DNA of 64,000 nucleotides from assembly GCF_022482905.1 (NCBI RefSeq), contig NZ_JAKVOI010000001.1:929958-993957 (forward strand), written 5' to 3'. Numbering within the stretch: position 1 is the first letter of the stretch; every line of letters begins with the position of its first letter. The stretch comes from Clostridium sp. (GTDB lineage Bacteria > Bacillota > Clostridia > Clostridiales > Clostridiaceae). The notes under the pieces are model-generated. The model was not told the origin of the DNA. It ran no database searches and was given only the letters and a program-made list of their open reading frames with translations. Both the position numbers and the translations under genes were made by a program. Shown piece by piece: positions 1 through 64,000 of the stretch.

Positions 1-153
1 TTTTTTGAAACACATATAATTCAACCCCCAAAAAAAATACAAGTGATATAATACAATCTACAAATATATTATACCACTTGTAAAATCTATTTAAAAATAG
101 AAATTGCGGTACATTTTCAGAATAAATGTCGCAATTTCATTTGTAGTACATAT

Positions 154-1413
154 TTAAATCATTGACATTGATTTATTTGTCCTCGCTATTTCTGTATTGT
201 CATTTTTCCTGTCCGACAAGCCCGGAACTGGATTTGGTTTGGATTCGGAGCGGTAATCTTCTCCTTTTTTGCTCTGGTGCTGTTGTATCACGACATGACT
301 GGCTACCCTGGAGATATCGTGGTTAACTTTATTCTGATAGTAGAAGAATTTGTGATCTGAAGGGATATCATGGACATTCATGTAGCCTTCTTTATCTGCA
401 GTTAGATCAATTTGACTTGCGAGTATGTTTCTCACATAGTCTCTGGTATCGTGAAATTTTAGCAATTCAGGAAAATTACCTGGTACAATCTGTTTCCATT
501 GTTTGTTTTCATATTTTAAAAGAAGCTCAGCGGCTTTGTGAAGATGGGATATTTCCTGATTTAGATGCAACTCCCAGACTGATTTTATATTCTGATCAAT
601 TTCATCCTCATAGAACGAATAATACAGGTAACATTCCATATATTCATGAAGTAAAAGACTTTCAAGCCATGTGCAGTTTGGATCTATGAGTGATCCGTAC
701 TGGCTTACGTGCTGCTCTTCTATCATGCCGATTTCCTGATAGAGCTGGCGCCCCAGATCATTGTAGTATGTATTTCCGAGATTCATATAGAAATTCATGG
801 TCTGCTGTTCGCCTGCAGTAATGATCATGGTGCTTAATTTGGTACGTATATCTGCTGTTTTAAAGTCAATGAATCGTTTTGCTTCTTCTTCGGGATAGCG
901 GTGCTCTGCTATAGTCGGGCGTCCCGGTGTAATATCCACATATTTTTTTACGAGATTTTCTGAAGGGATATTTTCATCTAGATCCAATAGGTTTGAATAG
1001 CGGTAAAGATGGTCGAAATCTTCAAGCAGTGCAAAATCAAGTGCCTGTTTTACGTAGGGGTCAGGTTCCTTTTGAGCAAGCCATGCAGTAAGATCTACGG
1101 CAACGTGTTCATATCCTATAGTTGTTTCAAGCTGTGTCTCATCCAGAGGTTTCAACCAGTTGATATGCTTTTGCTGCTGCTGTTCAACACGGCGCATTAC
1201 GGCAAGCTCACGTCTGAGATCATTGTTATTGCAGTGACGGTGGAATTGATGGGAAAAAATAGCTGCTTCCACTTCAATGCCATTCATCAGTATAATACGA
1301 ACCTTTGTGTAAGGATCAACGGTTTGTTTGGAATATGGTTTTGGATACATGGTCTGCCAGTCCATGATAGTATCTTCGATAGGCATCGGTTTTTGGTCGA
1401 ATGGGTTGAACAT
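154..1413 (-). CDS. conserved hypothetical protein, ferritin-like / di-iron-carboxylate-type helical protein (family not recognised)
   Basis: Long ORF. AAAGGAG lies 8 nt upstream of the ATG at 1413, so the track's GTG start at 1422 is rejected. Several E..H motifs (IEEQH, LEDFDH, VEQQQQKH) are typical of di-iron four-helix bundles. Confidence 0.55.
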   Translation of the reverse strand: MFNPFDQKPMPIEDTIMDWQTMYPKPYSKQTVDPYTKVRIILMNGIEVEAAIFSHQFHRHCNNNDLRRELAVMRRVEQQQQKHINWLKPLDETQLETTIGYEHVAVDLTAWLAQKEPDPYVKQALDFALLEDFDHLYRYSNLLDLDENIPSENLVKKYVDITPGRPTIAEHRYPEEEAKRFIDFKTADIRTKLSTMIITAGEQQTMNFYMNLGNTYYNDLGRQLYQEIGMIEEQHVSQYGSLIDPNCTWLESLLLHEYMECYLYYSFYEDEIDQNIKSVWELHLNQEISHLHKAAELLLKYENKQWKQIVPGNFPELLKFHDTRDYVRNILASQIDLTADKEGYMNVHDIPSDHKFFYYQNKVNHDISRVASHVVIQQHQSKKGEDYRSESKPNPVPGLSDRKNDNTEIARTNKSMSMI

Positions 1414-1538
1414 TATTATCACTCCTTTAAGTTGTTTTCTATATAAAGTATTATGTTCCCTGAACTATAAAAATATGTATATATTTTTATTTATTTGACT
1501 GGCAGCTATTAAAAATTTACATTGTAAAAAAGTTACTT

Positions 1539-1582
1539 GAAATTTTTGAATGATACAGTTAAGTATCCATTTCAAAAATTTC
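1539..1582 (-). terminator. perfect 12-bp inverted repeat (GAAATTTTTGAA / TTCAAAAATTTC) downstream of the dapB-like gene
   Basis: Arms at 1539-1550 and 1571-1582, read directly. The T-run on the minus strand is a few nt away from the stem, so this is only a moderate intrinsic terminator. Confidence 0.4.
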
Positions 1583-1593
1583 AATTTCCTATT

Positions 1594-2409
1594 TTAGCAT
1601 AGTGCCCTATCTAATGAGTCAATGTATCCATACAAAACCCTTTTAAGATCTAATATATCTTTCATTTCATAGTATCCTGGTTTTTTATAAATATAATTTA
1701 TTGCATTGATAGCCCCTGAAGCAAAGGCTTTTCTTGAAAATGATTCATGACTTATTTTTATTTGATCATTGTCACCGGTTATTAGGATTTCATGTTTGCC
1801 TACAATATTACCAGTTCGTATGGCGTTGACAGGTATATCTTTATTGAATACTCCAGATGATTGAAGTCCGCTTTTTATTTCCTGAGAAAGTTTTAGAGCA
1901 GTTCCTGAAGGAATATCATGTTTGTTCTTATGATGTATCTCTAAAATTTGAAAGTCATAATTGTTTAATACGGTTGTAGCAATATTGGCAAGCAGCATCA
2001 TCACGTTTACACCTAAAGTAATATTTGGAGCATATACTATACCTGTATTGAATTTGTAACTCATACTTTGGAGCTTGTCAATATCTTCTTTAGAAAATCC
2101 TGTTGTACCTATGACCATATTTATTTTCATCTCTGATAAGGTCAAAGCGTTTTCCATGGTTGCTGAAGGAGTTGAGAAATCTACGGCTATATCAGGCTTA
2201 GTTTTAAAAATAATGGATTCAAGTTCCCTAGAAGTTGAAATTTTTACTTCCGATTTATTATTTCCAAGCAAATCTCCCAAACTCATTCCATTTTTTTTAC
2301 TTTCAGGACTGCAGATTGCGGATACAATTTCCATATTATCCTGCTTTAGAATTTCATCGGCTATATGTCTGCCTGTTTTCCCAATTCCTATCAATGCTAC
2401 TTTAATCAT
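1594..2409 (-). CDS. dapB: 4-hydroxy-tetrahydrodipicolinate reductase (DapB) family protein
   Basis: N-terminal Rossmann motif IKVALIGIGKTGR and the EIHHKNKHDIPSGTA motif, which matches the DapB E-x-HH-x-K-x-D-x-PSGTA signature. Length is 271 aa. Confidence 0.8.
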   Translation of the reverse strand: MIKVALIGIGKTGRHIADEILKQDNMEIVSAICSPESKKNGMSLGDLLGNNKSEVKISTSRELESIIFKTKPDIAVDFSTPSATMENALTLSEMKINMVIGTTGFSKEDIDKLQSMSYKFNTGIVYAPNITLGVNVMMLLANIATTVLNNYDFQILEIHHKNKHDIPSGTALKLSQEIKSGLQSSGVFNKDIPVNAIRTGNIVGKHEILITGDNDQIKISHESFSRKAFASGAINAINYIYKKPGYYEMKDILDLKRVLYGYIDSLDRALC

Positions 2410-2592
2410 ACAATTACCCCCTTGGTATTATAAAATTTAATATTAACAACTTAATTATATCATATAAGTTGTTAATTGTCATTATAAGTATAATTCAAAT
2501 TATTATTTACATAGTATATAGAATAATCTATACTGATTATGATTTAATAAAAATAATATTTTAAATATATTGAAGGGAGATTTATTTAAAAA

Positions 2593-3219
2593 ATGTCATC
2601 AAAATATATGACTAAACCCATATATCAGAAGATTGCAATTGATATAGCAAATAGAATAGCAACAGGAGATTTTTCCGTAGGGGATAAACTTTATGGACGA
2701 TCATCTCTTGCCGGTCATTATAATGTTTCTCCTGAGACAATCAGAAGGGCAATTATTCTTTTAAATGATATGAATATAGTGGAAGTAGTAAAGGGAAGCG
2801 GAATTATTATTAAATCCGTAGAAAATTGTTTAAAGTTTATAGAAAAATTTAAAGAAATAAGATCAATAACTTCAATGAAAAAAGAAATACTGGATATATT
2901 GGATCAGAAGAATATACTTGAAAAAAAAGTTGAAGTGAAAATTAACGAACTTATAGATTATTCAAATAGATTTGCAAGGACAAATCCTTTTGTACCTTTT
3001 GAATTTCAAATATATGCCGGACTTAATATTGTTGGAAAAACTATTTGTGAGAGCAAATTTTGGCAAAATACAAATGCAACTATAATAGCTATAAGAAGGA
3101 AAGAAAAATTGATAATTTCTCCCGGACCCTATGCTACATTTGAGGAAGAAGACACCTTTATAGCAGTAGGCGAAGAGGAGAGTTACGATAAAATTAAGAA
3201 GTTTATTTATAATGTATAG
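2593..3219 (+). CDS. GntR-family transcriptional regulator fused to a TrkA-C (RCK_C)-like ligand domain
   Basis: N-terminal winged HTH (LYGRSSLAGHYNVSPETIRRAIILLNDMNIVEVVKGSG). The C-terminal half resembles TrkA-C (IVGKTICES...ATIIAIRRKEKLIISPGPYATFEEEDTFIAVGEEE). Confidence 0.75.
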   Translation: MSSKYMTKPIYQKIAIDIANRIATGDFSVGDKLYGRSSLAGHYNVSPETIRRAIILLNDMNIVEVVKGSGIIIKSVENCLKFIEKFKEIRSITSMKKEILDILDQKNILEKKVEVKINELIDYSNRFARTNPFVPFEFQIYAGLNIVGKTICESKFWQNTNATIIAIRRKEKLIISPGPYATFEEEDTFIAVGEEESYDKIKKFIYNV

Positions 3220-3228
3220 CAAATGCAT

Positions 3229-3270
3229 GCCAAAGTCATATTTTTTTGCATAAAAAAATATGACTTTGGC
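3229..3270. terminator. 19-bp perfect hairpin after the GntR gene
   Basis: GCCAAAGTCATATTTTTTT (3229-3247), loop GCAT, AAAAAAATATGACTTTGGC (3252-3270). The T/A runs lie inside the stem, so it could act in both directions. Confidence 0.55.
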
Positions 3271-3824
3271 AATACAATAATCCAAATGAGTATTATCATG
3301 TTGTTGAAGCCTTTTTTTTATGAAGTTATTTAAGTCTAAAATTTCAATACTTGTAATTAGGCTGAATAATTTCACAAACTAGAAAGGCAATTGTATATAT
3401 AAACTTTGGAACAAATAGATAAATATTTTATCTAATATGTTAAAATTCCTCATATAATAATTTTCAGATAATTAATATAAATACAATAAAAGAATTTATG
3501 CGATAAAATTATTCTTTTCCAATAAAATAAAAAGAAGGTATTCATGCATATTTTACTAGAAAAAGTAATGAGTGAATTATAATCCTACTAATTTATCTAT
3601 TATGAATTTATCAATAAATAGATAAAATCGATAAAAATGTATTAAAATTAGCAAAATTATATTTGAAATATGCTTGAGAGTTGCTTATAATATTAAATAA
3701 AATAATTAAAGCATACTTGCTTTGCTGTATTGCATAGATTTTATATGAATTGATTTATGCAATTCGGAATGACCCAATTGCTGCAAAAATATTTATGGAT
3801 TATATTTTAGGAGGTTTATTTGAA

Positions 3825-5234
3825 ATGAGTTTTAGAACTGAAAGTGATTCTATAGGAATTAAAGAAGTGCCGGAGGATGCTTATTATGGAGTTCAGGCTT
3901 TGAGGGCATCCGATAATTTCAATATTACAGGACTAAAAATGCACCCGGAATTTGTAAAAAGTTTAGTTCAGGTTAAAAAGGCTTCTGCAATAACAAATTG
4001 TGGAATTGGAGCATTGGACAGTAAAATTGGACATGCAATTGTAGAAGCATGCAATGAGATAATTGAAGGTAAATTTAGAGATCAATTTATACTAGACCCT
4101 GTTCAAGGTGGTGCAGGTACATCCATGAATATGAATGCAAATGAAGTTATAGCCAATATAGCTATAGAGCTTCTTGGAGGTGAAAAGGGAAATTATAATA
4201 TTGTGAATCCCAATGATCATGTCAATATGGGACAGTCTACAAATGATGTTATACCAACATCAGGTAAAATTACTACACTTAGATTGGTATCAAAAGCTAT
4301 AAGACAATTAAATGAATTGTACAGGGTATTGAAAGAAAAAAGTGAGGAATTCAAGGATGTTATAAAAATGGGAAGAACTCAACTTCAGGATGCCGTCCCA
4401 ATTACACTTGGACAGGAATTCAAGGCATACAGTGCCGTAGTAAAGAGGGATATCATAAGAATAAAAAGAGCATCCCAGGACATGCGGATATTGAATATAG
4501 GAGGTACGGCTGTTGGAACCGGAATAAATGCTGACATGGAATATATAGAGGAAATTGTCCCCAACCTGTCTGTAATTGCTGGAATAGAATTCTGTCAGGC
4601 AGACGATTTGATAGATTCCACTCAAAACCTGGATGCATTTTTAAATGTGTCTTCGGCAGTAAAAACATGTGCGGTTAATCTATCAAAGATATCCAATGAT
4701 TTAAGACTGTTGTCTTCAGGCCCGAGGACTGGAATCGGGGAAATAAACCTCCCCGCAGTACAAAATGGATCATCCATAATGCCGGGGAAAATAAATCCTG
4801 TCATACCTGAGGTGCTGAATCAAATTGCATTCAATATAATTGGAAATGATGTTACAATAACAATGGCAGTAGAAGCCGGTCAACTTGAATTGAATGCATT
4901 CGAACCTGTTATATTTTACAATTTATTTGAATCTCTTGAAACTTTAAGCAATGGGGTAGGAACGTTCACGGACAACTGTATCAGGGGAATAACCGCAAAC
5001 AAGGATAAATGCAGGCAGCTCTTAAATAATAGTGTTGGAATGATAACTGCACTTTCGCCTTACATAGGATATAAAAGAGCTGCCCAGGCTGCAAAAAAGG
5101 CTATTAATACGGGAAAATCCATAAAGGATGTAGTGCTTGAAGAGAAAATTTTAAAGGAAGAAGAATTTGAAAATTTTATAAACCCTTATGATATGATAGA
5201 ACCACGATATATTAAAAAAGCAGTTGAAAAGTAA
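3825..5234 (+). CDS. aspA: aspartate ammonia-lyase (aspartase)
   Basis: Fumarate-lyase signature GSSIMPGKINPV. The N-terminus DSIGIKEVPEDAYYGVQALRA matches the aspartase-type YYGV..LRA rather than the fumarase form. GGAGG precedes the ATG at 3825, so the track start at 3750 is rejected. Confidence 0.88.
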   Translation: MSFRTESDSIGIKEVPEDAYYGVQALRASDNFNITGLKMHPEFVKSLVQVKKASAITNCGIGALDSKIGHAIVEACNEIIEGKFRDQFILDPVQGGAGTSMNMNANEVIANIAIELLGGEKGNYNIVNPNDHVNMGQSTNDVIPTSGKITTLRLVSKAIRQLNELYRVLKEKSEEFKDVIKMGRTQLQDAVPITLGQEFKAYSAVVKRDIIRIKRASQDMRILNIGGTAVGTGINADMEYIEEIVPNLSVIAGIEFCQADDLIDSTQNLDAFLNVSSAVKTCAVNLSKISNDLRLLSSGPRTGIGEINLPAVQNGSSIMPGKINPVIPEVLNQIAFNIIGNDVTITMAVEAGQLELNAFEPVIFYNLFESLETLSNGVGTFTDNCIRGITANKDKCRQLLNNSVGMITALSPYIGYKRAAQAAKKAINTGKSIKDVVLEEKILKEEEFENFINPYDMIEPRYIKKAVEK

Positions 5235-5277
5235 TATCCAGCAAATAGTTATAAATTAAAAGATTGAGGTGTCATAA

Positions 5278-6393
5278 GTGAAACAATTGTCTATCAGACC
5301 GGAAATACACAAATTCAGTAATTGTAAAGAATTTATAGAGGAATTTAAAATTGGGAAAAGAGATCTAATAATTACAAGCAGGCATACCTATGATTCTTAT
5401 TTTTCAAAATATGAACTGGACAGCAATTTTATATTTATCAGAAATTACGGCAGCGGTGAACCGAGCGATGAGATGGTGGAAGCCATGTATGATGATATTA
5501 AAAATATTTCCTATGAAAGGGTAATTGGAATTGGCGGTGGAAGTGTACTGGATGTTTCAAAATTGTTTGCATTGCAGAAAATTTTTCCTGTAGCTGACTT
5601 GTTTGAACATAAGCTGCAGTTTATCAAGGATAAGGAGCTTTTGCTTGTTCCGACAACTTGTGGTACGGGAAGTGAGGTTACGAATATTTCGATACTGGAA
5701 TTAAAATCAAAGCATACAAAACTAGGACTTGCGGTAAATGAACTATATGCAGATTATGCTATACTTATCCCTGAACTTCTTAACGATCTTCCATTTAGGC
5801 CATTTGCTGCAAGTTCCATAGATGCACTCATACACTCTCTTGAATCCAGTTTATCTCCAAAAGCAACAAGCTTTACGAGAATGTTTTCCTATAAAGCCAT
5901 GCAAATGATATTAGAAGGATACAGGAAAATTGCAGAAAAGGGGCAGGAGGCAAGAATACCTCTTATGGAAGAGTTCCTGACTGCAAGTACCTATGCTGGT
6001 ATTGCATTTGGAAATGCAGGATGTGGAGCAGTACATGCAATGAGCTATCCTTTAGGTGCAAATTATCATGTGCCGCACGGAGAATCCAATTATCAGATGC
6101 TTGTCGGGGTTTTTAAGACCTACCAGAAATTGAATCCTGATGGTGAAATCAGAAATCTTAATAATTTTCTGGCGGGGATTTTGAGATGTGGTGAAAATGA
6201 AATATATGGCAAAATAGAAGAGCTTTTGAATGTGCTCATTCCAAAGAAAAAACTTCGTGAGTATGGTCTCCCTCAAAAAGAACTGGAAAGTTTTACAGAA
6301 TGTGTGATGACAAAGCAGGGAAGACTCATGGCAAATAACTATACTGAATTGAACAGGCAAAATGTATATAATATATATAAATCTCTATATTGA
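5278..6393 (+). CDS. 4hbD: iron-containing alcohol dehydrogenase, 4-hydroxybutyrate dehydrogenase-like
   Basis: 371 aa. Blocks GSGEPSDEM, GIGGGSVLD, VPTTCGTGSEVTN, YAGIAFGNAGCGAVHAMSYPLGANYHVPHGESNY and LREYG closely resemble my recollection of Clostridium kluyveri 4HbD. GTG start with a GAGGTG RBS. Confidence 0.7.
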   Translation: MKQLSIRPEIHKFSNCKEFIEEFKIGKRDLIITSRHTYDSYFSKYELDSNFIFIRNYGSGEPSDEMVEAMYDDIKNISYERVIGIGGGSVLDVSKLFALQKIFPVADLFEHKLQFIKDKELLLVPTTCGTGSEVTNISILELKSKHTKLGLAVNELYADYAILIPELLNDLPFRPFAASSIDALIHSLESSLSPKATSFTRMFSYKAMQMILEGYRKIAEKGQEARIPLMEEFLTASTYAGIAFGNAGCGAVHAMSYPLGANYHVPHGESNYQMLVGVFKTYQKLNPDGEIRNLNNFLAGILRCGENEIYGKIEELLNVLIPKKKLREYGLPQKELESFTECVMTKQGRLMANNYTELNRQNVYNIYKSLY

Positions 6394-6404
6394 ATATGTT
6401 GTTG

Positions 6405-6446
6405 AAAATACAGATGTTCCATTTTTCATGGAGCATCTGTATTTTT
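6405..6446. terminator. bidirectional hairpin between the convergent 4hbD-like and GNAT genes
   Basis: AAAATACAGATG (6405-6416) pairs with CATCTGTATTTT (6434-6445), with A/T runs on both sides. Confidence 0.65.
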
Positions 6447-6933
6447 AAAATTCAAGTATCATATCATACCAGGTGACTCCCCCGTGTACTGATTTGGATA
6501 TTCCCATGTTTGCATATCCAAATTTCTCATAATATTGGATAAGTCTTTTCTTGCAGGTGAGAACAAGTCCTTTTTTCCCGGAGAGTCTGGATACTTTTAT
6601 GAGATGATTCATCAAATTTGCTGCAATTCCATGATTCCTGAACTCAGGAAGGACATCAAGTCCGAAAACTGTCTGATAGGCTCCATCTGGAATATGAAGT
6701 GAAGGGTCTTCATAGAGATTGTCATTTATGACAGTTTCATTTATTATACAGCCATTTATAAAACCAACTATATTTTTATCTTTTTCTGCTACAAAAAAGC
6801 TTTCCGGAAATATTTTTATACGCTGTTTCAATGATTCTTTTGTGGCAGCTTCTGCCTCTGGGAAGCATCTGGCTTCAATTTTCGCAACTGCAGCCAGATC
6901 TTCATTTTTTACTTGCCTGATTGTGATGTCCAT
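6445..6933 (-). CDS. GNAT-family N-acetyltransferase
   Basis: 162 aa. Acetyl-CoA-binding region FRNHGIAANLMNHLI matches the R/Q-x-x-G-x-A/G-type motif. Confidence 0.8.
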   Translation of the reverse strand: MDITIRQVKNEDLAAVAKIEARCFPEAEAATKESLKQRIKIFPESFFVAEKDKNIVGFINGCIINETVINDNLYEDPSLHIPDGAYQTVFGLDVLPEFRNHGIAANLMNHLIKVSRLSGKKGLVLTCKKRLIQYYEKFGYANMGISKSVHGGVTWYDMILEF

Positions 6934-7004
6934 TGTTGACCTCCTTTGATATGATATTACTTAATTATACTATCATATCAAGGACAAGAAAAATATTTTT
7001 ATAA

Positions 7005-7253
7005 CTAATCGTTGATCTTTTTTATATTGTTGTCTCCATTGTCTTTATCTTTTCTGGAATGCATAAACATCATCGGCATCATTAAAATCATCATTATAGG
7101 GCATAGAAAAGGAGCTGCTGATGCAAGTATTGTTTTTAATCCAGGGGCCATTCCCAGAAAAGGCAGGGCTGCAGCCAGTATGAGCGGAACAGCACAGCAG
7201 ATAACCATTATCAGCATATGGTTTGTTTTATTGTTATTTTTATGACAATTCAT
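7005..7253 (-). CDS. small Met/Cys-rich membrane protein (DUF2933-like)
   Basis: 82 aa with two predicted TM helices and the Met-rich segment CPIMMILMMPMMFMH. GAGGAG lies upstream of the ATG at 7253. It is divergent from the two-component system. Confidence 0.5.
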   Translation of the reverse strand: MNCHKNNNKTNHMLIMVICCAVPLILAAALPFLGMAPGLKTILASAAPFLCPIMMILMMPMMFMHSRKDKDNGDNNIKKIND

Positions 7254-7384
7254 ATACATTCTCCTCATTATATAAATATTTTACTTAATAATATTATATT
7301 GTTGTGTAGATACTATGAATTTCTTCATAATATCTATACATTAATTGAATAAAATAATACTATACAAATTTGGAGGTAATATTT

Positions 7385-8773
7385 TTGCAGAGCATAAGAA
7401 AAAGATTGAGTATAATAATTATTTCCTGTTCAATTATTGCGGTTGTTTTACTGGGGATTTTGATTAATTTGACCGTTAATAGAACTTTTAATAATTATGT
7501 GGTGAATACTCAAAACCAGAGAAATAATAGGATTGTAGATTATTTTCAGCAAATATACGAAAGAGACAGAAAATGGACTGTGAATTCAGGAAAGGAAATG
7601 ATGCATGAAGCCTATATGAGCAATTATTGCCTGATTCTTTTGGATGGTGATAAAAATGTAGTATGGGGTATGAATCCAGATGATATAAAAGATAACTCCC
7701 ATATGATGATGCAGAAGGTCTACAACAACCAGGGCATCTACAGATCAAAGTCATTTGAAATCAAATATGATAAGAAAGTTGTAGGCTATGTAGTGATCGG
7801 GCAGTATTTTCCAATACTTTTAACGCAGCAGGATGTAAATTTTAAAATGTCCATAAATAGAAATATAATAATAAGTATCATTATAGCAATGATTATATCA
7901 GTTATAATGAGCATAATTATATCAAGACAATTTTCAGAGCCAATTAAGTCGGTTTCAAATACATCCGTAAAACTGTCAAGTGGCGATTATAATTCAAAAT
8001 CGGATATAAAAAGCAATATAAGGGAACTCAATGATTTAACCCAAAGTATAAATATACTGGGAGAAAAATTGAAAGAACAGGATCAGCTCAGGAAAAGGCT
8101 TGTTTCTGATATTTCCCATGAAATAAGGACTCCGCTTAATGTTCTTCAAAACAATCTGGAGGCAATGATTGATGGAATATTCCCTGTGAATGAGGAACGC
8201 CTGAATTATTTAAATGATGAAGTAATAAGGTTTGGCAAATTATTGGATAGTTTGAAGGTTTTGAAACAATTTGAAGATGAAAAATTGGCATTCAACATGA
8301 AGACAGTATTTTTGGACAGATTGATCTCGTCTGTAAGCAGTAAATTTTCGATTGGTTTCCAAAACAAGAATATCAACTTTAAGTTGAACATAGAAGAGGG
8401 AAGAGATTTTAAAATAATGGGAGATGAAGATAAACTGAAACAGGTTTTTATAAATTTGCTTGCCAATGCCATAAAATTTACAGGAGATGGTGGAAATATA
8501 AGCATCGATTTATATGAAGTAAAAAATAAAATTATAGCAAGAGTCAAGGATAATGGTATAGGTATAAAAAAGGAAGATATGCCATATATTTTTGAAAGAC
8601 TGTATAGAGGTGACAAGAGCAGGAATAAAATAGAAGGTACCGGCATAGGACTGACCATTGTAAAGAGAATACTCGATTTACATTCAGCATACGTTGATGT
8701 GGAGAGTGTTTTTGGTAAAGGTACATCATTTACATTATACTTTAACAGGAGTAGGAGAATATTCAATGAATAA
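7385..8773 (+). CDS. sensor histidine kinase (2 TM, HAMP, HisKA, HATPase_c)
   Basis: H-box SHEIRTPLN, N-box LANAIKFT, G-boxes DNGIGI and GTGIGLTIV. Probable TTG start at 7385, 8 nt after GGAGG. The exact start is uncertain; the track gives 7370. Confidence 0.8.
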   Translation: MQSIRKRLSIIIISCSIIAVVLLGILINLTVNRTFNNYVVNTQNQRNNRIVDYFQQIYERDRKWTVNSGKEMMHEAYMSNYCLILLDGDKNVVWGMNPDDIKDNSHMMMQKVYNNQGIYRSKSFEIKYDKKVVGYVVIGQYFPILLTQQDVNFKMSINRNIIISIIIAMIISVIMSIIISRQFSEPIKSVSNTSVKLSSGDYNSKSDIKSNIRELNDLTQSINILGEKLKEQDQLRKRLVSDISHEIRTPLNVLQNNLEAMIDGIFPVNEERLNYLNDEVIRFGKLLDSLKVLKQFEDEKLAFNMKTVFLDRLISSVSSKFSIGFQNKNINFKLNIEEGRDFKIMGDEDKLKQVFINLLANAIKFTGDGGNISIDLYEVKNKIIARVKDNGIGIKKEDMPYIFERLYRGDKSRNKIEGTGIGLTIVKRILDLHSAYVDVESVFGKGTSFTLYFNRSRRIFNE

Positions 8774-9455
8774 TATATTAATAATTGAGGACGAATTGAA
8801 AGTGTCGGAAATAATCAAAGCCTATCTTGAAAGAGAGGGATATAATGTATTCTGTGCAGCTGGTGGATATGATGGACTCAGTTTGTTTAATAAAAAAGAT
8901 TTTCAACTTGTTATATTGGACCTGATGCTTCCTGACATTGATGGTGAAGATGTATGCAGGATTATGAGGGAGACATCGAAGGTGCATATATTCATGCTTA
9001 CTGCGAAGGTGGAGTTAAGCGACAAAATTCAAGGACTTAATATTGGTGCAGATGAATATCTTACCAAGCCGTTGAGTCCCCGGGAGCTTACGGCACGGGT
9101 GAATGCGTTGTTTAGAAGAATAAATTCCGACAAATCGGAAATATTTTCTTATGATAATGGAAAGTTTAAAATTGACAGAGAAAGAAGAAGAGTAGAGGTA
9201 AACGGCAAGGACATAGTTTTGACTCCAAATGAATTTGATATCTTATATGCACTTGCTTCAAACAAGGGCAAAGTTCTGTCAAGAGAACAGCTCATTCAAA
9301 ATGTATATGGCATTGATTTTGATGGATCGGATAGAACTGTGGATGCACACATTAAAAATTTGAGGAAGAAAATAGAAAATAGCAGCAAAACGCCAAAATA
9401 CATAATTACTGTTGTTAAATTAGGCTATAGATTTGGTGTTGAAAGGGATTATTGA
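8766..9455 (+). CDS. OmpR/PhoB-family response regulator
   Basis: Receiver domain (ILIIEDE...VILDLMLPDIDG...LTAK) plus a winged-helix C-terminus (LTPNEFDILYAL...VGYRF). The ATG at 8766 overlaps the kinase stop (ATGAATAA). Confidence 0.9.
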   Translation: MNNILIIEDELKVSEIIKAYLEREGYNVFCAAGGYDGLSLFNKKDFQLVILDLMLPDIDGEDVCRIMRETSKVHIFMLTAKVELSDKIQGLNIGADEYLTKPLSPRELTARVNALFRRINSDKSEIFSYDNGKFKIDRERRRVEVNGKDIVLTPNEFDILYALASNKGKVLSREQLIQNVYGIDFDGSDRTVDAHIKNLRKKIENSSKTPKYIITVVKLGYRFGVERDY

Positions 9456-9460
9456 CATAA

Positions 9461-9512
9461 ATCTTTATACAATCTTTATACAGACTAATACAATTTTAAT
9501 CTCATCTTTATA
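9461..9512 (+). promoter_or_regulatory. tandem 11-bp direct repeat ATCTTTATACA x2 plus a third ATCTTTATA; candidate OmpR-family (KdpE-like) operator upstream of kimA
   Basis: ATCTTTATACA at 9461-9471 and 9472-9482 are perfect copies, giving TTTATA-N5-TTTATA. A third ATCTTTATA sits at 9504-9512. The same motif architecture occurs upstream of kdp at 44467-44531. Confidence 0.5.
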
Positions 9513-9567
9513 TTATAAGATGATAAAATAGGACTCAATTGAAATTTACTTTTTAGAGGTGTTGAAG

Positions 9568-11418
9568 ATGAGCTTGAAATTGGGAAAGTTTTTAGATGGA
9601 TTGACGGGAAAGAGCTTAAAGACCGAAGAATTAAAAAAGGAGAAATTCAGTGTATTCTGGGGACTTCCCATAATGTCCAGCGATGCTATTTCATCTGTTG
9701 CATATGCAGGTGAGGAAATACTTTGGATACTTGTTCCGGCAATTGGCCTGTTGTCTTATAAATATATGCTGTATGCATCCATGCTAATTGTATTTTTAAT
9801 GTTTATGCTTACGTTCTCTTATAGACAAACTATAGATGCCTACCCCTCAGGAGGGGGATCTTATGTCGTAGCCAAGGATAATCTTGGGACTACCGCAGGA
9901 CTAATAGCAGGTGCATCACTTACCATAGATTATATACTTACCGTGGCAGTAAGTGCTTCTGCCGGGACTGCAGCCATTACATCTGCAATACCTTTTTTGC
10001 TGCCTCATAAAGTCGGTATAACACTGGGACTCATAATTCTATTGGTAATTGGAAATTTGAGGGGAGTCAGGGAATCTTCAAAATTATTTGGAATTCCAAC
10101 CTATGTATTTATAATTTCCATATTATTTATGATTGTCTGGGGGATAATCAAAGTTCATTTTATGGGATATGAGCCTGTTCCGATCTACAGTATACCGGAG
10201 GTTTCGGGAAATATAACCCTGTTTCTTTTCTTAAAAGCTTTTTCAGGTGGATGTACGGCGTTAACGGGCATAGAAGCAGTGAGTAATGGTGTGCCGAATT
10301 TCAAGGAGCCTTCACAGAAACATGCTAAAATTGTATTGGGACTTTTAGCTCTTATTGTACTTCTGGTGTTTGGAGGTATTTCCTATCTGGCTACGCTTTA
10401 TCATGCTGTTCCGAATTCGGAGGTTACTGTAGTGGCACAGATTTCACAGCAGATATTCAACAAAACCATAATGTTTTATGTAGTTCAGGCAGCTACTGCT
10501 GTTGTATTGGTTTTAGCTGGCAATACAGCTTTTGCGGGGCTTCCGCTGCTTCTGGCATTTATGGCGGAGGACGGTTATGCACCAAGACAGCTTGCAAAAA
10601 GGGGGAAAAGACTCAATTATTCCAATGGAATTGTGATGTTGGGGCTTCTATCCTGCATACTGGTCATAATTTTTAAAGGGGATACACATTATCTGTTACC
10701 TCTTTATGCCGTAGGGGTATTTATATCGTTTACACTATCGCAGGCAGGTATGTTCAGAAGATGGATAAAAAATAGGGGCTCTGCATGGAGACATAAAGCG
10801 TTTATAAATGGGCTTGGTGCCCTTATGACTTTTATAACTGCGATTATCATAGGAGTCACAAAATTTGTTCATGGTGCATGGGTGGTGTTTATACTAATAC
10901 CTTTTATAGTTTATATTATGAGAAAGATAAATATGCATTATGTGGAAGCGGGCAGGCAATTAAAGCTTTCCATGGATGAAAAACCTAAAAAAATAGACTT
11001 TGCTTCACAAAAAAGATATGTAATAGTACCTATAGACACTCTCAATAAATCTTTTTTAAAGGCATTGAACTATGCCAGAACCATATCGGACAATATAATA
11101 ATATTTCATGTCTCCATAGACGACAATGTTACAGAAGAGCTTTTGGAAAATTGGCGTCGATATAATGTGGACATACCTATAATAGTAAGAAAATCCCCCT
11201 ATAGGAGCATAGTGGGGCCGTTGGTCAAATTTATAGAATCAGAAGAATATGCTGCAGGACCAAATGATACGGTAACGGTAGTCATGCCCCAGTTTGTAGT
11301 TACAAAATGGTGGGGGAATATACTTCATAACCAGACGGCGCTGTTTATCAAGACAATGCTTCTTAGAAGAAGGAATATAGCAATAGTTACTGTACCCTAT
11401 ATAATAGATGAAGGTTAA
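9568..11418 (+). CDS. kimA: KimA-type (YdaO family) K+/H+ symporter, APC superfamily
   Basis: Collinear similarity to my recollection of B. subtilis KimA: SSDAISSVAYAGEEIL, YPSGGGSYVVAK, DYILTVAVS, FLFLKAFSGGCTALTGIEAVSNGVP, LPLYAVGVFISFTLSQAGM, and the C-terminal cytosolic domain VVMPQF...HNQTALF. The ATG at 9568 is 8 nt after AGAGG. Confidence 0.8.
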   Translation: MSLKLGKFLDGLTGKSLKTEELKKEKFSVFWGLPIMSSDAISSVAYAGEEILWILVPAIGLLSYKYMLYASMLIVFLMFMLTFSYRQTIDAYPSGGGSYVVAKDNLGTTAGLIAGASLTIDYILTVAVSASAGTAAITSAIPFLLPHKVGITLGLIILLVIGNLRGVRESSKLFGIPTYVFIISILFMIVWGIIKVHFMGYEPVPIYSIPEVSGNITLFLFLKAFSGGCTALTGIEAVSNGVPNFKEPSQKHAKIVLGLLALIVLLVFGGISYLATLYHAVPNSEVTVVAQISQQIFNKTIMFYVVQAATAVVLVLAGNTAFAGLPLLLAFMAEDGYAPRQLAKRGKRLNYSNGIVMLGLLSCILVIIFKGDTHYLLPLYAVGVFISFTLSQAGMFRRWIKNRGSAWRHKAFINGLGALMTFITAIIIGVTKFVHGAWVVFILIPFIVYIMRKINMHYVEAGRQLKLSMDEKPKKIDFASQKRYVIVPIDTLNKSFLKALNYARTISDNIIIFHVSIDDNVTEELLENWRRYNVDIPIIVRKSPYRSIVGPLVKFIESEEYAAGPNDTVTVVMPQFVVTKWWGNILHNQTALFIKTMLLRRRNIAIVTVPYIIDEG

Positions 11419-11503
11419 TTGGTTAAATACAGTTAGAAAAAAATTCTCAAAGTCATACCCTCATGTCACAAAATTGATATGAGGGCCTGTAATTATGTTC
11501 TAG

Positions 11504-13483
11504 TTAGATTTTAAATTTTAGGATGACTTCATTGAGCTTCTGAGCCAGATCCGTTTGATCTTTGGCGGTTTTATCAACTTGTACCATTCCATGTGCTGCA
11601 TCATTTATAATATCTTGAATTTGCTTAGTACTTTCGGAGGATTTCTGTGCAATTTCAGCCATGCCGTTAATTGCTTTAGTCACCTCATTTGTTGTATTTT
11701 TTATTTCTTCTGTCATCGATGTAAGTTGTCTTAGAGAATCAGATGTAAATTGGGAGTCATTATAATATTTTCCTCCCGTGCTCATATAATTATCCAACTG
11801 GACATTTACATTTTGATCAATAAATTTTAAAATCTGAAGACTGGTATTTGAGAGGTTTTTAAATGCCTCCTGAACTTTTACTACAATATTTTGAATTGTG
11901 GAAACTGTTTCTGAAGATTGTTCAGCCAGAGTTCTCACTTCTTCAGCAACTACTGCAAATCCCTTGCCATGTTCTCCTGCTCTTGCAGATTCAATGGCTG
12001 CATTTAATGACAATAAATTTGTCTGCTCCGCAATATTTGCTATTATATCAGCCATTTCCCTTATTTTTAAAACAACTTTACCCTGATCTATAGCTTTCAG
12101 TATATTTGTTTCTTCGTTTTTATAGATGTCTTTACATTCGATTATTGCAGTTTGAGCATTTTCCTGGACTGAAAGAGCATTTTCCTTGGATTTAATTGCA
12201 TTCATATTTACATTCATTGCCTTATTTGATAATTGATTTATATTTGAATCTATTTCTTCTACAGAAGCGGTAACTTCCTCAGCAGAAGCTGTTGTTTCCT
12301 GGGAACCATTTACAATATCATTTATGGAATTGTTTATATCCTGAAATTGAGATGTCATTTCCTGGACAGTTGCAGAAAGTTCCTGACTGGAAGCACTCAT
12401 GTTTTCGGAATTGTCAATTATGGTCTTTACAAGGGATTTCACGTTCTCCTGGGCTGTATTGAGAGAAAAAGCCGTATCTGCAAATTCATCCTTTCTCCTT
12501 ATAATTATGGGAGTACTGAAATCACATTCAGATAATCTTTTGGCAAATTGTTGTATATGAGTTAAAGGTTCTGTTGCATATTTTGCGATAAATATACCAC
12601 ATATGACAGCTATTGCCGACATAACCAACAAAATTGTAAGAGCCGTTGTAACAGCAGCATTTAGACCTTGTGCATAATCACTCTTAGGACTTACGGCTAT
12701 AACTGTCCATCCCGTTTCCTGGGACTTATTGAATCCAGCTATTTTTGAGTCTTTTCCAGTTCCGTATTTAATATTTCCCCGCTTTTCATCTAGTATGGAT
12801 TGTCCAGAAGAAATTTCCGATTTTATATTTTTCATTACTTTGTCCTTGTTAGAATGTGCAATAATTGTCCCATCCGTTGAAATTAAAAGGGCATATCCAT
12901 TTTTACCTATTTTAGTTGCAGATAATTTGTTCCTCAATGTAGACAGATCAACATCAAACCCCAAAGCGCCTTTTTTGCCGTTATTAAGCTGAACTTTTTT
13001 AGCAATAGTTATGATAATTTTACCCGTGGAAACATCTTTATAAGGTGCAGTTATATATACTTTCCCATTGGCAGCTAAAGTATCTTTATACCACTGCCTG
13101 GATGTTGGATCATAACCTTTAGGTAATTTTACACTTTGAGGATATACTATCAATTGCTTGGTTTCATCCGCCAAATATGACTGCATTATATCCTTGTTAC
13201 TTTGGGTTATGCTTCCAAGTGAGTTTAATAGGGCATTTTTATCCTGCGAAAGTACAGCTTTATTTACCGATAGTGATTGTAAATCATGTTTCAATGATAG
13301 AATTTGTAGATCAACATATGAGACCTTTTCGTCCGATACCTGTTTTGTCAATTCCTTTGCATTGTCATTTATGATTTTAGATGCTATGGAAAAATAAAAA
13401 ACTGATAGTATGAGTACTGGTATTATAACTAGCAAGATTAAGATTCCTACTAATTTATGAAGTAATGATATTTTGCTGTTCAT
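11504..13483 (-). CDS. methyl-accepting chemotaxis protein (Cache-type sensor, HAMP)
   Basis: Signalling hairpin [39 protein letters not shown]-terminal TM, a periplasmic domain of about 260 aa, a second TM and HAMP. Confidence 0.9.
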
Positions 13484-13731
13484 AACTTATCCTCCCTCCG
13501 CTGTGACTAAATTATTTATATATTATCATATTTTACCACTAAAATACATTAAACGACAAAAATATCTATTTATTTTTAAGTAGTGATATGAAAGGGCTAA
13601 AGTGGCATGAATAGTGTTAGTGAGAGTTTAGTGGAATTAGGATTTGGAATAAGCTTAAATAAAAGTGAAGTCACATAGAGATTGCTTCGGAGTGTGTTAA
13701 ATAAGATATTGTCAGAGAGTTACAGAATTGT

Positions 13732-14118
13732 TCAGTCGATGCCTTTATAGCATTTTTCACAGGGAAATCCATTTAGTATGCAGATATCCATATTACATTT
13801 TTTCGTTTTTTTAATATATCCTGTTCCCCATTTTATAATTTCAATCATTATAGGAATGAAACTTATACCAATTTCCGTCAAGGAGTATTCCACCTTAGGT
13901 GGTACCTCTCTATATACCTTTCTATTTACAAGTTTGTCTCGTTCAAGTTCTCTCAATTGTTGTGTGAGCACTCCTCTGGAAATGGTCGTCATCAATTTCT
14001 GAAGTTCATTAAAACGCATTGTCTTATTATGAAGAGCCCATAAAATTGGTAATTTCCATTTTCCCATTAATACGTTTTGAGCTAAAGATACAGGGCAAAA
14101 TTTAATTTTATCATTCAC
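13732..14118 (-). CDS. HxlR-family transcriptional regulator with a Cys-rich C-terminal tail
   Basis: FCPVSLAQNVLMGKWKLPILWAL...RFNELQ...LTQQLRELERDKLVNRKVY...PPKVEYSLT is the typical HxlR winged helix. Extra tail: CNMDICILNGFPCEKC. Confidence 0.85.
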   Translation of the reverse strand: MNDKIKFCPVSLAQNVLMGKWKLPILWALHNKTMRFNELQKLMTTISRGVLTQQLRELERDKLVNRKVYREVPPKVEYSLTEIGISFIPIMIEIIKWGTGYIKKTKKCNMDICILNGFPCEKCYKGID

Positions 14119-14249
14119 TTTAAATCCTTATCCTTTCACAATAGTCTATATTATATGACTATGTAATATAAATATGCGTACTTGTAATATAAAGCATATG
14201 CTTATATCATTATATTTGTAATAGATAAAAAAATCAAGGAGGAAAATAA

Positions 14250-14651
14250 ATGGATGAGATAATAAAACTTTTCAAGGAGAATGGATTTGGATTTTTAGCA
14301 ACTGTAGATAATGGGAAGCCTAGAGTAAGACCTTTTGGCTTCATGACCTGGGATGGAGGTAAACTTTATTTCTGCACCAACAGCACAAAAAAAGTTTATA
14401 AACAATTGATTGAATTGCCATATATTGAATATAGCACCACATCAAAGGACATGGTTACGGGAAGAATAAGCGGGAAGGTTGTATTTTCAGATGATAAAGA
14501 AAAAAAAGAACTGGTACTGAATTCATCGGAACTTGTAAAAAATATATATAAATCTTCAGATAATCCTATTTTTAAAATATTCTATATTGAACATGGTACG
14601 GCAACAATTTCAGATTTAACGGGAGAAAACTCTAAAGGAATAGAATTCTAG
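14250..14651 (+). CDS. pyridoxamine 5'-phosphate oxidase-like FMN-binding split-barrel protein
   Basis: 133 aa. GFLATVDNGKPRVRPFGF...GKLYFCTN pattern typical of PNPOx-like proteins. Divergent from the HxlR gene. Confidence 0.7.
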   Translation: MDEIIKLFKENGFGFLATVDNGKPRVRPFGFMTWDGGKLYFCTNSTKKVYKQLIELPYIEYSTTSKDMVTGRISGKVVFSDDKEKKELVLNSSELVKNIYKSSDNPIFKIFYIEHGTATISDLTGENSKGIEF

Positions 14652-14663
14652 TTCAAAAGTATA

Positions 14664-14720
14664 TTGACATGCAGAAAAAATAAATATAAAATACAAATAA
14701 ATAAATGTTTATTTATTTGT
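14664..14720 (+). promoter_or_regulatory. sigma-A-type promoter (TTGACA-17-TAAAAT) followed by a 13-bp-arm inverted repeat; candidate TetR operator
   Basis: TTGACA at 14664-14669 and TAAAAT at 14687-14692. Inverted repeat ACAAATAAATAAA-TG-TTTATTTATTTGT at 14693-14720. Confidence 0.5.
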
Positions 14721-14742
14721 ATTTTTTGGATGGTGATATTAA

Positions 14743-15318
14743 ATGGCTAGAATTGCGGACCCTAAAAAAATGGATAATATCAAGAAAGCGGTGATGGAGT
14801 GTATAATAGATTATGGCTATTCAGGGGTGTCAATTGCTTTAATTTGTAAAAAAGCAGGAGTTTCACCTGGATATTTATATAGATATTATAATAGCAAAGA
14901 AGAATTGGTACAGGAATTGGTAGATTTGGAAATGGGTGTAATAGTCAATAACTTTATATCAGATATTGAATCTTCTGATACCTTGTACGAAGTTGGATAT
15001 AAGACGATAAAGAAATTGTTTATGAATGCAAACAGGAAACCTATGCTGGCAAAATTTGATGCCTCAGTTGTGATGGACCTAAAAATACTGACGGAAGAAA
15101 AATTTAATAATATCTTGAATTTGGCAAAGAAATGTATTGATTTAGGGAAAAAGACAGGTGAAATTAATTCTGATGTAACTGCTGCAGAGGTATTGGTCGT
15201 GTCTTTTACAATCCCATTTAGGTATTTATCATTTTCGCTGGAATTGGAAAATAATAAAAAATTTACAGAAGAAGAAGCTAGGAGAATAGCAAAAATATGT
15301 ATTAATGCGTTAAAGTAA
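14743..15318 (+). CDS. TetR/AcrR-family transcriptional regulator
   Basis: TetR_N HTH: YSGVSIALICKKAGVSPGYLYRYYNSKEELV. Confidence 0.9.
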   Translation: MARIADPKKMDNIKKAVMECIIDYGYSGVSIALICKKAGVSPGYLYRYYNSKEELVQELVDLEMGVIVNNFISDIESSDTLYEVGYKTIKKLFMNANRKPMLAKFDASVVMDLKILTEEKFNNILNLAKKCIDLGKKTGEINSDVTAAEVLVVSFTIPFRYLSFSLELENNKKFTEEEARRIAKICINALK

Positions 15319-15338
15319 TTTTTTTTGCTCAATTAATG

Positions 15339-15355
15339 AATAAATGTTTATTTAT
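15339..15355 (+). promoter_or_regulatory. second copy of the 17-nt core AATAAATGTTTATTTAT between the tetR and MMPL genes
   Basis: Identical 17-mer to the core of the 14693-14720 inverted repeat, read directly. Confidence 0.4.
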
Positions 15356-15452
15356 CAATAGTTAAGTAGGACCAGAGTGCTGTTCATACATATGATCTGA
15401 TTGTATATTTTATTTGGAAAAATAGACGCATAAGAAATGGAGAGAAGCTTTG

Positions 15453-17699
15453 ATGAGAAATGGAATAAAAATTAAACCACTCGACTTAGTAATTAATTTT
15501 ATTGTAAATAAAAGTAAATACATTGAAGTATTTTTTGCAGTTATGGTCCTAATCAGCATGTTTTTATACCTATTTGTGAGGGTTAATTATGATCTCACCA
15601 AATACTTGCCGGATACGGCTGCATCCAAGGCTGGCCTGAATCTTATGGAAAAAGAATTTGGTTATCCAGGCACTGCACGTATTATGATAAAAGATGTATC
15701 ACTGTATCAAGCAAAGCTGTATAAGGAAGAGATAGCGGCAGTAGATGGCGTGGATACGGTTTTCTGGGCGGATACGACAGATGATATTAAAAAATATACT
15801 GATGTATATACGTCCGATACCTTTATAAAAGCTGAAGACATACAGGATTATTACAAGGACAACTGTGCGGTGATGGATATTTCTTTTATTGAAGGTGATT
15901 CTGACACAAGGACATCGAAAGCATTGGACAAGATTCAGAAAATAGTAGGAAACAAGGGGAGGTTTACGGGCCCGGCTGTTCAAAATAAATCCTTGAATGA
16001 GAGCCTGAACAGGGAAATGAAGAGTGCTACAGTAATTGTTGTCATTGTTGTGGCATCGGTACTGCTTCTGACAACAACATCGTGGCTGGAGCCGCTGTTG
16101 TTTCTCCTGGTCATGGGAATCGCCATTGTGATCAATATGGGAACAAACGTGTTTCTGGGGAATATATCATTCATGACGGCAAGTGTGGCTCCCGTCCTTC
16201 AAATGGCTGTTGCAATGGACTACTCCATTTTCTTGATGCACGCTTTTACCAGAGAGAAAGATGCTGGAAAAGAGCCCAAAGAAGCTATTAGAATTGCCAT
16301 ACGCCAATCTTCCTCTTCAATTATTGCATGTGGCATGGCAACCATTATCGGCTTCCTGGCGCTGACAGTAATGAAGTTTTCCATAGGCTATGATCTTGGG
16401 ATTGTTCTGGCAAAAGGAATTTTTATCAGTCTGCTGACGGTTTTGTTTTTGATGCCATCCATGATTATCCGGAGCCAAAAGATGATTCAGAAAACTGCAC
16501 ACCGCAAGCTGGTAAAACTGCCTAAAAATCTGGCCAAAAGTATTTTCAAGGTCAAATATGTGGCACTGGGGCTTGCAATATTTTTGGCAGTGCCATGCTT
16601 TATTGCAAAAGACATGAACAGTTTTCTTTTCGGAAATTCGGCGGTGGGTGCAGGAGAGGGAACTCAGGTTTATAAAGACGAGCAGGAGATTGACAGGATT
16701 TTTGGAAGAAGCAATATGCTTATGGCTCTGGTACCGAATGATTCCATTATCAAGGAGAAGCAGCTGTCCGATGAACTGGGAAAACTGAGTTATGTTAAAA
16801 AGGTAACCTCGCTGGAAAATACACTGCCGGATGGTATACCGGAAACTATCATTCCCAAACAAATAACCAAGCAGTTTCACTCTGAACAATATGCCAGAAT
16901 ACTAGTTTACATAAGGACACGTGAGGAAAGCCACGCTGCATTTCAGTATTCTGATGAAATCAAGTCCATAGTTAAAAAGTATTATCCACAGAGTTCATCA
17001 CTGGTTGGAGCTACACCTTTTACGCAGGATATTAAAACCATTATCACCAGGGATTACACTTTTGTGGACAAACTTTCTCTATTGGGAGTTATAATTGTAG
17101 CGATAATTGTATTTCGCTCATTCCTGATTCCAGTCCTTATTGTAGTACCCATCGAGATAGCCATCTTTTTAAATATGGCAGTACCTTATTTCGTTGGACA
17201 AGATATGATTTTTATGGGTTATATTATTGTCAGCTGCATCCAGCTGGCTGCGACTGTGGACTATGCAATATTGATGACAAACTACTATCTGGAATACCGA
17301 ATGCGGTTGGATAAAAAGAAAGCCATTCTGGAAATGATCTGGGCTGCAGTTCCACCTATTATGAATTCAGGAATTATTCTGTCCTTTGCGGGATATACAC
17401 TTTACTTTACTTCCAGTATTGCGGCCATTGGTGCTATGGGACGTCTTATCGGGCGTGGTGCGCTGCTGAGTATTGCAATGGTAGTTGTATTGCTGCCGGC
17501 ATTACTGTATATTTTTGATTCACAAATCTACAGGCATATTTTGAGGATGAATCGTATGAAAGATAAAATCAGGAAAAAACTCGAGGATAAGCTTCGGCTT
17601 GTTGGAATGTTATCAGAAACATTGAAGAAGAAAACACATTACAAAGGCAATAGTGATGAATCTGTTGAAAGTTTGGAGGGATTGAAGGATGAAAATTAG
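15453..17699 (+). CDS. MMPL-family (RND superfamily) membrane transporter
   Basis: About 750 aa with two blocks of roughly 5-6 TM helices, each preceded by a large extracytoplasmic loop. Typical MMPL segments: VAPVLQMAVAMDYSIFLMHAF and CIQLAATVDYAILMTNYY. The ATG at 15453 follows GGAGAG. Confidence 0.8.
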   Translation: MRNGIKIKPLDLVINFIVNKSKYIEVFFAVMVLISMFLYLFVRVNYDLTKYLPDTAASKAGLNLMEKEFGYPGTARIMIKDVSLYQAKLYKEEIAAVDGVDTVFWADTTDDIKKYTDVYTSDTFIKAEDIQDYYKDNCAVMDISFIEGDSDTRTSKALDKIQKIVGNKGRFTGPAVQNKSLNESLNREMKSATVIVVIVVASVLLLTTTSWLEPLLFLLVMGIAIVINMGTNVFLGNISFMTASVAPVLQMAVAMDYSIFLMHAFTREKDAGKEPKEAIRIAIRQSSSSIIACGMATIIGFLALTVMKFSIGYDLGIVLAKGIFISLLTVLFLMPSMIIRSQKMIQKTAHRKLVKLPKNLAKSIFKVKYVALGLAIFLAVPCFIAKDMNSFLFGNSAVGAGEGTQVYKDEQEIDRIFGRSNMLMALVPNDSIIKEKQLSDELGKLSYVKKVTSLENTLPDGIPETIIPKQITKQFHSEQYARILVYIRTREESHAAFQYSDEIKSIVKKYYPQSSSLVGATPFTQDIKTIITRDYTFVDKLSLLGVIIVAIIVFRSFLIPVLIVVPIEIAIFLNMAVPYFVGQDMIFMGYIIVSCIQLAATVDYAILMTNYYLEYRMRLDKKKAILEMIWAAVPPIMNSGIILSFAGYTLYFTSSIAAIGAMGRLIGRGALLSIAMVVVLLPALLYIFDSQIYRHILRMNRMKDKIRKKLEDKLRLVGMLSETLKKKTHYKGNSDESVESLEGLKDEN

Positions 17700-19881
17700 A
17701 AAAAGAATTATATCAAGTATGCTGGCACTTCTGATTTTGCCGGGCATCGTATCTACAACGGCCATGGCTGCGGCACCAAAAGTGTCGGTGGATGAATCCG
17801 CTTATGTAAATCTGGATTACTATGGATCACCCACCAATATAAATATTGTGAAAAGCTTGAGCTTGAATGGAAATCAACAATTTACGGACTATGGTAAATA
17901 CGATAAAGTAGTTAATATGTCCAACAATGCTGTTCCAACGATGAAAGACGGGGAAATCAACTGGAACTTGAAAAACTACAATGGAAAATTCTATTATGAG
18001 TGTACACCCAAAAACGGAACGGTGGTTTTACCATGGAATGTTGATGTGTCCTATTCTCTCAACGGTACCCCTGTAGATGCATCCAGGCTGCCTGGAGTAT
18101 CAGGACTGGTGCAGATTGATGTAAAGGTAACGCCAAATACCAAGGCCAACATATATTATAAAAATAACATGCTCCTGCAGATGCAGACCATAGTGGATAT
18201 GTCAAAGGCATCCAGTGTGGATGCACCGGGGGCACAGGTTCAGACTATAGGTAATAAAAAGATAGTTATCTTTGCCGCACTTCCAGGAGAGAAAGATACC
18301 TTTACGCTTCGTATCGGCACGGACAGCTTTGAAACCGATGGTATCCTGCTGACCATGGTACCTGGAACCATGAAGCAGCTGCAGGATGTGAAAGAACTTA
18401 AAGATGATATCGACACATATAAAGGTTCACTGGATGATATATATGACAGCACAAATACACTTTTACAGACAGTTGAAAACATGCAGAGCGGTCTGTCGCA
18501 ATCAAGGTCAGGCTTATCTTCGCTGGACCGTGCCAACAGCAGTATGAGTGCATCCAAGGACAGCCTGTTTGACAAGTCTGAAACGGCACTGGCTGATCTT
18601 TCAAAGATTACTGCCAATATGGCCACACTGATTCCGCATATCAATGAGGGTGAAAATGCCATTGAAGACCTGAACTATGATTTGAATGCCATTACAGAAA
18701 CTATTGAAAGTACAAAGACGGAGCTGGAGCAGTACAAGACTTCAATAAAAAATGTACAGGACGACATTAATAAACTGCGTGATGTTGTGAAAGATGTACA
18801 GGACAAATCCGACGAAAGGGATAATCTGCTGCAGCGTACTAAATCGGATATAGGAAATATGAGAACAGACCTGGATAATTTAAGCGACAGCAGCTCCGAT
18901 TTGAGAAACAGTCTAAATGAAATGAGTTCTGACATATCTGACTTATCGGATGTGATGAAAGCTGCAGCATCTGTCACCACTCCGGACTATTCTTCATATT
19001 TTACATCAACGGATGGCCAGATCCTGTACAAGACACTTATGGCAATGAATGACAGCTTGAAGACAATGAGTTCCTATATTGCTTCAACGCTATCATCCAC
19101 GGCTGAAGTATCTGATTCTGCAGGTGATATGTTGAGCGAAACATCCGATGTATGTGAAGATGGAGAAGATTACTTGAACACTGCATCCAGAAGCATATCC
19201 TTGATGGAAGATTATTTCCAGGATTTTGATAAGGCAAATGAGGTTACGGATGATATGCTTGGTGAACAAAAGCAGATACTGTCAACGACCGACAGTATGC
19301 TGACAAAAAGCGGAGCTCTTATTGACAATATTTCGGCAATCAACAATACAGCCAACAAGTACAAGAGCAGCTCCATAAAAACACTGCAGGATATGGAAGT
19401 CCTGCTGAAAAGCATGGTGAAGGGTCTTGACAGTTCACAGAGTTTTCTGGGAAGTTTTGAGTCTACACTCAAAAACAGCAGTGGCGATATTAGCAAGGGC
19501 AACAGTGATACGCTCAAGGGTCTCATCAGTGTATTGAAGCAAAGTCTTGAAGGAATTAAAAGTACACCTGTAATGAGAAAGGCAAATGATTCTATCAAGT
19601 CTACTGCAGACAAGGAAATCGATAAGTTTGAGAATGAGAACAGGCTTCTGTATCTTGATCCGGAAGCAAAGTTAATTTCGTTTACTTCCAGCAAGAACCC
19701 TTCACCAAGGAGCATCCAGATAATTATGAGAACGCAGGAAATAAACAAGGACAGTGGCAATGACGATATTTCGAGTGCAGATAAGGACAAGCAAGACAAG
19801 GGTGTGCTTTACAGAATCGGTCGTGTGTTTGTTGAACTAAAGAACGATGTAGTATCAGTTTTCTCAAATATAAATCAGTAA
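17689..19881 (+). CDS. secreted protein: signal peptide, ~200-aa beta-rich domain and ~450-aa Ser/Asp/Asn-rich coiled-coil region (function unknown)
   Basis: N-terminus MKIRKRIISSMLALLILPGIVSTTAMA-AAP looks like an SPase I signal peptide, and no other TM helix is present. Overlaps the MMPL stop by 11 nt, with a GGAGGG RBS. The long helical region resembles the ectodomains of the YhgE/Pip proteins downstream. Confidence 0.7.
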   Translation: MKIRKRIISSMLALLILPGIVSTTAMAAAPKVSVDESAYVNLDYYGSPTNINIVKSLSLNGNQQFTDYGKYDKVVNMSNNAVPTMKDGEINWNLKNYNGKFYYECTPKNGTVVLPWNVDVSYSLNGTPVDASRLPGVSGLVQIDVKVTPNTKANIYYKNNMLLQMQTIVDMSKASSVDAPGAQVQTIGNKKIVIFAALPGEKDTFTLRIGTDSFETDGILLTMVPGTMKQLQDVKELKDDIDTYKGSLDDIYDSTNTLLQTVENMQSGLSQSRSGLSSLDRANSSMSASKDSLFDKSETALADLSKITANMATLIPHINEGENAIEDLNYDLNAITETIESTKTELEQYKTSIKNVQDDINKLRDVVKDVQDKSDERDNLLQRTKSDIGNMRTDLDNLSDSSSDLRNSLNEMSSDISDLSDVMKAAASVTTPDYSSYFTSTDGQILYKTLMAMNDSLKTMSSYIASTLSSTAEVSDSAGDMLSETSDVCEDGEDYLNTASRSISLMEDYFQDFDKANEVTDDMLGEQKQILSTTDSMLTKSGALIDNISAINNTANKYKSSSIKTLQDMEVLLKSMVKGLDSSQSFLGSFESTLKNSSGDISKGNSDTLKGLISVLKQSLEGIKSTPVMRKANDSIKSTADKEIDKFENENRLLYLDPEAKLISFTSSKNPSPRSIQIIMRTQEINKDSGNDDISSADKDKQDKGVLYRIGRVFVELKNDVVSVFSNINQ

Positions 19882-19909
19882 AATTCCAAATAAATAAAAT
19901 TTCTTTTGA

Positions 19910-19956
19910 GCTTATTCAGACGGCATATATTTGACGCCTGAATAAGCTTATTTTTA
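19910..19956 (+). terminator. intrinsic terminator after the secreted-protein gene
   Basis: GCTTATTCAG (19910-19919) pairs with CTGAATAAGC (19938-19947), followed by TTATTTTTATTT. Confidence 0.6.
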
Positions 19957-20053
19957 TTTAAAACTGTTATCGATTTTTAGAATACAGACTGATAAATAAG
20001 GATACCATATAAGTACTTAAAAAATTTACACATATTTTATGGGAGTGTGCAGG

Positions 20054-22219
20054 ATGATAAGAAACATTACCAGTATATTTAGAAGAGATGTAATGACCAT
20101 TATAAAAAATAAAGCGGCACTTGTAATTTTAGTAGGAGTGTGTATAATGCCATGCCTATATACACTGGTAAATGTAAAGGCAATCTGGAACCCATATTCA
20201 AGTGCCAAATTGAGTAATATTTCCATAGCTGTGGTAAACAGGGATCATGGTACCATATTTCAAAATAGGTATATAAATATTGGAAACGAAGTTGTAAGCA
20301 ATCTAAAGAGAAATCATGATATTGGATGGAAATTTGTTGATCCTGAAGAAGCCTATCAGGGGATGATGTATGGAAAATATTATGCTGAAATTGAGATACC
20401 CGAAGATTTTTCTTCTGACCTTTCAAGTATAATTACAAATACTCCAAGAAGGGCTCGGATACTTTATAAGACGAATACGAAGAACAGTCCCATGGGGACC
20501 AAAATCACTGAAAGTGCAGTTAACTCTCTTGTGAGTTCCATAAAATCAAATTTTATATATTCAGTGAACAAGGCTGTATTTTCTTCTCTGAATATTATAG
20601 GGGGAAAAGCAGATAAAGGTAAATTCCAGATAATAGACATGAAAGATTCATTAATAGCTCTAGGTAACAATATGGACCTTGTTACAGCGGTACTTGGAAG
20701 CATAAATGACAGCTCCAGCAGTATTGCACTGATTCTTACTCAGTTAAAGCCGGTTATTTATGCATCTGAAAATGTGAACATAACAAATCCGTTAACTGAT
20801 GATAATGAAGAACTCATAAAATCAATAAAACTTTCTCTGAACAGTTCATTTGATAATATCCAGGTTAATTTGAACAATGCCAAAGCAAATATATATGGAC
20901 TTCAGACACTTGCGGACAATCTGGATTCACTGACTCAAGGAGCAGACTCTTCGAATATAAAATCCGTGGCAGACAAAATGAATTACCAGATAGATATGCT
21001 GAACAATGAAATAGACAATGTAATAGACTTTTCACAGGCAGTAAACGGATTTGCACACAGCAGCAAAATATCAAATTTTTTAAATTCCTTAAGTGATATA
21101 AAAGATTGGTTGAGTAGTGAGAAGAACAATATAAACAATCTTCAGAAGAATTTAAACAATACAGATCAGATAAGCAGTGACCTGAAGAATTCCATAGTTA
21201 ACAATACATGGAAAGCAAGGTTGAAGCTCATTAATGCAATTGACGAGTACAATAATGAAGTAAGGAGAGAGTTAAATTCCATAGCTGATAATTTAATTGT
21301 GTCTTCGAACAATTCTGCTGACATTTTGGAGACTGCAAGGAATATGAACAGTCAGGGTATAAAGTCCATAGATACTTTGATAAATGGAAGCAGACTTGTA
21401 GCTGATTCCTCTGGAAAACTTGAAAATAAGCTCCTTCAATTTAAGAATCCTATTATAAATCTCAGCAACGAACTAAAGCTTATAAATAATAATGATATAG
21501 TGAAAATAATAACAGTACTTCAAAACAATCCTGAACTCATGGGAAATTTCATGGCTAATCCGTTTAATATAAAGGAAGAAAATATTTATACAATTCCCAA
21601 CTTCGGATCAGCTTTTGCACCTACTTATATGACAATTTCCATATGGGTAGGTTGTACCATGCTTGCAGCAATGCTTAAAACAACTGCAGCCAAATTTATA
21701 GGATCTGAAAGATTATCTCTGAGAGAGGAGTATCTTGGTAAGATGCTGATTTTTATTGCAATTTCCATAATACAATCTCTTATAATTGTATTTACCAGCA
21801 GGTTTATACTTCACGTTTATACTAAAAGTTTTTTCCTCATGATAATGTTTGGATTATTTTCATCTCTGGCATTTTCAACAATAGTATACGGCATGGTATC
21901 CATATTTGGGAATCTTGGAAAGGCACTGGCAGTTTTATTGGTTGTAATACAGATGGCAGGAAGTGGAGCTACTTATCCCATACAGCTCAATCCATTGATT
22001 TTAAGAATATTTCAACCTATGTTTCCATTCACCTATAGTCTAAGCGGATTTAGAGAATCAATTGGTGGTCCACTAATAAGTACTGTAGTTATGGATTTTT
22101 CAATGCTTATTCTTATGTCTGTAATTGCCGTATTAGTAGGATTATTTTTGAAAAGGCCTCTCAATGGGATAATGAGCAGACTTCACAGCAAATTCACAGA
22201 GTCAGGTATTGGAGTATAA
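20054..22219 (+). CDS. YhgE/Pip domain-containing membrane protein (phage-infection-protein / EsaA-like topology)
   Basis: N-terminal TM, then the SIAVVNRDHG motif, a helical ectodomain of about 450 aa, and a C-terminal 5-TM ABC-2-like bundle (MTISIWVG...GSGATYPIQL...FPFTYSLSGFRE). The ATG at 20054 follows GGGAGTG. Confidence 0.8.
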   Translation: MIRNITSIFRRDVMTIIKNKAALVILVGVCIMPCLYTLVNVKAIWNPYSSAKLSNISIAVVNRDHGTIFQNRYINIGNEVVSNLKRNHDIGWKFVDPEEAYQGMMYGKYYAEIEIPEDFSSDLSSIITNTPRRARILYKTNTKNSPMGTKITESAVNSLVSSIKSNFIYSVNKAVFSSLNIIGGKADKGKFQIIDMKDSLIALGNNMDLVTAVLGSINDSSSSIALILTQLKPVIYASENVNITNPLTDDNEELIKSIKLSLNSSFDNIQVNLNNAKANIYGLQTLADNLDSLTQGADSSNIKSVADKMNYQIDMLNNEIDNVIDFSQAVNGFAHSSKISNFLNSLSDIKDWLSSEKNNINNLQKNLNNTDQISSDLKNSIVNNTWKARLKLINAIDEYNNEVRRELNSIADNLIVSSNNSADILETARNMNSQGIKSIDTLINGSRLVADSSGKLENKLLQFKNPIINLSNELKLINNNDIVKIITVLQNNPELMGNFMANPFNIKEENIYTIPNFGSAFAPTYMTISIWVGCTMLAAMLKTTAAKFIGSERLSLREEYLGKMLIFIAISIIQSLIIVFTSRFILHVYTKSFFLMIMFGLFSSLAFSTIVYGMVSIFGNLGKALAVLLVVIQMAGSGATYPIQLNPLILRIFQPMFPFTYSLSGFRESIGGPLISTVVMDFSMLILMSVIAVLVGLFLKRPLNGIMSRLHSKFTESGIGV

Positions 22220-22243
22220 GTATTGAAATGGGAGTGACACCAA

Positions 22244-24403
22244 ATGAAGGTTGTATTTAAAATATTAAAAAGGGATTTTAGAAGTATAACAGGAAATCTT
22301 GCTGTACTCATAACTATTATAATATTCTGCTTTCTTCCATCTTCTTATGCAATTGTTAATATAAAAGCATCCTGGGATCCATACTCAAAAACTAATACGA
22401 GCAGGCTTCCCATTGCAGTGGTCAATAAGGATGAAGGCGGCAGTATTAACGGAAAAACTATAAATGTGGGAAATCAGATTATAAATGAATTAAAAAAGGA
22501 CAGAAGTATCAACTGGGTTACCATAGACGAGTGGCAGGGAAACTATGGACTTAATACTGGAAAGTACTATTCATTGATAGAAATTCCAGAGGATTTTTCA
22601 AACAGGCTTCTTACGCTTGTTACTCCGGAGCCTCAAAAACCAAATATAGTATATAGATCTAATGAGAAACTGAATGCAGCGGCTACAGAAATTACAAGCC
22701 AGGCGAAAGATGTACTGGCAGACCGGATCAAATCAAATTTTGTAAAAATAAGCAGTAGAGAAGTTCTAAAACAGATGAATTACGCAGGTAAAAGATTAAA
22801 CGATTATAAACCTGAAATTTTACAGATTAAGGATTCTCTGGAGAATTCCATTAAAGTCATAGATGAAACAAAAAAATATTTATCGGGAATAAATGAAAAT
22901 TCAAGGGAAATGCAGGATTACCTGAATAAGCTTAAAAATGATACTCCAAAGCTTTTCAAGCAGATGGATAGCCTTCAGAATATTGTAAGTCATGGCAAAT
23001 CACTTGCCCAGTCCACAAGACAGACTGTAAGTTCAGCACAGAGCGATCTGTCAAGCGGGATAAATGAGATCCAGTCCCGGAATACTCAGCTTCAAGCCAT
23101 TTTGTCAGGACTTGAAAATATGAATAGTGAATTTGTAAATCCAACTGTTGTAAACAATGCTATAGATCAGATGGATAATCTAAGCGATTCAATGATAGAA
23201 AAAATCGACAGTAATATCAAAATACTCAATACTATAGATAATGTACTGCCAAACAATGGTGCGGTGAAACTCATAGATGCTCTGAGCAATATGAAGAATA
23301 CCATGCAGATGGAAAAAGGTTACCTTTTACAATTGAAGCAGCTCATCAACATTAATGGCTCAAAGGAAAATATAGATTCAATTATAGCTCAGCTCTCTAA
23401 AATAGGAAATCAACTGTCATCAGATACAGCGAATATATATGATGTTTATTCAAGTACCGGACAGATGCTGGACAATATGAGTGATAATGTTGATAGAAGC
23501 CTGGAGAGTTATGATAAGATTCTTCAATCTACAAAAGAAATTATCCCACAGCTTAATTTGCTGGCAAATACAGGCATTTCAATCAGTGAAATATCAATCT
23601 CGCATATAAATCAGATAAACAAAAGACTTGGTGATATTCAAAACAAGCTGGATCAGTTAAGCAGCAGCATGAATATGATAAATGAAAAAAATCTTGATTA
23701 CATAATACATATAATGTGGGAAAATCCTGAAATTTCAAACCTATTGTCATCGCCGGTAGAGTTGAAAAACGTTCAGCTTTATAATCTTGGATTATTTGGA
23801 TATGGAGTAACTCCTTTTTATACTACGCTGTCCATATGGGTTGGCATACTTCTTCTCTCAACCATACTTACATGTAGATGCAGAGAATTTGAAGATGGAA
23901 CAAAAGTCAATATGATTCAGGAATATTCAGGAAAATTATTTCTCTTTATGGGCCTTTCTTTAATACAGACATCTGTAACTATTCTCGGAGAATTTTTGAT
24001 ATTGGGAATAAGGCCAATGAATATACCTGCCATGATAGAAGTTGCATTTATGACCAGTATAACATTTTCCGTAATAATCTTCACATGTATATTCATATTA
24101 GGAAATGTAGGAAAAGCCCTGGTTACAGTTCTCATGATATTCCAAATTTTTGGAACAGGTGGTATATATCCTCTTGAAATTATTTCAACAAGACTTGCCA
24201 ACATGGCACCATTTTTGCCATTTACATACTCCATAAATGGGTTCAGGGAAGCAATTGGAGGCCCAAATTGGGATCACCTTCTTAAAATATTTGGAATGTT
24301 TGGCTGTTTTATGGGGGCATTTTTTATAATCACTCCTCTTAAAAAGGTATTTCAAAAGCAGATACAGCAGATGGAAAATGAATTTAAAAAGTCACAACTT
24401 TAA
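22244..24403 (+). CDS. YhgE/Pip domain-containing membrane protein (paralogue)
   Basis: Same architecture as the previous gene: PIAVVNKDEGG, a long helical ectodomain, and TTLSIWVG...GTGGIYPLEI...LPFTYSINGFREA. Confidence 0.8.
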   Translation: MKVVFKILKRDFRSITGNLAVLITIIIFCFLPSSYAIVNIKASWDPYSKTNTSRLPIAVVNKDEGGSINGKTINVGNQIINELKKDRSINWVTIDEWQGNYGLNTGKYYSLIEIPEDFSNRLLTLVTPEPQKPNIVYRSNEKLNAAATEITSQAKDVLADRIKSNFVKISSREVLKQMNYAGKRLNDYKPEILQIKDSLENSIKVIDETKKYLSGINENSREMQDYLNKLKNDTPKLFKQMDSLQNIVSHGKSLAQSTRQTVSSAQSDLSSGINEIQSRNTQLQAILSGLENMNSEFVNPTVVNNAIDQMDNLSDSMIEKIDSNIKILNTIDNVLPNNGAVKLIDALSNMKNTMQMEKGYLLQLKQLININGSKENIDSIIAQLSKIGNQLSSDTANIYDVYSSTGQMLDNMSDNVDRSLESYDKILQSTKEIIPQLNLLANTGISISEISISHINQINKRLGDIQNKLDQLSSSMNMINEKNLDYIIHIMWENPEISNLLSSPVELKNVQLYNLGLFGYGVTPFYTTLSIWVGILLLSTILTCRCREFEDGTKVNMIQEYSGKLFLFMGLSLIQTSVTILGEFLILGIRPMNIPAMIEVAFMTSITFSVIIFTCIFILGNVGKALVTVLMIFQIFGTGGIYPLEIISTRLANMAPFLPFTYSINGFREAIGGPNWDHLLKIFGMFGCFMGAFFIITPLKKVFQKQIQQMENEFKKSQL

Positions 24404-24522
24404 ATGTTGCCTTATAGGGCATTTTTTACGTAATCTTATTGACATCAGTACTACTACGTGTTACTATATAGCAGTAATAAGTAATACTTCATACAAGTCA
24501 TACAAAATAGCAAGAGGTGATT

Positions 24523-24852
24523 ATGCTGGAAAACCTAACGGAAATGCTCAAAGGCGTGCTTGAGGGCTGTGTTCTTGAAATAATCAGCCGCAAAGAAACC
24601 TATGGCTACGAAATCACACGGCGGCTGAATGCCCTCGGCTTCACAGATGTTGTGGATGGAACGGTGTACACCATTCTGATCCGGCTTGAAAGAAGCAAGC
24701 TGGTAGAGGTCACCAAAAAACCCTCCGACAAGGGACCGCCGCGAAAATTTTTCCTGCTCAATGACAGGGGGCGTGAAGAGCTGCAGAAGTTCTGGAAAAA
24801 ATGGGAGTTCATATCATCAAAAATTAATGAGTTAAAGGAGGAGCAATTTTAA
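24523..24852 (+). CDS. PadR-family transcriptional regulator
   Basis: GVLEGCVLEIISRKETYGYEITRRL...DGTVYTILIRLERSKLV...RKFFLLNDRGREEL matches the canonical PadR winged helix. The ATG at 24523 follows AGAGGTGA. Confidence 0.9.
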   Translation: MLENLTEMLKGVLEGCVLEIISRKETYGYEITRRLNALGFTDVVDGTVYTILIRLERSKLVEVTKKPSDKGPPRKFFLLNDRGREELQKFWKKWEFISSKINELKEEQF

Positions 24853-25220
24853 TGTCTGAGTTTTTTGACAATTATTTGAATATCAAAAAAATTGTGAAGA
24901 ACAAGCGGGAGTACAAACGACAGATGAAAAGAGTTGAAGCTCTGCCGGAAGATTATCAGTATGTATTTAAAAAAATCCAGAAATACATGTGGATGTTTGC
25001 AGCGGGTTCAGGATATGACATGATAAAGATCCATTATGACCTGATAGAACTATTTGAGGCCGGTGCGGCGGAAGGAAAGCATGTTTTGGAAATTACCGGT
25101 GAGGATGTGGCAGCGTTCTGCGACGAACTTCTGCGCAATGCCAGGACATATACGGAAGACTGGCACCAGGCGCTCAACCGTGACATACTGAAAAAGTTCG
25201 GAAGGGAGAAAAAACAATGA
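24852..25220 (+). CDS. DUF1048-like protein (PadR-associated), paralogue 1
   Basis: 122 aa. KREYKRQMKRVEALPEDYQYVFKKIQKY...ELFEAGAAEGKHVLEITGEDVAAFCDELL. Start overlaps the PadR stop (TAATG). Confidence 0.7.
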   Translation: MSEFFDNYLNIKKIVKNKREYKRQMKRVEALPEDYQYVFKKIQKYMWMFAAGSGYDMIKIHYDLIELFEAGAAEGKHVLEITGEDVAAFCDELLRNARTYTEDWHQALNRDILKKFGREKKQ

Positions 25221-25573
25221 ATTTTTGGGAAAAGATAACAGGCAGCGACATGACTAAAGAAATGAAAACTTTTGAATTGCGTGCCAAAAAGCTGCCGGAT
25301 GATTACCAAGCGGCATGGGAAAAAATTAATGCTAATCTTTGGCCGCACTCAGATTTCACTGGCCGCAACCTGATGCCGATTCTTGACAGTGTACTCGGTT
25401 TTCTCGAAGAAGCAGCGGTGGACGGTGAGAGTGTTCAGGAGGTTTTGGGTGACGATATCAAAGGCTTCTGTTCAGCGCTGGCCGGTGAAGAAGGGGCAAA
25501 ATCTTATCGCGACAAGTGGCGTCAGCAGCTCAACAATAATGTTGCCAGGAAATTAAGTAGATTAGATAAATAG
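25217..25573 (+). CDS. DUF1048-like protein, paralogue 2
   Basis: 118 aa with the same pattern (LPDDYQAAWEKINANLW...GESVQEVLGDDIKGFCSAL). ATGA overlap with the previous gene. Confidence 0.7.
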   Translation: MNFWEKITGSDMTKEMKTFELRAKKLPDDYQAAWEKINANLWPHSDFTGRNLMPILDSVLGFLEEAAVDGESVQEVLGDDIKGFCSALAGEEGAKSYRDKWRQQLNNNVARKLSRLDK

Positions 25574-25582
25574 GAGGATGAA

Positions 25583-25933
25583 ATGAGAATACAGGATATC
25601 ATCGAAGGCAAAAAAGAGTGGCGGGCGCACATGGCACGTGTCAAAGCGCTCCCGCAGGATTATCAGATTGTTTATAAAGAGATTCAAAAATATCTCTTTA
25701 AGGTCGGCGTTGTTGAGCTAACCGACGTGATGGGTTTGCTCTCGGGGATTATGGATCTTTTTGAAGAGGGCGCATCCTCGGGGAAAAACGTGCTCGAAGT
25801 GACGGGCCGTGACGTAGCGGCTTTTTGCGACGATCTGATTAAAGATTCAAAAACTTACGTTGACATCTATCAGGAATCTGTTGATCAGGAAGTTAGCAAG
25901 GCTATGAAAAAAGTTATGGATAAAACAAAGTGA
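25583..25933 (+). CDS. DUF1048-like protein, paralogue 3
   Basis: 116 aa. KEWRAHMARVKALPQDYQIVYKEIQKY...LFEEGASSGKNVLEVTGRDVAAFCDDL. AGGAGGA RBS. Confidence 0.7.
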   Translation: MRIQDIIEGKKEWRAHMARVKALPQDYQIVYKEIQKYLFKVGVVELTDVMGLLSGIMDLFEEGASSGKNVLEVTGRDVAAFCDDLIKDSKTYVDIYQESVDQEVSKAMKKVMDKTK

Positions 25934-25947
25934 AAGGGGATATGGGA

Positions 25948-26706
25948 ATGGAAAAAGCAATTCAAGTGAAAGAACTTAAAAAGTCCTACAAGCAGCTTCA
26001 AGTTCTGAAAGGCGTGGATTTTGAAGTAGAGAAAGGCAGCATTTTCGCCCTGCTGGGATCAAACGGGGCAGGTAAGACCACCATCGTCAAAATCCTCACC
26101 ACACTGCTGAAACCGGATGGTGGAACCGCAGCTGTCAACGGGTTTGATGTGGTGAAGGAACCTGACTATGTACGGCAGTCCATAAGTCTCACCGGGCAGT
26201 TTGCTGCTGTGGACGAGATCCTGACCGGACGGGAAAATCTTATCATGATTGCCAAACTGAGGCATCTCAAAAATCCGCATCAGGTGGCGGAAGATTTATT
26301 AAGCCGTTTCGGACTGGACGATGCTGCCGACCGCAGGGTTTCCGCCTATTCGGGTGGAATGCGCCGCAGGCTCGACATCGCCATGAGCCTGATTGGAAAA
26401 CCGCAGCTTATTTTTCTAGATGAGCCCACTACCGGGCTTGACCCCGAGGCACGCATCGAGGTCTGGAACATTGTCAAAGAACTTGCCAAGAGCGGAACAA
26501 CGGTGCTCCTGACCACGCAGTATTTGGAGGAAGCCGAGCAGCTTGCGGATCAAATAGCCATTTTGCATGAGGGCAGGATTATCGTGAGCGGCACGCTGGC
26601 GGAACTTAAAAAACTGTTCCCGCCTGCCAGGGTGGAGTACATTGAAAAACAGCCGGGCCTGGAGGAAATATTCCTTGCAATTGTCGGCAAGAAGGAGGAA
26701 AAATAA
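25948..26706 (+). CDS. ABC transporter ATP-binding protein (DrrA/ABC-2 exporter type)
   Basis: Walker A GSNGAGKTT, signature YSGGMRRRL, Walker B LIFLDEPTTGLD. I prefer the ATG at 25948 over the track's GTG at 25930. Confidence 0.9.
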   Translation: MEKAIQVKELKKSYKQLQVLKGVDFEVEKGSIFALLGSNGAGKTTIVKILTTLLKPDGGTAAVNGFDVVKEPDYVRQSISLTGQFAAVDEILTGRENLIMIAKLRHLKNPHQVAEDLLSRFGLDDAADRRVSAYSGGMRRRLDIAMSLIGKPQLIFLDEPTTGLDPEARIEVWNIVKELAKSGTTVLLTTQYLEEAEQLADQIAILHEGRIIVSGTLAELKKLFPPARVEYIEKQPGLEEIFLAIVGKKEEK

Positions 26707-27477
26707 ATGGAAACAATAAAGAGACACTTTTTCAGCGACACGGGTGTGATGCTGGAACGTTCCATGCGCCATATTACCCGCAGCATGGACACCATCATCA
26801 CGGTAACCATCATGCCGATTGCGATGATGCTGTTGTTCGTCTATGTGTTAGGTGGTGCCATACAAACCAGTACAGATAACTATGTGAACTATCTTCTGCC
26901 GGGCATTCTGATGATGGCGATCGCCAGCGGTATATCATATACGGCTTTCCGTCTGTTTATGGATATGCAGAGCGGCATCTTCGAAAGGTTCCACTCCATG
27001 CCTGTTGCACCTTCGGCTGCACTGTGGGGGCATGTGCTGACCTCACTGGTATCCAATGCGATTTCGGTTGTCGTCATCATTCTCGTGGCACTGATTATGG
27101 GATTTCGCTCATCGGCAGGAGTATTGTCGTGGCTTGCCGTGGCTGGTATACTTGCACTTGTTACACTGGCCTTGACCTGGATCGCGGTAATTCCCGGACT
27201 GACTGCAAAATCGGTGGACGGTGCGAGCGCCTTTTCCTATCCGCTTATCTTCCTGCCGTTTATCAGCTCGGCCTTTGTGCCGACGGAATCAATGCCGGGT
27301 CCTGTCCGCGCCTTTGCCGAAAACCAGCCGGTCACTTTCATCGTGGACGCCATTCGTTCCCTGCTGGCGGGGCAGTCTGTAGGAAATGATATTTGGGCTG
27401 CACTTGCATGGTGTCTGGGTATTCTTGTTGTTGCGTATTTATTCGCAATAAGGATTTATAAACGTAAGGCAGCTTAA
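26707..27477 (+). CDS. ABC-2 type transporter permease
   Basis: 256 aa with six predicted TM helices. Immediately follows the ATPase stop (TAAATG). Confidence 0.85.
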   Translation: METIKRHFFSDTGVMLERSMRHITRSMDTIITVTIMPIAMMLLFVYVLGGAIQTSTDNYVNYLLPGILMMAIASGISYTAFRLFMDMQSGIFERFHSMPVAPSAALWGHVLTSLVSNAISVVVIILVALIMGFRSSAGVLSWLAVAGILALVTLALTWIAVIPGLTAKSVDGASAFSYPLIFLPFISSAFVPTESMPGPVRAFAENQPVTFIVDAIRSLLAGQSVGNDIWAALAWCLGILVVAYLFAIRIYKRKAA

Positions 27478-27612
27478 TGTTGCAGGGATATTTTTAAAGA
27501 GCAATAAGTAAACAGAAGTTTAGCACTTTAAGCACTTGACATAAATGTAATTCCATAGTACTATTATTAGCATAATCCTATCATCCTATGTTTAAAAGAG
27601 GTGATTTTATAA

Positions 27613-28302
27613 ATGCCTATTAAAAAAGCAAATCGCTCGACTTTGGTAGGTCAAGTTGCAGCGCAAATTGAAGAAATGATAGAAAATGGTCAATGGAAAG
27701 TTGGTAAGAAAATTCCTGCTGAACCAGAATTGATGATTAAATTTGATGTAAGCAGAAATACATTGAGGGAAGCAATTCAATCTTTAGTTCATATAGGACT
27801 GCTTGAAACTCGTCAAGGCATTGGAACTACAGTTAAATCAGACAGTGGTTTAGAATTGGTTTTACAGAAAAAAATTCAAAAAAGTGATTTGCTGGAAACT
27901 TTAGAAGTGCGTTTAGGGTTTGAACGGGAAGCAGCCCAACTTGCTGCTGAAAGAAGAACCGAAGATGATTTACAGAAAATTAGAAATTGCCTTAATGAAT
28001 GTAAAACAGCAACACAAAATAATGATTTATTTCAATTTGTAAAAACGGATATTGCTTTTCATAAATCTATTGTGCAGGCTACACATAATAAAATGTTCAT
28101 TGAAATTTATGAAAATATTACTGATGCATTACAAAGTTCCATCAATAAAAGTATGGAAATTAAAGATCCGGTTCATCTTGAAAATGAGGTTCATACGGAT
28201 CTTTTTCGTGCTATTGAGTTGAAAGATTCAAATTTAGCTTTGAATTGTGTCAATCAATATTTAAATGATACAAAAAAATCATTGATTCTTCTGTATAAGT
28301 GA
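27613..28302 (+). CDS. GntR-family regulator, FadR subfamily (FCD C-terminal domain)
   Basis: HTH KIPAEPELMIKFDVSRNTLREAIQSLVHIGLLETRQGIGT, followed by an all-helical FCD-like domain (LEVRLGFEREAAQLAAERRT...FHKSIVQATHNKM). Confidence 0.85.
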   Translation: MPIKKANRSTLVGQVAAQIEEMIENGQWKVGKKIPAEPELMIKFDVSRNTLREAIQSLVHIGLLETRQGIGTTVKSDSGLELVLQKKIQKSDLLETLEVRLGFEREAAQLAAERRTEDDLQKIRNCLNECKTATQNNDLFQFVKTDIAFHKSIVQATHNKMFIEIYENITDALQSSINKSMEIKDPVHLENEVHTDLFRAIELKDSNLALNCVNQYLNDTKKSLILLYK

Positions 28303-28579
28303 GACTTTATTAGGTATAAAGTATTCAGATATATTGATTTGAAAAAGTAAAAGTGTTAAAATTACAATGAATAGTGAATAACCGGTAGAATAGTATTCAC
28401 TATTTGGCATAATCATTATATTATATTTTAGATAATTCTTTTTTGGAGGCAAAAAGGAGGTGGTATTTTAAATTTATGAATGGATACTAAATTATATGTT
28501 TTGTAACACTATTTTAATGGGAACAAATAGTGAACATACAGCTGTTTAGCATTCATAAAATTTAGAGGGGATATAATCA

Positions 28580-29371
28580 ATGAATTATAGCATTAAACAA
28601 ATAATAAAAGAAGCTGCGGAGAAACTCATTTTGCAGAAAGGATTCAAAGATACTACAATTAAGGAGATTTCAAAAAGTGCAAAGATATCTGTAGGTACTA
28701 TATATCGCTATTATAAAAATAAGGAAGAAATCCTCAATGATATAGGAAGAATGGATTTAAAGTATGTATCTTATTCTCAGGACAGTAAGCGAAAGGAAAT
28801 AATGGATGTTGCCCTTGATGTCTTTGGAACAAGAGGATACGCTAGAACAAATATGGAAGATATAGCTAATAAGGTAGGTATGTCAAAAGCTTTCATTTAT
28901 CAATACTTTAACAATAAACATGAACTATTTATTTCCACAATTAGAGAATTCTCACAAGTACAGACCATTTTTGATCTGCATGAAGTTAATAAGGATCATA
29001 TAGATGTAGAAAAAATTTTAACGCAAATCGGAACGATACTTCTTTCTATATTCAAGAATCCGCAAAAATTGAAACTGATGAGGATTATTATTGCAGAAAC
29101 TCACAATTTCCCGGAAATAGGAGAACTCTTTTTTTGCCAGGTGGTTGAAAAAATTGCAAAAGATTTAAGTGAGATATTAAAATCTTATATTTATGGAGAT
29201 ATAGATCCTGTGCTGTCAATTAAATTTTTTGTTGGGGCTATTTGGTCATTAGTCTTTTTACAAGAAATGCTGCCGCTGGAAGATAGAAATTATGATGATG
29301 AAGCTATTGTTAAAAATGCTGTGAAAATATTTCAGTATGGAGCTTTGAAGTATAATGTTAATCTTTCATAA
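28580..29371 (+). CDS. TetR-family regulator with two tandem TetR_N HTH domains
   Basis: HTH 1 is IIKEAAEKLILQKGFKDTTIKEISKSAKISVGTIYRYYKNKEEIL. HTH 2 is EIMDVALDVFGTRGYARTNMEDIANKVGMSKAFIYQYFNNKHELF. A single C-terminal effector domain of about 150 aa follows. Confidence 0.8.
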   Translation: MNYSIKQIIKEAAEKLILQKGFKDTTIKEISKSAKISVGTIYRYYKNKEEILNDIGRMDLKYVSYSQDSKRKEIMDVALDVFGTRGYARTNMEDIANKVGMSKAFIYQYFNNKHELFISTIREFSQVQTIFDLHEVNKDHIDVEKILTQIGTILLSIFKNPQKLKLMRIIIAETHNFPEIGELFFCQVVEKIAKDLSEILKSYIYGDIDPVLSIKFFVGAIWSLVFLQEMLPLEDRNYDDEAIVKNAVKIFQYGALKYNVNLS

Positions 29372-29397
29372 ATAATATTTTATGAGGAGGGACTTTT

Positions 29398-30780
29398 ATG
29401 AAAATAAAAGATAATTTAGAGAAAATTACCAAACAGACTATTGTAAATAAAATTGTTGGTTACCTTGATAAAAACCCGGAAGAAAACATAGATAAAATTT
29501 TTAAGGGTATTAAAATGCTGACTAAAGATGAATCTGCATTGGCCCAAATTGAATTTGTTGAGAATTATTATAACAATGATAAATACAAACATGAATATAT
29601 TCAGGATATTTTAAAAAATACAGATACTAAATGTCTCAAAAAATTTTTTTCATGTTTTTTTGCAAATGCAAACTGGTTTGCCGGACCAAAAAGGCAGAAA
29701 TATATGGAGGAAGAGGATACTAAAATACCATTTGTCATGCTTTTAAGCCCATCCATGAGATGTTCACTTCACTGCAAGGGATGTTATGCTTCAAGTTTTA
29801 GCAAAAAGGATGACATTCCACCGGAAGAAGTTGACAGAATTATAGGAGAGGCAAGAGATCTTGGAATTTATTACATTATTATTTTAGGTGGAGAACCTTT
29901 CTTCAATGACTATCTTCTGGACATTTATGAGAAATATGATGATATAATGTTTACACCATTTACTAGCGGACTTTTTCTTGATGAAAAAATTGCAGACAGA
30001 CTTAAGAAAAGCGGCAATGTGATACCTATGCTTTCAATTGAAGGTTTCGAAAAGGATACTGATGAACGTAGAGGAAAAGGCACATATAAAAAGGTATTGA
30101 AAGCCATGGATATACTCCATGAGAGAGGAATACTGTTCGGAGTGTCTTCGGCTGTTACGAGGACTAATATAAATACGGTGCTCAGTGATGAATTTACAGA
30201 TATGTTGATTGAAAAAGGTTCTAAAATGAGCTGGTACTTTTTATTCATGCCAGTGAATGGTGAAGATGAAGATTTTGATATGATGCTTACAGGAGAACAG
30301 CGGGATTATCTTGGACGAAGATCCAGGGAAATGAGAGCTAATAAACCATATTTTACCCTTGACTTCTTCAATGATGCTCCGTATGTTGGAGGGTGCATTG
30401 CAGGTAAATACTTCTTCCATGTCAACTCTAAAGAAGATGTCGAGCCATGCATATTTTCACATTTTTCAACTGTTAATTTGAAAGGCAGACATTTGATAGA
30501 GGCATTCAGGGATCCATTCTTTAAGAAATTAAGATCCATGCAGCCTTATAATAAAAACATGTTGAGGCCGTGCAGCATGATAGACAATACCAATGTGATA
30601 ATAAATGTATGCAAGGAAGTAGGGGCTAAGCCGGACGATGCCGGAGCAGAGAAAATGCTTCATGATCCTGAATTTCACGAAAAGATAATGAAGTCATCGA
30701 AAGAATTTGCACCATATGCTGAAAAAACCTGGAAAGAATTTTTTAAAGAGAGTGGTAATGACAAGTTTGCCAAAGGATAA
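29398..30780 (+). CDS. radical SAM enzyme with N-terminal extension and C-terminal Cys-rich (SPASM/twitch-like) region
   Basis: CSLHCKGCY gives the CxxxCxxC motif, GGEPF is the SAM-binding motif, and the C-terminal cysteines are in GGCIAG, EPCIFSHF, RPCSMID and NVCKE. Confidence 0.8.
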   Translation: MKIKDNLEKITKQTIVNKIVGYLDKNPEENIDKIFKGIKMLTKDESALAQIEFVENYYNNDKYKHEYIQDILKNTDTKCLKKFFSCFFANANWFAGPKRQKYMEEEDTKIPFVMLLSPSMRCSLHCKGCYASSFSKKDDIPPEEVDRIIGEARDLGIYYIIILGGEPFFNDYLLDIYEKYDDIMFTPFTSGLFLDEKIADRLKKSGNVIPMLSIEGFEKDTDERRGKGTYKKVLKAMDILHERGILFGVSSAVTRTNINTVLSDEFTDMLIEKGSKMSWYFLFMPVNGEDEDFDMMLTGEQRDYLGRRSREMRANKPYFTLDFFNDAPYVGGCIAGKYFFHVNSKEDVEPCIFSHFSTVNLKGRHLIEAFRDPFFKKLRSMQPYNKNMLRPCSMIDNTNVIINVCKEVGAKPDDAGAEKMLHDPEFHEKIMKSSKEFAPYAEKTWKEFFKESGNDKFAKG

Positions 30781-30811
30781 AATATAAATGGATAGCTATT
30801 TCCATAATAAA

Positions 30812-30848
30812 GATTTTCCCGGGCTTTTCAGCCCGGGAAAATCTTTAT
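30812..30848 (+). terminator. intrinsic terminator after the radical SAM gene
   Basis: TTTTCCCGGGC - TTTTCA - GCCCGGGAAAA followed by TCTTTATT. Confidence 0.8.
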
Positions 30849-31013
30849 TATCAGCAAATGAATTCATCAATTAAGTATATAAGTTATCAAAGAGCCAGAT
30901 GCCAAGACGCAGAGCCGATAACCGTGAGTGAAATCACAAAATCACAGTTGTCGGCCCTTTCTCTTTAATTTAAGAATTTTAACAGCAGAAAAAACAAATT
31001 TAATAGTTCATAA

Positions 31014-31595
31014 TTATTTTTTCTTTATAAATGCATTCAAGAAGAGCATATATATTTCTTTTGAAAAAGTAGTGTCGTTGTTAAATAAAGCAGGATTGTT
31101 TATGAAATAGTATCGAATTATATCAAGGTACTTTAACATGGACTTTGTGGATATTGTAGCATCAAATACACCTTCGCTTTTCCCTTTCTCAATGAGAGTT
31201 ACTGTTGCATCAGTATATTTTAAATAGTTATCAGAACCAATACATTCGCTAATAAAGTCTTCACCTTTAGGATCGGTTAAAGCGTACCATGAGAAATTTA
31301 TAAAGAACTCGGTTTTTACAACTAATAGGTCCTTGAGTTTGTCAAGGACACAGTCTGAATTTTCTAGAATATTAATTGTTTTTAAGTAATCATCACATAT
31401 TATTTTTTTTATTAATTCTTTCTTTAGATTTTCCTTGTTCGTATAAAAATTATAAACTGAAGACTCAGAAACATGCGCCAAATCAGCAATGTCAGTAATA
31501 CTTGTTTTATTTGGTCCTTTTTGTTTAAATAGTTCAAGAGCTGCACTTAAAATTGACTCTTGCTTTTGTTTTCGTCTTTTTTCAAAACCGTTCAT
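31014..31595 (-). CDS. TetR/AcrR-family transcriptional regulator
   Basis: ILSAALELFKQKGPNKTSITDIADLAHVSESSVYNFYTNKENL. AGAGGTG RBS. Confidence 0.85.
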   Translation of the reverse strand: MNGFEKRRKQKQESILSAALELFKQKGPNKTSITDIADLAHVSESSVYNFYTNKENLKKELIKKIICDDYLKTINILENSDCVLDKLKDLLVVKTEFFINFSWYALTDPKGEDFISECIGSDNYLKYTDATVTLIEKGKSEGVFDATISTKSMLKYLDIIRYYFINNPALFNNDTTFSKEIYMLFLNAFIKKK

Positions 31596-31644
31596 TGAAC
31601 ACCTCTTAGATATGGAGTATTTATTTAATTATACTACAAAATTC

Positions 31645-31710
31645 TTGACTTTAAAATACTTCTATGTATAATAAAATTATATAGTAAAATTAAGATTTTA
31701 CTATATAATT
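31645..31710 (+). promoter_or_regulatory. promoter (TTGACT-16-TGTATAAT) plus a 36-bp perfect palindrome; candidate TetR operator for the oxidoreductase gene
   Basis: TTGACT at 31645-31650 and an extended -10 TGTATAAT at 31665-31672. AATTATATAGTAAAAT (31675-31690), TAAG, ATTTTACTATATAATT (31695-31710). Confidence 0.6.
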
Positions 31711-31732
31711 TTATTGTGAAGGAGAAAACCTT

Positions 31733-32722
31733 ATGACTAATAGTAAATACATTGTAATTAATCAGTTTGGTGGCCCAGAAGTGCTGCAATTAGCAGAGAA
31801 ATCTATTCCTGACCCAAAAAACGATGAAGTTTTGATTAAAAATTTATATACAGGTGTATCATTCGGAGATATTATTTTACGCATTGGCAAGGCTCCATTT
31901 CAAAAGCCTCCGCTTATACCGGGAAATGAAGTTGTTGGAATTATACAGAAAACAGGAAATAATGTTACTTCATTAAAAGTTGGGCAGCTTGTTGCAGCAT
32001 TAACTTTTTTTGGAGGATATTCTGAATATATTTGCCTTCATCAGAAAGAGCTTATGCCAATTCCCAAGGGTGTTAAACCAGAAGATGCAGCATGCCTTAT
32101 ACTAAATTATCTGATTGCCTATCAATTACTGCATCGCTGTGCCAAAATAAAAAAAGGTGAGAAAGTTCTCGTACATGGAGCATCTGGAGGAATTGGTACC
32201 GCTATACTTCAATTAGGTAAAATTATTGGAGCTGAAATGTATGGAACAGCTTCTCCCGAAAAGCATTCATATGTTTCAGGCCTAGGTGCTATACCAATTG
32301 ATTATAAAAATTCGGATTTCTGTTTAAACATAAAAAAACGTTGCCCGGATGGAATAGATATAGTGTTTGACAGTGTAGGGGGTACCACTTTTAAAAAATC
32401 ATATTCACTTTTAAGAAAAAATGGTCGGCTTATTGGATATGGATCACAGAATCTTATTTCCACACTTAGAACAATAATATTTCGGTCTCTGATCCCTGAC
32501 AGTAGAAGAGCTTATCTATATTTGTTAATAATTAATAAAAGAACCAGGCCAAGGTGGATTAAAGAGGATCTACAATCTTTGTTTAAACTAATTATTGAAG
32601 GGACTTTAAAGCCGGTTATTAACGAATGCTTTCCTCTAAAAGATGCAAAAATAGCACATAAGAAATTAGAAAGCGGAACTGTCATGGGAAAAATTCTTTT
32701 AAAAGTAGATAAAGGAATATGA
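31733..32722 (+). CDS. zinc-type alcohol dehydrogenase superfamily (MDR) NAD(P)H:quinone oxidoreductase-like protein
   Basis: GroES-like N-terminus (VLIKNLYTGVSFGDI) and the nucleotide-binding motif VLVHGASGGIGTAILQL. Confidence 0.8.
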   Translation: MTNSKYIVINQFGGPEVLQLAEKSIPDPKNDEVLIKNLYTGVSFGDIILRIGKAPFQKPPLIPGNEVVGIIQKTGNNVTSLKVGQLVAALTFFGGYSEYICLHQKELMPIPKGVKPEDAACLILNYLIAYQLLHRCAKIKKGEKVLVHGASGGIGTAILQLGKIIGAEMYGTASPEKHSYVSGLGAIPIDYKNSDFCLNIKKRCPDGIDIVFDSVGGTTFKKSYSLLRKNGRLIGYGSQNLISTLRTIIFRSLIPDSRRAYLYLLIINKRTRPRWIKEDLQSLFKLIIEGTLKPVINECFPLKDAKIAHKKLESGTVMGKILLKVDKGI

Positions 32723-33752
32723 CAGATCATATAGATTGGGATGAGCTGTTCAAAAAAGAGAACAAGCCCGTTGGCAAATCCGACCGTAGGCACTGACATC
32801 ATTTCAAATCCTTCCAAAGATGCTCTGGCAGATATTCTCCTGGAAAATGATAAGCTGAAAAGAAACGTGACTTTGTCTATGCAGGCGTATATCCGAAACT
32901 TCACGGGGAGTCAGCCTATGTTTACACGGACAAAAAGTGGTGTGCTTACATCCTATTCGCCTTTGAAATTTACATAAATTACTATATGGAAAGGCAAAGG
33001 GATAGCCTGGTTGTTAGTGAAAGTGAGTTTAACAGGCATATGGGGCTTTCAATTGATGTTAAGCCTGATAAGTTGTTGCTTGTGTATAATTCCAGTGCAA
33101 ATGCAAAAGAACCTGTTGATTTTGATACCATCATCACAATTGAGCCCTGGCTGAAAGGCGTAACCCGTGCAGAAACATTTGAGAAAAATCCTGTAGATAT
33201 GAATACTTTTGTAGGAAAGTTGGGAAATGTAAAGCATCTGGCATATGACAGAGAAAACACAAGAAGTATATATGCCCCTTTCATTGATTCTTATGGAAAT
33301 ATTGAATATGCAGGTGCTTTGGCAGATGTAATTGACGATAAAATATATGCAGAACTGAAAGCCAAGGAAGAAACCGCCTATTTGTTTAATCTTAAATCAG
33401 GTAACGGCCAGAAAGTATTTGATGCCATACTTGATGGACTGCGCAATATAAATGGAAGTAATGAAAGCTTATGGAAAAGCTCTAGTTTAGTATTCGGCAA
33501 AAAAGATGACATAACAAATCTGCGTCCAATTTATAAACAGGAACGTTTTAACATGGCCTTTGGTATTGGTGGTTTTACATTCTTTGCATTTAGCTTCATA
33601 GGATTTTTATTCTTACTGTCATCAGGTATTGTGTTGTACTATAAAATTGTCACTGATATTGATGAAGAAAAGAACAGATTGTTATACTGAAAAGAATAGG
33701 GTTAAATGACAAAGAATGTAGGGGGTATCTGACAACTCATTCAGGCAATTAA
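32723..33752 (+). pseudogene. degraded remnant of an FtsX-domain (BceB-type) ABC permease gene
   Basis: Coding-like segments sit in three different frames, interrupted by stops (32741-32977, 32986-33690, 33687-33752). The middle segment ends in a TM helix (GIGGFTFFAFSFIGFLFLLSSGIVLYY). The sequence KIVTDIDEEKNRLL then continues in the -1 frame as LKRIGLNDKECRGYL, the typical FtsX-domain linker. There is no N-terminal TM region, no downstream TM helices and no partner ATPase. Confidence 0.55.
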
Positions 33753-33763
33753 AAAATTTTCAA

Positions 33764-33798
33764 ACACAATTGACCTAATCGGTTAATTGTGTTATTTT
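33764..33798 (+). promoter_or_regulatory. candidate promoter (TTGACC-17-TATTTT) overlapped by the inverted repeat ACACAATT...AATTGTGT
   Basis: Inverted-repeat arms at 33764-33771 and 33785-33792. Located upstream of the tetR + rph-like module 1. Confidence 0.4.
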
Positions 33799-33832
33799 AT
33801 TATTAACCGGATCGGTAAATAAAATTGAGAAG

Positions 33833-34459
33833 GTGAGTTTTTTGGAGAAATTTTTAAGTCTACCCATAGACAAGCAGGATATAATTGTCAATGCTGCTCT
33901 TAAATGTTTTGGCACTAACGGTTACAAAAAAACTTCCATTAGCGATATTGCCGCTGCGGCGGGGATTTCAAAAGCGTTGATATTTCATTACTTTGGCACA
34001 AAAAAAGCTTTATATTTATATCTGATTGATCTATGCACCCGTACTATCATGAATGAAATTGATAAAAAGTTTGATAATAGCATTACTGATTTCTTTGATA
34101 GAATTGAACTTACAACCAGCATTGAAATTTCGGTTATGAAAAAACACCCTGCCATTCTCTCCTTTTTAGACAGTGTGTATTTTGAAAATGCTGACGAAGT
34201 TAAAGAGGACATAAAGGCTATTTTGGAAAATAGTGAAAGTGAAAGCTTTAGAAGCAAAATTGTTTTTGAAGGCATTGATACCTCAAAATTCAAGGATGAC
34301 GTTGATCCAAAGCTGGTCATGAAAATACTTACCTTGCTTACTGATGGGTATTTAAGTAAAATGCCTAAAACAGGGATTGATCTTGATGCTTTATGTGAAG
34401 AATTCGGTGAGTATATAAATCTGTTCAAAAGAAATTTTTACAAGGAGAAATACCTATAA
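33833..34459 (+). CDS. TetR/AcrR-family transcriptional regulator
   Basis: IIVNAALKCFGTNGYKKTSISDIAAAAGISKALIFHYFGTKKALY. Start is GTG 33833 or TTG 33842. Confidence 0.85.
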   Translation: MSFLEKFLSLPIDKQDIIVNAALKCFGTNGYKKTSISDIAAAAGISKALIFHYFGTKKALYLYLIDLCTRTIMNEIDKKFDNSITDFFDRIELTTSIEISVMKKHPAILSFLDSVYFENADEVKEDIKAILENSESESFRSKIVFEGIDTSKFKDDVDPKLVMKILTLLTDGYLSKMPKTGIDLDALCEEFGEYINLFKRNFYKEKYL

Positions 34460-34527
34460 CGTGTATTTGATCTACCTGAAACGGTTTATTGATATATGCT
34501 ATGTGTAAAATAGAAGGGAGAATATGT

Positions 34528-37179
34528 ATGAATTCATATGTACTTGGCTTTCAGGAAATCGATAAAACCAGGCCTGCACTGGTAGGAGGCAAAGGTGCCA
34601 ACCTGGGGAAACTGTCCAGAATTGATGGGATACGAGTGCCGGAGGGATTTTGCGTTACCACTGAAGCCTATAGAGAAATTATTGGGAACAACAGAGAATT
34701 TAATTTACTGCTGGATCAGTTGTCCATCCTGAAAGCGGACAACGTGGAAGGTATTGGTAAAATCAGTGCCAAAATCCGCAAGGTCATAGAAGCAATCGCT
34801 ATTCCTGATGCCATAGATAATGAGATTACCCGACATCTTGTACGGCTTGGTGAAAAAAATGCTTATGCCGTGCGATCCAGTGCTACGGCAGAGGATCTGC
34901 CTACGGCATCCTTTGCGGGCCAGCAGGATACGTATTTGAACATTATCGGAAAGGAAGCCATACTCAGATACATCAGCAAGTGCTGGGCATCGCTGTTTAC
35001 CGAGCGAGCCGTAATCTACCGCATCCAGAACGGTTTTGACCACCGCAAGGTCTATCTGTCCGTTGTTATCCAGAAGATGGTTTTTCCGGAGGCTGCAGGA
35101 ATCATGTTTACTGCAGATCCTATTACGATGAACAGGAAGGTTATATCTATCGACGCGAGCTTCGGGCTGGGCGAAGCCCTGGTCTCCGGCCTGGTAAATG
35201 CAGACAACTACAAGGTGCGTGATGGTGAAATCATTAATAAGAAGATCTCCACAAAGAAGCTGGCGATCCATGGACTAAAAGAAGGCGGTACGGAGGAGAA
35301 AAAGATCAATGCCGAATGTCAGAATAAGCAGACGCTGACGGATGAGCAGATTCTGGAACTTGAAAAAACAGGAAGACGGATAGAGACATATTTTGGCGGT
35401 CCCCAGGATATCGAATGGTGTCTGTATGAAAATAAATTTTTTATCGTTCAAAGTCGTCCAATAACCACTCTTTACCCAATACCGGATGTGCAGGATGGGA
35501 AAAACCATGTGTATATGTCTATGGGTCATCAGCAGATGATGACCGATGTTATGAAACCACTGGGGTTATCATTTTTTCAGTTGGAGTTTAAAGAAAAGTC
35601 TGAGGACAATCAGAATGAAAACACCTTTATTGAAGCCGGCGGCAGACTTTTTATCGATATTTCCTATGATATAAATTCTCCTCTGAGACGAAAAATAGTG
35701 CTCACTGCCATGAAAAAAATCGATCCTCTCATACTCGATGCTATAAAAAATTTGATGAAGCGAAAGAATTTTATGAGATCATTGGCACGGGGCGGCAAGA
35801 GATACTTCAATATGGGTTCAGGGTATTTTTCCTGGGAGCTGCTCCGTTATATTATCAAGATATCCCGAAGCAATGATGCATCTGTAGTTAAAACCTTAAT
35901 GCTGCAAAATGAGGCATCCATCAGAAAGCTGCAGAAAAGAATTGAAAATTTGTCCGGAGACAAACTGTTTTCCTCAATTGAAGAAGAGCAAAAGCAATTG
36001 AAAAAAGCCATGTATGATTCAGAAAGCATGGCAGCAGTCTATGCGGGGGTGCTGGCGCTGAATTGGATTAATAAGAATATGGAGAAGTGGCTGGGTGAAA
36101 AAAACGCGGCAGACTCACTTTCCAAATCGGCACCCAACAACGTTACATCTGAAATGGGGCTGGAACTGCTGGACGTGGCAGATGTGGTTCGGCAATATCC
36201 GGAAGTGCTGGAGTATTTGGAGCACGCCAGTGATGAAACTTTTTTTGAGGATCTATCCAAGTTGGAAGGAGGCAGTGCTGTCAGCAAATCCATAGGGGCG
36301 TATCTTGAAAAATACGGTATGCGCTGTCCGGGTGAGATCGATATCACAAGACCCCGTTTCAGTGAAAAACCCACTGCCCTCGTTCCTATGATTCTAAACA
36401 ATATTAAAAACTTTGATCCGGGTGCCCATAAAGTCCTTTTTGAGCAGGGGATGCTGGAAGCAAAACGGAGGGAACAGGATCTCTTAAAACGTCTGGAACA
36501 GCTGCCCGGTGGAAAACAAAAGGCCAAAAAGACCAGGAAGAAGATCAGCCTCCTGCGCAATTTTATCGGCTATCGTGAATACCCCAAGTATCTGATGATC
36601 TGCCATTACTGGGTTATAAAACAGGCCCTGATGAAGGAGGCTGTGAGGCTTGTGCAGAAGGAGGTTATCCGGCAGAAAGAGGATATCTACTATCTGACCT
36701 TTGAGGAACTTAGGCAGGTAGTCCATACAGATCAGCTGGATTACAGCATCATAAGGTCTCGAAAAGAGGAATGCAAGACCTATGAAAAATTGACACCTTC
36801 CCGTATAATGACCTCGGAAGGAGAGGCTTTATCCGGCGAGTATGATACCGGAAGCATTCCTGAAGGTGCTCTGGCAGGTATACCTGCTTCCTCAGGGACA
36901 ATTGAAGGCCGGGCACGGGTGGTTTTAAGAATGGAGGATGCCGCCCTGGAGGAAGGCGATATTTTGGTCACAGCATTTACTGACCCAAGCTGGACACCGG
37001 TTTTTGTGTCCATTAAAGGCTTGGTGACGGAAGTAGGAGGGATGATGACTCACGGTTCTGTAATTGCAAGAGAATACGGCCTGCCTGCAGTTGTAGGCGT
37101 GGAAAATGCCACCAGGCTGATTAAGGACGGACAAAAAATTCGAGTGAATGGAACGGAAGGATATATAGAGATACTATAA
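34528..37179 (+). CDS. PEP-utilising enzyme of the phosphoenolpyruvate synthase-like / rifampicin phosphotransferase (Rph) architecture, copy 1
   Basis: About 880 aa. N-terminal ATP-grasp/PPDK_N region (VGGKGANLG, VRSSATAEDLPTASFAGQQDTYLN, QDIEWC). C-terminal swivel phosphohistidine domain (DPSWTPVF...GGMMTHGSVIAREYGLPAVVG). The ATG at 34528 follows AAGGGAG. Confidence 0.8.
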   Translation: MNSYVLGFQEIDKTRPALVGGKGANLGKLSRIDGIRVPEGFCVTTEAYREIIGNNREFNLLLDQLSILKADNVEGIGKISAKIRKVIEAIAIPDAIDNEITRHLVRLGEKNAYAVRSSATAEDLPTASFAGQQDTYLNIIGKEAILRYISKCWASLFTERAVIYRIQNGFDHRKVYLSVVIQKMVFPEAAGIMFTADPITMNRKVISIDASFGLGEALVSGLVNADNYKVRDGEIINKKISTKKLAIHGLKEGGTEEKKINAECQNKQTLTDEQILELEKTGRRIETYFGGPQDIEWCLYENKFFIVQSRPITTLYPIPDVQDGKNHVYMSMGHQQMMTDVMKPLGLSFFQLEFKEKSEDNQNENTFIEAGGRLFIDISYDINSPLRRKIVLTAMKKIDPLILDAIKNLMKRKNFMRSLARGGKRYFNMGSGYFSWELLRYIIKISRSNDASVVKTLMLQNEASIRKLQKRIENLSGDKLFSSIEEEQKQLKKAMYDSESMAAVYAGVLALNWINKNMEKWLGEKNAADSLSKSAPNNVTSEMGLELLDVADVVRQYPEVLEYLEHASDETFFEDLSKLEGGSAVSKSIGAYLEKYGMRCPGEIDITRPRFSEKPTALVPMILNNIKNFDPGAHKVLFEQGMLEAKRREQDLLKRLEQLPGGKQKAKKTRKKISLLRNFIGYREYPKYLMICHYWVIKQALMKEAVRLVQKEVIRQKEDIYYLTFEELRQVVHTDQLDYSIIRSRKEECKTYEKLTPSRIMTSEGEALSGEYDTGSIPEGALAGIPASSGTIEGRARVVLRMEDAALEEGDILVTAFTDPSWTPVFVSIKGLVTEVGGMMTHGSVIAREYGLPAVVGVENATRLIKDGQKIRVNGTEGYIEIL

Positions 37180-37198
37180 AGTACTGAATATGATTGTG

Positions 37199-37777
37199 CT
37201 ATTTCCCCAAGAGACCATATAGAAATAACATTGTAAGATTTTCTTTATATTTTACGCTTTTTTTATAGTAATCAGGTTGGTGCATAATAGATGCAGATGC
37301 AAGAAGAAATGCAAGAAGTGCTTCATCTGAAAGAGATGGGTCGATCGCTCCGGCCTTTTTTCCTACTTGTATGAATTTCAGATAGATAGATTGTGCTTGA
37401 ATTGAGGCTGCTTCTTTGTAAATTTGCATCAATACTTTATCTTCCAAGGCTTGATGACTAAAATTAGAATGACTCAATTCTAAAATGGCGTTGTGTTTTT
37501 TCAACATGATTTGTTCTAGCTTCTTAGAAAAGGGAATATTTCTGTCCAACAACTCATCATATTCTCGAACGATTTGTCCAATATAGGAAATAAATGCTTC
37601 TCTCGCAAGATTGTTTTTATCTCCAAAATAATTATAAATCGATACCTGTGAAACACCTGCTTTTGTAGAAATTTCATTTATGCTTACATCTGTTATCCCC
37701 CGCTCTATAAAGAGTTTAGTAGCAATTTGAAGAATAGAATTTTTCTTGCGGTTTGTTCTTTTTTCATATCCATTCAT
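37199..37777 (-). CDS. TetR/AcrR-family transcriptional regulator
   Basis: ILQIATKLFIERGITDVSINEISTKAGVSQVSIYNYFGDKNNL. The ATG at 37777 follows GGGTGA, so the track start at 37861 is rejected. Confidence 0.85.
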   Translation of the reverse strand: MNGYEKRTNRKKNSILQIATKLFIERGITDVSINEISTKAGVSQVSIYNYFGDKNNLAREAFISYIGQIVREYDELLDRNIPFSKKLEQIMLKKHNAILELSHSNFSHQALEDKVLMQIYKEAASIQAQSIYLKFIQVGKKAGAIDPSLSDEALLAFLLASASIMHQPDYYKKSVKYKENLTMLFLYGLLGK

Positions 37778-37841
37778 AATTATATCACCCACTATTATTA
37801 TAACATTATTTTGAAATTTATCAAATAAAATTTCAAAACAG

Positions 37842-37872
37842 TTGACAGTCATCTCACACAAGTGTATTGTGT
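37842..37872 (+). promoter_or_regulatory. TTGACA box plus inverted repeat ACACAA-GTGTA-TTGTGT in the divergent tetR / rph-like-2 intergenic region
   Basis: Inverted repeat at 37856-37872. Its half-site ACACAA resembles the ACACAATT half-site at 33764. Confidence 0.4.
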
Positions 37873-37917
37873 AATATACAAGTTAATATTTCAAAACTTT
37901 ATATGGAGGGATGAAAA

Positions 37918-40539
37918 GTGCATTCGTATATTATCAGATTTACTGACATAGATAAAACAGATTTACTGAAGGTTGGTGGTAAAGGATTAAATTTGGGAAT
38001 GTTATCAAAAATTTCTGAAATTCGAGTACCGGAAGGATTTTGTATTACTACAGAAGTTTTTCAAGAAACTCTGGCGAATAATCTGGAATTTGAGTTGTTG
38101 TTGGAAGATTTGAAAAAGCTAAAGGCTACTCAACGGAAACGAATCTCAGAAATCAGTGGAAAAATACGGTCTGTAATTCAAAAAGTTCAATTGCCTGGGG
38201 ACATTGAATATGAAATTGTAAAGGAACTTTCTAATTATGACAAGCAGACAGCTTTTGCAGTGCGTTCCAGCGCAACAGCGGAGGATCTCCCAAATGCATC
38301 TTTTGCGGGGCAGCAGGACACTTATCTCAATATAAAGGATCCACAGGAAATTCTGCGATATGTAATCAGATGTTGGTCATCTCTTTTTACAGATCGTGCT
38401 GTGATATATCGAATTCAGAATGGGTTTGATCATTGCAGGGTTTCTCTTTCCGTTGTTGTCCAAAAAATGATTTTTTCTGAGGCTTCCGGAATTGTATTTA
38501 CCGCCGATCCACTTACTTCAGACCGGAGCACTCTTTCTGTTGATGCGGGATTCGGGCTGGGAGAAGCGATGGTATCCGGACTTACAAATCCGGATATTTA
38601 TAAAATACGAGGGGGAAAAATTATTTCAAAGAAGATCAGAAGACAAGACTTGGAAATTTGTCTTGCGGAAAACGGAGGCATACAGAAAAAGCAGGTTGAT
38701 ACAGACAGGCAGGAAAAGCAGATATTGTCCGATGATCAAATTTTACAGTTGGCTTGTATCGGAAAAAAAATAGAATCTCATTTTGGATGTCCTCAGGATA
38801 TTGAATGGTGTTTTTACAAAAATGAGTTTTATATCGTCCAGAGTCGAAATATCACAACTCTTTTTCCCATTCCAGTATCCATGGATGCACGAAAGCCCAG
38901 GGTATATATGTCGATTGGGCATATTCAGATGATGACGGATATAATACGTCCGCTTGGTATGTCATTTTTTCAAATGATCTCGGAAATCTCACTGACAGAA
39001 GCCGGAGGCAGGTTTTATGCTGATATTACACACGATTTGTCTTCTCCGATTGGGCGTAAGAGATTGGTTATGGCGACTGGTAAGCAGGATTTGTTGATAC
39101 AGGGAGCAATCAAGCAGCTTTTGGAACAAAAAGAGTTTATGCATTCCCTTCCAAAAGGGAAAAGAAACGTAAAAGGGGGAATTTTTACTCCTGCTTCTAT
39201 TTTAGAAACAATGAAAATCAGTCGAAAAAATGATCCTGAGATAATCAATGAATTGATCGGAAAATTTAATTCTGAGCTAAACAAAATATATCATCAGTTG
39301 TCAAAGCTTTCTGGGAAAGCGGCCTTGGATTTTATAAAGAATGATCGGGGCTCGCTGCTGGCAATGGCGTATAATCCCAAGATGTTGGGAGCGATCATTG
39401 CTGCGATTCTGGCAAGCGATTCCATTAATAAAAATGTGGAAGCCTGGATTGGTGAAAAAAACACAGCAAATTTGCTGTCAAAATCTTTGAAAAATAATAT
39501 CACCACGGAAATGGGACTCGCACTATGTAATTTGGCCGACAGGATTCGAGAACATCCTCAGGTGTTGCAATATTTGTCTAAAAATCCCACAAATGACGAT
39601 TTTTTTGAAAAAATGTGTCTGCTTCCGGGAGGAAAAATCGTTGAAGAAGAATTTAGAAACTTCTTGCTTAAGTATGGGATGCGCTGCCCCGGAGAGATTG
39701 ATATTACTAGACCTCGTTTTGAAGAAAAACCCACACAGTTGCTGCCTATGCTGTTAAACGATATTCGCATTTTAAAACTTGGTGAACACAAAACCAGATT
39801 TTCAAATGGTAAAATAGAGGCAAAGAAGAAAGAAGAAGAACTCCTACACCGTCTGGTGGAATTACCAAACGGCAAAAGAAAAGCGAAAAAGGTGAAGAAA
39901 GACATTCGATTGATGCGTAATTTTATTGGATACCGTGAATATCCAAAGTATTGCATTGTCCGACGCTATCAAATTTATAAAAGAGCGCTGCAAAAAGAAG
40001 CAGATAGATTGGTTGAAAAAGGAGTGCTGCGTGCTCGCGATGATATTTTTTATCTGTATTTTGACGAGCTGTACAAAGTAGTTGAGACAGGCCAGGTTGA
40101 CTACTCAGCGATTGACAAGAGAAGGCAAGATTATGTCCACTTTGAAAGGCTGAATCCTCCACGTGTGATTACCTCCGACGGTTTTGTTCCATCTCCAGAT
40201 TTTTCAACAGAAAAAATTCCTTCAGATGCCCTTATGGGTATTCCGGTATCCTCCGGTGTTATAGAAGGACGTGCACGCGTTGCTTTGTCCGTAGAGGAAG
40301 TGGAACTGGAGGCAGGTGATATTTTGGTAACACGATTTACCGATCCAAGCTGGACTCCGCTCTTTACAACAATAAAAGGGCTAATTACCGAGGTAGGTGG
40401 CTTTACAACACATGGTGCGGTTGTTGCCAGAGAATACGGCCTGCCTGCAGTTGTAGGTGTGGAAAACGCTGTAAGTTTGATTAAAGACGGACAGAGAATT
40501 CGGGTAAACGGGACGGAAGGTTATGTAGAAATACTATAA
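37918..40539 (+). CDS. PEP-utilising enzyme, Rph-like architecture, copy 2
   Basis: 873 aa and collinear with copy 1: VGGKGLNLG, VRSSATAEDLPNASFAGQQDTYLN, QDIEWC, GGFTTHGAVVAREYGLPAVVG. GTG start after GGAGGG. Confidence 0.8.
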   Translation: MHSYIIRFTDIDKTDLLKVGGKGLNLGMLSKISEIRVPEGFCITTEVFQETLANNLEFELLLEDLKKLKATQRKRISEISGKIRSVIQKVQLPGDIEYEIVKELSNYDKQTAFAVRSSATAEDLPNASFAGQQDTYLNIKDPQEILRYVIRCWSSLFTDRAVIYRIQNGFDHCRVSLSVVVQKMIFSEASGIVFTADPLTSDRSTLSVDAGFGLGEAMVSGLTNPDIYKIRGGKIISKKIRRQDLEICLAENGGIQKKQVDTDRQEKQILSDDQILQLACIGKKIESHFGCPQDIEWCFYKNEFYIVQSRNITTLFPIPVSMDARKPRVYMSIGHIQMMTDIIRPLGMSFFQMISEISLTEAGGRFYADITHDLSSPIGRKRLVMATGKQDLLIQGAIKQLLEQKEFMHSLPKGKRNVKGGIFTPASILETMKISRKNDPEIINELIGKFNSELNKIYHQLSKLSGKAALDFIKNDRGSLLAMAYNPKMLGAIIAAILASDSINKNVEAWIGEKNTANLLSKSLKNNITTEMGLALCNLADRIREHPQVLQYLSKNPTNDDFFEKMCLLPGGKIVEEEFRNFLLKYGMRCPGEIDITRPRFEEKPTQLLPMLLNDIRILKLGEHKTRFSNGKIEAKKKEEELLHRLVELPNGKRKAKKVKKDIRLMRNFIGYREYPKYCIVRRYQIYKRALQKEADRLVEKGVLRARDDIFYLYFDELYKVVETGQVDYSAIDKRRQDYVHFERLNPPRVITSDGFVPSPDFSTEKIPSDALMGIPVSSGVIEGRARVALSVEEVELEAGDILVTRFTDPSWTPLFTTIKGLITEVGGFTTHGAVVAREYGLPAVVGVENAVSLIKDGQRIRVNGTEGYVEIL

Positions 40540-40545
40540 GGAGGA

Positions 40546-40586
40546 AATGAGTATGGATTGCGTGAAAAAACACATCCATACTCATT
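40546..40586. terminator. 13-bp-stem hairpin between the convergent rph-like-2 and nifK-like genes
   Basis: AATGAGTATGGAT (40546-40558) pairs with ATCCATACTCATT (40574-40586). Confidence 0.55.
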
Positions 40587-40632
40587 GTGGTATCAAAATT
40601 TCAATTTGAAAAACAGTTTTTAATTTATTAGT

Positions 40633-41991
40633 CTATATAGATATGGCATTAACTCTTTGATTGAAATCCTTATTACTTAAAATGGAAGAGTAAATTTCTT
40701 CAATAAGATTTAATCCTCCAGTATAACCAATATAAGTTCTATTTACAATTAGCTTATCTAAAATTGGATTACTTATATAAACTATTGGTGCATTTAAATC
40801 TTCGGATAACTTATCCTCCCAGGTGCTTCCTAAAATGAGAGTTTTTCTAGGAATATTTACATCATTTCTTATTGCTTTTTCTATAATTCCTCCATCATTT
40901 TCAAAAAATACCTTTTCTTTATATTCCTTATGAATATCTTCAAATATTTTATTAATGTTATTTTTATGTTTTTCCTGAATATTATCTATTAAAAAAGCAC
41001 CCTTGGGAACATACCCCAATTCATTGATCAGAAAGTTGCTGGTACCTATTGCATAAGCAGAATCAGCAATAGTATACAACTCAAATGGTAATCCGGCTCT
41101 TCCTTCAGCTATAAAATCACCAATATCTAAAAAATATTTATAAAATGAAAATTCCTCTTCCTTTATTACTTGTTCAACCCTATCTTTATCAAGGTTTGCA
41201 AACTCTCCCACAGTTCTTAAAAATTTGCTGGTTGCAGCCGCTCCAACAGGTAATTCTTGATAATGAAGAAATTTAGTTCCGAATTTTCTTTCAAGGAGTT
41301 CCGCAGCCTTTAATCCAACCCATGGGTTTAACACTAAATTAAATTCTGCATTGGGGATATCTTTCCATTCTTCAACACCTTTACTTTCATAACCAAAAAG
41401 TATATTTACTTCTAAGCCTATGGCAGTTAAAATTCTTTTTATTTCCTTTAAATCGCCTCTCCAGAATGGATTTTGATTTGGAACAACTGAAAATACATTT
41501 ACCAATCCCTTTCTAACGTTTGGCTCGGCATCACCTATATATTGTTCAATTATACTTTTTATAACAAGCTCATGACCTACGTAGTTACTTCCTTTAAAAC
41601 CCGCTGTTTCTGCATTAATGATCGGTTTGCCCTGCTTTTGGTATTTATTGACTATGGACGTAACATCATCTCCAACTATATCTGCAGTACATCCTGTCAG
41701 AACTACAAATAAATTACCCTTAAGTACCTTTAATGCACCATCAATTGTTTGATCAAGTTTCTTTTCTCCACCAAAAACTATATCCTTTTCCGATGAATTT
41801 GTACAAGGTATGTGGGTTCCTCCGACATCACTTTCCCCTTGATATCCTGCTGATGTTGTTAAAGCCAATGAAACCTTGTTGCTGCAGCCAGGTCCACAGT
41901 GTAGAACCGGTACAGCTCCTCTTATTGCCAGAACTGTATGCTGTGCTCCTATTGCACAAGTGTATCTTGGCTGTTCAATTACGTTACTCAA
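40633..41991 (-). CDS. nitrogenase component 1-type oxidoreductase, NifK/NifN-like beta subunit
   Basis: By-eye alignment to NifK. YTCAIGA, VLHCGPGC and VVLTGCTADIVGDD match the regions of the three P-cluster Cys ligands. EKDIVFGG and TAGFKGSNYVGH blocks are present. Confidence 0.75.
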   Translation of the reverse strand: MSNVIEQPRYTCAIGAQHTVLAIRGAVPVLHCGPGCSNKVSLALTTSAGYQGESDVGGTHIPCTNSSEKDIVFGGEKKLDQTIDGALKVLKGNLFVVLTGCTADIVGDDVTSIVNKYQKQGKPIINAETAGFKGSNYVGHELVIKSIIEQYIGDAEPNVRKGLVNVFSVVPNQNPFWRGDLKEIKRILTAIGLEVNILFGYESKGVEEWKDIPNAEFNLVLNPWVGLKAAELLERKFGTKFLHYQELPVGAAATSKFLRTVGEFANLDKDRVEQVIKEEEFSFYKYFLDIGDFIAEGRAGLPFELYTIADSAYAIGTSNFLINELGYVPKGAFLIDNIQEKHKNNINKIFEDIHKEYKEKVFFENDGGIIEKAIRNDVNIPRKTLILGSTWEDKLSEDLNAPIVYISNPILDKLIVNRTYIGYTGGLNLIEEIYSSILSNKDFNQRVNAISI

Positions 41992-43456
41992 GTCTTTTCC
42001 CTCCTTTTGTAAATATAAATGGGTTTTGATTTAACCACCAGTCCGTATATGGTGACTCAAAATGTTTAGCTAATGTTTCAACATATTTTCGTGTCCTTAT
42101 TGACTCATAAATTTTTTCGCCTAAGGCAATTACTCCATCATAACCTATTATCATGTTTGGATCAGCTAAATGAAAAGCTGGAATACCTAATTTATTGATT
42201 ACTACTGCAATACCTGGATGCCTTGCAAGTACAAAATCAGGTTTGAATTTCTTTAATATATTTGTAAATTGATAAGGCTGTTTATTAGTTACACAATAAT
42301 TTTGAATATTTCCAATATGCTTTAACATGTTTCCTACTGTATTAATTTCCTGATAATCATTATCATAAGCTTGATCATGATGGAAAGCTACCGTTCCTAT
42401 TACTTCAAGTCCTAAGGAATTAGCAACACTTACGTAGCTTTGAACAATGGCGTCCCCAGCCATAATATATATTTTTTTCCCTTTTAATTTTGATCTGAGA
42501 TTCTCCAATTTTGGCTTGATTTTAGCATGTTCTTCCTTTATTACTTCCTCAACTCTTTCAACTTTATTTGTCAATCTCCCTAGTTCTCTTAACCATTCAT
42601 CAGTCCATTTTATACCTGTTGGAGCTGGTGCTTTAATCTCAGGTACATCAAATTCACTTTCTAAAGCTGCTGCCACATATGAAGCAAGAGTTTCGCATAT
42701 GTTTGCCGTTGCCACTGCATCTGATATATTCTCAATTTCTTCAATGGTTGAAAATGGGAATATATATCTTGGTTTTAAATCAAGCTTTCTTAGTAAATCA
42801 TCAAATACATGAGCTCCCTGAAAATTAATGATATTTATATAATTGGTCTTCTTACTGGACTTCTTCACTATTTTTCTCAATATTGCATGCCCGGATGCAT
42901 CAAAACCAGTTGTCCAAACTTTAGATTTAAATCCTTCACAATAAACAGGTACAACATTAATACCCGTTTCTTTGCTTAAGGTATCTGTTAAACTTTCTAA
43001 ATCTTCTCCGATAATTCCTGAAGCACAGGAGGCAGTTATAAATACTACCTTCGGATTAAATCTTTCTTTTGCAAGCAGCACAGCTTCTTTTAATTTAGCT
43101 GCTCCACCATATATAGTGTCCTTTTCTTCAAGATTTGTACTTATAGCTTTAAAATTTCCAATATCTATTCCTCTCAAAGCGGCCCCTCTTCTAATATTAT
43201 TTTGTGCCGTAGCAAAATCTGATGCACAGCCGATTGGTGCATGATTTATAACTACAGAGCCAATAATATTTGATACAATTCCAAAAGCACAGGAGGATGA
43301 ACAAGCTCCACACTGGCTGAAGCTTCTTTCCTGCGGTTTTATACTACGATTTAAAGATTTTTCATAAATATCCTGTGCAGAGCCATTATAAGATATAATC
43401 GCCCCTAATCGCTTATCTCTTATTTTTAGTTCTGCTAATTTTAGGTTTATTGCCAT
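41984..43456 (-). CDS. nitrogenase component 1-type oxidoreductase, NifD/NifE-like alpha subunit
   Basis: By-eye alignment to NifD. QCGACSSSC...INHAPIGC, EKDTIYGG and FITASCASGIIGEDLES match the P-cluster ligand regions. VVPVYCEGF is present. ANICETLASY aligns with the Cys275 region and GIPAFHLADP with the His442 region. There is an 8-nt overlap with the downstream beta-like gene. Confidence 0.75.
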   Translation of the reverse strand: MAINLKLAELKIRDKRLGAIISYNGSAQDIYEKSLNRSIKPQERSFSQCGACSSSCAFGIVSNIIGSVVINHAPIGCASDFATAQNNIRRGAALRGIDIGNFKAISTNLEEKDTIYGGAAKLKEAVLLAKERFNPKVVFITASCASGIIGEDLESLTDTLSKETGINVVPVYCEGFKSKVWTTGFDASGHAILRKIVKKSSKKTNYINIINFQGAHVFDDLLRKLDLKPRYIFPFSTIEEIENISDAVATANICETLASYVAAALESEFDVPEIKAPAPTGIKWTDEWLRELGRLTNKVERVEEVIKEEHAKIKPKLENLRSKLKGKKIYIMAGDAIVQSYVSVANSLGLEVIGTVAFHHDQAYDNDYQEINTVGNMLKHIGNIQNYCVTNKQPYQFTNILKKFKPDFVLARHPGIAVVINKLGIPAFHLADPNMIIGYDGVIALGEKIYESIRTRKYVETLAKHFESPYTDWWLNQNPFIFTKGGKRLE

Positions 43457-43507
43457 TTAAATCACCTCTTTATTTTTTTGATTAAATATATTTAATCCTT
43501 TATATGC

Positions 43508-43548
43508 AAAAAAGGAGCACAAAATTCAATAAAGAATATTTGTCCTCC
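43508..43548 (-). terminator. intrinsic terminator inside the 5' leader of the nitrogenase-like operon (candidate attenuator)
   Basis: On the minus strand the sequence reads GGAGGACAAA - 15-nt loop - TTTGTGCTCC followed by TTTTTT. Nine of ten stem pairs form. It sits about 50 nt upstream of the start codon and about 100 nt downstream of the predicted promoter. Confidence 0.55.
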
Positions 43549-43654
43549 GGTTTTCCAGTTAGAAAATAGCTATTTTTATATTTTTAAGTGATATAACTAT
43601 GCAGTGAGCTGCTAATTTATATCCATATTTGCATATATAATTCATGTAATTTTA

Positions 43655-43683
43655 AGTATATAGAATTATTTATCTATTGTCAA
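43655..43683 (-). promoter_or_regulatory. sigma-A-type promoter TTGACA-17-TATACT for the nitrogenase-like operon
   Basis: On the minus strand, TTGACA is at 43683-43678 and TATACT at 43660-43655, with a 17-nt spacer. Confidence 0.4.
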
Positions 43684-43842
43684 TAATTTTGAATTTAGAT
43701 TATATCATATTTAATACAATTTTTATATTGTTAATTTTATCTTTATACTATCTTCATTAAAAATCGGTTATAATAAAATACGAAGTAGGTAATCCATTTT
43801 TTACCTATGACCAATCATATGAAGTTATTAGGGGGTTGATGC

Positions 43843-44331
43843 ATGAAAGTTGTTCCTAAACATACAAATACCAGGGACTTTTGTCCTGATGATAGAAAGT
43901 TCAAATACAAAGGAGAAAAAAATATTATATTTTTATTAACTGCTAAGGCATCTGTTGCATTTCTGAATGATCGTTGTACTTTGAGACAGGGACTTGAAAA
44001 AATGAGATGCCATGGATATACGGCACTGCCTGTAATTGCTGAAGACGGAACTTATGTTGGAACGGTGAGTGAAGGAGATTTTTTATGGCATATGATGGAC
44101 AGCAATATGTATTCTATGAAATCACAGGAGGAATATTTGATTTCCGATATACTTCGAAAAGGCTGGAATCCTGCGGTAAAAATTGATGCAACCATGGATG
44201 AGCTTCTCCTGCGCATTATGGACCAGAATTTTGTCCCGGTGATTGATGACCGGGAAAAGTTCATAGGGATTATAACACGAAAAGATGTAATAAAGTATTA
44301 TTATGAATTTGTTGAAAACAAATGTGAATAA
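43843..44331 (+). CDS. CBS-pair domain protein
   Basis: Two CBS motifs (ALPVIAEDGTYVGTVSEGDFL and FVPVIDDREKFIGIITRKDVI). GGGGG RBS. Confidence 0.75.
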   Translation: MKVVPKHTNTRDFCPDDRKFKYKGEKNIIFLLTAKASVAFLNDRCTLRQGLEKMRCHGYTALPVIAEDGTYVGTVSEGDFLWHMMDSNMYSMKSQEEYLISDILRKGWNPAVKIDATMDELLLRIMDQNFVPVIDDREKFIGIITRKDVIKYYYEFVENKCE

Positions 44332-44345
44332 AAATAGACAATATT

Positions 44346-44396
44346 AAAGAGGACAAATAAAACTTCATGGTTAAAGTTTTATTTGTCCTCTTTTTA
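44346..44396 (+). terminator. intrinsic terminator after the CBS gene
   Basis: AAAGAGGACAAATAAAACT - loop - AGTTTTATTTGTCCTCTTT followed by TT. Confidence 0.8.
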
Positions 44397-44466
44397 TGAT
44401 TTTATGTAATTAAATTTAACAGTTTAGTTAATTCTAATAAAAGTGTAAGTATAAGATTGAGTATGA

Positions 44467-44531
44467 GTCTTTATAGAATCTTTATATTTTTTTTATGGAA
44501 TTATTATACAAGAGATTGTAATCTTTATACT
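44467..44531 (+). promoter_or_regulatory. KdpE-type operator: TCTTTATAGAA-TCTTTATATTT direct repeat plus a third ATCTTTATAC copy upstream of kdp
   Basis: GTCTTTATAGA at 44467-44477 and ATCTTTATATT at 44478-44488 give TTTATA-N5-TTTATA. A third copy, ATCTTTATACT, is at 44521-44531. A TAATAT -10-like hexamer lies downstream. Confidence 0.55.
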
Positions 44532-44586
44532 GATTTTATGTTTTAGATGATAATATTGTATTCATAAATTGAAGGAGGGATGGAAT

Positions 44587-44682
44587 GTGCTGGATATTTT
44601 ATTTATTGCTGTGATTTTGGCAGGATTTTTATCATTGAAGTATTTCACAAGCTGGTGTGAAAAGCAGATCAGCAAAAAATAA
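44587..44682 (+). CDS. 31-codon hydrophobic small ORF upstream of kdpF (kdpZ-like?)
   Basis: GAAGGAGGGA lies 6-8 nt upstream. A GTG start gives MLDILFIAVILAGFLSLKYFTSWCEKQISKK, with one TM helix. An overlapping ATG frame at 44585 stops after 9 codons. Confidence 0.4.
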   Translation: MLDILFIAVILAGFLSLKYFTSWCEKQISKK

Positions 44683-44700
44683 TTGTTAGGAGGCTTTTTT

Positions 44701-44778
44701 ATGATTTTATTGGGCATTGTTATTATTTTATTGTTTGGATATTTGTGTTATGCATTATTCAATCCTGAAAAATTTTGA
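44701..44778 (+). CDS. kdpF: K+-transporting ATPase subunit F
   Basis: 25 aa, MILLGIVIILLFGYLCYALFNPEKF. The G-Y-L-x-Y-A-L-x-x-P-E-x-F ending is typical of KdpF. AGGAGG RBS. Not present in the ORF track because it is too short. Confidence 0.75.
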   Translation: MILLGIVIILLFGYLCYALFNPEKF

Positions 44779-44800
44779 TTAAAGGAGGTTGTCGGTAATT

Positions 44801-46474
44801 ATGGGAATACTGGAAATTGTAATTATACTTGCTATTTTTGTATTGTTGTGTATTCCAGCAGGGAAATACGTCTATAAAGTAGCGGAACACAAGAAAACTT
44901 TTTTGGACCCTGTGTTTGATAAGGTAGATAATTTTATTTACAGGGTTTCAGGAATAACAAAGGAGGATATGACCTGGAAGCAGTATATAACTGCCCTTTT
45001 GATTTGTAATGTGGTTCCGGCTGTGATAGCCTATATAATTCTAAGGCTGCAGTTTGTTAATGTATTGAATCCAAATAATATAGAGAGTATGGAACAGGGA
45101 CTATCCTTCAACACTGTAATAAGCTTTATAACAAACACAAATCTTCAGGACTACAGTGGTGAATGGGGACTTTCCTATTTCAGCCAGATGATTGTTATTA
45201 CCTTTTTTATGTTTATCTCTGCAGCTACAGGGTTTTCTGCAGCGATAGCATTTATACGCGGGCTTGCAGGAAAGAAAAAGACACTTGGAAATTTTTATGT
45301 GGATTATGTGAGAATTATAACAAGAATACTTCTCCCATTATGTGTTATAGTAGCTATATTCTATATTCAGCAGGGAGTTCCTCAGACATTGTCATCTAAT
45401 AAAACTGTGACTACTATAGAGGGCAAACTGCAGGATATTCCACTGGGACCTGTAGCCAGCCTGGAATCCATAAAATTGATTGGAACCAATGGAGGAGGAT
45501 TTTTTGGAGGCAATTCGGCTCATCCTTTCGAGAATCCAACACCTCTTACCAATATTGTGCAGATGCTTTCAATGCTGCTTTTGCCTGGAGCAATTGTGGT
45601 ATGTTTTGGACACATGATCAAGAGAAAAAAACAGGCTGTTGCTATATTTACAGCCATGGGAATACTGTTTATTATTGGTATAGCAGTTTGCTATGCATCT
45701 GAAAAAGCAGGCAATCCAATTCTTTCACAGATTGGACTCAATCAAATTATGGGAAATATGGAAGGCAAGGAGGTAAGATTCGGTATACCAATGTCGTCAC
45801 TTTTTACTACAGTTACCACGGCGGCTACAAGTGGAGCTGTAGACAACATGCATGACTCCCTTACACCAATAGGTGGATTGGTAGCACTTGTAAACATGAT
45901 GTTGAATGTAGTGTTTGGGGGAAAAGGTGTTGGCTTCATGAATATGATAATGTATGCCATACTCACTGTTTTCCTATGCGGGCTCATGGTAGGAAGGACA
46001 CCGGAATATCTGTCCAAGAAGATTGAAGGCAGGGAGATTAAATTGATTGCACTTGCCATAATCATACATCCATTTTTGATACTCATGTTTTCAGCACTTG
46101 CACTGATAGTTCCCCAGGGGGTTGCGGGTATATCAAACCCCGGCTTTCACGGACTTACTCAGATAGTATACCAGTTTGCAAGCTCTGCGGCAAATAATGG
46201 TTCCGGATTTGAGGGGCTTACGGATAATACAATGTTCTGGAACACCACGGCAGGTGTAGTAATGCTGTTTGGAAGATATCTTTCAATGATAATTTTGCTT
46301 TCAGTAGCAGCATCATTGGCTTCAAAGAGAGCGGTTCCTGTGAGTGAAGGAACATTTAAAACAGATAATACAGTATTTACTTTCACATTGATATTTATTG
46401 TTTTGATAATTGGCGCCCTTACATTTTTTCCTGCATTGTCTCTGGGACCTATTGCAGAACAACTTATATTGTAA
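44801..46474 (+). CDS. kdpA: K+-transporting ATPase subunit A
   Basis: About 557 aa, polytopic. KdpA blocks: [43 protein letters not shown]. Confidence 0.95.
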
Positions 46475-46497
46475 ATGTCAAAAGGAGTGACGTTATT

Positions 46498-48555
46498 ATG
46501 AAAAATGATAGATCCAGGCTTATTACAAAAGATATATTGAAAGATGCCATTGTTGAGTCTTTTAAAAAGCTGAACCCCAGGTATATGTTTAAAAATCCGG
46601 TCATGTTTGTAGTGGAGATTGGCTTCTTTATATCCCTGATAAGTACCATTTTTCCAAATATATTTGGTGACAGGGGAAGCAATCTGAGAACTTATGACTT
46701 CATAGTGTCTGTAATTTTATTTATAACCATTTTGTTTGCGAATTTTGCTGAAGCAATAGCTGAAGGGAGAGGAAGAGCACAGGCGGAAACCTTGAAAAAA
46801 ACCCGAAAGGATACCAAGGCAAAGCTTTTGGACTCTAATGGAAATGTAAAAGTGATAAGTGCAGGAGAACTTAAAAAAGATGATATTGTTCTAGTGGAAA
46901 ACGGGGATATAATTCCAAACGACGGTGAAGTTGTAGAAGGCATAGCTTCTGTTGATGAGTCTGCAATCACAGGTGAGTCGGCTCCTGTTGTAAAAGAATC
47001 CGGAGGAGATTTTGCCTCGGTAACAGGAGGTACTAAAGTTGTAAGTGACTGGTTGAAAATAAGGATAACCGCAGTTCCGGGAAAATCCTTTCTGGATAAA
47101 ATGATAAGTCTTGTTGAAGGAGCTTCAAGGCAGAAAACCCCGAATGAAATTGCACTTAATACTGTGCTTGTAAGTCTTACACTTATTTTTCTCATAGTGC
47201 TTGTGGCTCTTTATCCAATGGCTTCTTATACAGGAGTCAGTATCTCAATATCCACACTTGTGGCACTGCTTGTTTGTCTTATACCTACCACAATAGGAGC
47301 ACTTTTGTCTGCTATTGGAATAGCAGGCATGGACAGAGTTACAAGATTCAATGTAATAGCAATGTCCGGGAAAGCAGTTGAATCCTGCGGTGATGTGGAT
47401 ACAATGATACTTGACAAGACAGGAACTATAACTTTTGGAAACAGGCTGGCCGCTGAATTTATTCCTGTTGAAGGTGCAGATAAGAGAGAGCTTATAGATT
47501 ATTCTGTCATATGTTCTCTTAAAGATGATACGCCTGAGGGAAAATCCACAGTGGAGCTTGGTTATAAATTGGGTTCCAAAGTAGAAAAAACTGAATATGA
47601 TGATGTGGATTTCGAGGAATTTACGGCCCAGACCAGAATGAGCGGAGTGGATCTGAAGGAGGGTACTTCCATAAGAAAAGGTGCCTATGATGCTATAGGT
47701 AATAGAGTAAAAAAATTAAAAGGAAATATTCCTGATGACCTTGAGAAAATAGTCAATAAAGTAGCAAGCCTGGGAGGTACACCCCTTGTCCTGTGTGTGA
47801 ATGATAGAATATACGGTGTGATTTACCTAAAGGATACGGTTAAACCGGGGCTTGTTGAGAGATTTCAACGACTGCGTGAAATTGGGATCAAGACAATAAT
47901 GTGTACAGGAGATAATCCACTTACGGCGGCAACAATTGCAAAGGAAGCGGGAGTAGATGGATTTATTGCGGAATGTAAACCGGAGGATAAAATAGTAGAA
48001 ATAAAAAAAGAACAGTCTGAAGGACGACTTGTAGCCATGACAGGAGATGGAACAAATGATGCACCGGCATTGGCTCAGGCTGATGTGGGGCTGGCAATGA
48101 ACAGTGGAACTACTGCTGCAAAGGAAGCTGCAAATATGGTGGATTTGGATTCAGATCCAACAAAAATACTTGAAGTAGTTGAAATAGGGAAACAGCTGTT
48201 GATAACAAGGGGAGCATTGACTACCTTCAGTATTGCCAATGATGTAGCCAAGTATTTTGCCATAATACCTGCCATATTTATGGCTGTCATACCAGAAATG
48301 CAGGTTATAAATGTAATGAGACTGTCAACACCTTATAGTGCCATACTATCAGCCTTGATATTCAATGCAATAATAATACCTATGCTGATACCTATTGCCA
48401 TGAGAGGTGTAAAATACAGGCCAATGAAATCAGAAACAATGCTTTTAAGGAACATGTTTGTTTTCGGACTTGGAGGGATAATTGTACCATTTATAGGAAT
48501 AAAAATTATCGACATGATTATAACTCCTCTGGTCAGAATTCTCAATCTTGGTTAA
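46498..48555 (+). CDS. kdpB: K+-transporting P-type ATPase subunit B
   Basis: P-type motifs [20 protein letters not shown] and [18 protein letters not shown]. Confidence 0.95.
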
Positions 48556-48580
48556 ACATTTATGAAAGGATGGTTTAAAA

Positions 48581-49204
48581 ATGAAGAATTTTCAAAAGGC
48601 CCTTCGGGTAACCATTGTACTGATGATAATTTGTGGGATTATATATCCTCTTTTTATAACGGCAGTAGGCCAGGTTTTTTTCAGTAAACAGGCTAATGGC
48701 AGTATTGTAACTGCAGGTGGCAAAGAGGTAGGCTCCGAACTCCTAGGACAGAATTTCACCGATCCCAGATTTTTTAGAGGAAGGGTTTCATCTGTAAATT
48801 ACAATACTTATACAGAAGAAGATACAAAACCTGATAAAACCGGAAAAGCGGCATATTCAGGTGTATCCTCCGGATCTCAAAACCTTGCACCTTCCAACAA
48901 GGCATTGCAGGACAGAGTTAAAAAGGACATGGAGGATTTCATGAAATCTCATCCTGGAGTCAAAAAAGAAGATATACCTGCAGATCTTCTTACAAGTTCA
49001 GGTTCCGGGCTTGATCCTGATATAAGTCCTCAAGCTGCTGAAATACAGATACCTGCGGTATCAACAGCAACTGGCATAGATAAGAACAGACTGCGACAAA
49101 TAGTCAAAAAATATACAGCAGTTGGTCTGGGTGACCCGAGAGTAAATGTGCTCAGAGTAAATCTTGAAATATACTCGATTTTAAATAAATCCTTAGTGAT
49201 ATAA
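48581..49204 (+). CDS. kdpC: K+-transporting ATPase subunit C
   Basis: 207 aa with an N-terminal [19 protein letters not shown] is characteristic of KdpC. Confidence 0.9.
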
Positions 49205-49250
49205 TTAAATGTACGGACAATAGGTAATTTTCAGATAGGAGTTGTTTGCA

Positions 49251-51962
49251 ATGAACGGTTATACGGGCCCGAATCCCGAATATCTTTTAAAGGAAGTTCA
49301 AAAAGACAAAAGTGAAAACAACAGGGGAAAATTGAAGATATTTTTTGGCTATGCTGCAGGGGTTGGAAAAACCTATTCAATGTTGAGGGAAGCGCGGGAA
49401 GTAAAGCAGCTCAAAAAAGACGTGGTAATAGGATATATAGAACCTCATGGACGGAAAGAAACCATGGAGCTGACAAGAGGCTTTGAAAGTATAGCTCCCA
49501 GAGTAATACACTACAGAGGCATGATTCTGAATGAACTTGATTTGGATGGAGCAATTTTTAGAAAGCCCGATATAATACTTGTTGATGAGCTGGCGCATAC
49601 CAATGCAAGAGGTAAAAGAAACAGAAAAAGGTGGCAGGATGTATATGAGCTTCTTGATGCTGGAATTGATGTATATACCACGCTTAATGTCCAGCATATT
49701 GAAAGTCTGAATGATATAGTAGAGAGTATAACCCATGTGACTGTCAGGGAAACTATTCCCGACAAGGTATTTGAAGATGCAGATAAAGTGGAAATAATAG
49801 ACATAGAGCCGGATGAACTTTTAAAGCGGTTCAGTGATGGAAAAATATACAGCAGAGAACAGGTAAGGAGGGCCTTTACCAATTTCTTTACAAAAAATAA
49901 TTTGTATGCCTTGAGGGAAATTGCACTGAGAAAGACTGCAGACAGGGTAAATTATGAGGTGGAGGTTGACAGACTTTCCAGAGGACAGATTACTGTAATA
50001 CCAACTTCGGATCAGATAATGGCATGTATAAGTTCTTCTCCATCCTCTGCAAGGGTAATACGTACGGCGGCAAGAATGGCCGAGGTTTATCATTCGAAAT
50101 GGATAGTACTCTATGTAAAAACTACTAAAAATCAGAAAATGGAAAAGGATGATATAAAAAGATTGAACTCCTATTTCAGTTTGACAGAGCAGTTGGGAGG
50201 AGAAATAGCTACCGTATATGGAGACGATGACATATCCAATCAGATAATAGAATATGCGAAATTCAGGAACATAACAAAGATAATAATAGGAAAGAACAAT
50301 AAAAAAACCAGCAGGGTATTTCATTTCTATGCCAAGGATGTGGTTGATAAACTCATGGATTCCAATTCCTATATTGATGTTTATGTCATACCAAATTCAT
50401 TGTATGAGGAAAAAAAGAAAAAAATGCCACGAAAAATAGGCCTTGATTTTAAGTTATCTCCAAAAGAAACTCTGGAGACTGTTGGAATTACATTAGCCAC
50501 TACTTTTCTTGCTCTATTCTGTGAATACATTGGATTTTCCGAATCCAATGTATTCATGATTTTAATTTTGGGTGTTATAATTGTATACATAAGAACCAAA
50601 GGATATTTTATGGGAATAATGTCTTCAATAATAGGAGTAGCACTGTTTAATTATCTCTTTATTGAACCGAAGTATTCCTTTCAATTTTATGACAAAAACT
50701 ATTTGATAACTTTTGCCATCATGCTTATTGTGGCATTTATTATTGGAAAGCTTACCAACAGGATTCAAAAAAATGCCTCTGATTCAGCTGTCAGGGAGAA
50801 GAGAACACAGACCCTTTATAGAATCAGCAGCAAGCTTCTAAGTGCAGTGGGAAATTCTGATGTGGTATCCGTAGGAATAAAGTATATTTCAAGGCTTATT
50901 GGTAGAACTGTTGTATGCTATCTATCGGAAAATGGTAAACTTTCTACTCCTTTTGTATACAATGATGATAATGGAAGATCCAGGTTTTCTTTTTCAGACA
51001 AAAATGAAAATGCAGCGGCCTATTGGAGTTTTTTGAAGGGAAAGGAAGCCGGGGCAGGAACGGATACATTTTATGGAGCACAGGGGTATTATATGCCGAT
51101 AAAAGTCAGCAGAAAGATATTGGGGGTAATAGGAGTGTCCTGCTCTGAGAGATTTCTTGAGCCAGACCAAAAATTCATGCTTGAAACTGTTGCAAGCCAG
51201 ATAGCCATTGCACTTGACAGGGAAGCGCTTGTAAGTCAGCAGGAAGCTTCAAAAGTGGCTATTGACAGGGAAAGACTGAGAAGCAGTTTGCTGAGGTCTA
51301 TTTCCCATGATTTGAGAAGCCCGCTGGCAGGAATTAAAGGTACTATAAGTACGATTCTGGAGGATGGAAGCTCAATACCAGAGGAAGCCAAGCAGACTCT
51401 TTTAAGGGGTGTTTATGATGATACTGAATGGCTTATAAGGCTTGTGGAAAATCTGTTAAGCATGACTAAATTTGATGATGGCAGTGTGAAAATCGATAAA
51501 AATATGGAACTGGTGGAGGAAGTACTGGCGGAAGCAACACAGAGAAGTTCCAAGTACTTCAAGGATCATGAAATAAAAATAAGTGTTCCGGAAAAGATGA
51601 TAATGGCTCCTATGGACGGTAATCTGATTGAGCAGGTGCTCATAAACTTGATAGACAATGCTGCAAAATTTTCTCCAAAAGGAACTCTTATAGAGGTTAA
51701 AGCTTATGAAAAGAATAATGATGTATTCTTTGAAGTTATTGACAATGGCACAGGTATAGATGATAAAATACTGCCACACATATTCGACAGGTTCTTTACA
51801 GACGGAAGTAAAATATCCGATTCCAGAAGAGGGGTTGGTTTGGGCCTTGCAATATGTAAATCCATTGTGGAAATCCACGGTGGAAAAATAATGGCCTTTA
51901 ATAAAAAAAATGGCGGTTCTATTTTTAGATTTAATATTCCCGGCAGGAAAATAATAGACTAA
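49251..51962 (+). CDS. kdpD: sensor histidine kinase KdpD (full length: KdpD N-terminal + Usp-like + 4 TM + GAF-like + HisKA/HATPase)
   Basis: GKLKIFFGYAAGVGKTYSML is the Walker-like KdpD N-terminal domain. H-box SHDLRSPLAGI. G-boxes DNGTGI and GVGLGLAICKSIV. The ATG at 49251 follows AGGAG. Confidence 0.9.
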   Translation: MNGYTGPNPEYLLKEVQKDKSENNRGKLKIFFGYAAGVGKTYSMLREAREVKQLKKDVVIGYIEPHGRKETMELTRGFESIAPRVIHYRGMILNELDLDGAIFRKPDIILVDELAHTNARGKRNRKRWQDVYELLDAGIDVYTTLNVQHIESLNDIVESITHVTVRETIPDKVFEDADKVEIIDIEPDELLKRFSDGKIYSREQVRRAFTNFFTKNNLYALREIALRKTADRVNYEVEVDRLSRGQITVIPTSDQIMACISSSPSSARVIRTAARMAEVYHSKWIVLYVKTTKNQKMEKDDIKRLNSYFSLTEQLGGEIATVYGDDDISNQIIEYAKFRNITKIIIGKNNKKTSRVFHFYAKDVVDKLMDSNSYIDVYVIPNSLYEEKKKKMPRKIGLDFKLSPKETLETVGITLATTFLALFCEYIGFSESNVFMILILGVIIVYIRTKGYFMGIMSSIIGVALFNYLFIEPKYSFQFYDKNYLITFAIMLIVAFIIGKLTNRIQKNASDSAVREKRTQTLYRISSKLLSAVGNSDVVSVGIKYISRLIGRTVVCYLSENGKLSTPFVYNDDNGRSRFSFSDKNENAAAYWSFLKGKEAGAGTDTFYGAQGYYMPIKVSRKILGVIGVSCSERFLEPDQKFMLETVASQIAIALDREALVSQQEASKVAIDRERLRSSLLRSISHDLRSPLAGIKGTISTILEDGSSIPEEAKQTLLRGVYDDTEWLIRLVENLLSMTKFDDGSVKIDKNMELVEEVLAEATQRSSKYFKDHEIKISVPEKMIMAPMDGNLIEQVLINLIDNAAKFSPKGTLIEVKAYEKNNDVFFEVIDNGTGIDDKILPHIFDRFFTDGSKISDSRRGVGLGLAICKSIVEIHGGKIMAFNKKNGGSIFRFNIPGRKIID

Positions 51963-51980
51963 AGGAAGGTGGAAACAAAA

Positions 51981-52679
51981 GTGAATATCAAACCATATAT
52001 TCTGGTTGTTGAAGATGATAAAATAATAAGAAAATTTATAACTACGGCACTGTCAGCTCAAAATTATAAGTACATTGAAACGGATATGGGCAATGAAGCT
52101 GTGGCACTTTCCATGTCCAACAATCCGGATCTTATAATACTTGATCTCGGCCTTCCGGATATTGATGGAATAGAAGTAATATCTAAAATAAGAGAATGGT
52201 CGAAGGTTCCTATTATAATTGTTTCTGCAAGGGAAAATGAGAGACAAAAGGTTGAGGCACTGGACAAAGGGGCAGATGATTATCTGACAAAACCCTTTGG
52301 AATAGGAGAACTTCTTGCCAGAATACGTGTATCATTGAGACACAGTGGAATCAATAGTGCCCGGGAAAAAAACATGAAAGAGTTTAGCGTTAAGGATCTG
52401 TTTATTGATTTTGAAAAAAGAAAAGTAGTTGTATCGGGGAAAAGTATACATTTAACTCCTATAGAATATAGAATACTTGAACTTTTATGCAGGTATTCAG
52501 GCAAAGTTCTGACACATAATTTTATTATAAATGAAATTTGGGGTTCTGCAGTTGGAAATGAAACACAATCCCTCAGGGTGTTTATGGCAAATTTGAGGCG
52601 AAAGCTGGAGAAAGATCCTACAAGGCCTGAATACATATATACGGAAGTAGGGGTTGGTTATAGACTTGTTGATGAATAG
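51981..52679 (+). CDS. kdpE: OmpR-family response regulator KdpE
   Basis: ILVVEDD...LIILDLGLPDIDG...VSAR in the receiver domain, and LTPIEYRILELL...VGVGYRL in the winged helix. Start is GTG 51981 or GTG 51969. Confidence 0.9.
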   Translation: MNIKPYILVVEDDKIIRKFITTALSAQNYKYIETDMGNEAVALSMSNNPDLIILDLGLPDIDGIEVISKIREWSKVPIIIVSARENERQKVEALDKGADDYLTKPFGIGELLARIRVSLRHSGINSAREKNMKEFSVKDLFIDFEKRKVVVSGKSIHLTPIEYRILELLCRYSGKVLTHNFIINEIWGSAVGNETQSLRVFMANLRRKLEKDPTRPEYIYTEVGVGYRLVDE

Positions 52680-52706
52680 AATTTGGAGGTGTATTTTATT
52701 TTCGCT

Positions 52707-52737
52707 AAACCCCATTAAAAACATTAATTATTTCGTA
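52707..52737 (+). promoter_or_regulatory. possible sigma-I-type promoter (AAACCCC ... CGTA) upstream of sigI
   Basis: AAACCCC at 52707-52713 and CGTA at 52734-52737. This resembles the C-rich -35 / CGWA -10 pattern reported for sigma-I promoters. I did not verify the spacing against a consensus. Confidence 0.3.
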
Positions 52738-52761
52738 TAATAATTAATATGAGGTGATTTC

Positions 52762-53448
52762 ATGCCGGATATTAATCACTTGATTCATAAAAATAGAAAT
52801 GAATTTATTGATGAGAATAGAAATTTTATATACAAATGCACTTATTCTATTTCAAAAAGATATCTCCAGTGGGAAAATGATGATGAACTTAGTATTGCAT
52901 TGATTGCGTTCAACAAGGCATGTGATACTTACACTGAGATCAAGGGAAATTTTTATACATATGCAAAGGTAATAATTAGAAATGCATTAATTGATTATTT
53001 TAGAAAGAATGGAAAATTCCCTCTGCTTTCTTTTGATAATGATGGATATGGCATGGAAAAATTGGAAAATAGCAATGCCATAGCTAATTTTGAACTGCAA
53101 TTGGAAAATAAAAATAGGGCTGAAGAGATTATCGAGTTAAATAAAGAACTTTTAAAATATAAAATTGATTTCAATAGCCTGGTAAATAATAGCCCAAAAC
53201 ACAAGGATACTAGAGGTAATGCTCTAAAGCTTGTTTTAAAAATATATAATGATAGTGAAATCAGGAGTTTCATAGTAAGCAGTCGAAAGCTCCCCATTAA
53301 AAAAATATGTATGTATACCGGATTCAGCAAAAAATTTGTTGATAAGTGGAGAAAATATATTATTGCTTTATTTGTAATATTCAGTAATAAAAATTTTCCT
53401 TACATAAGGTCCTATTTAAATATAAAAGCAGGTGAAAACAATGAATAA
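52762..53448 (+). CDS. sigI: RNA polymerase sigma factor SigI family
   Basis: 228 aa. The region 2-like segment DDELSIALIAFNKACDTY...FYTYAKVIIRNALIDYFRK is typical of SigI. It is followed by, and overlaps, an RsgI_N-type anti-sigma gene. Confidence 0.75.
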   Translation: MPDINHLIHKNRNEFIDENRNFIYKCTYSISKRYLQWENDDELSIALIAFNKACDTYTEIKGNFYTYAKVIIRNALIDYFRKNGKFPLLSFDNDGYGMEKLENSNAIANFELQLENKNRAEEIIELNKELLKYKIDFNSLVNNSPKHKDTRGNALKLVLKIYNDSEIRSFIVSSRKLPIKKICMYTGFSKKFVDKWRKYIIALFVIFSNKNFPYIRSYLNIKAGENNE

Positions 53449-54346
53449 AAGAGAAGGAATAGTAATTAGCATAAGTGAAAAATATGCTAATTTACTTACT
53501 CCCTATGGTGAATTTATAAAGGTAAATTGTGCTGGTAAAAAGCCAAATATAGGCGAAGAATTTATAGGGAATGAAGTTAAAGCAGGTTTTTTTTATTCTA
53601 ATACCAGAAAAATAGTGACTGCAGCGTGTATATTGTTTATACTATCTATAGGTGGGGGCGTCAAGGCTTATTACAGTCCATCGGCTACGGTACTGGTGAG
53701 TATAAATCCGTATGTTGAACTGAAGGTAAATTTTTTAAATAGAATTATTTCTTCCAGGGCATTGAATAATGATGGAAACAAAATATTGAATCAGGTTGAT
53801 ATAAATAATGCTAATATTAATGATGGATTGAGAATTATAATTGATCAATCTAAAAAAGATAAATTCATTGATTCGGATTATACGAAGACAAAAACTATTT
53901 CTATTGATATAGACGGTAAAGATATAAATATTTCAAAATTCAAGTCTCAGATGAAGGCTTCCAACTTGAACATTGAAATTGAATCAAACGGTAATGTGAT
54001 TTTAAATAAGAATTCAATCGATAATTCAAAAGGAAGTGTAAAGGCGACTGATAACATATTGAATAAAGTTGAGCAGCCAAGTACCGGAAGCAGCTCTAAA
54101 AAACCTGATAATATCAATCATACCAGTAGAAGTCATATAAATACAGGTAGCGGCAGGTCAGCCCTGGATAAAAACAATGAAAAGAAAAAATACAATTCGA
54201 GAGGACCACACCAGTATAATAATAAAAACGGCAGTAAAATCAAGAAAAGTTATCAACATAATAACGGTCCGAATGTCGAAAGGGTAAAGAGAGTTGAGAA
54301 TCAAAAAAAGAGTCCATATAAAAAGGGTTCGAAGACATGGAGATAG
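53441..54346 (+). CDS. rsgI: anti-sigma-I factor RsgI family (RsgI_N domain, 1 TM, short extracytoplasmic domain, K/N/S-rich tail)
   Basis: The N-terminus REGIVISISEKYANLLTPYGEFIKV matches the RsgI_N pattern (G-I-V-x-x-I-x-x-x-x-A-x-V-L-T-x-x-G-E-F). TM helix IVTAACILFILSIGGGV. The ATG at 53441 overlaps the sigI stop (ATGAATAA). Confidence 0.7.
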   Translation: MNKREGIVISISEKYANLLTPYGEFIKVNCAGKKPNIGEEFIGNEVKAGFFYSNTRKIVTAACILFILSIGGGVKAYYSPSATVLVSINPYVELKVNFLNRIISSRALNNDGNKILNQVDINNANINDGLRIIIDQSKKDKFIDSDYTKTKTISIDIDGKDINISKFKSQMKASNLNIEIESNGNVILNKNSIDNSKGSVKATDNILNKVEQPSTGSSSKKPDNINHTSRSHINTGSGRSALDKNNEKKKYNSRGPHQYNNKNGSKIKKSYQHNNGPNVERVKRVENQKKSPYKKGSKTWR

Positions 54347-54349
54347 AAA

Positions 54350-54823
54350 ATGGAGGATAATATGTGCAGTGCATATTGCTATGAATTTGAAATCGGAAAG
54401 ATGGTAATTGTTGAGGACAACAGGACAATTACTCGTATATATTTTGGAGAGCATATACCCGAAAATGCTGGAAAAATTGAGACACCCTTAATTAGAAAGG
54501 CACATGAAGAACTTGATGAGTATTTTAGTGGAACAAGGAAAGTTTTTGATTTGCCGCTGGCACCGCAGGGAACGGAATTTCAGACAAGAGTATGGAAAGC
54601 GCTTTTGAATATTCCCTATGGGAAAACCTGTAGTTATAAAGAAATAGCAGAAAGTATAGGAAATGGTAAAGCATGTCGTGCGGTGGGTATGGCAAATAAT
54701 AAAAATCCAATTGTAATTGTAATACCATGTCACCGTGTTGTCGGTTCCAATGGACAGCTGGTTGGCTATGCAGGCGGTTTGAATGTGAAGAAAAAACTTC
54801 TGGATATGGAAAAGGCTTATTGA
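54350..54823 (+). CDS. ogt: methylated-DNA--protein-cysteine methyltransferase
   Basis: Active-site IPCHRVV. YGKTCSYKEIAESIG and NKNPIVIVIPCHRVVGSNGQLVGYAGGL are present. Confidence 0.9.
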   Translation: MEDNMCSAYCYEFEIGKMVIVEDNRTITRIYFGEHIPENAGKIETPLIRKAHEELDEYFSGTRKVFDLPLAPQGTEFQTRVWKALLNIPYGKTCSYKEIAESIGNGKACRAVGMANNKNPIVIVIPCHRVVGSNGQLVGYAGGLNVKKKLLDMEKAY

Positions 54824-54867
54824 CAATAAATTCATTGTAGTATATCATGAAGTAAATTGAATAATTA

Positions 54868-54975
54868 AATCTTATCAAGAGTGGTGGAGGGACTGGCCCT
54901 TTGAAACCCGACAACCAACATTTGTACATGAATGTATGGTGTCAATTCCAGCAGAATATTCTGAGAGATAAGAAA
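54868..54975 (+). promoter_or_regulatory. SAM-I (S-box) riboswitch aptamer
   Basis: CTTATCAAGAGTGGTGGAGGGACTGGCCCTTTGAAACCCGACAACC...GGTGTCAATTCCAGCAGAATATTCTGAGAGATAAG matches the S-box consensus, including the P1 pairing CTTATC/GATAAG. Confidence 0.92.
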
Positions 54976-54991
54976 AATATTTTATGAAATT

Positions 54992-55025
54992 AAAGTTGTT
55001 TTTCTTATGGAAGACAACTTTTTTA
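54992..55025 (+). terminator. S-box expression-platform terminator
   Basis: AAAGTTGT (54992-54999) pairs with ACAACTTT (55014-55021), with further inner pairs, followed by a T-run. Confidence 0.65.
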
Positions 55026-55061
55026 ATGCAAATATTTATTAAATTTATGGGGAGGAAATAT

Positions 55062-56234
55062 ATGACAAAAGAAACTAGCTTTATAACAAAATGTGTACAT
55101 GTAGGTAATGGTGTTGATAAAGAAACTGGTGCTATAAGGCGGCCTATAACCATGGCAAATTGCTATAGACTTCCAGAAGATGCATCATCGATTAACTGGA
55201 GTGATCCGAACCAGATGCTTTATACAAGAAATACTTCTGCAAATCAGCTCTATCTTCAGCAGAGACTGGCTGCATTGGAGGGCGGTGAAGATTGTGTGGT
55301 ACTGGCAAGTGGAGTTGCAGCACTTGCAGGAGTGTTTTTCACATTTCTTGAAAGCAAAGCCCATGTAATATGTTCAAATGTCTCATATATAGCGGTTTAC
55401 AGACTGCTTAACCAATATCTCCCAGATAAGTATGGAGTAGAAGCAACACTTGTAGATACATCCAATCTGGAAGAGATAAAAAAGGCAATAAGACCTAATA
55501 CGAAGCTTATTCATGTGGAGACACCGGGAAATCCAACTACAAAAATAAGCGATATTGCAGAAATAGCCAAAATTGCCAGGTCCATTGGAGCATTGTTTAG
55601 TGTGGACAGTACATTTGCATCTCCGTATCTGCAGCATCCTCTTGAACTTGGAGCCGACCTGGTGGTTCATAGCCTGACAAAGTACATAAATGGACATGGT
55701 GATGCCATGGGTGGAGCGGTAATAGGAAAAAAGGAACTTATAGACAAAATAAAAGGCCAGGCTATGGTCAATCTTGGAGGTACGATAAGTCCATTCAATG
55801 CATGGCTTATAATGAGAGGGGTTGTGACACTGCCTCTTCGTATGAAGCAGCACAGCGATACGGCACTCAAGGTTGCACAGTATCTGGAATCAAATCCATC
55901 TGTGAAATTTGTTGCATATCCAGGCCTTGAAAGTCATCCCCAGCATGAAATTGCCAAAAAGCAGATGAGGATGTATTCAGGAGTCATAGCTTTTGCACTT
56001 AAGGCAGACAGCGAGACTCACAATAAATTTATAAATGCACTTGAACTGGTTGTCCCGGCAGTTTCCCTTGGACATGATGAAAGTCTTATTGTATATACAG
56101 GCCCAAATGATGAAAGAATAAATTTCTATCCTGAAATATTCAGAGACGGATATATAAGATTCAGCATAGGACTTGAAAGTGCAGAGGATATTATTTATGA
56201 TTTAAAACAGGCACTTGAAAAATGCGGACTGTGA
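55062..56234 (+). CDS. Cys/Met-metabolism PLP-dependent enzyme (cystathionine gamma-synthase / beta-lyase / methionine gamma-lyase family)
   Basis: PLP-lysine motif SLTKYINGHGD, plus YTRNTSANQ and VETPGNPT. The ATG at 55062 follows GGGGAGG. The track start at 54984 lies inside the riboswitch terminator. Confidence 0.85.
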   Translation: MTKETSFITKCVHVGNGVDKETGAIRRPITMANCYRLPEDASSINWSDPNQMLYTRNTSANQLYLQQRLAALEGGEDCVVLASGVAALAGVFFTFLESKAHVICSNVSYIAVYRLLNQYLPDKYGVEATLVDTSNLEEIKKAIRPNTKLIHVETPGNPTTKISDIAEIAKIARSIGALFSVDSTFASPYLQHPLELGADLVVHSLTKYINGHGDAMGGAVIGKKELIDKIKGQAMVNLGGTISPFNAWLIMRGVVTLPLRMKQHSDTALKVAQYLESNPSVKFVAYPGLESHPQHEIAKKQMRMYSGVIAFALKADSETHNKFINALELVVPAVSLGHDESLIVYTGPNDERINFYPEIFRDGYIRFSIGLESAEDIIYDLKQALEKCGL

Positions 56235-56242
56235 ATTGGAGT

Positions 56243-56295
56243 AAAACAGCATGCTGCAAAACTAAGTATTTAGTTTTGCAGCATGCTGTTTTGTT
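56243..56295 (+). terminator. strong intrinsic terminator
   Basis: AAAACAGCATGCTGCAAAACTA - loop - TAGTTTTGCAGCATGCTGTTTT followed by GTTT. Confidence 0.85.
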
Positions 56296-56413
56296 TACAG
56301 GATTTAACGTATATGAATATCTCTTAAATAAAACTTAACAAGAATGTGCAGTCAAAAATTACATATAGGAAATATTATTATATTGGGGATATAAATAAAG
56401 AGGTGTCAGGTTG

Positions 56414-57010
56414 ATGATATTAAATACTCACTTAATATTTTCCAAAATTGTATATAAACATTGTTTAAAAGAACTGAATTTCAAATTAAATAAAATCCTT
56501 TTTATGTATGGAAATATCAAGCCGGATATTTCTCCTAATTCCTGTAGGAATCCTCATACTTTAAAGGATAGCTTGAATGTTGTATCTGAATGTTTTGATA
56601 AATTGTCTCATGATGAACTGGATATTAATCAGTTTTCGATGATTCTGGGGATTATGTGCCATTATATAAGTGACTATTTCTGTCTGTATCATACAGAGGA
56701 ATACAGCAATAAAAATATCTTTGGACATATAGCATATGAAATAGTACTCCATTTTAATTTACGAATTCTTCTCATACGCGGCAAGCTGAAATTAATAAAT
56801 AATAAAAGTTTACCGCAGAGAAATATTCTGTCGATTATTTTCAATATGCAGCGAGAATATTTCAAGCAGAAGAGGTCATTTCTAAGGGATATAACCTATG
56901 CTGTATCGACTATAAATATGACAGTAGAATCAATAATCTATTTCAATTCACACGATTTTTCAAATCTGGAAAGTTATGATTTGCCAAAAGACATAGGAGG
57001 GATAATGTGA
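56414..57010 (+). CDS. hypothetical protein, possibly zinc-dependent phospholipase C-like family
   Basis: About 198 aa with His-rich motifs (NTH near the N-terminus, CHYISDYFCLYH). The assignment is from weak recollection only. Confidence 0.4.
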   Translation: MILNTHLIFSKIVYKHCLKELNFKLNKILFMYGNIKPDISPNSCRNPHTLKDSLNVVSECFDKLSHDELDINQFSMILGIMCHYISDYFCLYHTEEYSNKNIFGHIAYEIVLHFNLRILLIRGKLKLINNKSLPQRNILSIIFNMQREYFKQKRSFLRDITYAVSTINMTVESIIYFNSHDFSNLESYDLPKDIGGIM

Positions 57011-58152
57011 AAGTAGCTATTTTTACAGATACTTTTTTACCCCAGATAAATGGAGTTACCAATACTCTAAGTAAACTTGTAGAATATTATGAAAAAAACA
57101 ATATTGATTATATGGTATTTGCACCTGACAATAATGTAGATGAAGATGAAAATTATAATATCCAGAGGTTTTTCAGCATAAAATTTTTCCTTTATCCGGA
57201 ATGTAGAATAGCTTTTCCTAATACCTTTAGGTTGAATGACCTATTGTCCAGTTTTAAACCGGATATAATACAGCTTATGACCGAATTCAATATGGGAATG
57301 GTGGGTCTGAAATATGGGAAAAAACATGGAATTCCTACCGTATCCAATTATACGACTAATTTTTGTCAGTATTTGAATTATTACAATCTGGATTTTTTAA
57401 GTGGTTATGTATGGAATTATCTGAGATGGTTTCACAATCAAAATAGTTTGACCTTGTGTCCATCAGAAGAGGCAAAATTCTATCTTAAAAAGAAAGGACT
57501 ATCAAATACAGATATTTTTTCAAGGGGGATAGATTCTGAAAGGTTCAATCCTGCAGTGAGAAGTGAGAATTTAAGAAGACAACTTGGTATTAATAATAAA
57601 TTGGTATTTTTATATGTAGGGAGGGTTTCACCTGAGAAGGATCTGGATATCCTGATTGATGCCTATAAAAAAATCTACTGTAAATATAGAGAAAGAGTGG
57701 CCCTTATTATAACAGGAGAAGGACCGTACATGGACAAGTGTAAGGACGATCTTCCGGAAAATACTATATTTACTGGATTTAAAAGAGGAAGGGAATTGGC
57801 GCAAATTTATGCATCCAGTGATATATTTACTTTTCCTTCTTCGACAGAAACTTTTGGGAATGTAGTACTTGAGGCAATGGCTTCAGGTATTACGGTTATA
57901 GGTGCCGATGCAGGAGGAGTCAGGAATATAATTGAGCATGGAATTAACGGACTTAAATTCAAGGCAAGGGATGCCAATGAGCTTGTTGATTTAATGATAG
58001 AGGTGATTGAGAATGAAGATTTGAGAAATGTATTGAGTATAAATGGAAGAAATACCGGACTGAATAGATCCTGGAACAAAGTTTTCGGCGGACTTATGGA
58101 CACCTATAATGATATTTTAATAAATAAGGATAACAGTGTTATCAGTGCCTGA
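57007..58152 (+). CDS. GT4-family glycosyltransferase
   Basis: KVAIFTDTFLPQINGV at the N-terminus and the GT-B C-terminal motif FPSSTETFGNVVLEAMASG (E-x7-E type). The GTG start overlaps the previous stop. Confidence 0.85.
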   Translation: MKVAIFTDTFLPQINGVTNTLSKLVEYYEKNNIDYMVFAPDNNVDEDENYNIQRFFSIKFFLYPECRIAFPNTFRLNDLLSSFKPDIIQLMTEFNMGMVGLKYGKKHGIPTVSNYTTNFCQYLNYYNLDFLSGYVWNYLRWFHNQNSLTLCPSEEAKFYLKKKGLSNTDIFSRGIDSERFNPAVRSENLRRQLGINNKLVFLYVGRVSPEKDLDILIDAYKKIYCKYRERVALIITGEGPYMDKCKDDLPENTIFTGFKRGRELAQIYASSDIFTFPSSTETFGNVVLEAMASGITVIGADAGGVRNIIEHGINGLKFKARDANELVDLMIEVIENEDLRNVLSINGRNTGLNRSWNKVFGGLMDTYNDILINKDNSVISA

Positions 58153-58274
58153 TATATTTTGACATTTTTACTTGAAATTCTACAAAAAACTACGAAAACT
58201 ATAGTAATAAAAACTATAGTCATGTTGTAGAACTTAAATTAGGACTGTAAAGTGGCTATACAGGGAGGTAACAA

Positions 58275-60332
58275 ATGAAAAAGCGGAGTATATCAACTAA
58301 AATCAACTTGATAATCATACCGGTGATATTAATTGCAATGATTTTTTTAACAGTGATTACCTATTTTAGTACTAGAGCCATAGTAAATCAACAGATAACT
58401 GCAGAGATGAACAGCAGATTATCGGACGGTTCTGAAATGACTCAAAAATTGCTGCTGAATAACGCAAGAGTTGTCCAGACTCTGGCAAAGACGGTTGAAG
58501 CCTCATATAATGTTCTAAATAAAAATAATTATGTATCAATGTTAAAAAAGTTTCCAACAACAAATTATGAAACCTGTGGTGTCGGTGTCTGGTTTGAACC
58601 ATACAAATACAAAAAGAATATCAAATATTTCGGACCGTATGCATATAAAGATAATGGCAATGTAGTTTATACTGATGACTGGAGCAAGCCTGAAAATGAT
58701 TATCCGAATCAAGACTGGTATAAGATAGGATTGGATACTAGTAAAGATATAGCCTGGTCTCAGCCATATGTCGATCCGGTAACAAAAGTTTCCATGATAA
58801 CGGCAACAGCTCATTTTTTGGATGCAGACAATAAAATTTTAGGTGTTGCTACTGCAGATATGGATTTAACCAATCTGCAAAAGAACATTAACAATATGAA
58901 GATAGGACAGACGGGAAAGGCGTTCTTAATAGACAAAAGCGGAATGTATGTAGCAACAGACGAAAAGTCAAAAATTATGACTAAAAAAATCCAAAATGAA
59001 TCAAATTCATCTCTTGCAGCTGCGGGAAGAAGTATGATTTCAACAAATTCCGGTGAAAAAACCTATACTGTTAATGGAACACGGTACAGGTTATATTTCA
59101 CTTCTGTCCCGAATTCAAATATGATTGTTGGGATACATATTTCTGAAAAGGAGTTGTTCAGCCCTGTTAATTCTTTAATGATAAGATCAATTATAATAGC
59201 AGGTGTGCTTATACTGTTAGTAGGATTGATTATCTTTAGGTCCACTAGAAGAATGACAAAACCATTAAATGTTGTTGTAGGACAGTTAAGTTCAATTGCA
59301 GAGGGCAATTTAACGACTGAGATATCTGAAAAATTTTTGACAATGAATGATGAAGTAGGGGATGTTTCACGGGCAGTAAAGGAAATGCAGGAATCACTAA
59401 AATCCTTACTTTTGGGGATGAGGGATTCATTTAATAAAATTATGGATTATACAAAGGAATTAAGGCATATATCAGATGAAGTGTCCGACAATTCTCATGG
59501 AGTTTCTTCAGCCATTCAGGAAATAGCAAAGGGAACCAGTGGACAATCAGAGGATTTAGTAAACATAGCAGGTATTGTAAATGAATTCGGTGAGGCAATC
59601 GATATGGTAGTAAATGAAATTGGTGAAATAGATGGTTCATCGAAGGGAATCAACAACAAGGCAAATGAAAGCAATAGCAAAATGCAGCTGGTAATTCAAT
59701 CAATTAACAAGGTAAATTCAATATCTTCTGGATTTAAAGAAAAAATAGGTGGATTCACCACCAGTATTGTCAAAATAAATGAAATTACCGGATTGATCAA
59801 CAGTATCGCAGAGCAGACGAATCTTCTTGCGCTGAATGCTGCAATTGAAGCGGCAAGGGCAGGAGAAGCGGGCAGGGGATTTGCAGTAGTCGCCGACGAG
59901 ATCAGAAAACTTGCCGAGCAGAGTAAAAATTCATCTGAAAATATCAAGAATTTGATTGATGGTATTTCAAACAGCATGAGTACCATAGTTGATACATCGG
60001 AAGATATGAATAAAGAAATTACCGGTCAGGTTGAAGCGGTGAATTCGGCAATTGATTCTTATAAAATTATAATTGAAGAGATCAGTGGAATGATGCCTAA
60101 AATTGAATCAATAAATACTTCAGCTGTAAAAATAGATGAGGAAAAGGAAAATATATCAAATAAAATTGAATCAGTATCAGCAGTTGCTGAAGAAGTATCG
60201 GCATCTTCACAGGAAATTGCTGCATCCTCTGAGGAAATGGATAAATCCTCGAAAAATGTTGAAGAATCAGCCAGAACATTGGAAAATATGACAAATGATA
60301 TGATGACTCATATGAATAAATTCAAGTTGTAA
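58275..60332 (+). CDS. methyl-accepting chemotaxis protein (Cache-type sensor, HAMP)
   Basis: [40 protein letters not shown] - periplasmic domain of about 270 aa - TM - HAMP. Confidence 0.9.
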
Positions 60333-60589
60333 TGCAAATGAGATGAGTATGGATCAGGTAAAATTAATCTGTACTCATTTTATAATTTGATCCGTTTTTA
60401 CTTTTTAAAATGCTTATAGCATAAAAATTAATGTATGCTGTAAGTGCTTGTTTTTTGTTTGCAGTTAATTATGCTAAATAGTCCATATTTTAACATAGTA
60501 GTAACAAGGATTTAAAAAAAATGTAGTAGTGTAAAATACATAGCAGTATAATCATGATCTCATAAATACATAGAAAGAAGGATTTTATT

Positions 60590-62077
60590 ATGGAATTAAA
60601 TACATTGAAAAATGAAGAGAAAAGAATGAATCTATTTATGTTTTATGTAAATGCAATATTACCTATTATGGCATTCCTGTTCGTATATTTTTTCTTAAAT
60701 GGTAATTCAAGAGATGCCATAGTTTTCTTAATGACTGCCATAAGCATACTTATAAAACTGATGGAGAAAATATTAGGAAAATATACTAAATATCTTTATA
60801 TTTCAATTATTCCTGCTTTGGGAGCATTAACTATTGTATATACAAATGATGGTAGATTTGGAGCTATGACTCAAGCTTATTTTGTTATACTGATGTTGGC
60901 AATTGCATACTATGATAAAACTGTTGTAATAGTCAATAGTTCTGTGACAATAATATCGAATTTGATATTTGCAATTTTTTACACAAACCAATTTTTAATA
61001 ATGTATAATATTCCGGTATGGATATACATTATGATAGTATTTATGTTGGGAACTGCAATAGCAATTCTTATATCCCAACGAACATATAATTTATTTGCTT
61101 CTACTGAAAACAAGGAAAAACAAACGACAAAAATGCTTGATGCTCAGAATAGCATAATGGAAAGTGTCAACAATGTATTCAATTCACTGCAAAACAGTTC
61201 AAAAAAAATCTATGAATCTCTTGATATTTTCAACGAAACCTCTCATCAGGTTGCCAAGGCCTCCCAGGAAATTGCAGTTGATTCAGGAAAGCAGGCAAAA
61301 GAGGTTGACAGTAATTTTAAGATTTGCAACCAATTGGCCGAAAAGCTTGAAATTGCAGAAAATAAAATAGATGAAACTGTCTCCACTATGAATAGTCTAA
61401 AACAGAATAATGATTCGGGAGCAAAAGCCATTGACAAGCTTTCAGATAAATTCAAGGAAAACAGAAAATCAACAGAAGATGTGGCACTTCAAATAACAAA
61501 GCTGTCCGAAAAATCAAACTCCATAAGAAAAATAATAGATTCAATCAACAGTATTGCAGAACAGACCAATCTGCTCGCCTTGAATGCGGCTATAGAAGCT
61601 GCCAGGGCAGGAGAAGCCGGACGTGGTTTTGCAGTTGTGGCAGAAGAAGTGAGAAAACTTGCAGAACAGTCCGCAGAATCAACTCAGGGCGTGGATTCCA
61701 TTTTAGTAGAGATAATGGACATAATTTATAAAACCAAAGGAAACGTGGAAAGCAATAAAATCGTTGTAGAGGAATCCAATAAAAGTCTGGATGTTACGAT
61801 AAAGTCCTTTGACAATATTGTACTGTCATCAGACAGCATAATTGAAATGATAAATTTTTTAAAGGAAGAATTAGATAAAATAAAGGATTTGAAAAATACT
61901 CTGCTTGAATCAATGAAGAAACTGTCTTCAATATCCGAGGCTTCTGCAGCATATACTGAAGAGACAGGTGCATCAATAGAAGAACAGACAACTTCAGTGG
62001 ATATTCTTGTTAAATCCATGGATGAAGTTAAAGTTACTATTAATAAGCTTTCTGGAATTTTAAGTGAGAATTCATAA
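60590..62077 (+). CDS. methyl-accepting chemotaxis protein with a polytopic membrane N-terminal domain
   Basis: [38 protein letters not shown]. The N-terminal 165 aa or so form about 5-6 TM helices, with no periplasmic sensor domain. Confidence 0.85.
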
Positions 62078-62192
62078 AATTTTAGAGCATTAAATTTTAA
62101 AATCGTTAAAGCCTAGATACATATGTTTCGTCAAATGTTTTTAAGTTGAATTTAATTAAACCTAGATTATAAAAAGAATGGAGGATTTTATA

Positions 62193-63197
62193 ATGTACAA
62201 TCATAATGCTGTAATTAGAGGAATTGAATATTATCATCCTAAAAATAAGGTTGATAATAAATTTTTTATTGACCACTTTAATGAACAGGGGAAAAATATA
62301 GATGATTTGTTGAAGACTACAGGAAGAAATACTAGATATATTTCAAAAGATTTTAATGAAACAGTAGTAACTATGGGAGTTAAAGCAGCTAAAAAAGTAT
62401 TAGATAGTACTAATATTAATCCATCGGAATTAAATTTAATAATCTTTTCTTCAGGTACTCCTGAATATCTTTCACCATCTAATGCTTTGGAAATCCATGA
62501 GTTAATACAGGCAGGTCAAAAATGTGCAGTATATGATTTGAATGCTAATTGTGTTGGTATGATTGTTGCGTTAGAACAAGCTAGTAGAATTTTTAGAGAT
62601 AACATTAATATAAAATATGCACTTGTTATCGGCTCAGATCAATTAAATAAATATTCAAGATTTGATGAAGCTATAACTTATTCTAATTTTGGAGACTCAG
62701 CTTGTGCCATTATATTAGAAAATATTTCAAATACAAATGCAGGATTTATTGACTCGGATTTTTATACAAACTCAAGAAATTATGATAAGATACTTTTACC
62801 AGCTAAAGGCTTAACTCTAACTATCCACGATAAAAGATTAAATATAAAAGATAAATTAGTTAAATGGATACCATTTAACTTCGATGGAGCTTTTCACAGT
62901 GCGAAAATATCTATAGAAGAAGTGCTTACCAGAAATAATTTGCAGAAAAAAGATATAAAAAAATATTTTGTATCCCAATTTGCAAAGAAAAGTATTGAAC
63001 AAATATGTGATGATCTAAATGAAGATATAAAAAAATTTACATTTGTAGGTGATAAATTTGGGTATACAGGGACTACAAGTCCATTTTTAGCTTTTTCAAC
63101 ATCAATTGAAAAAAAAGAGATTAATAAAGATGATTATATAATTTTTTGGTCTGTTGGGGCTGGTACAACATGCAGTTGTGTTCTATACAAATATTGA
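62193..63197 (+). CDS. KAS III (FabH)-like thiolase-fold enzyme lacking the canonical His and Asn
   Basis: Active-site Cys context NANCVGMIVALEQA. By-eye alignment to E. coli FabH puts VSQFA where PHQAN is expected and FGYTGTTS where HGNTSAAS is expected. The ATG at 62193 follows GGAGGA. Confidence 0.75.
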   Translation: MYNHNAVIRGIEYYHPKNKVDNKFFIDHFNEQGKNIDDLLKTTGRNTRYISKDFNETVVTMGVKAAKKVLDSTNINPSELNLIIFSSGTPEYLSPSNALEIHELIQAGQKCAVYDLNANCVGMIVALEQASRIFRDNINIKYALVIGSDQLNKYSRFDEAITYSNFGDSACAIILENISNTNAGFIDSDFYTNSRNYDKILLPAKGLTLTIHDKRLNIKDKLVKWIPFNFDGAFHSAKISIEEVLTRNNLQKKDIKKYFVSQFAKKSIEQICDDLNEDIKKFTFVGDKFGYTGTTSPFLAFSTSIEKKEINKDDYIIFWSVGAGTTCSCVLYKY

Positions 63198-63336
63198 ATA
63201 ATTTAACATTAAAATTATTTTTAAGTTTAGCTTATAGATACTTTGAGTTGTTTTTGCAGACTGCTGGAGTTTTTAATTTAGCAGCTGCTATTTTTTTAGA
63301 AATTGAAAAAATCACATTACATATGGAGGAATGTTT

Positions 63337-64000
63337 ATGTATAACAAAATCAATGGTGTTAATTATGAACTTATAGAAAATTCATCAAGCAGTGAAAACC
63401 TTGTATTTGTACATGGTTCAGGATGTAATCGTAAATTTTTAAGGCCGCTGGCCCAAATGCTTCCCGAGTTCAATTGCTATCTGATAGATCTACCCAATCA
63501 TGGTGATTCCGACAATAAAAATTGTATAGGAGCTGAGGATTATATTGATGCTGTGTCTGAATTCGTCTCTACTTTGAATAATGTCACTATAATAGGGCAT
63601 TCCCTGGGAGGTACCATATGCATTGGTGTTGCAGCAAGGAACATTCCTTCAGTAAAAAGAAGCATAATTGTAAGCTCCAGTGCAAAATACTATAAATTGG
63701 ATCAGAAAATTCACAATATGGTTGAAAAAGGAAAAGCAGATTGGGACTATCTTCTGGAATGTCTTTCTTCTTTGGACAATCCCGATGTTTCACAGATTAT
63801 TTTAACTCTTGAATCTGAAGATGTATTGATTAGGGATTTCGATATTGATATAAAAGTTGATCTAGAGGATATTTCAGGTAATATTAGTATACCAACATTA
63901 ATTGTAGCAGGCGGCGATGATATCCTTGCACTTCCTGAATATTCGACAAAGCTTCACGAGAAAATTGACAATTCTAAATTAATTATTGTTCCAAATATCA
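63337..64000 (+). CDS. alpha/beta hydrolase (partial; runs off the window end)
   Basis: Not in the ORF track because it is open-ended. GGAGGA lies 6 nt before the ATG at 63337. LVFVHGSG is present, along with the nucleophile elbow GHSLGG. Confidence 0.75.
   Translation, partial: MYNKINGVNYELIENSSSSENLVFVHGSGCNRKFLRPLAQMLPEFNCYLIDLPNHGDSDNKNCIGAEDYIDAVSEFVSTLNNVTIIGHSLGGTICIGVAARNIPSVKRSIIVSSSAKYYKLDQKIHNMVEKGKADWDYLLECLSSLDNPDVSQIILTLESEDVLIRDFDIDIKVDLEDISGNISIPTLIVAGGDDILALPEYSTKLHEKIDNSKLIIVPNI

Follow-up and report, generated by a model that had tools for sequence, protein, structure and literature searches.

The window, a stretch of 64 kb of Clostridium DNA, carries five genes in a row on the forward strand. 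They encode a TetR-type regulator (14743-15318, 191 aa), a permease of the MMPL family (748 aa), a secreted coiled-coil protein of 730 aa, here named CC730 (17689-19881), and two YhgE/Pip membrane proteins, YhgE-1 (721 aa) and YhgE-2 (22244-24403, 719 aa). The MMPL frame was called from a TTG codon at position 15450 to 17699, and translation probably starts at the ATG at 15453 instead, as indicated by the upstream RBS GGAGAG and the length of the orthologue (748 aa). Similarly, the YhgE-1 frame was called as 20039-22219, and the conserved RBS GGAGTG as well as the length of the orthologues (721 aa) point to the ATG at 20054 as the probable start. The CC730 frame and the end of the MMPL frame share 11 nt, and YhgE-2 begins 24 nt past the stop codon of YhgE-1. 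All sequence features listed in a preliminary description of this region, namely the five genes, a palindrome, the overlap, a terminator and the YhgE paralogues, were found.

The TetR gene, its promoter and putative operators

A sigma-70-type promoter at 14664-14692 (+) precedes the TetR gene, with the -35 hexamer TTGACA at 14664-14669, a spacer of 17 nt and the -10 hexamer TAAAAT at 14687-14692. With agreement at 11/12 positions it is the best promoter match within 14000-25000, and it is kept in three related species (L001, L037 and L081). The palindrome that had been described as overlapping this promoter does run into the -10 hexamer. It forms a perfect 15+15-bp inverted repeat, ATACAAATAAATAAA-TG-TTTATTTATTTGTAT, at 14691-14722, which begins within the -10 hexamer and covers the start-site region, and we predict it to be an operator (O1). 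The 17-mer core of this repeat, AATAAATGTTTATTTAT, has exactly two copies in the 64 kb, one in O1 (14700-14716) and one at 15339-15355. The latter is the core of a shorter palindrome (15334-15357) in the intergenic stretch from TetR to MMPL, the second predicted operator (O2). Both O1 and O2 keep their positions in the three related species despite diverged flanking intergenic DNA.

The TetR protein matched PF00440 (TetR_N) with 48.5 bits (cut-off 24). Among solved structures, FadR-type acyl-CoA-binding TetRs were closest (35-38 bits), and the score with the NCBIfam FadR model NF053878 was 44.5 bits, under the curated equivalog cut-off of 200. Judged by these scores the resemblance to FadR is weak and may serve as a lead for the ligand class only. 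A TetR dimer would bind O1, over the -10 hexamer and the start site, and O2, before the MMPL gene, and a lipophilic ligand, possibly acyl-like, would release it from both operators.

The MMPL permease

The permease matched PF03176 in two stretches with 168.1 bits (cut-off 20.5). Its sequence matches in the PDB were MmpL4, MmpL5 and MmpL3 and came from both halves of the protein, MmpL4 and MmpL5 being the best. MMPL proteins of the RND superfamily have 12 transmembrane segments, with a large loop on the extracytoplasmic side after each of TM1 and TM7. A simple hydropathy scan of the permease, compatible with this topology, found nine strong transmembrane segments and loops spanning roughly residues 44-194 and 387-546; according to this profile, both loops, each about 150 aa long and extracytoplasmic, carry no coiled-coil insertion. 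Scores for the HAE3 subfamily (TIGR00921, 132.6 bits) and for the actinobacterial MmpL subfamily (TIGR00833, 139.8 bits) were under the respective cut-offs of 351.9 and 874.7.

Architecture and family of CC730

CC730 consists of a signal peptide with an A-x-A site (aa 1-27), a β-domain, hereafter N-domain (aa 28-227), a helical hairpin (aa 228-650) and a conserved C-terminal module made up of a β-strand and an amphipathic helix (aa 651-730). The N-domain was modelled by AlphaFold2 with a pLDDT of 92. For the full chain the pTM was 0.41, and basal parts of the helices reached a pLDDT of 50-65. Because of this low confidence in the basal helices, the single long antiparallel hairpin, with variable arms of about 200 residues and a length of at most about 30 nm, is an upper-bound estimate.

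In total, 903 homologues of CC730 were found, and the N-domain occurs in 1,958 representative clusters; among the best matches listed it is always N-terminal, in proteins of 600-930 aa. In every homologue, a signal peptide containing an A-x-A site precedes the conserved motif DExxYVNLDYYG. Sequence conservation in the family falls on the N-domain and the C-terminal module; the helical region and the tip are variable, and the length of the helical spacer ranges from 177 to 580 aa (median 407 aa). We define the CC730 family by a signal peptide, a β-domain of ~200 aa with the motifs YVNLDYYG … FAALPGE, a helical region of ~400 aa, a C-terminal module in which LNLDAEAxxISFTSxKNPSP…RT.EI is combined with an amphipathic helix, and an MMPL gene as the immediate upstream neighbour. 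The protein of the window has all of these properties. The existing annotations of its homologues are limited to "hypothetical" and an erroneous "chromosome segregation protein".

Neither CC730 nor its β-domain matched a family in Pfam or NCBIfam. In Foldseek searches with the β-domain, eukaryotic mu-homology domains came out on top (TM about 0.5), and there was no similarity to MmpS, periplasmic adaptor proteins, MCE domains or EsaA. The whole model was weakly similar to enterococcal PrgA (E = 2e-3).

Several known classes of proteins were considered for CC730 and rejected. MmpS proteins are small and combine an N-terminal transmembrane helix with an Ig-like domain; neither CC730 nor the N-domain alone gave an MmpS match, even with a limit of E ≤ 10, and Foldseek returned no MmpS chains. 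The HlyD-type adaptor model TIGR01843 gave 15.5 bits (cut-off 208.65), in the coiled-coil region only, and adaptor structures were absent from the Foldseek results. With the MCE model TIGR00996 a score of 17.9 bits was obtained (cut-off 140.5) and PF11887 stayed under its cut-off, both in the coiled-coil region; no MCE structures were among the Foldseek matches of CC730. Finally, Pfam and NCBIfam revealed no SLH, CW_binding_2, choline-binding, LPXTG or adhesin domains. The preliminary description had held that its reading would fall if the 730-aa protein belonged to a known adhesin or S-layer family, an objection that does not arise since no such family is recognisable in CC730.

Conservation of the MMPL–CC730 pair across Clostridia

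We compared 80 genome loci with a relative of CC730. At 79 of them the gene immediately upstream encodes an MMPL protein and has the same orientation, and the contig of the eightieth is too short to judge, so that the pair was found in 79/79 informative loci. These belong to Clostridiaceae, Oscillospiraceae, Lachnospiraceae, Syntrophomonadaceae, Peptostreptococcaceae and Peptococcia, and the same arrangement is present in an abundant gut-metagenome cluster. The stop codon of MMPL and the start codon of the CC730 gene overlap in 51 of 76 loci (median -11 nt). Directly upstream of the pair, 46 loci have a TetR_N gene, and at least nine encode choline-binding (cell-wall-binding) repeat proteins directly upstream of MMPL. 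Homologues of the permease share 55-62 % identity across Clostridia, more than those of CC730 (35-45 %). Gene order thus supports the view that MMPL and CC730 form a functionally linked export module. Because the overlap is widespread, stoichiometric co-production of the two proteins seems likely; the overlapping codons would fix the translation ratio of CC730 to the pump.

CC730 would leave the cytoplasm via Sec, and its signal peptide would then be cleaved. As no transmembrane anchor remains after cleavage, the protein could be released from the cell. We infer that it is an obligate extracytoplasmic subunit of the permease. Its conserved base, made up of the β-domain, the C-terminal β-strand and the amphipathic helix, would attach to the porter domains of the permease or to the surface of the membrane. 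The hairpin would reach into the thick wall of the Gram-positive cell, or through it, and serve as a stalk or conduit.

It is rather unlikely, but deserves consideration, that CC730 is no part of the pump but its beneficiary or a partner on the cargo side. It would then be a secreted coiled-coil protein at the surface or in association with the wall, which would bind or receive a lipid exported by MMPL or become modified by it, or would coat and protect the outer face of the membrane under the same stress. Strict co-transcription with MMPL fits this explanation equally well, and so do the cleavable signal peptide and the missing transmembrane anchor. The helical region and tip vary and evolve fast, as in surface-exposed proteins, and the choline-binding repeat proteins encoded next to some of the permeases also agree with such a role. 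The widespread stop/start overlap, however, implies stoichiometric co-production, which is typical of subunits of a complex. Furthermore, conservation peaks in the base domain and in the amphipathic helix at the C-terminus, as expected for a docking surface, and CC730 has neither wall-anchoring motifs nor lipid-binding folds.

The YhgE/Pip pair and its boundary with the upstream genes

By their profile scores, both downstream gene products are bona fide YhgE/Pip members. YhgE-1 and YhgE-2 scored 141.6 and 138.5 bits with TIGR03061 (cut-off 96.15) and 137.9 and 133.7 bits with TIGR03062 (cut-off 102.2), respectively. The two proteins are full-length paralogues with 28 % identity (E = 6e-97). 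With the EsaA model TIGR03929 they reached 64.2 and 78.4 bits, under the cut-off of 122, and no T7SS genes are among the annotated neighbours in 11.5-27.5 kb. A terminator-like hairpin with a T-run at 24408-24430 (+; stem 24408-24421, then TTTTTTACGT) follows the second gene. The tandem arrangement is conserved in 8/9 contexts. In six further contexts, namely in C. tyrobutyricum, C. kluyveri, C. ljungdahlii, C. baratii and C. estertheticum and on one metagenome scaffold, the pair has unrelated neighbours and no MMPL–CC730 nearby.

The terminator proposed between the 730-aa gene and the YhgE genes was confirmed. It is an intrinsic terminator at 19907-19961 (+), with a stem at 19907-19950 and a U-run at 19951-19961; its hairpin has a dG of -20.3 kcal/mol (z = -5.0), none of 200 shuffled sequences folded as well, and it is also present in Clostridium sp. 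LBM24168. The operator 17-mer is absent upstream of YhgE-1, and no consensus sigma-70 promoter was found between the terminator and this gene. The promoter and palindrome that precede the YhgE pairs of other species are missing in the window. Since a clear promoter is lacking and the usual promoter and operator have been lost, it is conceivable that the pair is co-transcribed to some extent in this lineage by read-through under the control of TetR.

Conserved synteny of MMPL and YhgE/Pip, on which the reading of the five genes as one machine had been staked, was not borne out: a YhgE/Pip gene within 10 kb was present in 0/80 CC730 loci, including a profile HMM search for the N- and C-terminal YhgE domains. 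The two sets of genes are adjacent only in the window, on one near-identical contig of 8.3 kb and in Clostridium sp. LBM24168 (78 % identity). C. luticellarii and C. aromativorans (77 %-identical) are collinear with the window only up to the CC730 stop codon.

The helical regions of the three large proteins had been thought to share a Ser/Asp/Asn-rich ectodomain. In composition this is real, the proportions of S/D/N being 15.8/11.8/6.1 % in CC730, 11.8/7.8/16.2 % in YhgE-1 and 12.1/7.2/12.1 % in YhgE-2. It does not reflect homology, as the similarity persists on sequence reversal (median 25.8 vs 33.8 bits) and the N-domains of CC730 and YhgE are unrelated (hhalign probability 0.2 %). Neither the two terminal domains of YhgE nor its ABC-2 membrane domain is present in CC730.

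Taken together, it is very unlikely that the five genes make up a single machine for export or of the envelope, with the YhgE/Pip pair acting alongside MMPL and CC730. The juxtaposition kept in LBM24168 and on the 8.3-kb contig and the conceivable read-through into YhgE-1 would fit such a machine, but two equally close relatives have no YhgE pair at this position, none of the 80 MMPL–CC730 loci has a YhgE/Pip gene within 10 kb, the pair occurs alone in six other contexts, and a strong terminator without a following TetR operator separates the genes here. Likewise, the long S/D/N-rich helical ectodomains of all three proteins would fit, but their likeness survives reversal and the N-domains differ. 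What remains of the five-gene machine is the linked module of MMPL and the 730-aa protein, often with TetR upstream, to which the YhgE/Pip pair does not belong. A bolder variant, whereby the pair was recruited behind the operon in this lineage and cooperates with it, is also quite unlikely.

Discussion

Our data are best explained by two independent units and by an inducible MMPL exporter to which CC730 belongs as an obligate accessory subunit on the extracytoplasmic side, a reading to which we assign a probability of about 0.6. The first unit (14664-19961) would be an autoregulated, TetR-repressed operon of tetR, the MMPL gene and the CC730 gene. The second (about 20054-24430) would be a stand-alone pair of paralogous YhgE/Pip proteins, brought next to the operon only through recent rearrangement. 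These two proteins probably form a hetero-oligomeric membrane complex with a 'there-and-back' ectodomain like that of EsaA and Pip, which would have no ATPase partner and no link to the operon. That CC730 is an adhesin, an S-layer-like or a phage-receptor-type surface protein whose linkage to MMPL is mechanistically meaningless is hardly probable: it is long, coiled-coil and secreted, its tip is variable and it weakly resembles PrgA, but the MMPL partner is kept in all informative loci across family-level divergence, unexpected for neutral linkage, and SLH, CW_binding_2, LPXTG and adhesin domains are missing.

In the exporter with CC730 as its subunit, the proton-driven MMPL/RND permease would export the hydrophobic or amphiphilic compound that acts as the ligand of TetR out of the membrane. 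Tentatively, and with more doubt than confidence, we suggest that CC730 represents a new class of accessory subunits for monoderm RND/MMPL transporters, in which the β-base would be docked on the pump and the ~30-nm hairpin would oligomerise into a wall-spanning stalk or tube. Such a class would correspond to the coiled-coil tube of MmpL4/MmpL5, but in trans and in Gram-positive bacteria, and would comprise about 2,000 clusters from gut and environmental Clostridia.

Gram-positive RND/MMPL pumps are poorly understood, and a lipid or drug that they export has a wall of 30-50 nm to pass. The strictly co-inherited, translationally coupled CC730 may offer a genetically separable version of the coiled-coil element of MmpL5: the putative stalk could be deleted, truncated or swapped with the pump untouched. 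The CC730 family is large, includes abundant gut-metagenome clusters and has no Pfam or NCBIfam model. Moreover, the MMPL–YhgE/Pip machine, a tempting but false lead, is now removed, and tandem YhgE/Pip pairs emerge as a conserved stand-alone unit in Clostridium.

Comparison with known systems

EsaA, a T7SSb subunit of the same family as the phage infection protein Pip, has an elongated 'there-and-back' helical ectodomain that is able to reach across a wall of 30-50 nm (doi 10.1101/2020.08.17.254201). CC730 shares the logic of such an ectodomain with the YhgE/Pip/EsaA proteins. Unlike them it lacks the terminal YhgE domains and the ABC-2 membrane domain, and the likeness is compositional.

The adaptors HlyD, AcrA and MacA are similar in concept, as their β-rich membrane-proximal domains are built from N- and C-terminal segments and an α-helical hairpin extends from the transporter; like CC730 they are co-transcribed with the pump. 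In contrast to these adaptors, CC730 shows no match to them in sequence or fold, its hairpin is several times longer and its tip is not conserved, and the monoderm cell has no outer-membrane partner.

A Firmicute precedent for a TetR-type regulator adjoining an MMPL-family pump is the FarR/FarE pair of S. aureus, which gives inducible fatty-acid resistance (PMC12671165, PMC10019231). The TetR of the window is closest to regulators of the FadR type that respond to fatty acyl compounds, which agrees with this precedent. A partner like CC730 is not reported for Far in these descriptions, by which alone the two systems were compared.

The mycobacterial systems MmpS5–MmpL5 and MmpS4–MmpL4 are also close to the MMPL–CC730 pair. 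The permeases belong to the same Pfam family and are the best PDB matches, an accessory protein is encoded in the operon, expression is controlled by a repressor, and a long antiparallel coiled coil, predicted for CC730, stands on the extracytoplasmic side. The host here is a monoderm Clostridium, however, and the repressor is of the TetR type and not of the MarR type. CC730 is unrelated to MmpS, with a different β-fold and no transmembrane anchor. Efflux by MmpL5 needs its coiled-coil insertion, for which a trimeric tube with a length of about 18 nm was modelled (PMC12501195; 2025). In the window the coiled coil is located on the separate secreted protein and is not inserted in PD2, and its arms have about 200 aa each compared with 196 aa in total for the insertion of MmpL5. 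CC730 would thus provide in trans what this insertion provides in cis.

Gene content of the cluster

ORF calling placed five co-directional genes where the preliminary description, which had read them as one envelope or export machine, had located them. The first encodes a TetR-type regulator (14743-15318; PF00440, 48.5 bits) and the second an MMPL-type transporter (15450-17699; PF03176, 168 bits), whose true start is likely ATG 15453. The third encodes CC730, a predicted secreted coiled-coil protein of 730 aa (17689-19881), for which family searches returned coiled-coil noise only. The reported 11-nt overlap of its start with the MMPL stop was confirmed. Last come two YhgE/Pip proteins, YhgE-1 (20039-22219, likely starting at ATG 20054) and YhgE-2 (22244-24403), which both exceeded the cut-offs of TIGR03061 and TIGR03062 and are full-length paralogues of each other (28 % identity, E = 6e-97). 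The MMPL protein fell short of the cut-offs set for two curated subfamilies, HAE3 and actinobacterial MmpL, and both YhgE proteins fell short of that for EsaA. The transporter has two plain extracytoplasmic loops of ~150 aa each and no coiled-coil insertion. In the following, TetR–MMPL–CC730 is referred to as unit A and the tandem YhgE/Pip pair as unit B.

Directly upstream of tetR lie a divergent gene for an HxlR-type regulator (13732-14118, minus strand) and one for a PNPOx-like flavoprotein (14250-14651). This arrangement is syntenic in Clostridium luticellarii and Clostridium sp. LBM24168 and probably represents a separate redox-responsive pair. The methyl-accepting chemotaxis protein encoded further upstream (11504-13483, minus strand; dCache_1, HAMP and MCPsignal) is unrelated to units A and B. 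Directly downstream of the YhgE pair, a separate operon (24517-27477) encodes PadR, three tandem DUF1048 proteins, an ABC ATPase and an ABC-2 permease, with a GC content of 0.41-0.47, above that of its neighbours. A PadR–DUF1048–ABC–ABC-2 operon is also found just downstream of the YhgE pair in C. tyrobutyricum, and LBM24168 carries a PadR–DUF1048 pair upstream of its HxlR gene.

Conserved neighbourhoods of the two units

A profile built from 20 CC730 homologues identified 189 loci in contigs representing one genome per species, and the best 80 were fetched and inspected with 10-kb flanks. Genes were called by ORF-based heuristics, and neighbours were assigned by phmmer, with the proteins of the window as queries against every ORF in the fetched loci. 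The survey of MMPL and YhgE/Pip neighbourhoods proposed in the preliminary description yielded a divided answer. An MMPL gene was located directly upstream of the CC730 gene and co-directional with it in 79 of these best 80 loci, the sole exception (L067) being a 2.9-kb contig, while a YhgE/Pip protein was encoded within the flanks of none (0/80). Likewise, none of 2,702 ORFs was matched by the N-terminal or ABC-2 membrane region of a YhgE profile HMM. With CC730 start codons set relative to the conserved YVNLD motif, MMPL stop and CC730 start overlapped in 51 of 76 loci, and the median distance of −11 nt equals that in the window. Clustering of flanking ORFs and subsequent Pfam scans of cluster representatives revealed a TetR_N protein of ~200 aa directly upstream in 46 of the best 80 loci, and no further neighbour common to most of them.

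Some accompanying genes recurred in subsets of the loci. In at least nine loci (e.g. L038:6711-7571 and L089:2572-3540), a gene for a choline-binding (cell-wall-binding) repeat protein immediately precedes MMPL–CC730 in the same orientation; such proteins also accompany the abundant gut cluster P0106 (4,550 member sequences). DUF5688 proteins are encoded divergently upstream in 18 loci of the Lacrimispora/Hungatella type. Four contigs with an MMPL–CC730 pair of the Clostridia type carry the labels of MAGs assigned to Prevotella sp. CAG:279, Solirubrobacterales, Paludibacteraceae and Bacteroides thetaiotaomicron (L038, L040, L046 and L065), which likely reflects binning contamination rather than presence in diderm Bacteroidota or Actinomycetota.

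The boundary between the units was evident in close relatives. From the HxlR gene through the CC730 stop, C. luticellarii and C. aromativorans (77 % identical) share the gene order of the window; beyond this stop, unrelated genes follow, for an MFS protein and a chemoreceptor in one species and for EamA and PGI in the other. To read the neighbourhood from the other side, YhgE-1 orthologues were located in their own contigs. LBM24168 (78 %) shows the same juxtaposition of units A and B as the window; there, tetR is followed by an additional amidohydrolase gene before the MMPL gene, and a second gene of the TetR type lies downstream. Tandem YhgE pairs with unrelated neighbours, and with no MMPL–CC730 module nearby, occur in C. 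tyrobutyricum, C. kluyveri, C. ljungdahlii, C. baratii, C. estertheticum and one metagenome scaffold; C. botulinum has a single YhgE copy. An AcrB/MMPL-type RND gene (L087:1-2993; 1,027 aa) does occur in C. estertheticum, on the strand opposite the YhgE pair and ~4 kb upstream of it; genes for a two-component system and for a trypsin-like protease lie in between, and CC730 is missing. We judged this proximity coincidental.

Read from both the CC730 and the YhgE side, synteny thus shows that each unit is conserved, and that unit A adjoins unit B only in the immediate lineage of the window. The YhgE pair therefore does not appear to belong to one machine with MMPL–CC730, given its absence from the 10-kb flanks of the best 80 loci, the end of collinearity at the CC730 stop and the occurrence of YhgE pairs without the module. 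We consider it very probable (about 0.85-0.9) that the two units are independent modules. A pairing of YhgE with MMPL was not described in the literature found.

Regulatory signals

The top sigma-70 match within 14-25 kb (TTGACA starting at 14664, TAAAAT ending at 14692) extends into a perfect inverted repeat of 15+15 bp (14691-14722). Of the 17-mer core AATAAATGTTTATTTAT, the 64-kb window contains exactly two copies, one within this repeat (O1) and one between tetR and the MMPL gene (15339-15355; O2). Sequence and position of both sites are kept in C. luticellarii, C. aromativorans and LBM24168, while the spacers around them vary in length and sequence, which provides good comparative evidence that the two palindromes are operators. 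No third copy was found in the window, and in particular none upstream of YhgE-1. In LBM24168, an Amidohydro_2 gene (L081:3298-4320) separates tetR and O2 from the MMPL gene, giving the operon order amidohydrolase–MMPL–CC730; the enzyme may point to the substrate of the exporter.

The CC730 gene is followed by a hairpin (19907-19950; dG −20.3 kcal/mol, z = −5.0) and then by a U-run. The YhgE pairs of C. tyrobutyricum, C. kluyveri and C. ljungdahlii share a conserved upstream promoter, TATTGACA, and a palindrome, ACTGAC-NN-GTCAGT with NN being TA or CG (L082:8900-9000, L083:8900-9000 and L084:6900-7000), which looks like an operator for a regulator encoded non-adjacently. Both elements are absent from the window, where a search for the YhgE-type palindrome ACTGACNNGTCAGT gave no match, and from LBM24168. 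Since the 98-nt gap from the terminator to YhgE-1 also lacks a consensus sigma-70 promoter, terminator read-through could contribute to YhgE expression here. Such read-through would be a lineage-specific regulatory accident and no evidence for a conserved machine.

Sequence and structure of the CC730 family

We found 903 CC730 homologues, all from Clostridia apart from a few MAGs with differing labels. Public databases annotate them as 'hypothetical' or as SMC- or SbcC-like. Names such as 'chromosome segregation protein' or 'SbcCD ATPase subunit' (homologues P0002, P0004, P0007 and P0010) evidently are coiled-coil-driven mis-annotations of a secreted protein. Every inspected homologue starts with a Sec-type signal peptide ending in an A-x-A site, followed by P-x-V-S/T-x-D-E-x-x-YVNLDYYG.

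The full-length AlphaFold2 model (mean pLDDT 70.5) begins with a β-domain (residues 33-225; pLDDT 85-90), continues with a pair of very long helical arms (~228-427 and 441-650) and closes with a short β-strand (675-682) and a terminal amphipathic helix (706-726). Modelled alone, the N-domain reached a pLDDT of 91.9 and a pTM of 0.82. Neither it nor the C-terminal module matched any Pfam or NCBIfam entry, even at E <= 10. A profile search against PDB sequences was uninformative, returning only coiled-coil noise (myosin, SMC, chemoreceptors). Foldseek with the full-length model was likewise dominated by coiled coils, so the search was rerun with the N-domain model. The closest PDB folds were mu-homology domains of eukaryotic clathrin adaptors (TM ~0.5), a likeness which we attribute to a generic two-lobed β-sandwich and not to homology; MmpS, periplasmic adaptors, MCE domains and EsaA were not among the best matches.

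An exhaustive phmmer search placed the N-domain in 1,958 representative clusters (clustering threshold 50 % identity), and in the best 150 listed it was, evident fragments aside, always located at residues ~28-240 of proteins of 600-930 aa. Conservation is centred on this domain and on the C-terminal module (…NLLNLDAEAKxISFTSxKNPSPxSIQIILRTxEI…, followed by an acidic linker and the amphipathic helix). Variation in sequence and length falls on the helical region, above all its tip, and the median spacer between the conserved modules is 407 aa (interquartile range 385-438, full range 177-580). In the same taxa, conservation is much higher for the partner MMPL proteins (55-62 % identity) than for the CC730 proteins (35-45 %). 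A conserved base with a variable stalk and tip fits a pump-docking, environment-facing subunit; judged by this pattern, a specific distal partner would fit less well.

The S/D/N-rich helical ectodomains that CC730 and the YhgE proteins were said to share are alike in composition and not by descent. BLASTP aligned only short coiled-coil segments (E ~0.006), and for the N-domains of CC730 and YhgE the hhalign probability was 0.2 %. The YhgE profile HMM matched 79 CC730 ORFs with up to 62 bits, exclusively via HMM positions ~170-500. Reversed sequences scored nearly as well as true ones (medians 25.8 and 33.8 bits; shuffled, ~-4), which traces the matches to periodicity and composition. The two families therefore represent independent solutions to the same geometric problem, long S/D/N-rich 'there-and-back' helical ectodomains on a monoderm surface.

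Proposed function and comparison with known systems

We read unit A as an RND/MMPL exporter to which CC730 would probably belong as an accessory subunit of a new type. According to our model, the exporter would be inducible. TetR would bind O1 and O2, as the conserved palindromes suggest, and a lipophilic ligand would lift repression; the closest relatives of the regulator are FadR-type acyl-CoA sensors, at only 35-45 bits. By analogy with its family, the MMPL protein would export a compound by proton-motive force; a lipid- or fatty acid-like substrate is a tentative suggestion. Translational coupling would provide CC730 stoichiometrically. It is probably a physical partner of the MMPL protein, on which it might dock via its conserved base, its hairpin reaching up to ~30 nm into the wall (200 residues × 0.15 nm). 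That it forms a wall-spanning stalk or conduit is a rather speculative extension. Unit B stands alone, and its two YhgE/Pip proteins would most simply form a hetero-oligomer; the literature found on recent YhgE/Pip work describes no native function.

Neither the CC730 family nor its obligate pairing with MMPL was found described in Pfam, NCBIfam, PDB or the searchable literature, nor was the combination of MMPL, Clostridium, TetR and coiled coil in the literature found. Unit B consists of components of known kinds, and the pairing of TetR with MMPL is likewise of a known kind. For the latter, S. aureus FarR/FarE, a Firmicute TetR-type regulator with an MmpL-type fatty-acid efflux pump, is a precedent (PMC12671165, PMC10019231). 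The geometric 'there-and-back' argument has been made explicitly for EsaA, of which a 20-nm fragment has been solved, compared with a wall 30-50 nm thick, and whose tip serves as phage receptor (doi 10.1101/2020.08.17.254201). A precedent for the CC730 hairpin is the 196-aa antiparallel coiled-coil insertion of MmpL5, which is needed for efflux and was modelled as a trimeric tube of ~18 nm (PMC12501195).

Follow-up and report, generated by a model that had tools for sequence, protein, structure and literature searches.

A Group IV-type nitrogenase-like gene pair of Clostridium sp. encoded without a neighbouring Fe protein

Nitrogenase-like enzymes that carry real nitrogenase clusters and perform other chemistry are a current frontier: the structure of Mar, a methylthio-alkane reductase that cuts C-S bonds to obtain sulfur (DMS, EMS or MT-EtOH is split to methanethiol and a hydrocarbon in a reaction that needs ATP and MarH), was reported in 2025, and a 2026 review in Chem Rev names the assignment of functions to uncharacterised NFL clades as the main challenge of the field. 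Gene pairs with a Cys275 equivalent and no His442 equivalent were noted beside sulfur genes in 2012 (PMC3464626), and nflDK pairs without an H gene have been described in R. rubrum, R. palustris (NflDK3) and Heliophilum fasciatum (PMC13474568; bioRxiv 10.64898/2026.08.20.746119; PMC9147875). In H. fasciatum, a single NflH has been proposed for five NflDK pairs, of which NflDK2-5 are H-less (PMC9147875). The R. palustris NflDK3 pair is induced by sulfur limitation and showed no activity on the volatile organosulfur compounds tried; it is the only H-less Mar-like pair tested genetically, and this outcome counts against a role in C-S cleavage.

The locus described here lies in a 64-kb stretch of Clostridium sp. 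DNA (the window) and comprises two intact genes, a D-like and a K-like gene, that overlap by 8 nt (Table 1). An AAGGAGG Shine-Dalgarno sequence stands 5' of the K start, and the orthologues of K likewise have a TTG start and an 8-nt overlap with D. The initial annotation had read the two as coupled ORFs of NifD/E-like and NifK/N-like architecture, which a profile search bears out, as both subunits are full-length members of the nitrogenase component 1 superfamily above the gathering score (PF00148, Oxidored_nitro, cut-off 28.6; D, E = 2.6e-75, 254 bits, profile positions 1-398 of 399; K, E = 1.3e-67, 229 bits, positions 3-398 of 399). Compared with four orthologues, dN/dS is 0.13-0.18 for D and 0.09-0.13 for K, values that indicate purifying selection on both genes. 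The best PDB match of D is MarD (9FMG_A; E = 2.7e-128, 41.6% identity) and that of K is MarK (9D9U_C; E = 3.1e-125, 46.2% identity), the next-best solved relatives being far weaker (NifD, 1.7e-34; a NifE-containing chain, 8.8e-20). The AlphaFold2 model of D superimposes on 9FMG_A with TM scores of 0.86/0.91, and a structure search with this model returned TM 0.86 for 9FMG_A vs ~0.70 for NifD.

Table 1. Features of the DK locus (window coordinates; regulatory elements are predictions).
Feature	Coordinates	Strand	Family or basis
D-like gene, nflD-type alpha subunit (490 aa, ATG start)	41984..43456	-	PF00148
K-like gene, nflK-type beta subunit (452 aa, TTG start)	40633..41991	-	PF00148
Predicted sigma-70-type promoter of the DK operon, TTGACA-17 nt-TATACT	43655..43683	-	11/12 consensus positions
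5' leader of ~190 nt, possible attenuator	43457..43654	-	conserved core + hairpin
Inverted repeat, 13-bp stem + 15-nt loop, possible operon end	40546..40586	.	read from sequence

The tabulated promoter, a consensus match only, is the best site within 40400-43900, and its TTGACA box is also kept in C. arbusti (L005). The leader that would follow it contains a 56-nt core (43563-43508), in which six T residues (43513-43508) come after a terminator-like hairpin (43548-43514). C. arbusti, Logan contig L086 and Ca. C. eludens match this core at 85-91% identity, their surrounding intergenic DNA being divergent, and a metagenome-assembled genome (L085) has a hairpin of unrelated sequence and a T-run at the equivalent place. 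The leader has a folding energy of -40.8 kcal/mol (z = -3.8), matches no Rfam family and is a possible regulatory attenuator. At the other end of the pair, the inverted repeat separates the stop codon of K from that of a convergent Rph-like gene; the terminator scan did not call it because no T-run lies 3' of the repeat on either strand.

The cluster ligands were checked against the structurally verified ligands of MarDK, the roles of ligands and essential residues being those given for Mar in PMC13474568. Cys52/77/144 of D (motifs QCGAC, PIGC and TASC) correspond to MarD Cys66/91/158, and Cys12/36/101 of K (YTCAIG, HCGPGC and LTGC) to MarK Cys32/56/121, so that all six P-cluster-type cysteines picked out by eye in the initial annotation align to verified ligands; an extra K cysteine, Cys32, matches MarK Cys52. 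The three in D are invariant in 96 D-type sequences (83 from the clades W2, W1 and Mar described below and 13 from a PALP-linked clade Z). The subunits retain the six cysteines that would bind an [8Fe-7S] P-cluster where D meets K. The cysteine of the ANICE motif, proposed earlier as the Cys275 equivalent, is confirmed as such (D Cys254 = MarD Cys270 = NifD Cys275), and Arg412-His413 of D aligns with MarD Arg428-His429, which gives D the Cys/His(Arg) pair that in MarD holds the L-like [Fe8S9C] cluster and is predicted to do so here. The suggestion that the histidine of 'AFHLAD' is the His442 ligand fails: this residue, His429 in the His442 loop, occurs only in the three closest orthologues, with F, L, N, M or Q elsewhere, and the invariant histidine is His413, within 'ARHPG'. 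In the alignment, D has no equivalents of NifD His442 or Gln191/His195. Trp181 corresponds to MarD Trp195, which is essential for Mar catalysis, and His359 to MarD His375. The ligand columns of D are invariant in 83 relatives (40 W2, 40 W1 and 3 Mar). With six P-cluster cysteines, equivalents of Cys270 and Arg428-His429, and no His442 ligand, the pair has the residue pattern of Group IV NFL proteins.

Around the cluster and the predicted Mar substrate channel, MarD M70/C73/Y98/I101/H194 become C/G/A/N/V in the window D, with W195, F374 and H375 kept; members of the Mar clade have M/C/Y(N)/I/H at the five replaced positions, and these positions, which have also been proposed to set the specificity of R. 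palustris Mar1 vs Mar2, vary within W2 and are fixed in Mar. Because the predicted Mar channel residues are replaced, the substrate would be expected to be other than those of Mar.

In a neighbour-joining tree of D, whose references do not include Groups IV-D, IV-E and IV-F, the window sequence falls in a clade (W2) that is sister to a second clade (W1; Nfa-like, Group IV-A-type), and W1 and W2 together are sister to Mar (bootstraps: W+Mar 100, Mar 100, W2 85, W1 57, W1+W2 54). Support for the W1/W2 split in these sequences is moderate. W1 was identified by proxy: it holds H. fasciatum NflD1 (L063_9992), the pair member adjoining the only NflH, and PMC9147875 groups NflD1 with E. proavitum NfaDK. 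The W1 cysteines (50, 53, 60, 78, 145 and 255) fit the Ep NfaD numbering in PMC13474568, and an extra cysteine lies at C56 in W2 vs C60 in W1. By this proxy W1, the sister of W2, contains the pair published as Nfa (Group IV-A), which has been linked to N2 fixation, an observation that counts against a C-S role. The Mar clade (Rr MarD and two Firmicute sequences, 70-79% identity) excludes the window D, and K follows the same pattern, outside Mar; Firmicute Mar orthologues share 69-79% identity with Rr MarDK, vs 42% (D) and 46% (K) for the window pair. The pair is, on these comparisons, not a Mar orthologue. Ca. C. eludens carries an orthologue of the window pair side by side with a true Mar pair (70% identical to Rr MarD), from which we infer that the two are distinct paralogues.

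The neighbours of the pair are unrelated to it, as had been described: two PPDK_N/PEP-utilizer (Rph-like) genes lie on one side, together with TetR genes that can be added to that description, and a CBS protein and kdpABC-DE lie on the other. The initial annotation had also found no NifH-like ORF, and none emerged here from a motif search for a NifH P-loop or switch II in six frames of the 64-kb window or from tblastn of the window, in which 11 NifH-like and 87 NifX-like queries gave no credible match; one weak NifX-query match (63604-63699, 35 aa, E 0.008) was judged spurious. Its further statement that nifB, nifV, nifX, Mo/W-transport and glnB-like genes are missing agrees with these NifX queries and with a Pfam scan of 42 window ORFs (eight ORFs lay outside the scan, including four of PII size at 24517-25933), which found no nif-related or Mo/W-transport family and no glnB/nifI (PII), nifA, nifV or nif regulator; for NifB the result is one of Pfam only, the single radical-SAM ORF of the window having no NifB-type domain. 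Partner genes are thus absent within 40 kb upstream and 20 kb downstream of the pair. The only sulfur element in the window is a SAM riboswitch with a Cys_Met_Meta_PP gene, 11.5 kb off and behind unrelated operons; nothing inside the window links the pair to sulfur, which speaks against a sulfur role. The closest orthologue, in C. arbusti, likewise lies among housekeeping genes. The two loci are not syntenic, homology stopping 16 nt past the K stop and ~230 nt upstream of D, and the window lacks the NifX-like gene that C. arbusti and L086 have 3' of the pair.

Among the 13 fully flanked W2 loci, only 5 have a NifH-like gene at a distance of up to 10 kb, and H-less nflDK pairs had already been described, so the H-less state is not the exception that it was initially taken to be. 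A dedicated H is present in 15/39 W2 loci, often directly adjoining DK; W2-linked H proteins share 65-71% identity with Av NifH, the type of H co-segregates with the DK clade, and two loci (L007 and L088) each have a single co-directional cluster in which two DK pairs precede one H. ABC-transport components accompany 31 of 38 W2 loci, a NifX-like gene 25 and Cys/Met PLP enzymes 21, and the Ca. C. eludens cluster is headed by a SAM riboswitch. The great majority of W1 and W2 loci have genes for Met/Cys transporters and PLP enzymes around them, not nitrogen genes, which suggests that the published Nfa clade (Group IV-A) occurs in Firmicutes mostly in sulfur contexts.

We consider it somewhat probable that the pair forms the catalytic component (alpha2beta2) of a nitrogenase-like reductase of Group IV, belonging to a Mar/Nfa-related separate clade (W2) and acting as a C-S reductase with its Fe protein in trans. 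An organosulfur C-S reductase whose Fe protein is encoded elsewhere is the function that the sequences most likely indicate. Electrons would reach DK singly from a NifH-type, ATP-hydrolysing Fe protein whose gene lies outside the window, a NifB also encoded elsewhere would build the active-site cluster, the C-S bond of an organosulfur compound would be cut reductively, and the released thiol or sulfide would feed cysteine or methionine synthesis. The pair's own promoter would drive expression, which the leader terminator would probably gate on some signal. The host Clostridium is probably diazotrophic, and a nifH paralogue of the host would be the likeliest donor because the linked Fe proteins of the clade are ~70% identical to canonical NifH and two DK pairs can share one H. 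A generic NifH need not cross-react, since in R. rubrum neither NifH nor AnfH can replace MarH in vivo (PMC13474568).

The pair can thus be described, as far as sequence goes, as a two-gene unit with its own predicted promoter, of Group IV type and neither NifDK nor NifEN. Of the earlier proposal of an uncharacterised group IV-type reductase in its own two-gene operon, the Group IV-type unit stands; the pair is less isolated than was implied, with MarDK as a very close characterised relative (E ~1e-128 over the full length) and a large family with sulfur context around it. Nor does it amount to undescribed enzymology, since it belongs to a known, functionally unassigned kind and founds no new class. 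We regard as improbable the bolder view that W2 is a distinct class in the Mar/Nfa radiation that applies P-cluster and L-cluster chemistry to a substrate new to nitrogenase-like enzymes (e.g., a non-volatile, amino-acid-type organosulfur compound), the clostridial form having no dedicated Fe protein and borrowing a NifH paralogue or taking ferredoxin electrons directly, with the bare cassette and its attenuator-controlled promoter as the minimal natural form. An amino-acid-type substrate is suggested by the amino-acid-type ABC transporters, SDH_alpha-family genes and PLP enzyme genes linked to W2.

A nitrogen-metabolism reductase of the Nfa type (Group IV-A), auxiliary in a diazotroph, served by the host NifH and weakly reducing N2 or another nitrogen compound, is quite unlikely. 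The sister position of W1, its H. fasciatum NflD1 and its fit to the Ep NfaD numbering are in keeping with it, as are the 46% identity of the window D to NflD1, slightly above its 42% to Rr MarD, and the more NifH-like character of the W2-type Fe proteins; W2 is nevertheless separate (bootstrap 85), with C56 in place of C60, NifD His442 and Gln191/His195 are absent, the 42 scanned ORFs include no glnB/nifI, nifA, nifV or Mo-transport gene, the contexts of W1 and W2 are not those of nitrogen metabolism, and N2 fixation as the primary role of Nfa is doubted in review.

A similarly low probability attaches to a non-catalytic, NifEN-like scaffold, carrier or store of an L-like cluster for other nitrogenase or nitrogenase-like proteins, an idea raised for linked pairs by Dos Santos et al. 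(PMC3464626). The Ca. C. eludens orthologue lies directly upstream of the Mar pair in a four-gene order that recalls nifDK-nifEN, and in C. arbusti and L086 a gene for a NifX-like cluster carrier comes after the pair. The window pair retains the full set of six P-cluster cysteines and the Trp needed for catalysis, whereas NifEN carries a simpler [4Fe-4S] site with fewer ligands. Channel positions diversify within W2 as they would in enzymes with different substrates, not in a scaffold, and W2 is not a dedicated Mar maturase, since only 3/80 loci have a Mar-clade pair at a distance of up to 10 kb; moreover, assembly of the Mar cluster needs neither NifEN nor the nearby NflDK (PMC13474568).

Lower still do we place an Fe-protein-independent enzyme, in which a low-potential ferredoxin or flavodoxin would reduce the DK tetramer directly and the missing linked H would be a real mechanistic difference. 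H is absent within 10 kb in 8/13 fully flanked W2 loci, and a 2026 paper reportedly describes ATP-independent N2 reduction by L-cluster-bound assembly platforms (PMC13245594), but dedicated H genes do occur in the clade, the co-segregation of H type with DK clade argues for a conserved H-DK partnership, and the characterised members of the family all need their Fe protein (PMC13474568). Least probable is a silent or non-functional remnant, a horizontally acquired two-gene cassette that left its Fe protein, NifB and NifX functions behind, for although the cassette is non-syntenic with that of C. arbusti, lacks the NifX-like gene seen there and in L086 and has no partner genes nearby, both ORFs are intact with all ligands kept, dN/dS is 0.09-0.18 against four orthologues, and a consensus promoter, Shine-Dalgarno sequences and a conserved leader are retained.

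The pair offers a clean minimal case of the least understood situation, in which a DK pair that has all its ligands and evolves under purifying selection is flanked by none of the usual genes (Fe protein, NifB, NifX, transporter, sulfur enzyme). If the partner is a housekeeping NifH paralogue, some of the many unlinked 'pseudo-nifH' genes of clostridia would gain a role, and cross-talk between nitrogen fixation and sulfur scavenging would be shown.

Set beside the canonical systems, the pair shares the Pfam family, fold, P-cluster cysteines and Cys275 equivalent of NifDK, VnfDK and AnfDK at ~20% identity, scoring 53-180 bits vs NCBIfam cut-offs of 427-874 bits. Identity as NifDK was rejected (TIGR01862, 180 vs 486 bits; nifD, 142 vs 654; nifK, 105 vs 427; active-site residues absent), and none of the nifH, nifE, nifN, nifB and nifV genes of nitrogenase loci is near. 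NifEN shares the theme of L-cluster binding, and the NifE model is the second-best NCBIfam match for D (168 bits); this identity was likewise rejected (nifE, 168 vs 505 bits; nifN, 62 vs 327), PDB matches of D to NifE standing at E = 1e-19 to 1e-20 vs 1e-128 for MarD. NifN does not keep all three P-cluster cysteines, unlike the window K. Thus the pair lies outside the NifDK and NifEN clades and its cysteine alignment holds, two of the points on which the initial annotation had made its reading depend. DPOR, COR and CfbD (Groups V and IV-B) were rejected as well (<=105 bits vs cut-offs of 268-529 for BchN/B, BchY/Z and CfbD).

The closest likenesses lie within Group IV. [quoted passage not shown] The Nfa-type pairs (Group IV-A; E. 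proavitum NfaDK, H. fasciatum NflDK1) form the sister clade, with ~46% identity, the same ligand set and the same length class (~490 aa) as the window D, which like them has no MarD N-terminal insertion. An nfaBHDK cluster with nitrogen-responsive expression would mark Nfa; the window has no nfaH-like gene and, by Pfam alone, no nfaB-type domain. In 13/17 fully flanked W1 loci, DK is adjoined by an H of the Mar/Nfa type, which shares 45-50% identity with NifH, while W2 loci mostly have no H or one that is 65-71% identical to NifH. Nearest in organisation are the H-less nflDK pairs of R. rubrum and R. palustris (NflDK3, RPA2363-64), which likewise consist of DK without an H or B of their own and keep all P-cluster and L-like ligands. 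Those pairs lie ~9-20 kb from a marH/marB set, among sulfur genes, a proximity that the window pair does not share over its 40 kb upstream and 20 kb downstream, and NflDK3, compared by description, is closer to Mar than the window pair is, being 52-56% identical to Mar1.

The two translationally coupled reading frames that the initial annotation described as NifD/E-like and NifK/N-like are borne out by their coordinates, with D, the gene for the alpha subunit, overlapping K, that for the beta subunit, by 8 nt, and with an AAGGAGG Shine-Dalgarno sequence 8 nt ahead of the K start, in a window that is AT-rich throughout (∼36% GC). Both proteins match the Pfam Oxidored_nitro model across the whole profile (E = 2.6e-75 for D and 1.3e-67 for K) and lie well under all NCBIfam equivalog cut-offs; the best model for D is a 'nitrogenase alpha' subfamily (180 bits vs a cut-off of 486), nifE reaches 168 bits (cut-off 505) and nifK 105 bits (cut-off 427), and the scores of the Bch and Cfb models are lower again. 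[quoted passage not shown] D as modelled by AlphaFold2 (pLDDT 80, pTM 0.83) superposes on 9FMG_A with TM scores of 0.86/0.91 and on NifD chains with scores of ∼0.70.

Features of the nitrogenase-like gene pair and its surroundings (window coordinates)
Feature	Position	Strand	Remarks
TetR-family and radical-SAM genes	28580-30780	(+)	TetR-family gene (duplicated HTH), then 460-aa radical-SAM gene (29398-30780)
Rph-like PPDK_N/PEP-utilizer genes	33833-40539		rifampicin-phosphotransferase-like tandem paralogues, 896 and 873 aa, TetR gene before each
Inverted repeat	40546-40586		13 bp, 15-nt loop, between convergent stops of K and Rph-like gene; no T-run on either strand
K	40633..41991	(-)	452 aa, TTG start
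D	41984..43456	(-)	490 aa, ATG start
Leader	within 43457-43683	(-)	∼190 nt upstream of D; more stable fold than shuffled sequences (z = -3.8)
Interrupted hairpin in leader core	43548-43514	(-)	13 bp, then T6; terminator-like
Leader core	43563-43508	(-)	56 nt, 85-91% conserved in three relatives
Promoter	43683-43655	(-)	TTGACA-17-TATACT, near-consensus; predicted by sequence match
SAM-I riboswitch and Cys_Met_Meta_PP gene	54869-56234	(+)	riboswitch (89 bits, full length) directly upstream of 416-aa gene

Relatives were collected from 80 genomic loci, and each D-type protein was compared with window D and with R. rubrum MarD. A few D-types are 70-79% identical to R. rubrum MarD, including that of the pair directly downstream of the window's orthologue in Candidatus Clostridium eludens; window D is 41.6% identical to it, ∼80 other D-types are 40-48% identical, and the K subunits follow the same pattern. 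A neighbour-joining tree (106 sequences, 488 columns, Kimura distances, 100 bootstraps, K paralogues as outgroup) unites all Mar-related sequences with a bootstrap of 100 and, within them, separates a Mar clade of R. rubrum MarD and two Firmicute sequences (bootstrap 100) from a group of 80 tips (bootstrap 54) that comprises two sister clades, W1 and W2. Clade W2, a label of the present tree that is not equated with the published IV-D or IV-E, contains 40 tips (bootstrap 85), among them window D, C. kluyveri, Butyrivibrio, Kineothrix, and Treponema. Within it, window D groups with Clostridium arbusti and Ca. C. eludens (3 tips, bootstrap 100), and these three in turn join a further Ca. C. eludens paralogue and the metagenome-assembled genomes L007 and L008 (6 tips, bootstrap 100). 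The possibility that the pair is simply MarDK was rejected, as Ca. C. eludens holds a true Mar pair (70% to R. rubrum MarD) adjoining the window's orthologue and the tree splits the two clades.

Clade W1 is identified by the Heliophilum fasciatum protein L063_9992 within it, whose D-K-H gene order (H being the NifH-type Fe protein) agrees with IMG genes 2929298242, -243, and -244 and thus marks it as NflDK1, a pair grouped with the Endomicrobium proavitum NfaDK of Group IV-A (PMC9147875). The cysteines of W1, at positions 50, 53, 60, 78, 145, and 255, match those of E. proavitum NfaD, numbered 50, 53, 60, 78, 146, and 257 (PMC13474568), whereas those of window D lie at 49, 52, 56, 77, 144, and 254. 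The tree, the identities, and the cysteine pattern therefore place the pair, as far as sequence comparison can, in the functionally unassigned clade W2, sister to the Nfa-like clade, with both sister to Mar.

The ligand and essential residues listed for Mar in the review PMC13474568 were mapped onto window D and K. The P-cluster residues MarD Cys66, Cys91, and Cys158 correspond to D Cys52, Cys77, and Cys144, and MarK Cys32, Cys56, and Cys121, with Cys52, to K Cys12, Cys36, and Cys101, with Cys32; the six P-cluster-type cysteines read by eye in the initial annotation thus hold under alignment. So does its Cys275-type cofactor ligand (in ANICE), D Cys254, which aligns with MarD Cys270, a ligand of the L-like cluster together with MarD Arg428-His429 (D Arg412-His413). 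MarD Trp195, essential for catalysis in MarD, is D Trp181, and MarD His375, near the cluster, is D His359; all of the mapped columns are without variation in Mar, W1, and W2 (83/83 sequences). The histidine of AFHLAD (D His429), which had been proposed as a possible His442, fares differently: it is present in only the three closest orthologues, the position being F, L, N, M, or Q elsewhere, and MarD can do without the histidine of this loop (PMC13474568). Residues lining the predicted substrate channel of Mar or near belt sulfur S2B have been proposed as specificity determinants of R. palustris Mar1 vs Mar2. At these positions the Mar clade has M70, C73, Y98, I101, and H194 and window D has C, G, A, N, and V, and they are strongly variable across W2.

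The flanking reading frames of the 80 loci were clustered and the recurrent clusters annotated with Pfam. Over 38 W2 loci, components of ABC transport (MetN-like ATPase, BPD_transp_1, SBP_bac_3, NlpA/MetQ, and NMT1/SsuA-like), a broad homology cluster whose genes adjoin DK in many loci, were found in 31, NifX-like genes in 25, Cys/Met PLP enzymes (Cys_Met_Meta_PP, PALP, Aminotran_1_2, and Aminotran_5) in 21, NifH-like genes in 15, and SDH_alpha-family genes in seven; only 2/38 lacked any recurrent neighbour type. The SDH_alpha-family protein (∼540 aa; serine dehydratase/cysteine desulfidase family; loci L014, L017, L023, L024, L026, L027, L030, and L043) is encoded directly 3' of DK in 7/38 W2 loci and in 0 W1 loci. 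Dos Santos et al. (2012; PMC3464626) noted genes for O-acetylhomoserine sulfhydrylase or cysteine synthase alongside pairs that have Cys275 and lack His442. The sulfur-gene neighbours are a family-level feature; the window pair and its C. arbusti orthologue have none, and what is unusual about the window pair is its degree of isolation.

In Ca. C. eludens (L001/L006, JBJHZX010000001), a 16-kb supercluster with a SAM riboswitch at its head, in a cluster counted as holding five DK pairs, has the order SAM riboswitch, NifX-like gene, DK (W2 paralogue), PALP, KD (third clade), radical SAM (221 aa), methyltransferase, DK (the window's orthologue), and DK (true Mar clade, 70% to R. rubrum MarD), with no NifH-like gene in the 21 kb of sequence covered. 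Firmicute W1 loci (L028, L032, L050, L054, L058, L060, L063, and others) show the arrangement NifX-H-DK-MetNIQ-type ABC-NifX-Cys_Met_Meta_PP-PALP. W1, the clade with the pair described as Nfa/Group IV-A and connected with N2 fixation, thus lies in Firmicutes mostly in a context of sulfur, not nitrogen, which bears on the question of the true Nfa role.

The reading somewhat favoured for the window pair, with a little better than an even chance of being right, is that of a reductive C-S lyase of Mar-like kind. DK would cleave a C-S bond reductively in an organosulfur compound other than the Mar substrates, would receive its electrons from an Fe protein encoded elsewhere, and would carry a cluster made by NifB. 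An Nfa-like role in nitrogen metabolism is unlikely, given the sulfur context of the clade and the missing residues of N2ase. A NifEN-like scaffold function is just as doubtful, since the P-cluster ligand set is complete and linked Mar pairs are rare.

The isolation of the pair within the window, as first reported, is confirmed by motif, tblastn, and Pfam searches, none of which gave a partner. A six-frame scan of the window found no match to the NifH P-loop (GKGGIGKS) or switch II, and tblastn of the window with A. vinelandii NifH (a query validated by 39 matches in related loci) and with proteins encoded at related loci (ten NifH-like, 87 NifX-like) gave no credible NifH- or NifX-like match, a lone 35-aa match to a NifX query (E 0.008) being judged spurious. 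No nif, Mo/W-transport, or PII genes occur among the 42 window reading frames scanned with Pfam, eight smaller or terminal frames lying outside the scan, in agreement with the earlier claim for nif and Mo/W-transport genes. The neighbours likewise prove unrelated, as had been stated: two Rph-like genes with TetR genes on one side and a CBS protein with kdpA-E on the other, besides a sigma/anti-sigma pair with ogt, a Cys_Met_Meta_PP gene under a SAM riboswitch, transporters, chemoreceptors, and others. The radical-SAM protein has no NifB-type or other further Pfam domain. The Cys_Met_Meta_PP enzyme, which could be of O-acetylhomoserine sulfhydrylase or gamma-lyase type, is encoded at a distance of 11.5 kb from DK, and kdpABCDE, the sigma/anti-sigma pair, and ogt lie between; in the Mar pathway an enzyme of this type would use released methanethiol, in the window only a candidate parallel.

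Counted in loci with at least 8 kb on both sides, a NifH-like gene lies within 10 kb of the pair in 5/13 W2 vs 13/17 W1 loci. Fe proteins encoded near the pairs fall into two clades that follow those of DK, with L047 and L071 as exceptions: those linked to W2 (L007, L008, L015-L018, L027, and L044) share 65-71% identity with A. vinelandii NifH and 72-82% among themselves, and those linked to W1 (L028, L050, L058, L063, and L084) are 45-50% identical to it, the Mar/Nfa type. This co-segregation argues against an enzyme that works independently of an Fe protein, which is quite improbable. In L007 and L088, the loci of the nearest relatives of the window pair to include an H, the co-directional order ABC, DK (W2), permease, SBP, permease, PALP, KD (third clade), H, NifX-like places one H after two DK pairs. 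Published precedents include an nflDK pair close to marBHDK in R. rubrum (PMC13474568), the H-less pair NflDK3 of R. palustris (bioRxiv 10.64898/2026.08.20.746119), and a single NflH for five NflDK pairs in H. fasciatum (PMC9147875). Together with the 5/13 linkage in W2, these make an unlinked Fe protein the rule, not the exception, for such pairs. Diazotrophs among the clostridia include C. arbusti, C. kluyveri, and C. pasteurianum, the last with several nifH paralogues; taken with the NifH-like character of W2-type H, this would make the product of an unlinked nifH paralogue in the genome the likeliest electron donor. In R. rubrum, MarH is not replaced by NifH in vivo (PMC13474568). In a search with W2-type H that gave at least 120 matches, those listed were dominated by proteins at least 82% identical to the query, with C. 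arbusti and Ca. C. eludens not among the matches listed; one homologue, from C. bornimense, carries the annotation 'Nitrogenase iron protein 4'. No usable literature on C. arbusti nif genes was found.

Among 185,579 species-representative genomes, the closest at the locus is C. arbusti SL206 (91% amino-acid and 90.7% nucleotide identity), followed by Ca. C. eludens (81%). The window and C. arbusti are homologous over no more than D, K, and the ∼230 nt upstream, with unrelated sequence on either side and no synteny outside the cassette. A NifX-like gene follows K in C. arbusti and the Logan contig L086 and is absent in the window. Both also have an additional ∼300 nt that separates the leader hairpin from the ribosome-binding site of D (L005 4900-5210 in C. 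arbusti), absent in the window and Ca. C. eludens. At the position of the leader hairpin, the metagenome-assembled genome L085 (protein 80% identical) has a perfect hairpin of unrelated sequence and a T-run. Four or five sequences thus point to a putative terminator (attenuator). Rfam gave no family for the leader, neither a known riboswitch nor a T-box, at the gathering threshold or up to E 10, and no convincing sigma-54 promoter or CymR box was seen by eye in the conserved leader. When 24 related loci were scanned with Rfam, the yield near nfl genes was a single SAM riboswitch (L006) and a single T-box (L013), and RNA leaders of known type are therefore not a general feature of nfl loci. Both genes are under purifying selection (dN/dS 0.13-0.18 in D, 0.09-0.13 in K); these low ratios and the retained expression signals make a decaying remnant an improbable account.

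Group IV nitrogenase-like DK pairs with nitrogenase-type clusters, often multicopy and often without their own H, are documented, and Mar homologues in Bacillota have already been noted (PMC3464626, PMC9147875, PMC13474568, and the 2026 bioRxiv preprint). The window pair offers a small natural system in which the sharing of Fe proteins and the substrate of W2 could be tested, and is a further member of this documented class, in a functionally unassigned clade, whose existence would not surprise a specialist.

Follow-up and report, generated by a model that had tools for sequence, protein, structure and literature searches.

The leader of a nitrogenase-like operon in a Clostridium sp. (minus strand, positions 43,683 to 43,457 of the 64,000-nt stretch analyzed here, hereafter the window) carries a short conserved hairpin that overlaps an intrinsic terminator. 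The hairpin is a copy of a covarying RNA motif that precedes the genes of a sulfur regulon and is linked to yezD, a gene of the DUF2292 family. The window leader is very probably a conditional terminator of this sulfur-regulon motif. We also propose, with about even confidence, that it is a transcription attenuator answering sulfur limitation and opened in trans by the candidate factor YezD; which way the switch works, that YezD binds RNA, and that there is a regulatory cascade are what we infer from the observations described below.

The operon and its leader

The operon consists of two minus-strand genes with Oxidored_nitro domains (PF00148). The first (41984 to 43456; E = 2.6e-75) encodes a nitrogenase-like D/E-type subunit of 490 aa that has 10 paralogues in this genome. 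The second (40633 to 41991; E = 1.3e-67), which overlaps the first by 8 nt, encodes a K/N-type subunit of 452 aa. There is no NifH gene next to this D/K pair, and a divergent CBS-domain gene lies upstream. Translation of the first, alpha-type gene is served by a Shine-Dalgarno sequence (AGAGGUG, 43469 to 43463) and an ATG start (43456 to 43454).

An earlier, sequence-only reading had described a sigma-A promoter followed by a leader with a canonical intrinsic terminator, and both features were found where it placed them. The promoter (43655 to 43683, minus strand) consists of TTGACA (43683 to 43678), a 17-nt spacer, and TATACT (43660 to 43655), with 11 of 12 positions matching. Promoter-like sites showed no excess across the region (5 found versus 5.1 expected from shuffles); the promoter element TTGACAATAGATA is kept in four orthologous leaders of another genus. 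The terminator (43508 to 43548, minus strand) has a stem at 43548 to 43514 with one G.G mismatch and a direct U6 tract (43513 to 43508) that ends 51 nt upstream of the ATG at 43456. Its G+C-containing fold is stable (-14.9 kcal/mol; z = -5.15), and none of 200 shuffles was equally stable. A simple terminator scan did not pick up this terminator, which we attribute to the interrupted stem. The same terminator was found 3' of the motif in the orthologues and in the majority of the inspected copies.

Just 3' of the -10 element is a conserved box, ATATATGCAAATATGG (43623 to 43638, minus strand), that is common to the orthologous leaders. Boxes of the ...ATATAGGAATACTTGG type open many other motif-bearing leaders, and the start of many of these leaders reads ...ACATATAGGAATACTTGG. 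Both the window box and the latter form have what we take to be a resemblance to the CymR (Rrf2) operator. The box at 43623 to 43638 may thus be a candidate operator of a CymR-like repressor, in which case the operons would be under dual control, at the DNA and RNA levels.

Two further elements of the earlier reading exist in the window but did not stand as conserved structures. The 14-nt palindrome AAAATAGCTATTTT (43576 to 43563, minus strand) is not kept as a palindrome in the orthologues, and only its 3' half matters, as one strand of the hairpin described below. The small GCAG-CUCA-CUGC hairpin (43612 to 43601, minus strand) loses its pairing in the orthologues. The outer helix of the minimum-energy fold (UAUAUGCAAA/UUUGCAUAUA) was also discarded; it is kept in only one of four orthologous leaders from the other genus.

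The predicted transcription start lies about 3 nt ahead of a 28-codon open reading frame (ORF; MNYICKYG..., 43645 to 43559, minus strand) that has two Cys codons and stops exactly at the UAA of the motif. This ORF is probably fortuitous because it is absent among the orthologous leaders. Elsewhere in the window, a canonical SAM-I riboswitch (54869 to 54974, plus strand; 89 bits) was the sole Rfam match.

A conserved hairpin shares a strand with the terminator

The earlier reading overlooked a hairpin that overlaps the base of the terminator. It matches a covariance model of the motif (R1) at 43536 to 43570 on the minus strand (39.0 bits; E = 1.7e-6). Its 5' side comprises the 5' strand of P1 (43566 to 43562), a UAA internal loop (43561 to 43559), and the 5' strand of P2 (CUGG, 43558 to 43555). 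After an AAAA loop (43554 to 43551), the 3' side comprises the 3' strand of P2 (CCGG, 43550 to 43547), an AG internal loop (43546 to 43545), and the 3' strand of P1 (43544 to 43540). The general plan of the motif is P1, 5' U-R-A, P2 (CURG), an A-rich loop, P2', 3' A-G, and P1'. The window copy fits the R1 definition (i.e., P1, U-R-A, C-N-R-G, loop, C-Y-N-G, A-G, and P1' running into the terminator), and its P1 is weak, with a U.C mismatch.

Nucleotides 43548 to 43540 are common to the 3' half of the hairpin and the 5' arm of the terminator. The two structures are therefore mutually exclusive. A comparison of alternative folds, which the sequence-only reading had recommended, gave only -4.5 kcal/mol for the hairpin on its own, versus -14.9 kcal/mol for the terminator with which it shares this strand.

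That reading had also suggested aligning the regions upstream of orthologues. Our leader alignment included orthologues of 91 to 93% protein identity from another genus and one 81% orthologue. The hairpin and the terminator are kept. An invariant block extends from UCUAACUGGAAAACC through the 5' arm and loop of the terminator, and six orthologous or paralogous leaders show no change in the hairpin segment. The upstream leader of the 81% orthologue is unrelated to that of the window; there, the motif comes after a G+C-rich segment (GGAUGAAAGUCCCUGCUGAGAAAGCCC...) that looks structured and has a terminator of its own (L002:3050-3249, minus strand, in G016), and this segment had no Rfam match.

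Comparison with known RNA families and antiterminators

The earlier failure to match the leader to known riboswitch consensus sequences agrees with our searches of Rfam 15, whose families include S-box, T-box, preQ1, ykkC, and Moco. The window leader had no match at the gathering score and only chance microRNA and lncRNA rows at E ≤ 10, and no family matched the motif in canonical copies from other loci. Conditional read-through, as proposed earlier, holds insofar as the leader contains a terminator that is part of a conserved switch, but not with regard to the palindrome, the GCAG hairpin, or a tRNA effector of the T-box kind. The last of these finds no support in the leader, which has neither a Stem I nor a T-box sequence.

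The motif has an asymmetric internal loop and overlaps the 5' arm of a terminator, as do the RAT targets of LicT, SacY, and GlcT in Bacillus, a resemblance of architecture only. Both are hairpins of about 30 nt with the asymmetric loop beside a 4-bp top stem, and both lend their 3' half to a stronger terminator as its 5' arm. Their sequences differ, given a RAT consensus that we take to be UUA-CUGC...GCAG-G, compared with URA-CURG...CYRG-AG for the motif. Unlike RAT systems, which serve sugar PTS regulons, the motif serves sulfur acquisition, and the genome has no CAT_RBD protein. A six-frame search of this 99.99%-complete genome for a CAT_RBD (PF03123) antiterminator gave 0 matches, while control genomes did match.

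ANTAR proteins (i.e., EutV, NasR, and AmiR) were likewise rejected. An ANTAR target consists of two tandem hairpins with hexaloops that have A at position 1 and G at position 4. The motif, in contrast, is a single hairpin with a loop of 4 to 5 nt. The only ANTAR protein of the genome is EutV, encoded beside EutW and EutA. These three genes (EutV, REC-ANTAR; EutW, a PdtaS-type kinase; EutA) open an ethanolamine cluster (G000 1,127,882 to 1,131,517; L034:9882-13517) that directly adjoins the last nitrogenase-like gene and could be mistaken for the regulator of that cluster. In the searchable literature, with subscription papers outside its scope, we found neither the motif nor relevant reports on YezD/DUF2292 or the regulation of clostridial nitrogenase-like genes.

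Recurrence, covariation, and spread of the motif

The element recurs elsewhere in this genome, each time with a terminator after it, and R1 had 21 matches in total. Variants in this genome have AAAAA, AAAGA, AAUU, CAAA, or AUAUA loops and a P2 of CCAG/CUGG or CCGG/CCGG. Among copies more generally, the apical loop varies (ACAA, AAUU, and AUAUA). A strict pattern gave 76 matches in 31 of 301 Clostridiaceae genomes, while its reversed control gave none.

A scan of species-representative genomes, in which many chance matches arose in G+C-rich genomes, extended the motif beyond Clostridiaceae. Among the matches listed, genuine copies (i.e., with P1 and a terminator) were present in Lachnospiraceae, Fictibacillus, Halalkalibacter, Sutcliffiella, Paenibacillus, Lysinibacillus, the Streptococcus mitis group, Enterococcus, Trichococcus, Sporomusaceae, Pelosinus, Treponema, and Desulfuromonadales. 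The motif is also present in other Clostridia, in Bacillaceae, and in Negativicutes. R1 was trained on A+T-rich seeds, and G+C-rich copies, with variants such as GCUGACCRGACAACYGGAGGCC, are under-detected.

Six loci assigned to the Streptococcus mitis group from records whose title was shown (L118, L147, L161, L165, L191, and L204) contain near-identical copies of the motif plus terminator. A conserved 17-codon ORF precedes the copies in five of them (L118, L147, L161, L165, and L204). In two loci of this group, the next gene encodes a phage minor capsid protein, so these copies may lie in a prophage.

Across 83 distinct aligned sequences, P2 was paired in 100%, and three of its pairs showed compensatory changes. 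In P1, the three inner pairs were formed in 100%, 96%, and 77% of the sequences, with up to six pair types, including G-U; those formed in 96 to 100% had 3 to 5 pair types. The observed covariation score was reached by 0 of 500 shuffles, and no slid register came near it. Since both helices covary and use G-U pairs, the motif is an RNA structure and not a DNA palindrome. The orientation of the motif always agrees with that of the downstream gene, and many copies lie in 5' leaders. K-mer enrichment upstream of the motif recovered only the promoter and no second RNA element.

These data bear on the explanation that there is no switch at all, with the motif being either a preferred upstream context of strong terminators, in which an A-tract pairs with the U-tract, or a DNA operator. 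In its favor, the terminator fold allows the AAAA loop to pair with the U-tract, and the CTAG-N4-CTAG core is palindromic as DNA. However, P1 covaries while pairing a nonterminator segment with the 5' arm of the terminator, and the frequent G-U pairs argue against a DNA site. The constant orientation, the location in 5' leaders, the loop variability, and the existence of terminator-less copies directly before cysK also count against this explanation, which we regard as highly improbable.

Genes downstream of the motif

The gene after 64 Clostridiaceae copies was an Oxidored_nitro gene in 25 cases and NifH in 6. Other Clostridiaceae targets include radical-SAM proteins, molybdopterin oxidoreductases, CWB2 wall proteins, ABC binding proteins, a PFL-like enzyme, and a Cys/Met PLP enzyme. 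Outside Clostridiaceae (74 copies), the next gene was most often cysH (PAPS reductase; 10 copies) or a radical-SAM gene (8 copies; several NifB-like, as judged from the N-terminal sequence), and an SsuD-type monooxygenase, CysK, and SsuA followed 4 copies each. Siroheme methylase, MetY, and MetQ were further targets there. This set of genes (nitrogenase-like D/K/H/B, cysH, cysK, ssuD/ssuA, metY, and siroheme) identifies the motif-bearing operons as a sulfur-acquisition regulon.

The sequence-only reading anticipated that the effector would hint at the substrate of the nitrogenase-like enzyme, and the genes associated with the motif do hint at sulfur acquisition. Group IV-C nitrogenase-like enzymes, including one from Clostridium, are methylthio-alkane reductases (PMC13753814). 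The sulfur-acquisition regulon fits that assignment. For these systems, that study and a 2026 review are both silent on riboswitches, attenuation, and antitermination.

Outside the window, a sulfur island of about 70 kb (L031 to L035; G000 1,058,001 to 1,132,000 and 833,001 to 845,000) contains nine further nitrogenase-like D-type paralogues along with NifH-, NifB-, and NifX-like genes. SsuA-type ABC systems, metK, and a Cys/Met PLP enzyme are also encoded there. Its RNA elements comprise eight S-boxes, seven of them directly in tandem with the motif, two T-boxes, and at least 12 motif copies. In the seven tandems of this genome, the motif follows the S-box aptamer in six and precedes it in one. 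Given this arrangement with S-boxes, the motif must report something other than SAM.

In Lachnoclostridium and in Clostridium metagenome-assembled genomes, a tRNA gene stands directly 3' of the motif and terminator, before a NifB-like gene (L106, L139, and L222). The tRNA is an Rfam call in L106, and a like sequence was recognized by eye in L139 and L222. The anticodon appears to be GCA, which would make it a tRNA-Cys. A tRNA behind a sulfur-regulon attenuator is an unusual placement.

Linkage of the motif to yezD

The genome encodes two DUF2292/YezD proteins, both outside the window (G000 1061141 to 1061386 and about 1063237 to 1063407); their genes were first noticed among the small ORFs heading the main sulfur cluster. 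DUF2292 is encoded in 28 of the 29 genuine motif-bearing Clostridiaceae genomes. R1 matches were present in 16 of 25 further DUF2292-positive genomes (9 had none), compared with 2 of 25 DUF2292-negative genomes (i.e., the exception G013 and one weak match). A phylum-wide sample gave matches in 10 of 40 yezD-positive and 1 of 40 yezD-negative genomes. In these co-occurrence counts, related genomes are non-independent samples, and the sampling was confined to DUF2292 proteins other than the proteobacterial OscA type. Membership in one sulfur regulon could also account for the co-occurrence.

The relative position of the two is more specific than their co-occurrence. A same-strand motif lies within 1.6 kb downstream of 19 of 43 Clostridiaceae yezD genes and upstream of about one. 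At 29 phylum-wide yezD loci, all 12 matches lay 3' of the gene in the same orientation, with no more than 25 nt between motif and stop codon in 8 cases. Inspection by eye, including a G+C-rich variant, found the motif at 13 to 14 of 26 yezD loci. Thus, about half of the yezD genes sampled have the motif downstream, and about half have no motif nearby. A tblastn search of all fetched loci placed the yezD stop codon -3 to +25 nt from the U-R-A of the motif at about 20 loci. Such contacts span Bacillaceae, Lachnospiraceae, Clostridiaceae, and Negativicutes, and in some Lachnospiraceae the UGA of the motif is itself the yezD stop codon.

This proximity could instead point to a TnaC-like attenuation in cis, in which a ribosome that terminates or stalls at the yezD stop codon would cover P1/P2 or the base of the terminator and thereby decide the outcome. 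The shared UGA and the location of the conserved part of YezD in its C-terminal ~30 residues speak for such coupling. Most copies, however, including that of the window, lack an upstream ORF that ends at the motif, and the three reading frames upstream of 166 copies are alike apart from yezD itself, on which basis leader-peptide attenuation was rejected. The 28-codon ORF of the window is missing from the orthologous leaders, structure prediction gives YezD a folded domain, and some yezD genes stand apart from any motif. Ribosome-coupled attenuation in cis, taken together with a different hairpin-binding protein, is in our judgment distinctly unlikely.

In this genome, a T-box followed by an S-box precedes the first yezD gene. 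When the T-box is aligned to the Rfam consensus, its specifier reads UGC, a Cys codon, suggesting that the T-box is Cys specific. If so, YezD would be made only when both cysteine and SAM are short. The second yezD gene is in an operon downstream of a motif copy, and gating by that copy would give positive feedback.

The YezD protein

YezD has about 50 residues and is predicted to form one helix and a beta-hairpin (pLDDT 74). The protein is basic (median pI, 9.1) and almost devoid of cysteine. Some PF10055 proteins of 110 to 117 aa, about twice the usual length (P0002 to P0009 and others), appear from their sequences to be tandem two-domain DUF2292 fusions. Such fusions suggest that YezD works as a dimer, and the protein is probably dimeric.

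Comparison of the predicted fold with structures (Foldseek and VIA-align) gave no informative match (best Z, 3.2), and sequence searches of solved structures and of a protein atlas gave nothing. The NCBIfam tie of YezD to Pseudomonas OscA is weak and below the cutoff; OscA, with its weak similarity to YezD, carries the name sulfur-starvation response protein. No mechanism for the DUF2292/YezD family was found in the searchable literature.

Proposed mechanism

In the attenuation that we propose, RNA polymerase would start at the sigma-A promoter and make about 80 nt before reaching the hairpin, which would emerge as P1, the U-R-A/A-G internal loop, the 4-bp P2, and the A-rich loop. Unaided, the more stable terminator would win, and the nitrogenase-like D/K genes would be off. 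A trans-acting factor that keeps the hairpin closed would block the base of the terminator and allow read-through. The likeliest such factor would be YezD, acting like the CAT domain of LicT on RAT or like HutP. Once made, YezD would open all motif-gated operons, including that of the window.

YezD-dependent antitermination is favored by the layout (i.e., regulator gene, hairpin and terminator, and then targets) together with the RAT-like hairpin. In RAT systems, the regulator gene is often directly upstream (glcT-RAT-ptsG), as yezD is with the motif. The CAT domain, like YezD, is small, a dimerizing binder of about 55 residues, whereas the candidate protein here belongs to DUF2292 and has a predicted helix plus beta-hairpin fold. 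A similar layout is found with HutP at the hut terminator and PyrR at the pyr attenuators, where the regulator is the first gene of the operon, the regulated terminator follows directly, and further sites exist. HutP recognizes UAG repeats, PyrR promotes termination, and neither is related to YezD or the motif by sequence or family.

Alternatively, the motif might be an ON-type small-molecule riboswitch, in which a metabolite binds the U-R-A/A-G loop and stabilizes the hairpin, with YezD merely the co-regulated first gene. The ligand would be one that accumulates under sulfur limitation, with O-acetylserine, N-acetylserine, and O-acetylhomoserine as candidates. Such a riboswitch would suit an element that is self-contained, occurs in distant phyla, and gathers its conserved nucleotides in one internal loop and the closing pair. 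The tandem S-boxes imply a second, non-SAM input, and the known RNA-binding antiterminator families do not fit. The geometry is also that of ON riboswitches; in the pbuE adenine (ON) and preQ1-I riboswitches, the terminator and the helix that the ligand stabilizes have a strand in common, and the elements are, like the motif, about 30 to 35 nt long. In contrast to these, the motif has no Rfam family, its conserved core is only a 3×2 loop, and its association with a protein gene is strong. A ligand would have a very small pocket, with R at one position of the internal loop and a variable apical loop. A metabolite also offers no reason for the placement of the motif right at the yezD stop codon in many lineages or for its near confinement to yezD-encoding genomes. 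Genomic linkage thus favors YezD/DUF2292 over a metabolite as the effector, and we consider a riboswitch, the main rival, rather unlikely.

Implications for sulfur regulation

Sulfur genes in Firmicutes are governed by S-box, T-box, and CymR control. The S-box (SAM-I) and Cys T-box share with the motif both the regulon and the output, an intrinsic terminator, and the S-box occurs with it in the tandems described above. They differ from it in being wholly different, much larger structures that sense SAM or tRNA. To this control, the motif adds a widespread RNA switch with a separate signal. In Bacillus subtilis, read-through of the ssu leader terminator reportedly depends on sulfur supply through a factor that was left unknown (van der Ploeg et al., 2001). 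This leader may contain the same element. The ssuD and ssuA genes follow the motif in other Firmicutes, and B. subtilis, a control genome here, encodes YezD.

We tentatively suggest, with slightly less than even confidence, that YezD/OscA (DUF2292) proteins form a new family of small antitermination proteins that bind RNA. They would clamp a hairpin of ~30 nt before terminators and be made only under shortage of cysteine and SAM, behind a Cys T-box and/or S-box. In doing so, they would switch on a dispersed sulfur-scavenging regulon, including nitrogenase-like (methylthio-alkane-reductase-type) enzymes, in Firmicutes and beyond. This proposal gives DUF2292/YezD its first testable molecular role, and the short modular element could serve as a sulfur-responsive expression part. 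The orphan nitrogenase-like D/K pairs of acetogenic and solventogenic clostridia are placed in a sulfur-limitation regulon, and the motif provides a regulatory marker for predicting which nitrogenase-like paralogues serve sulfur acquisition.
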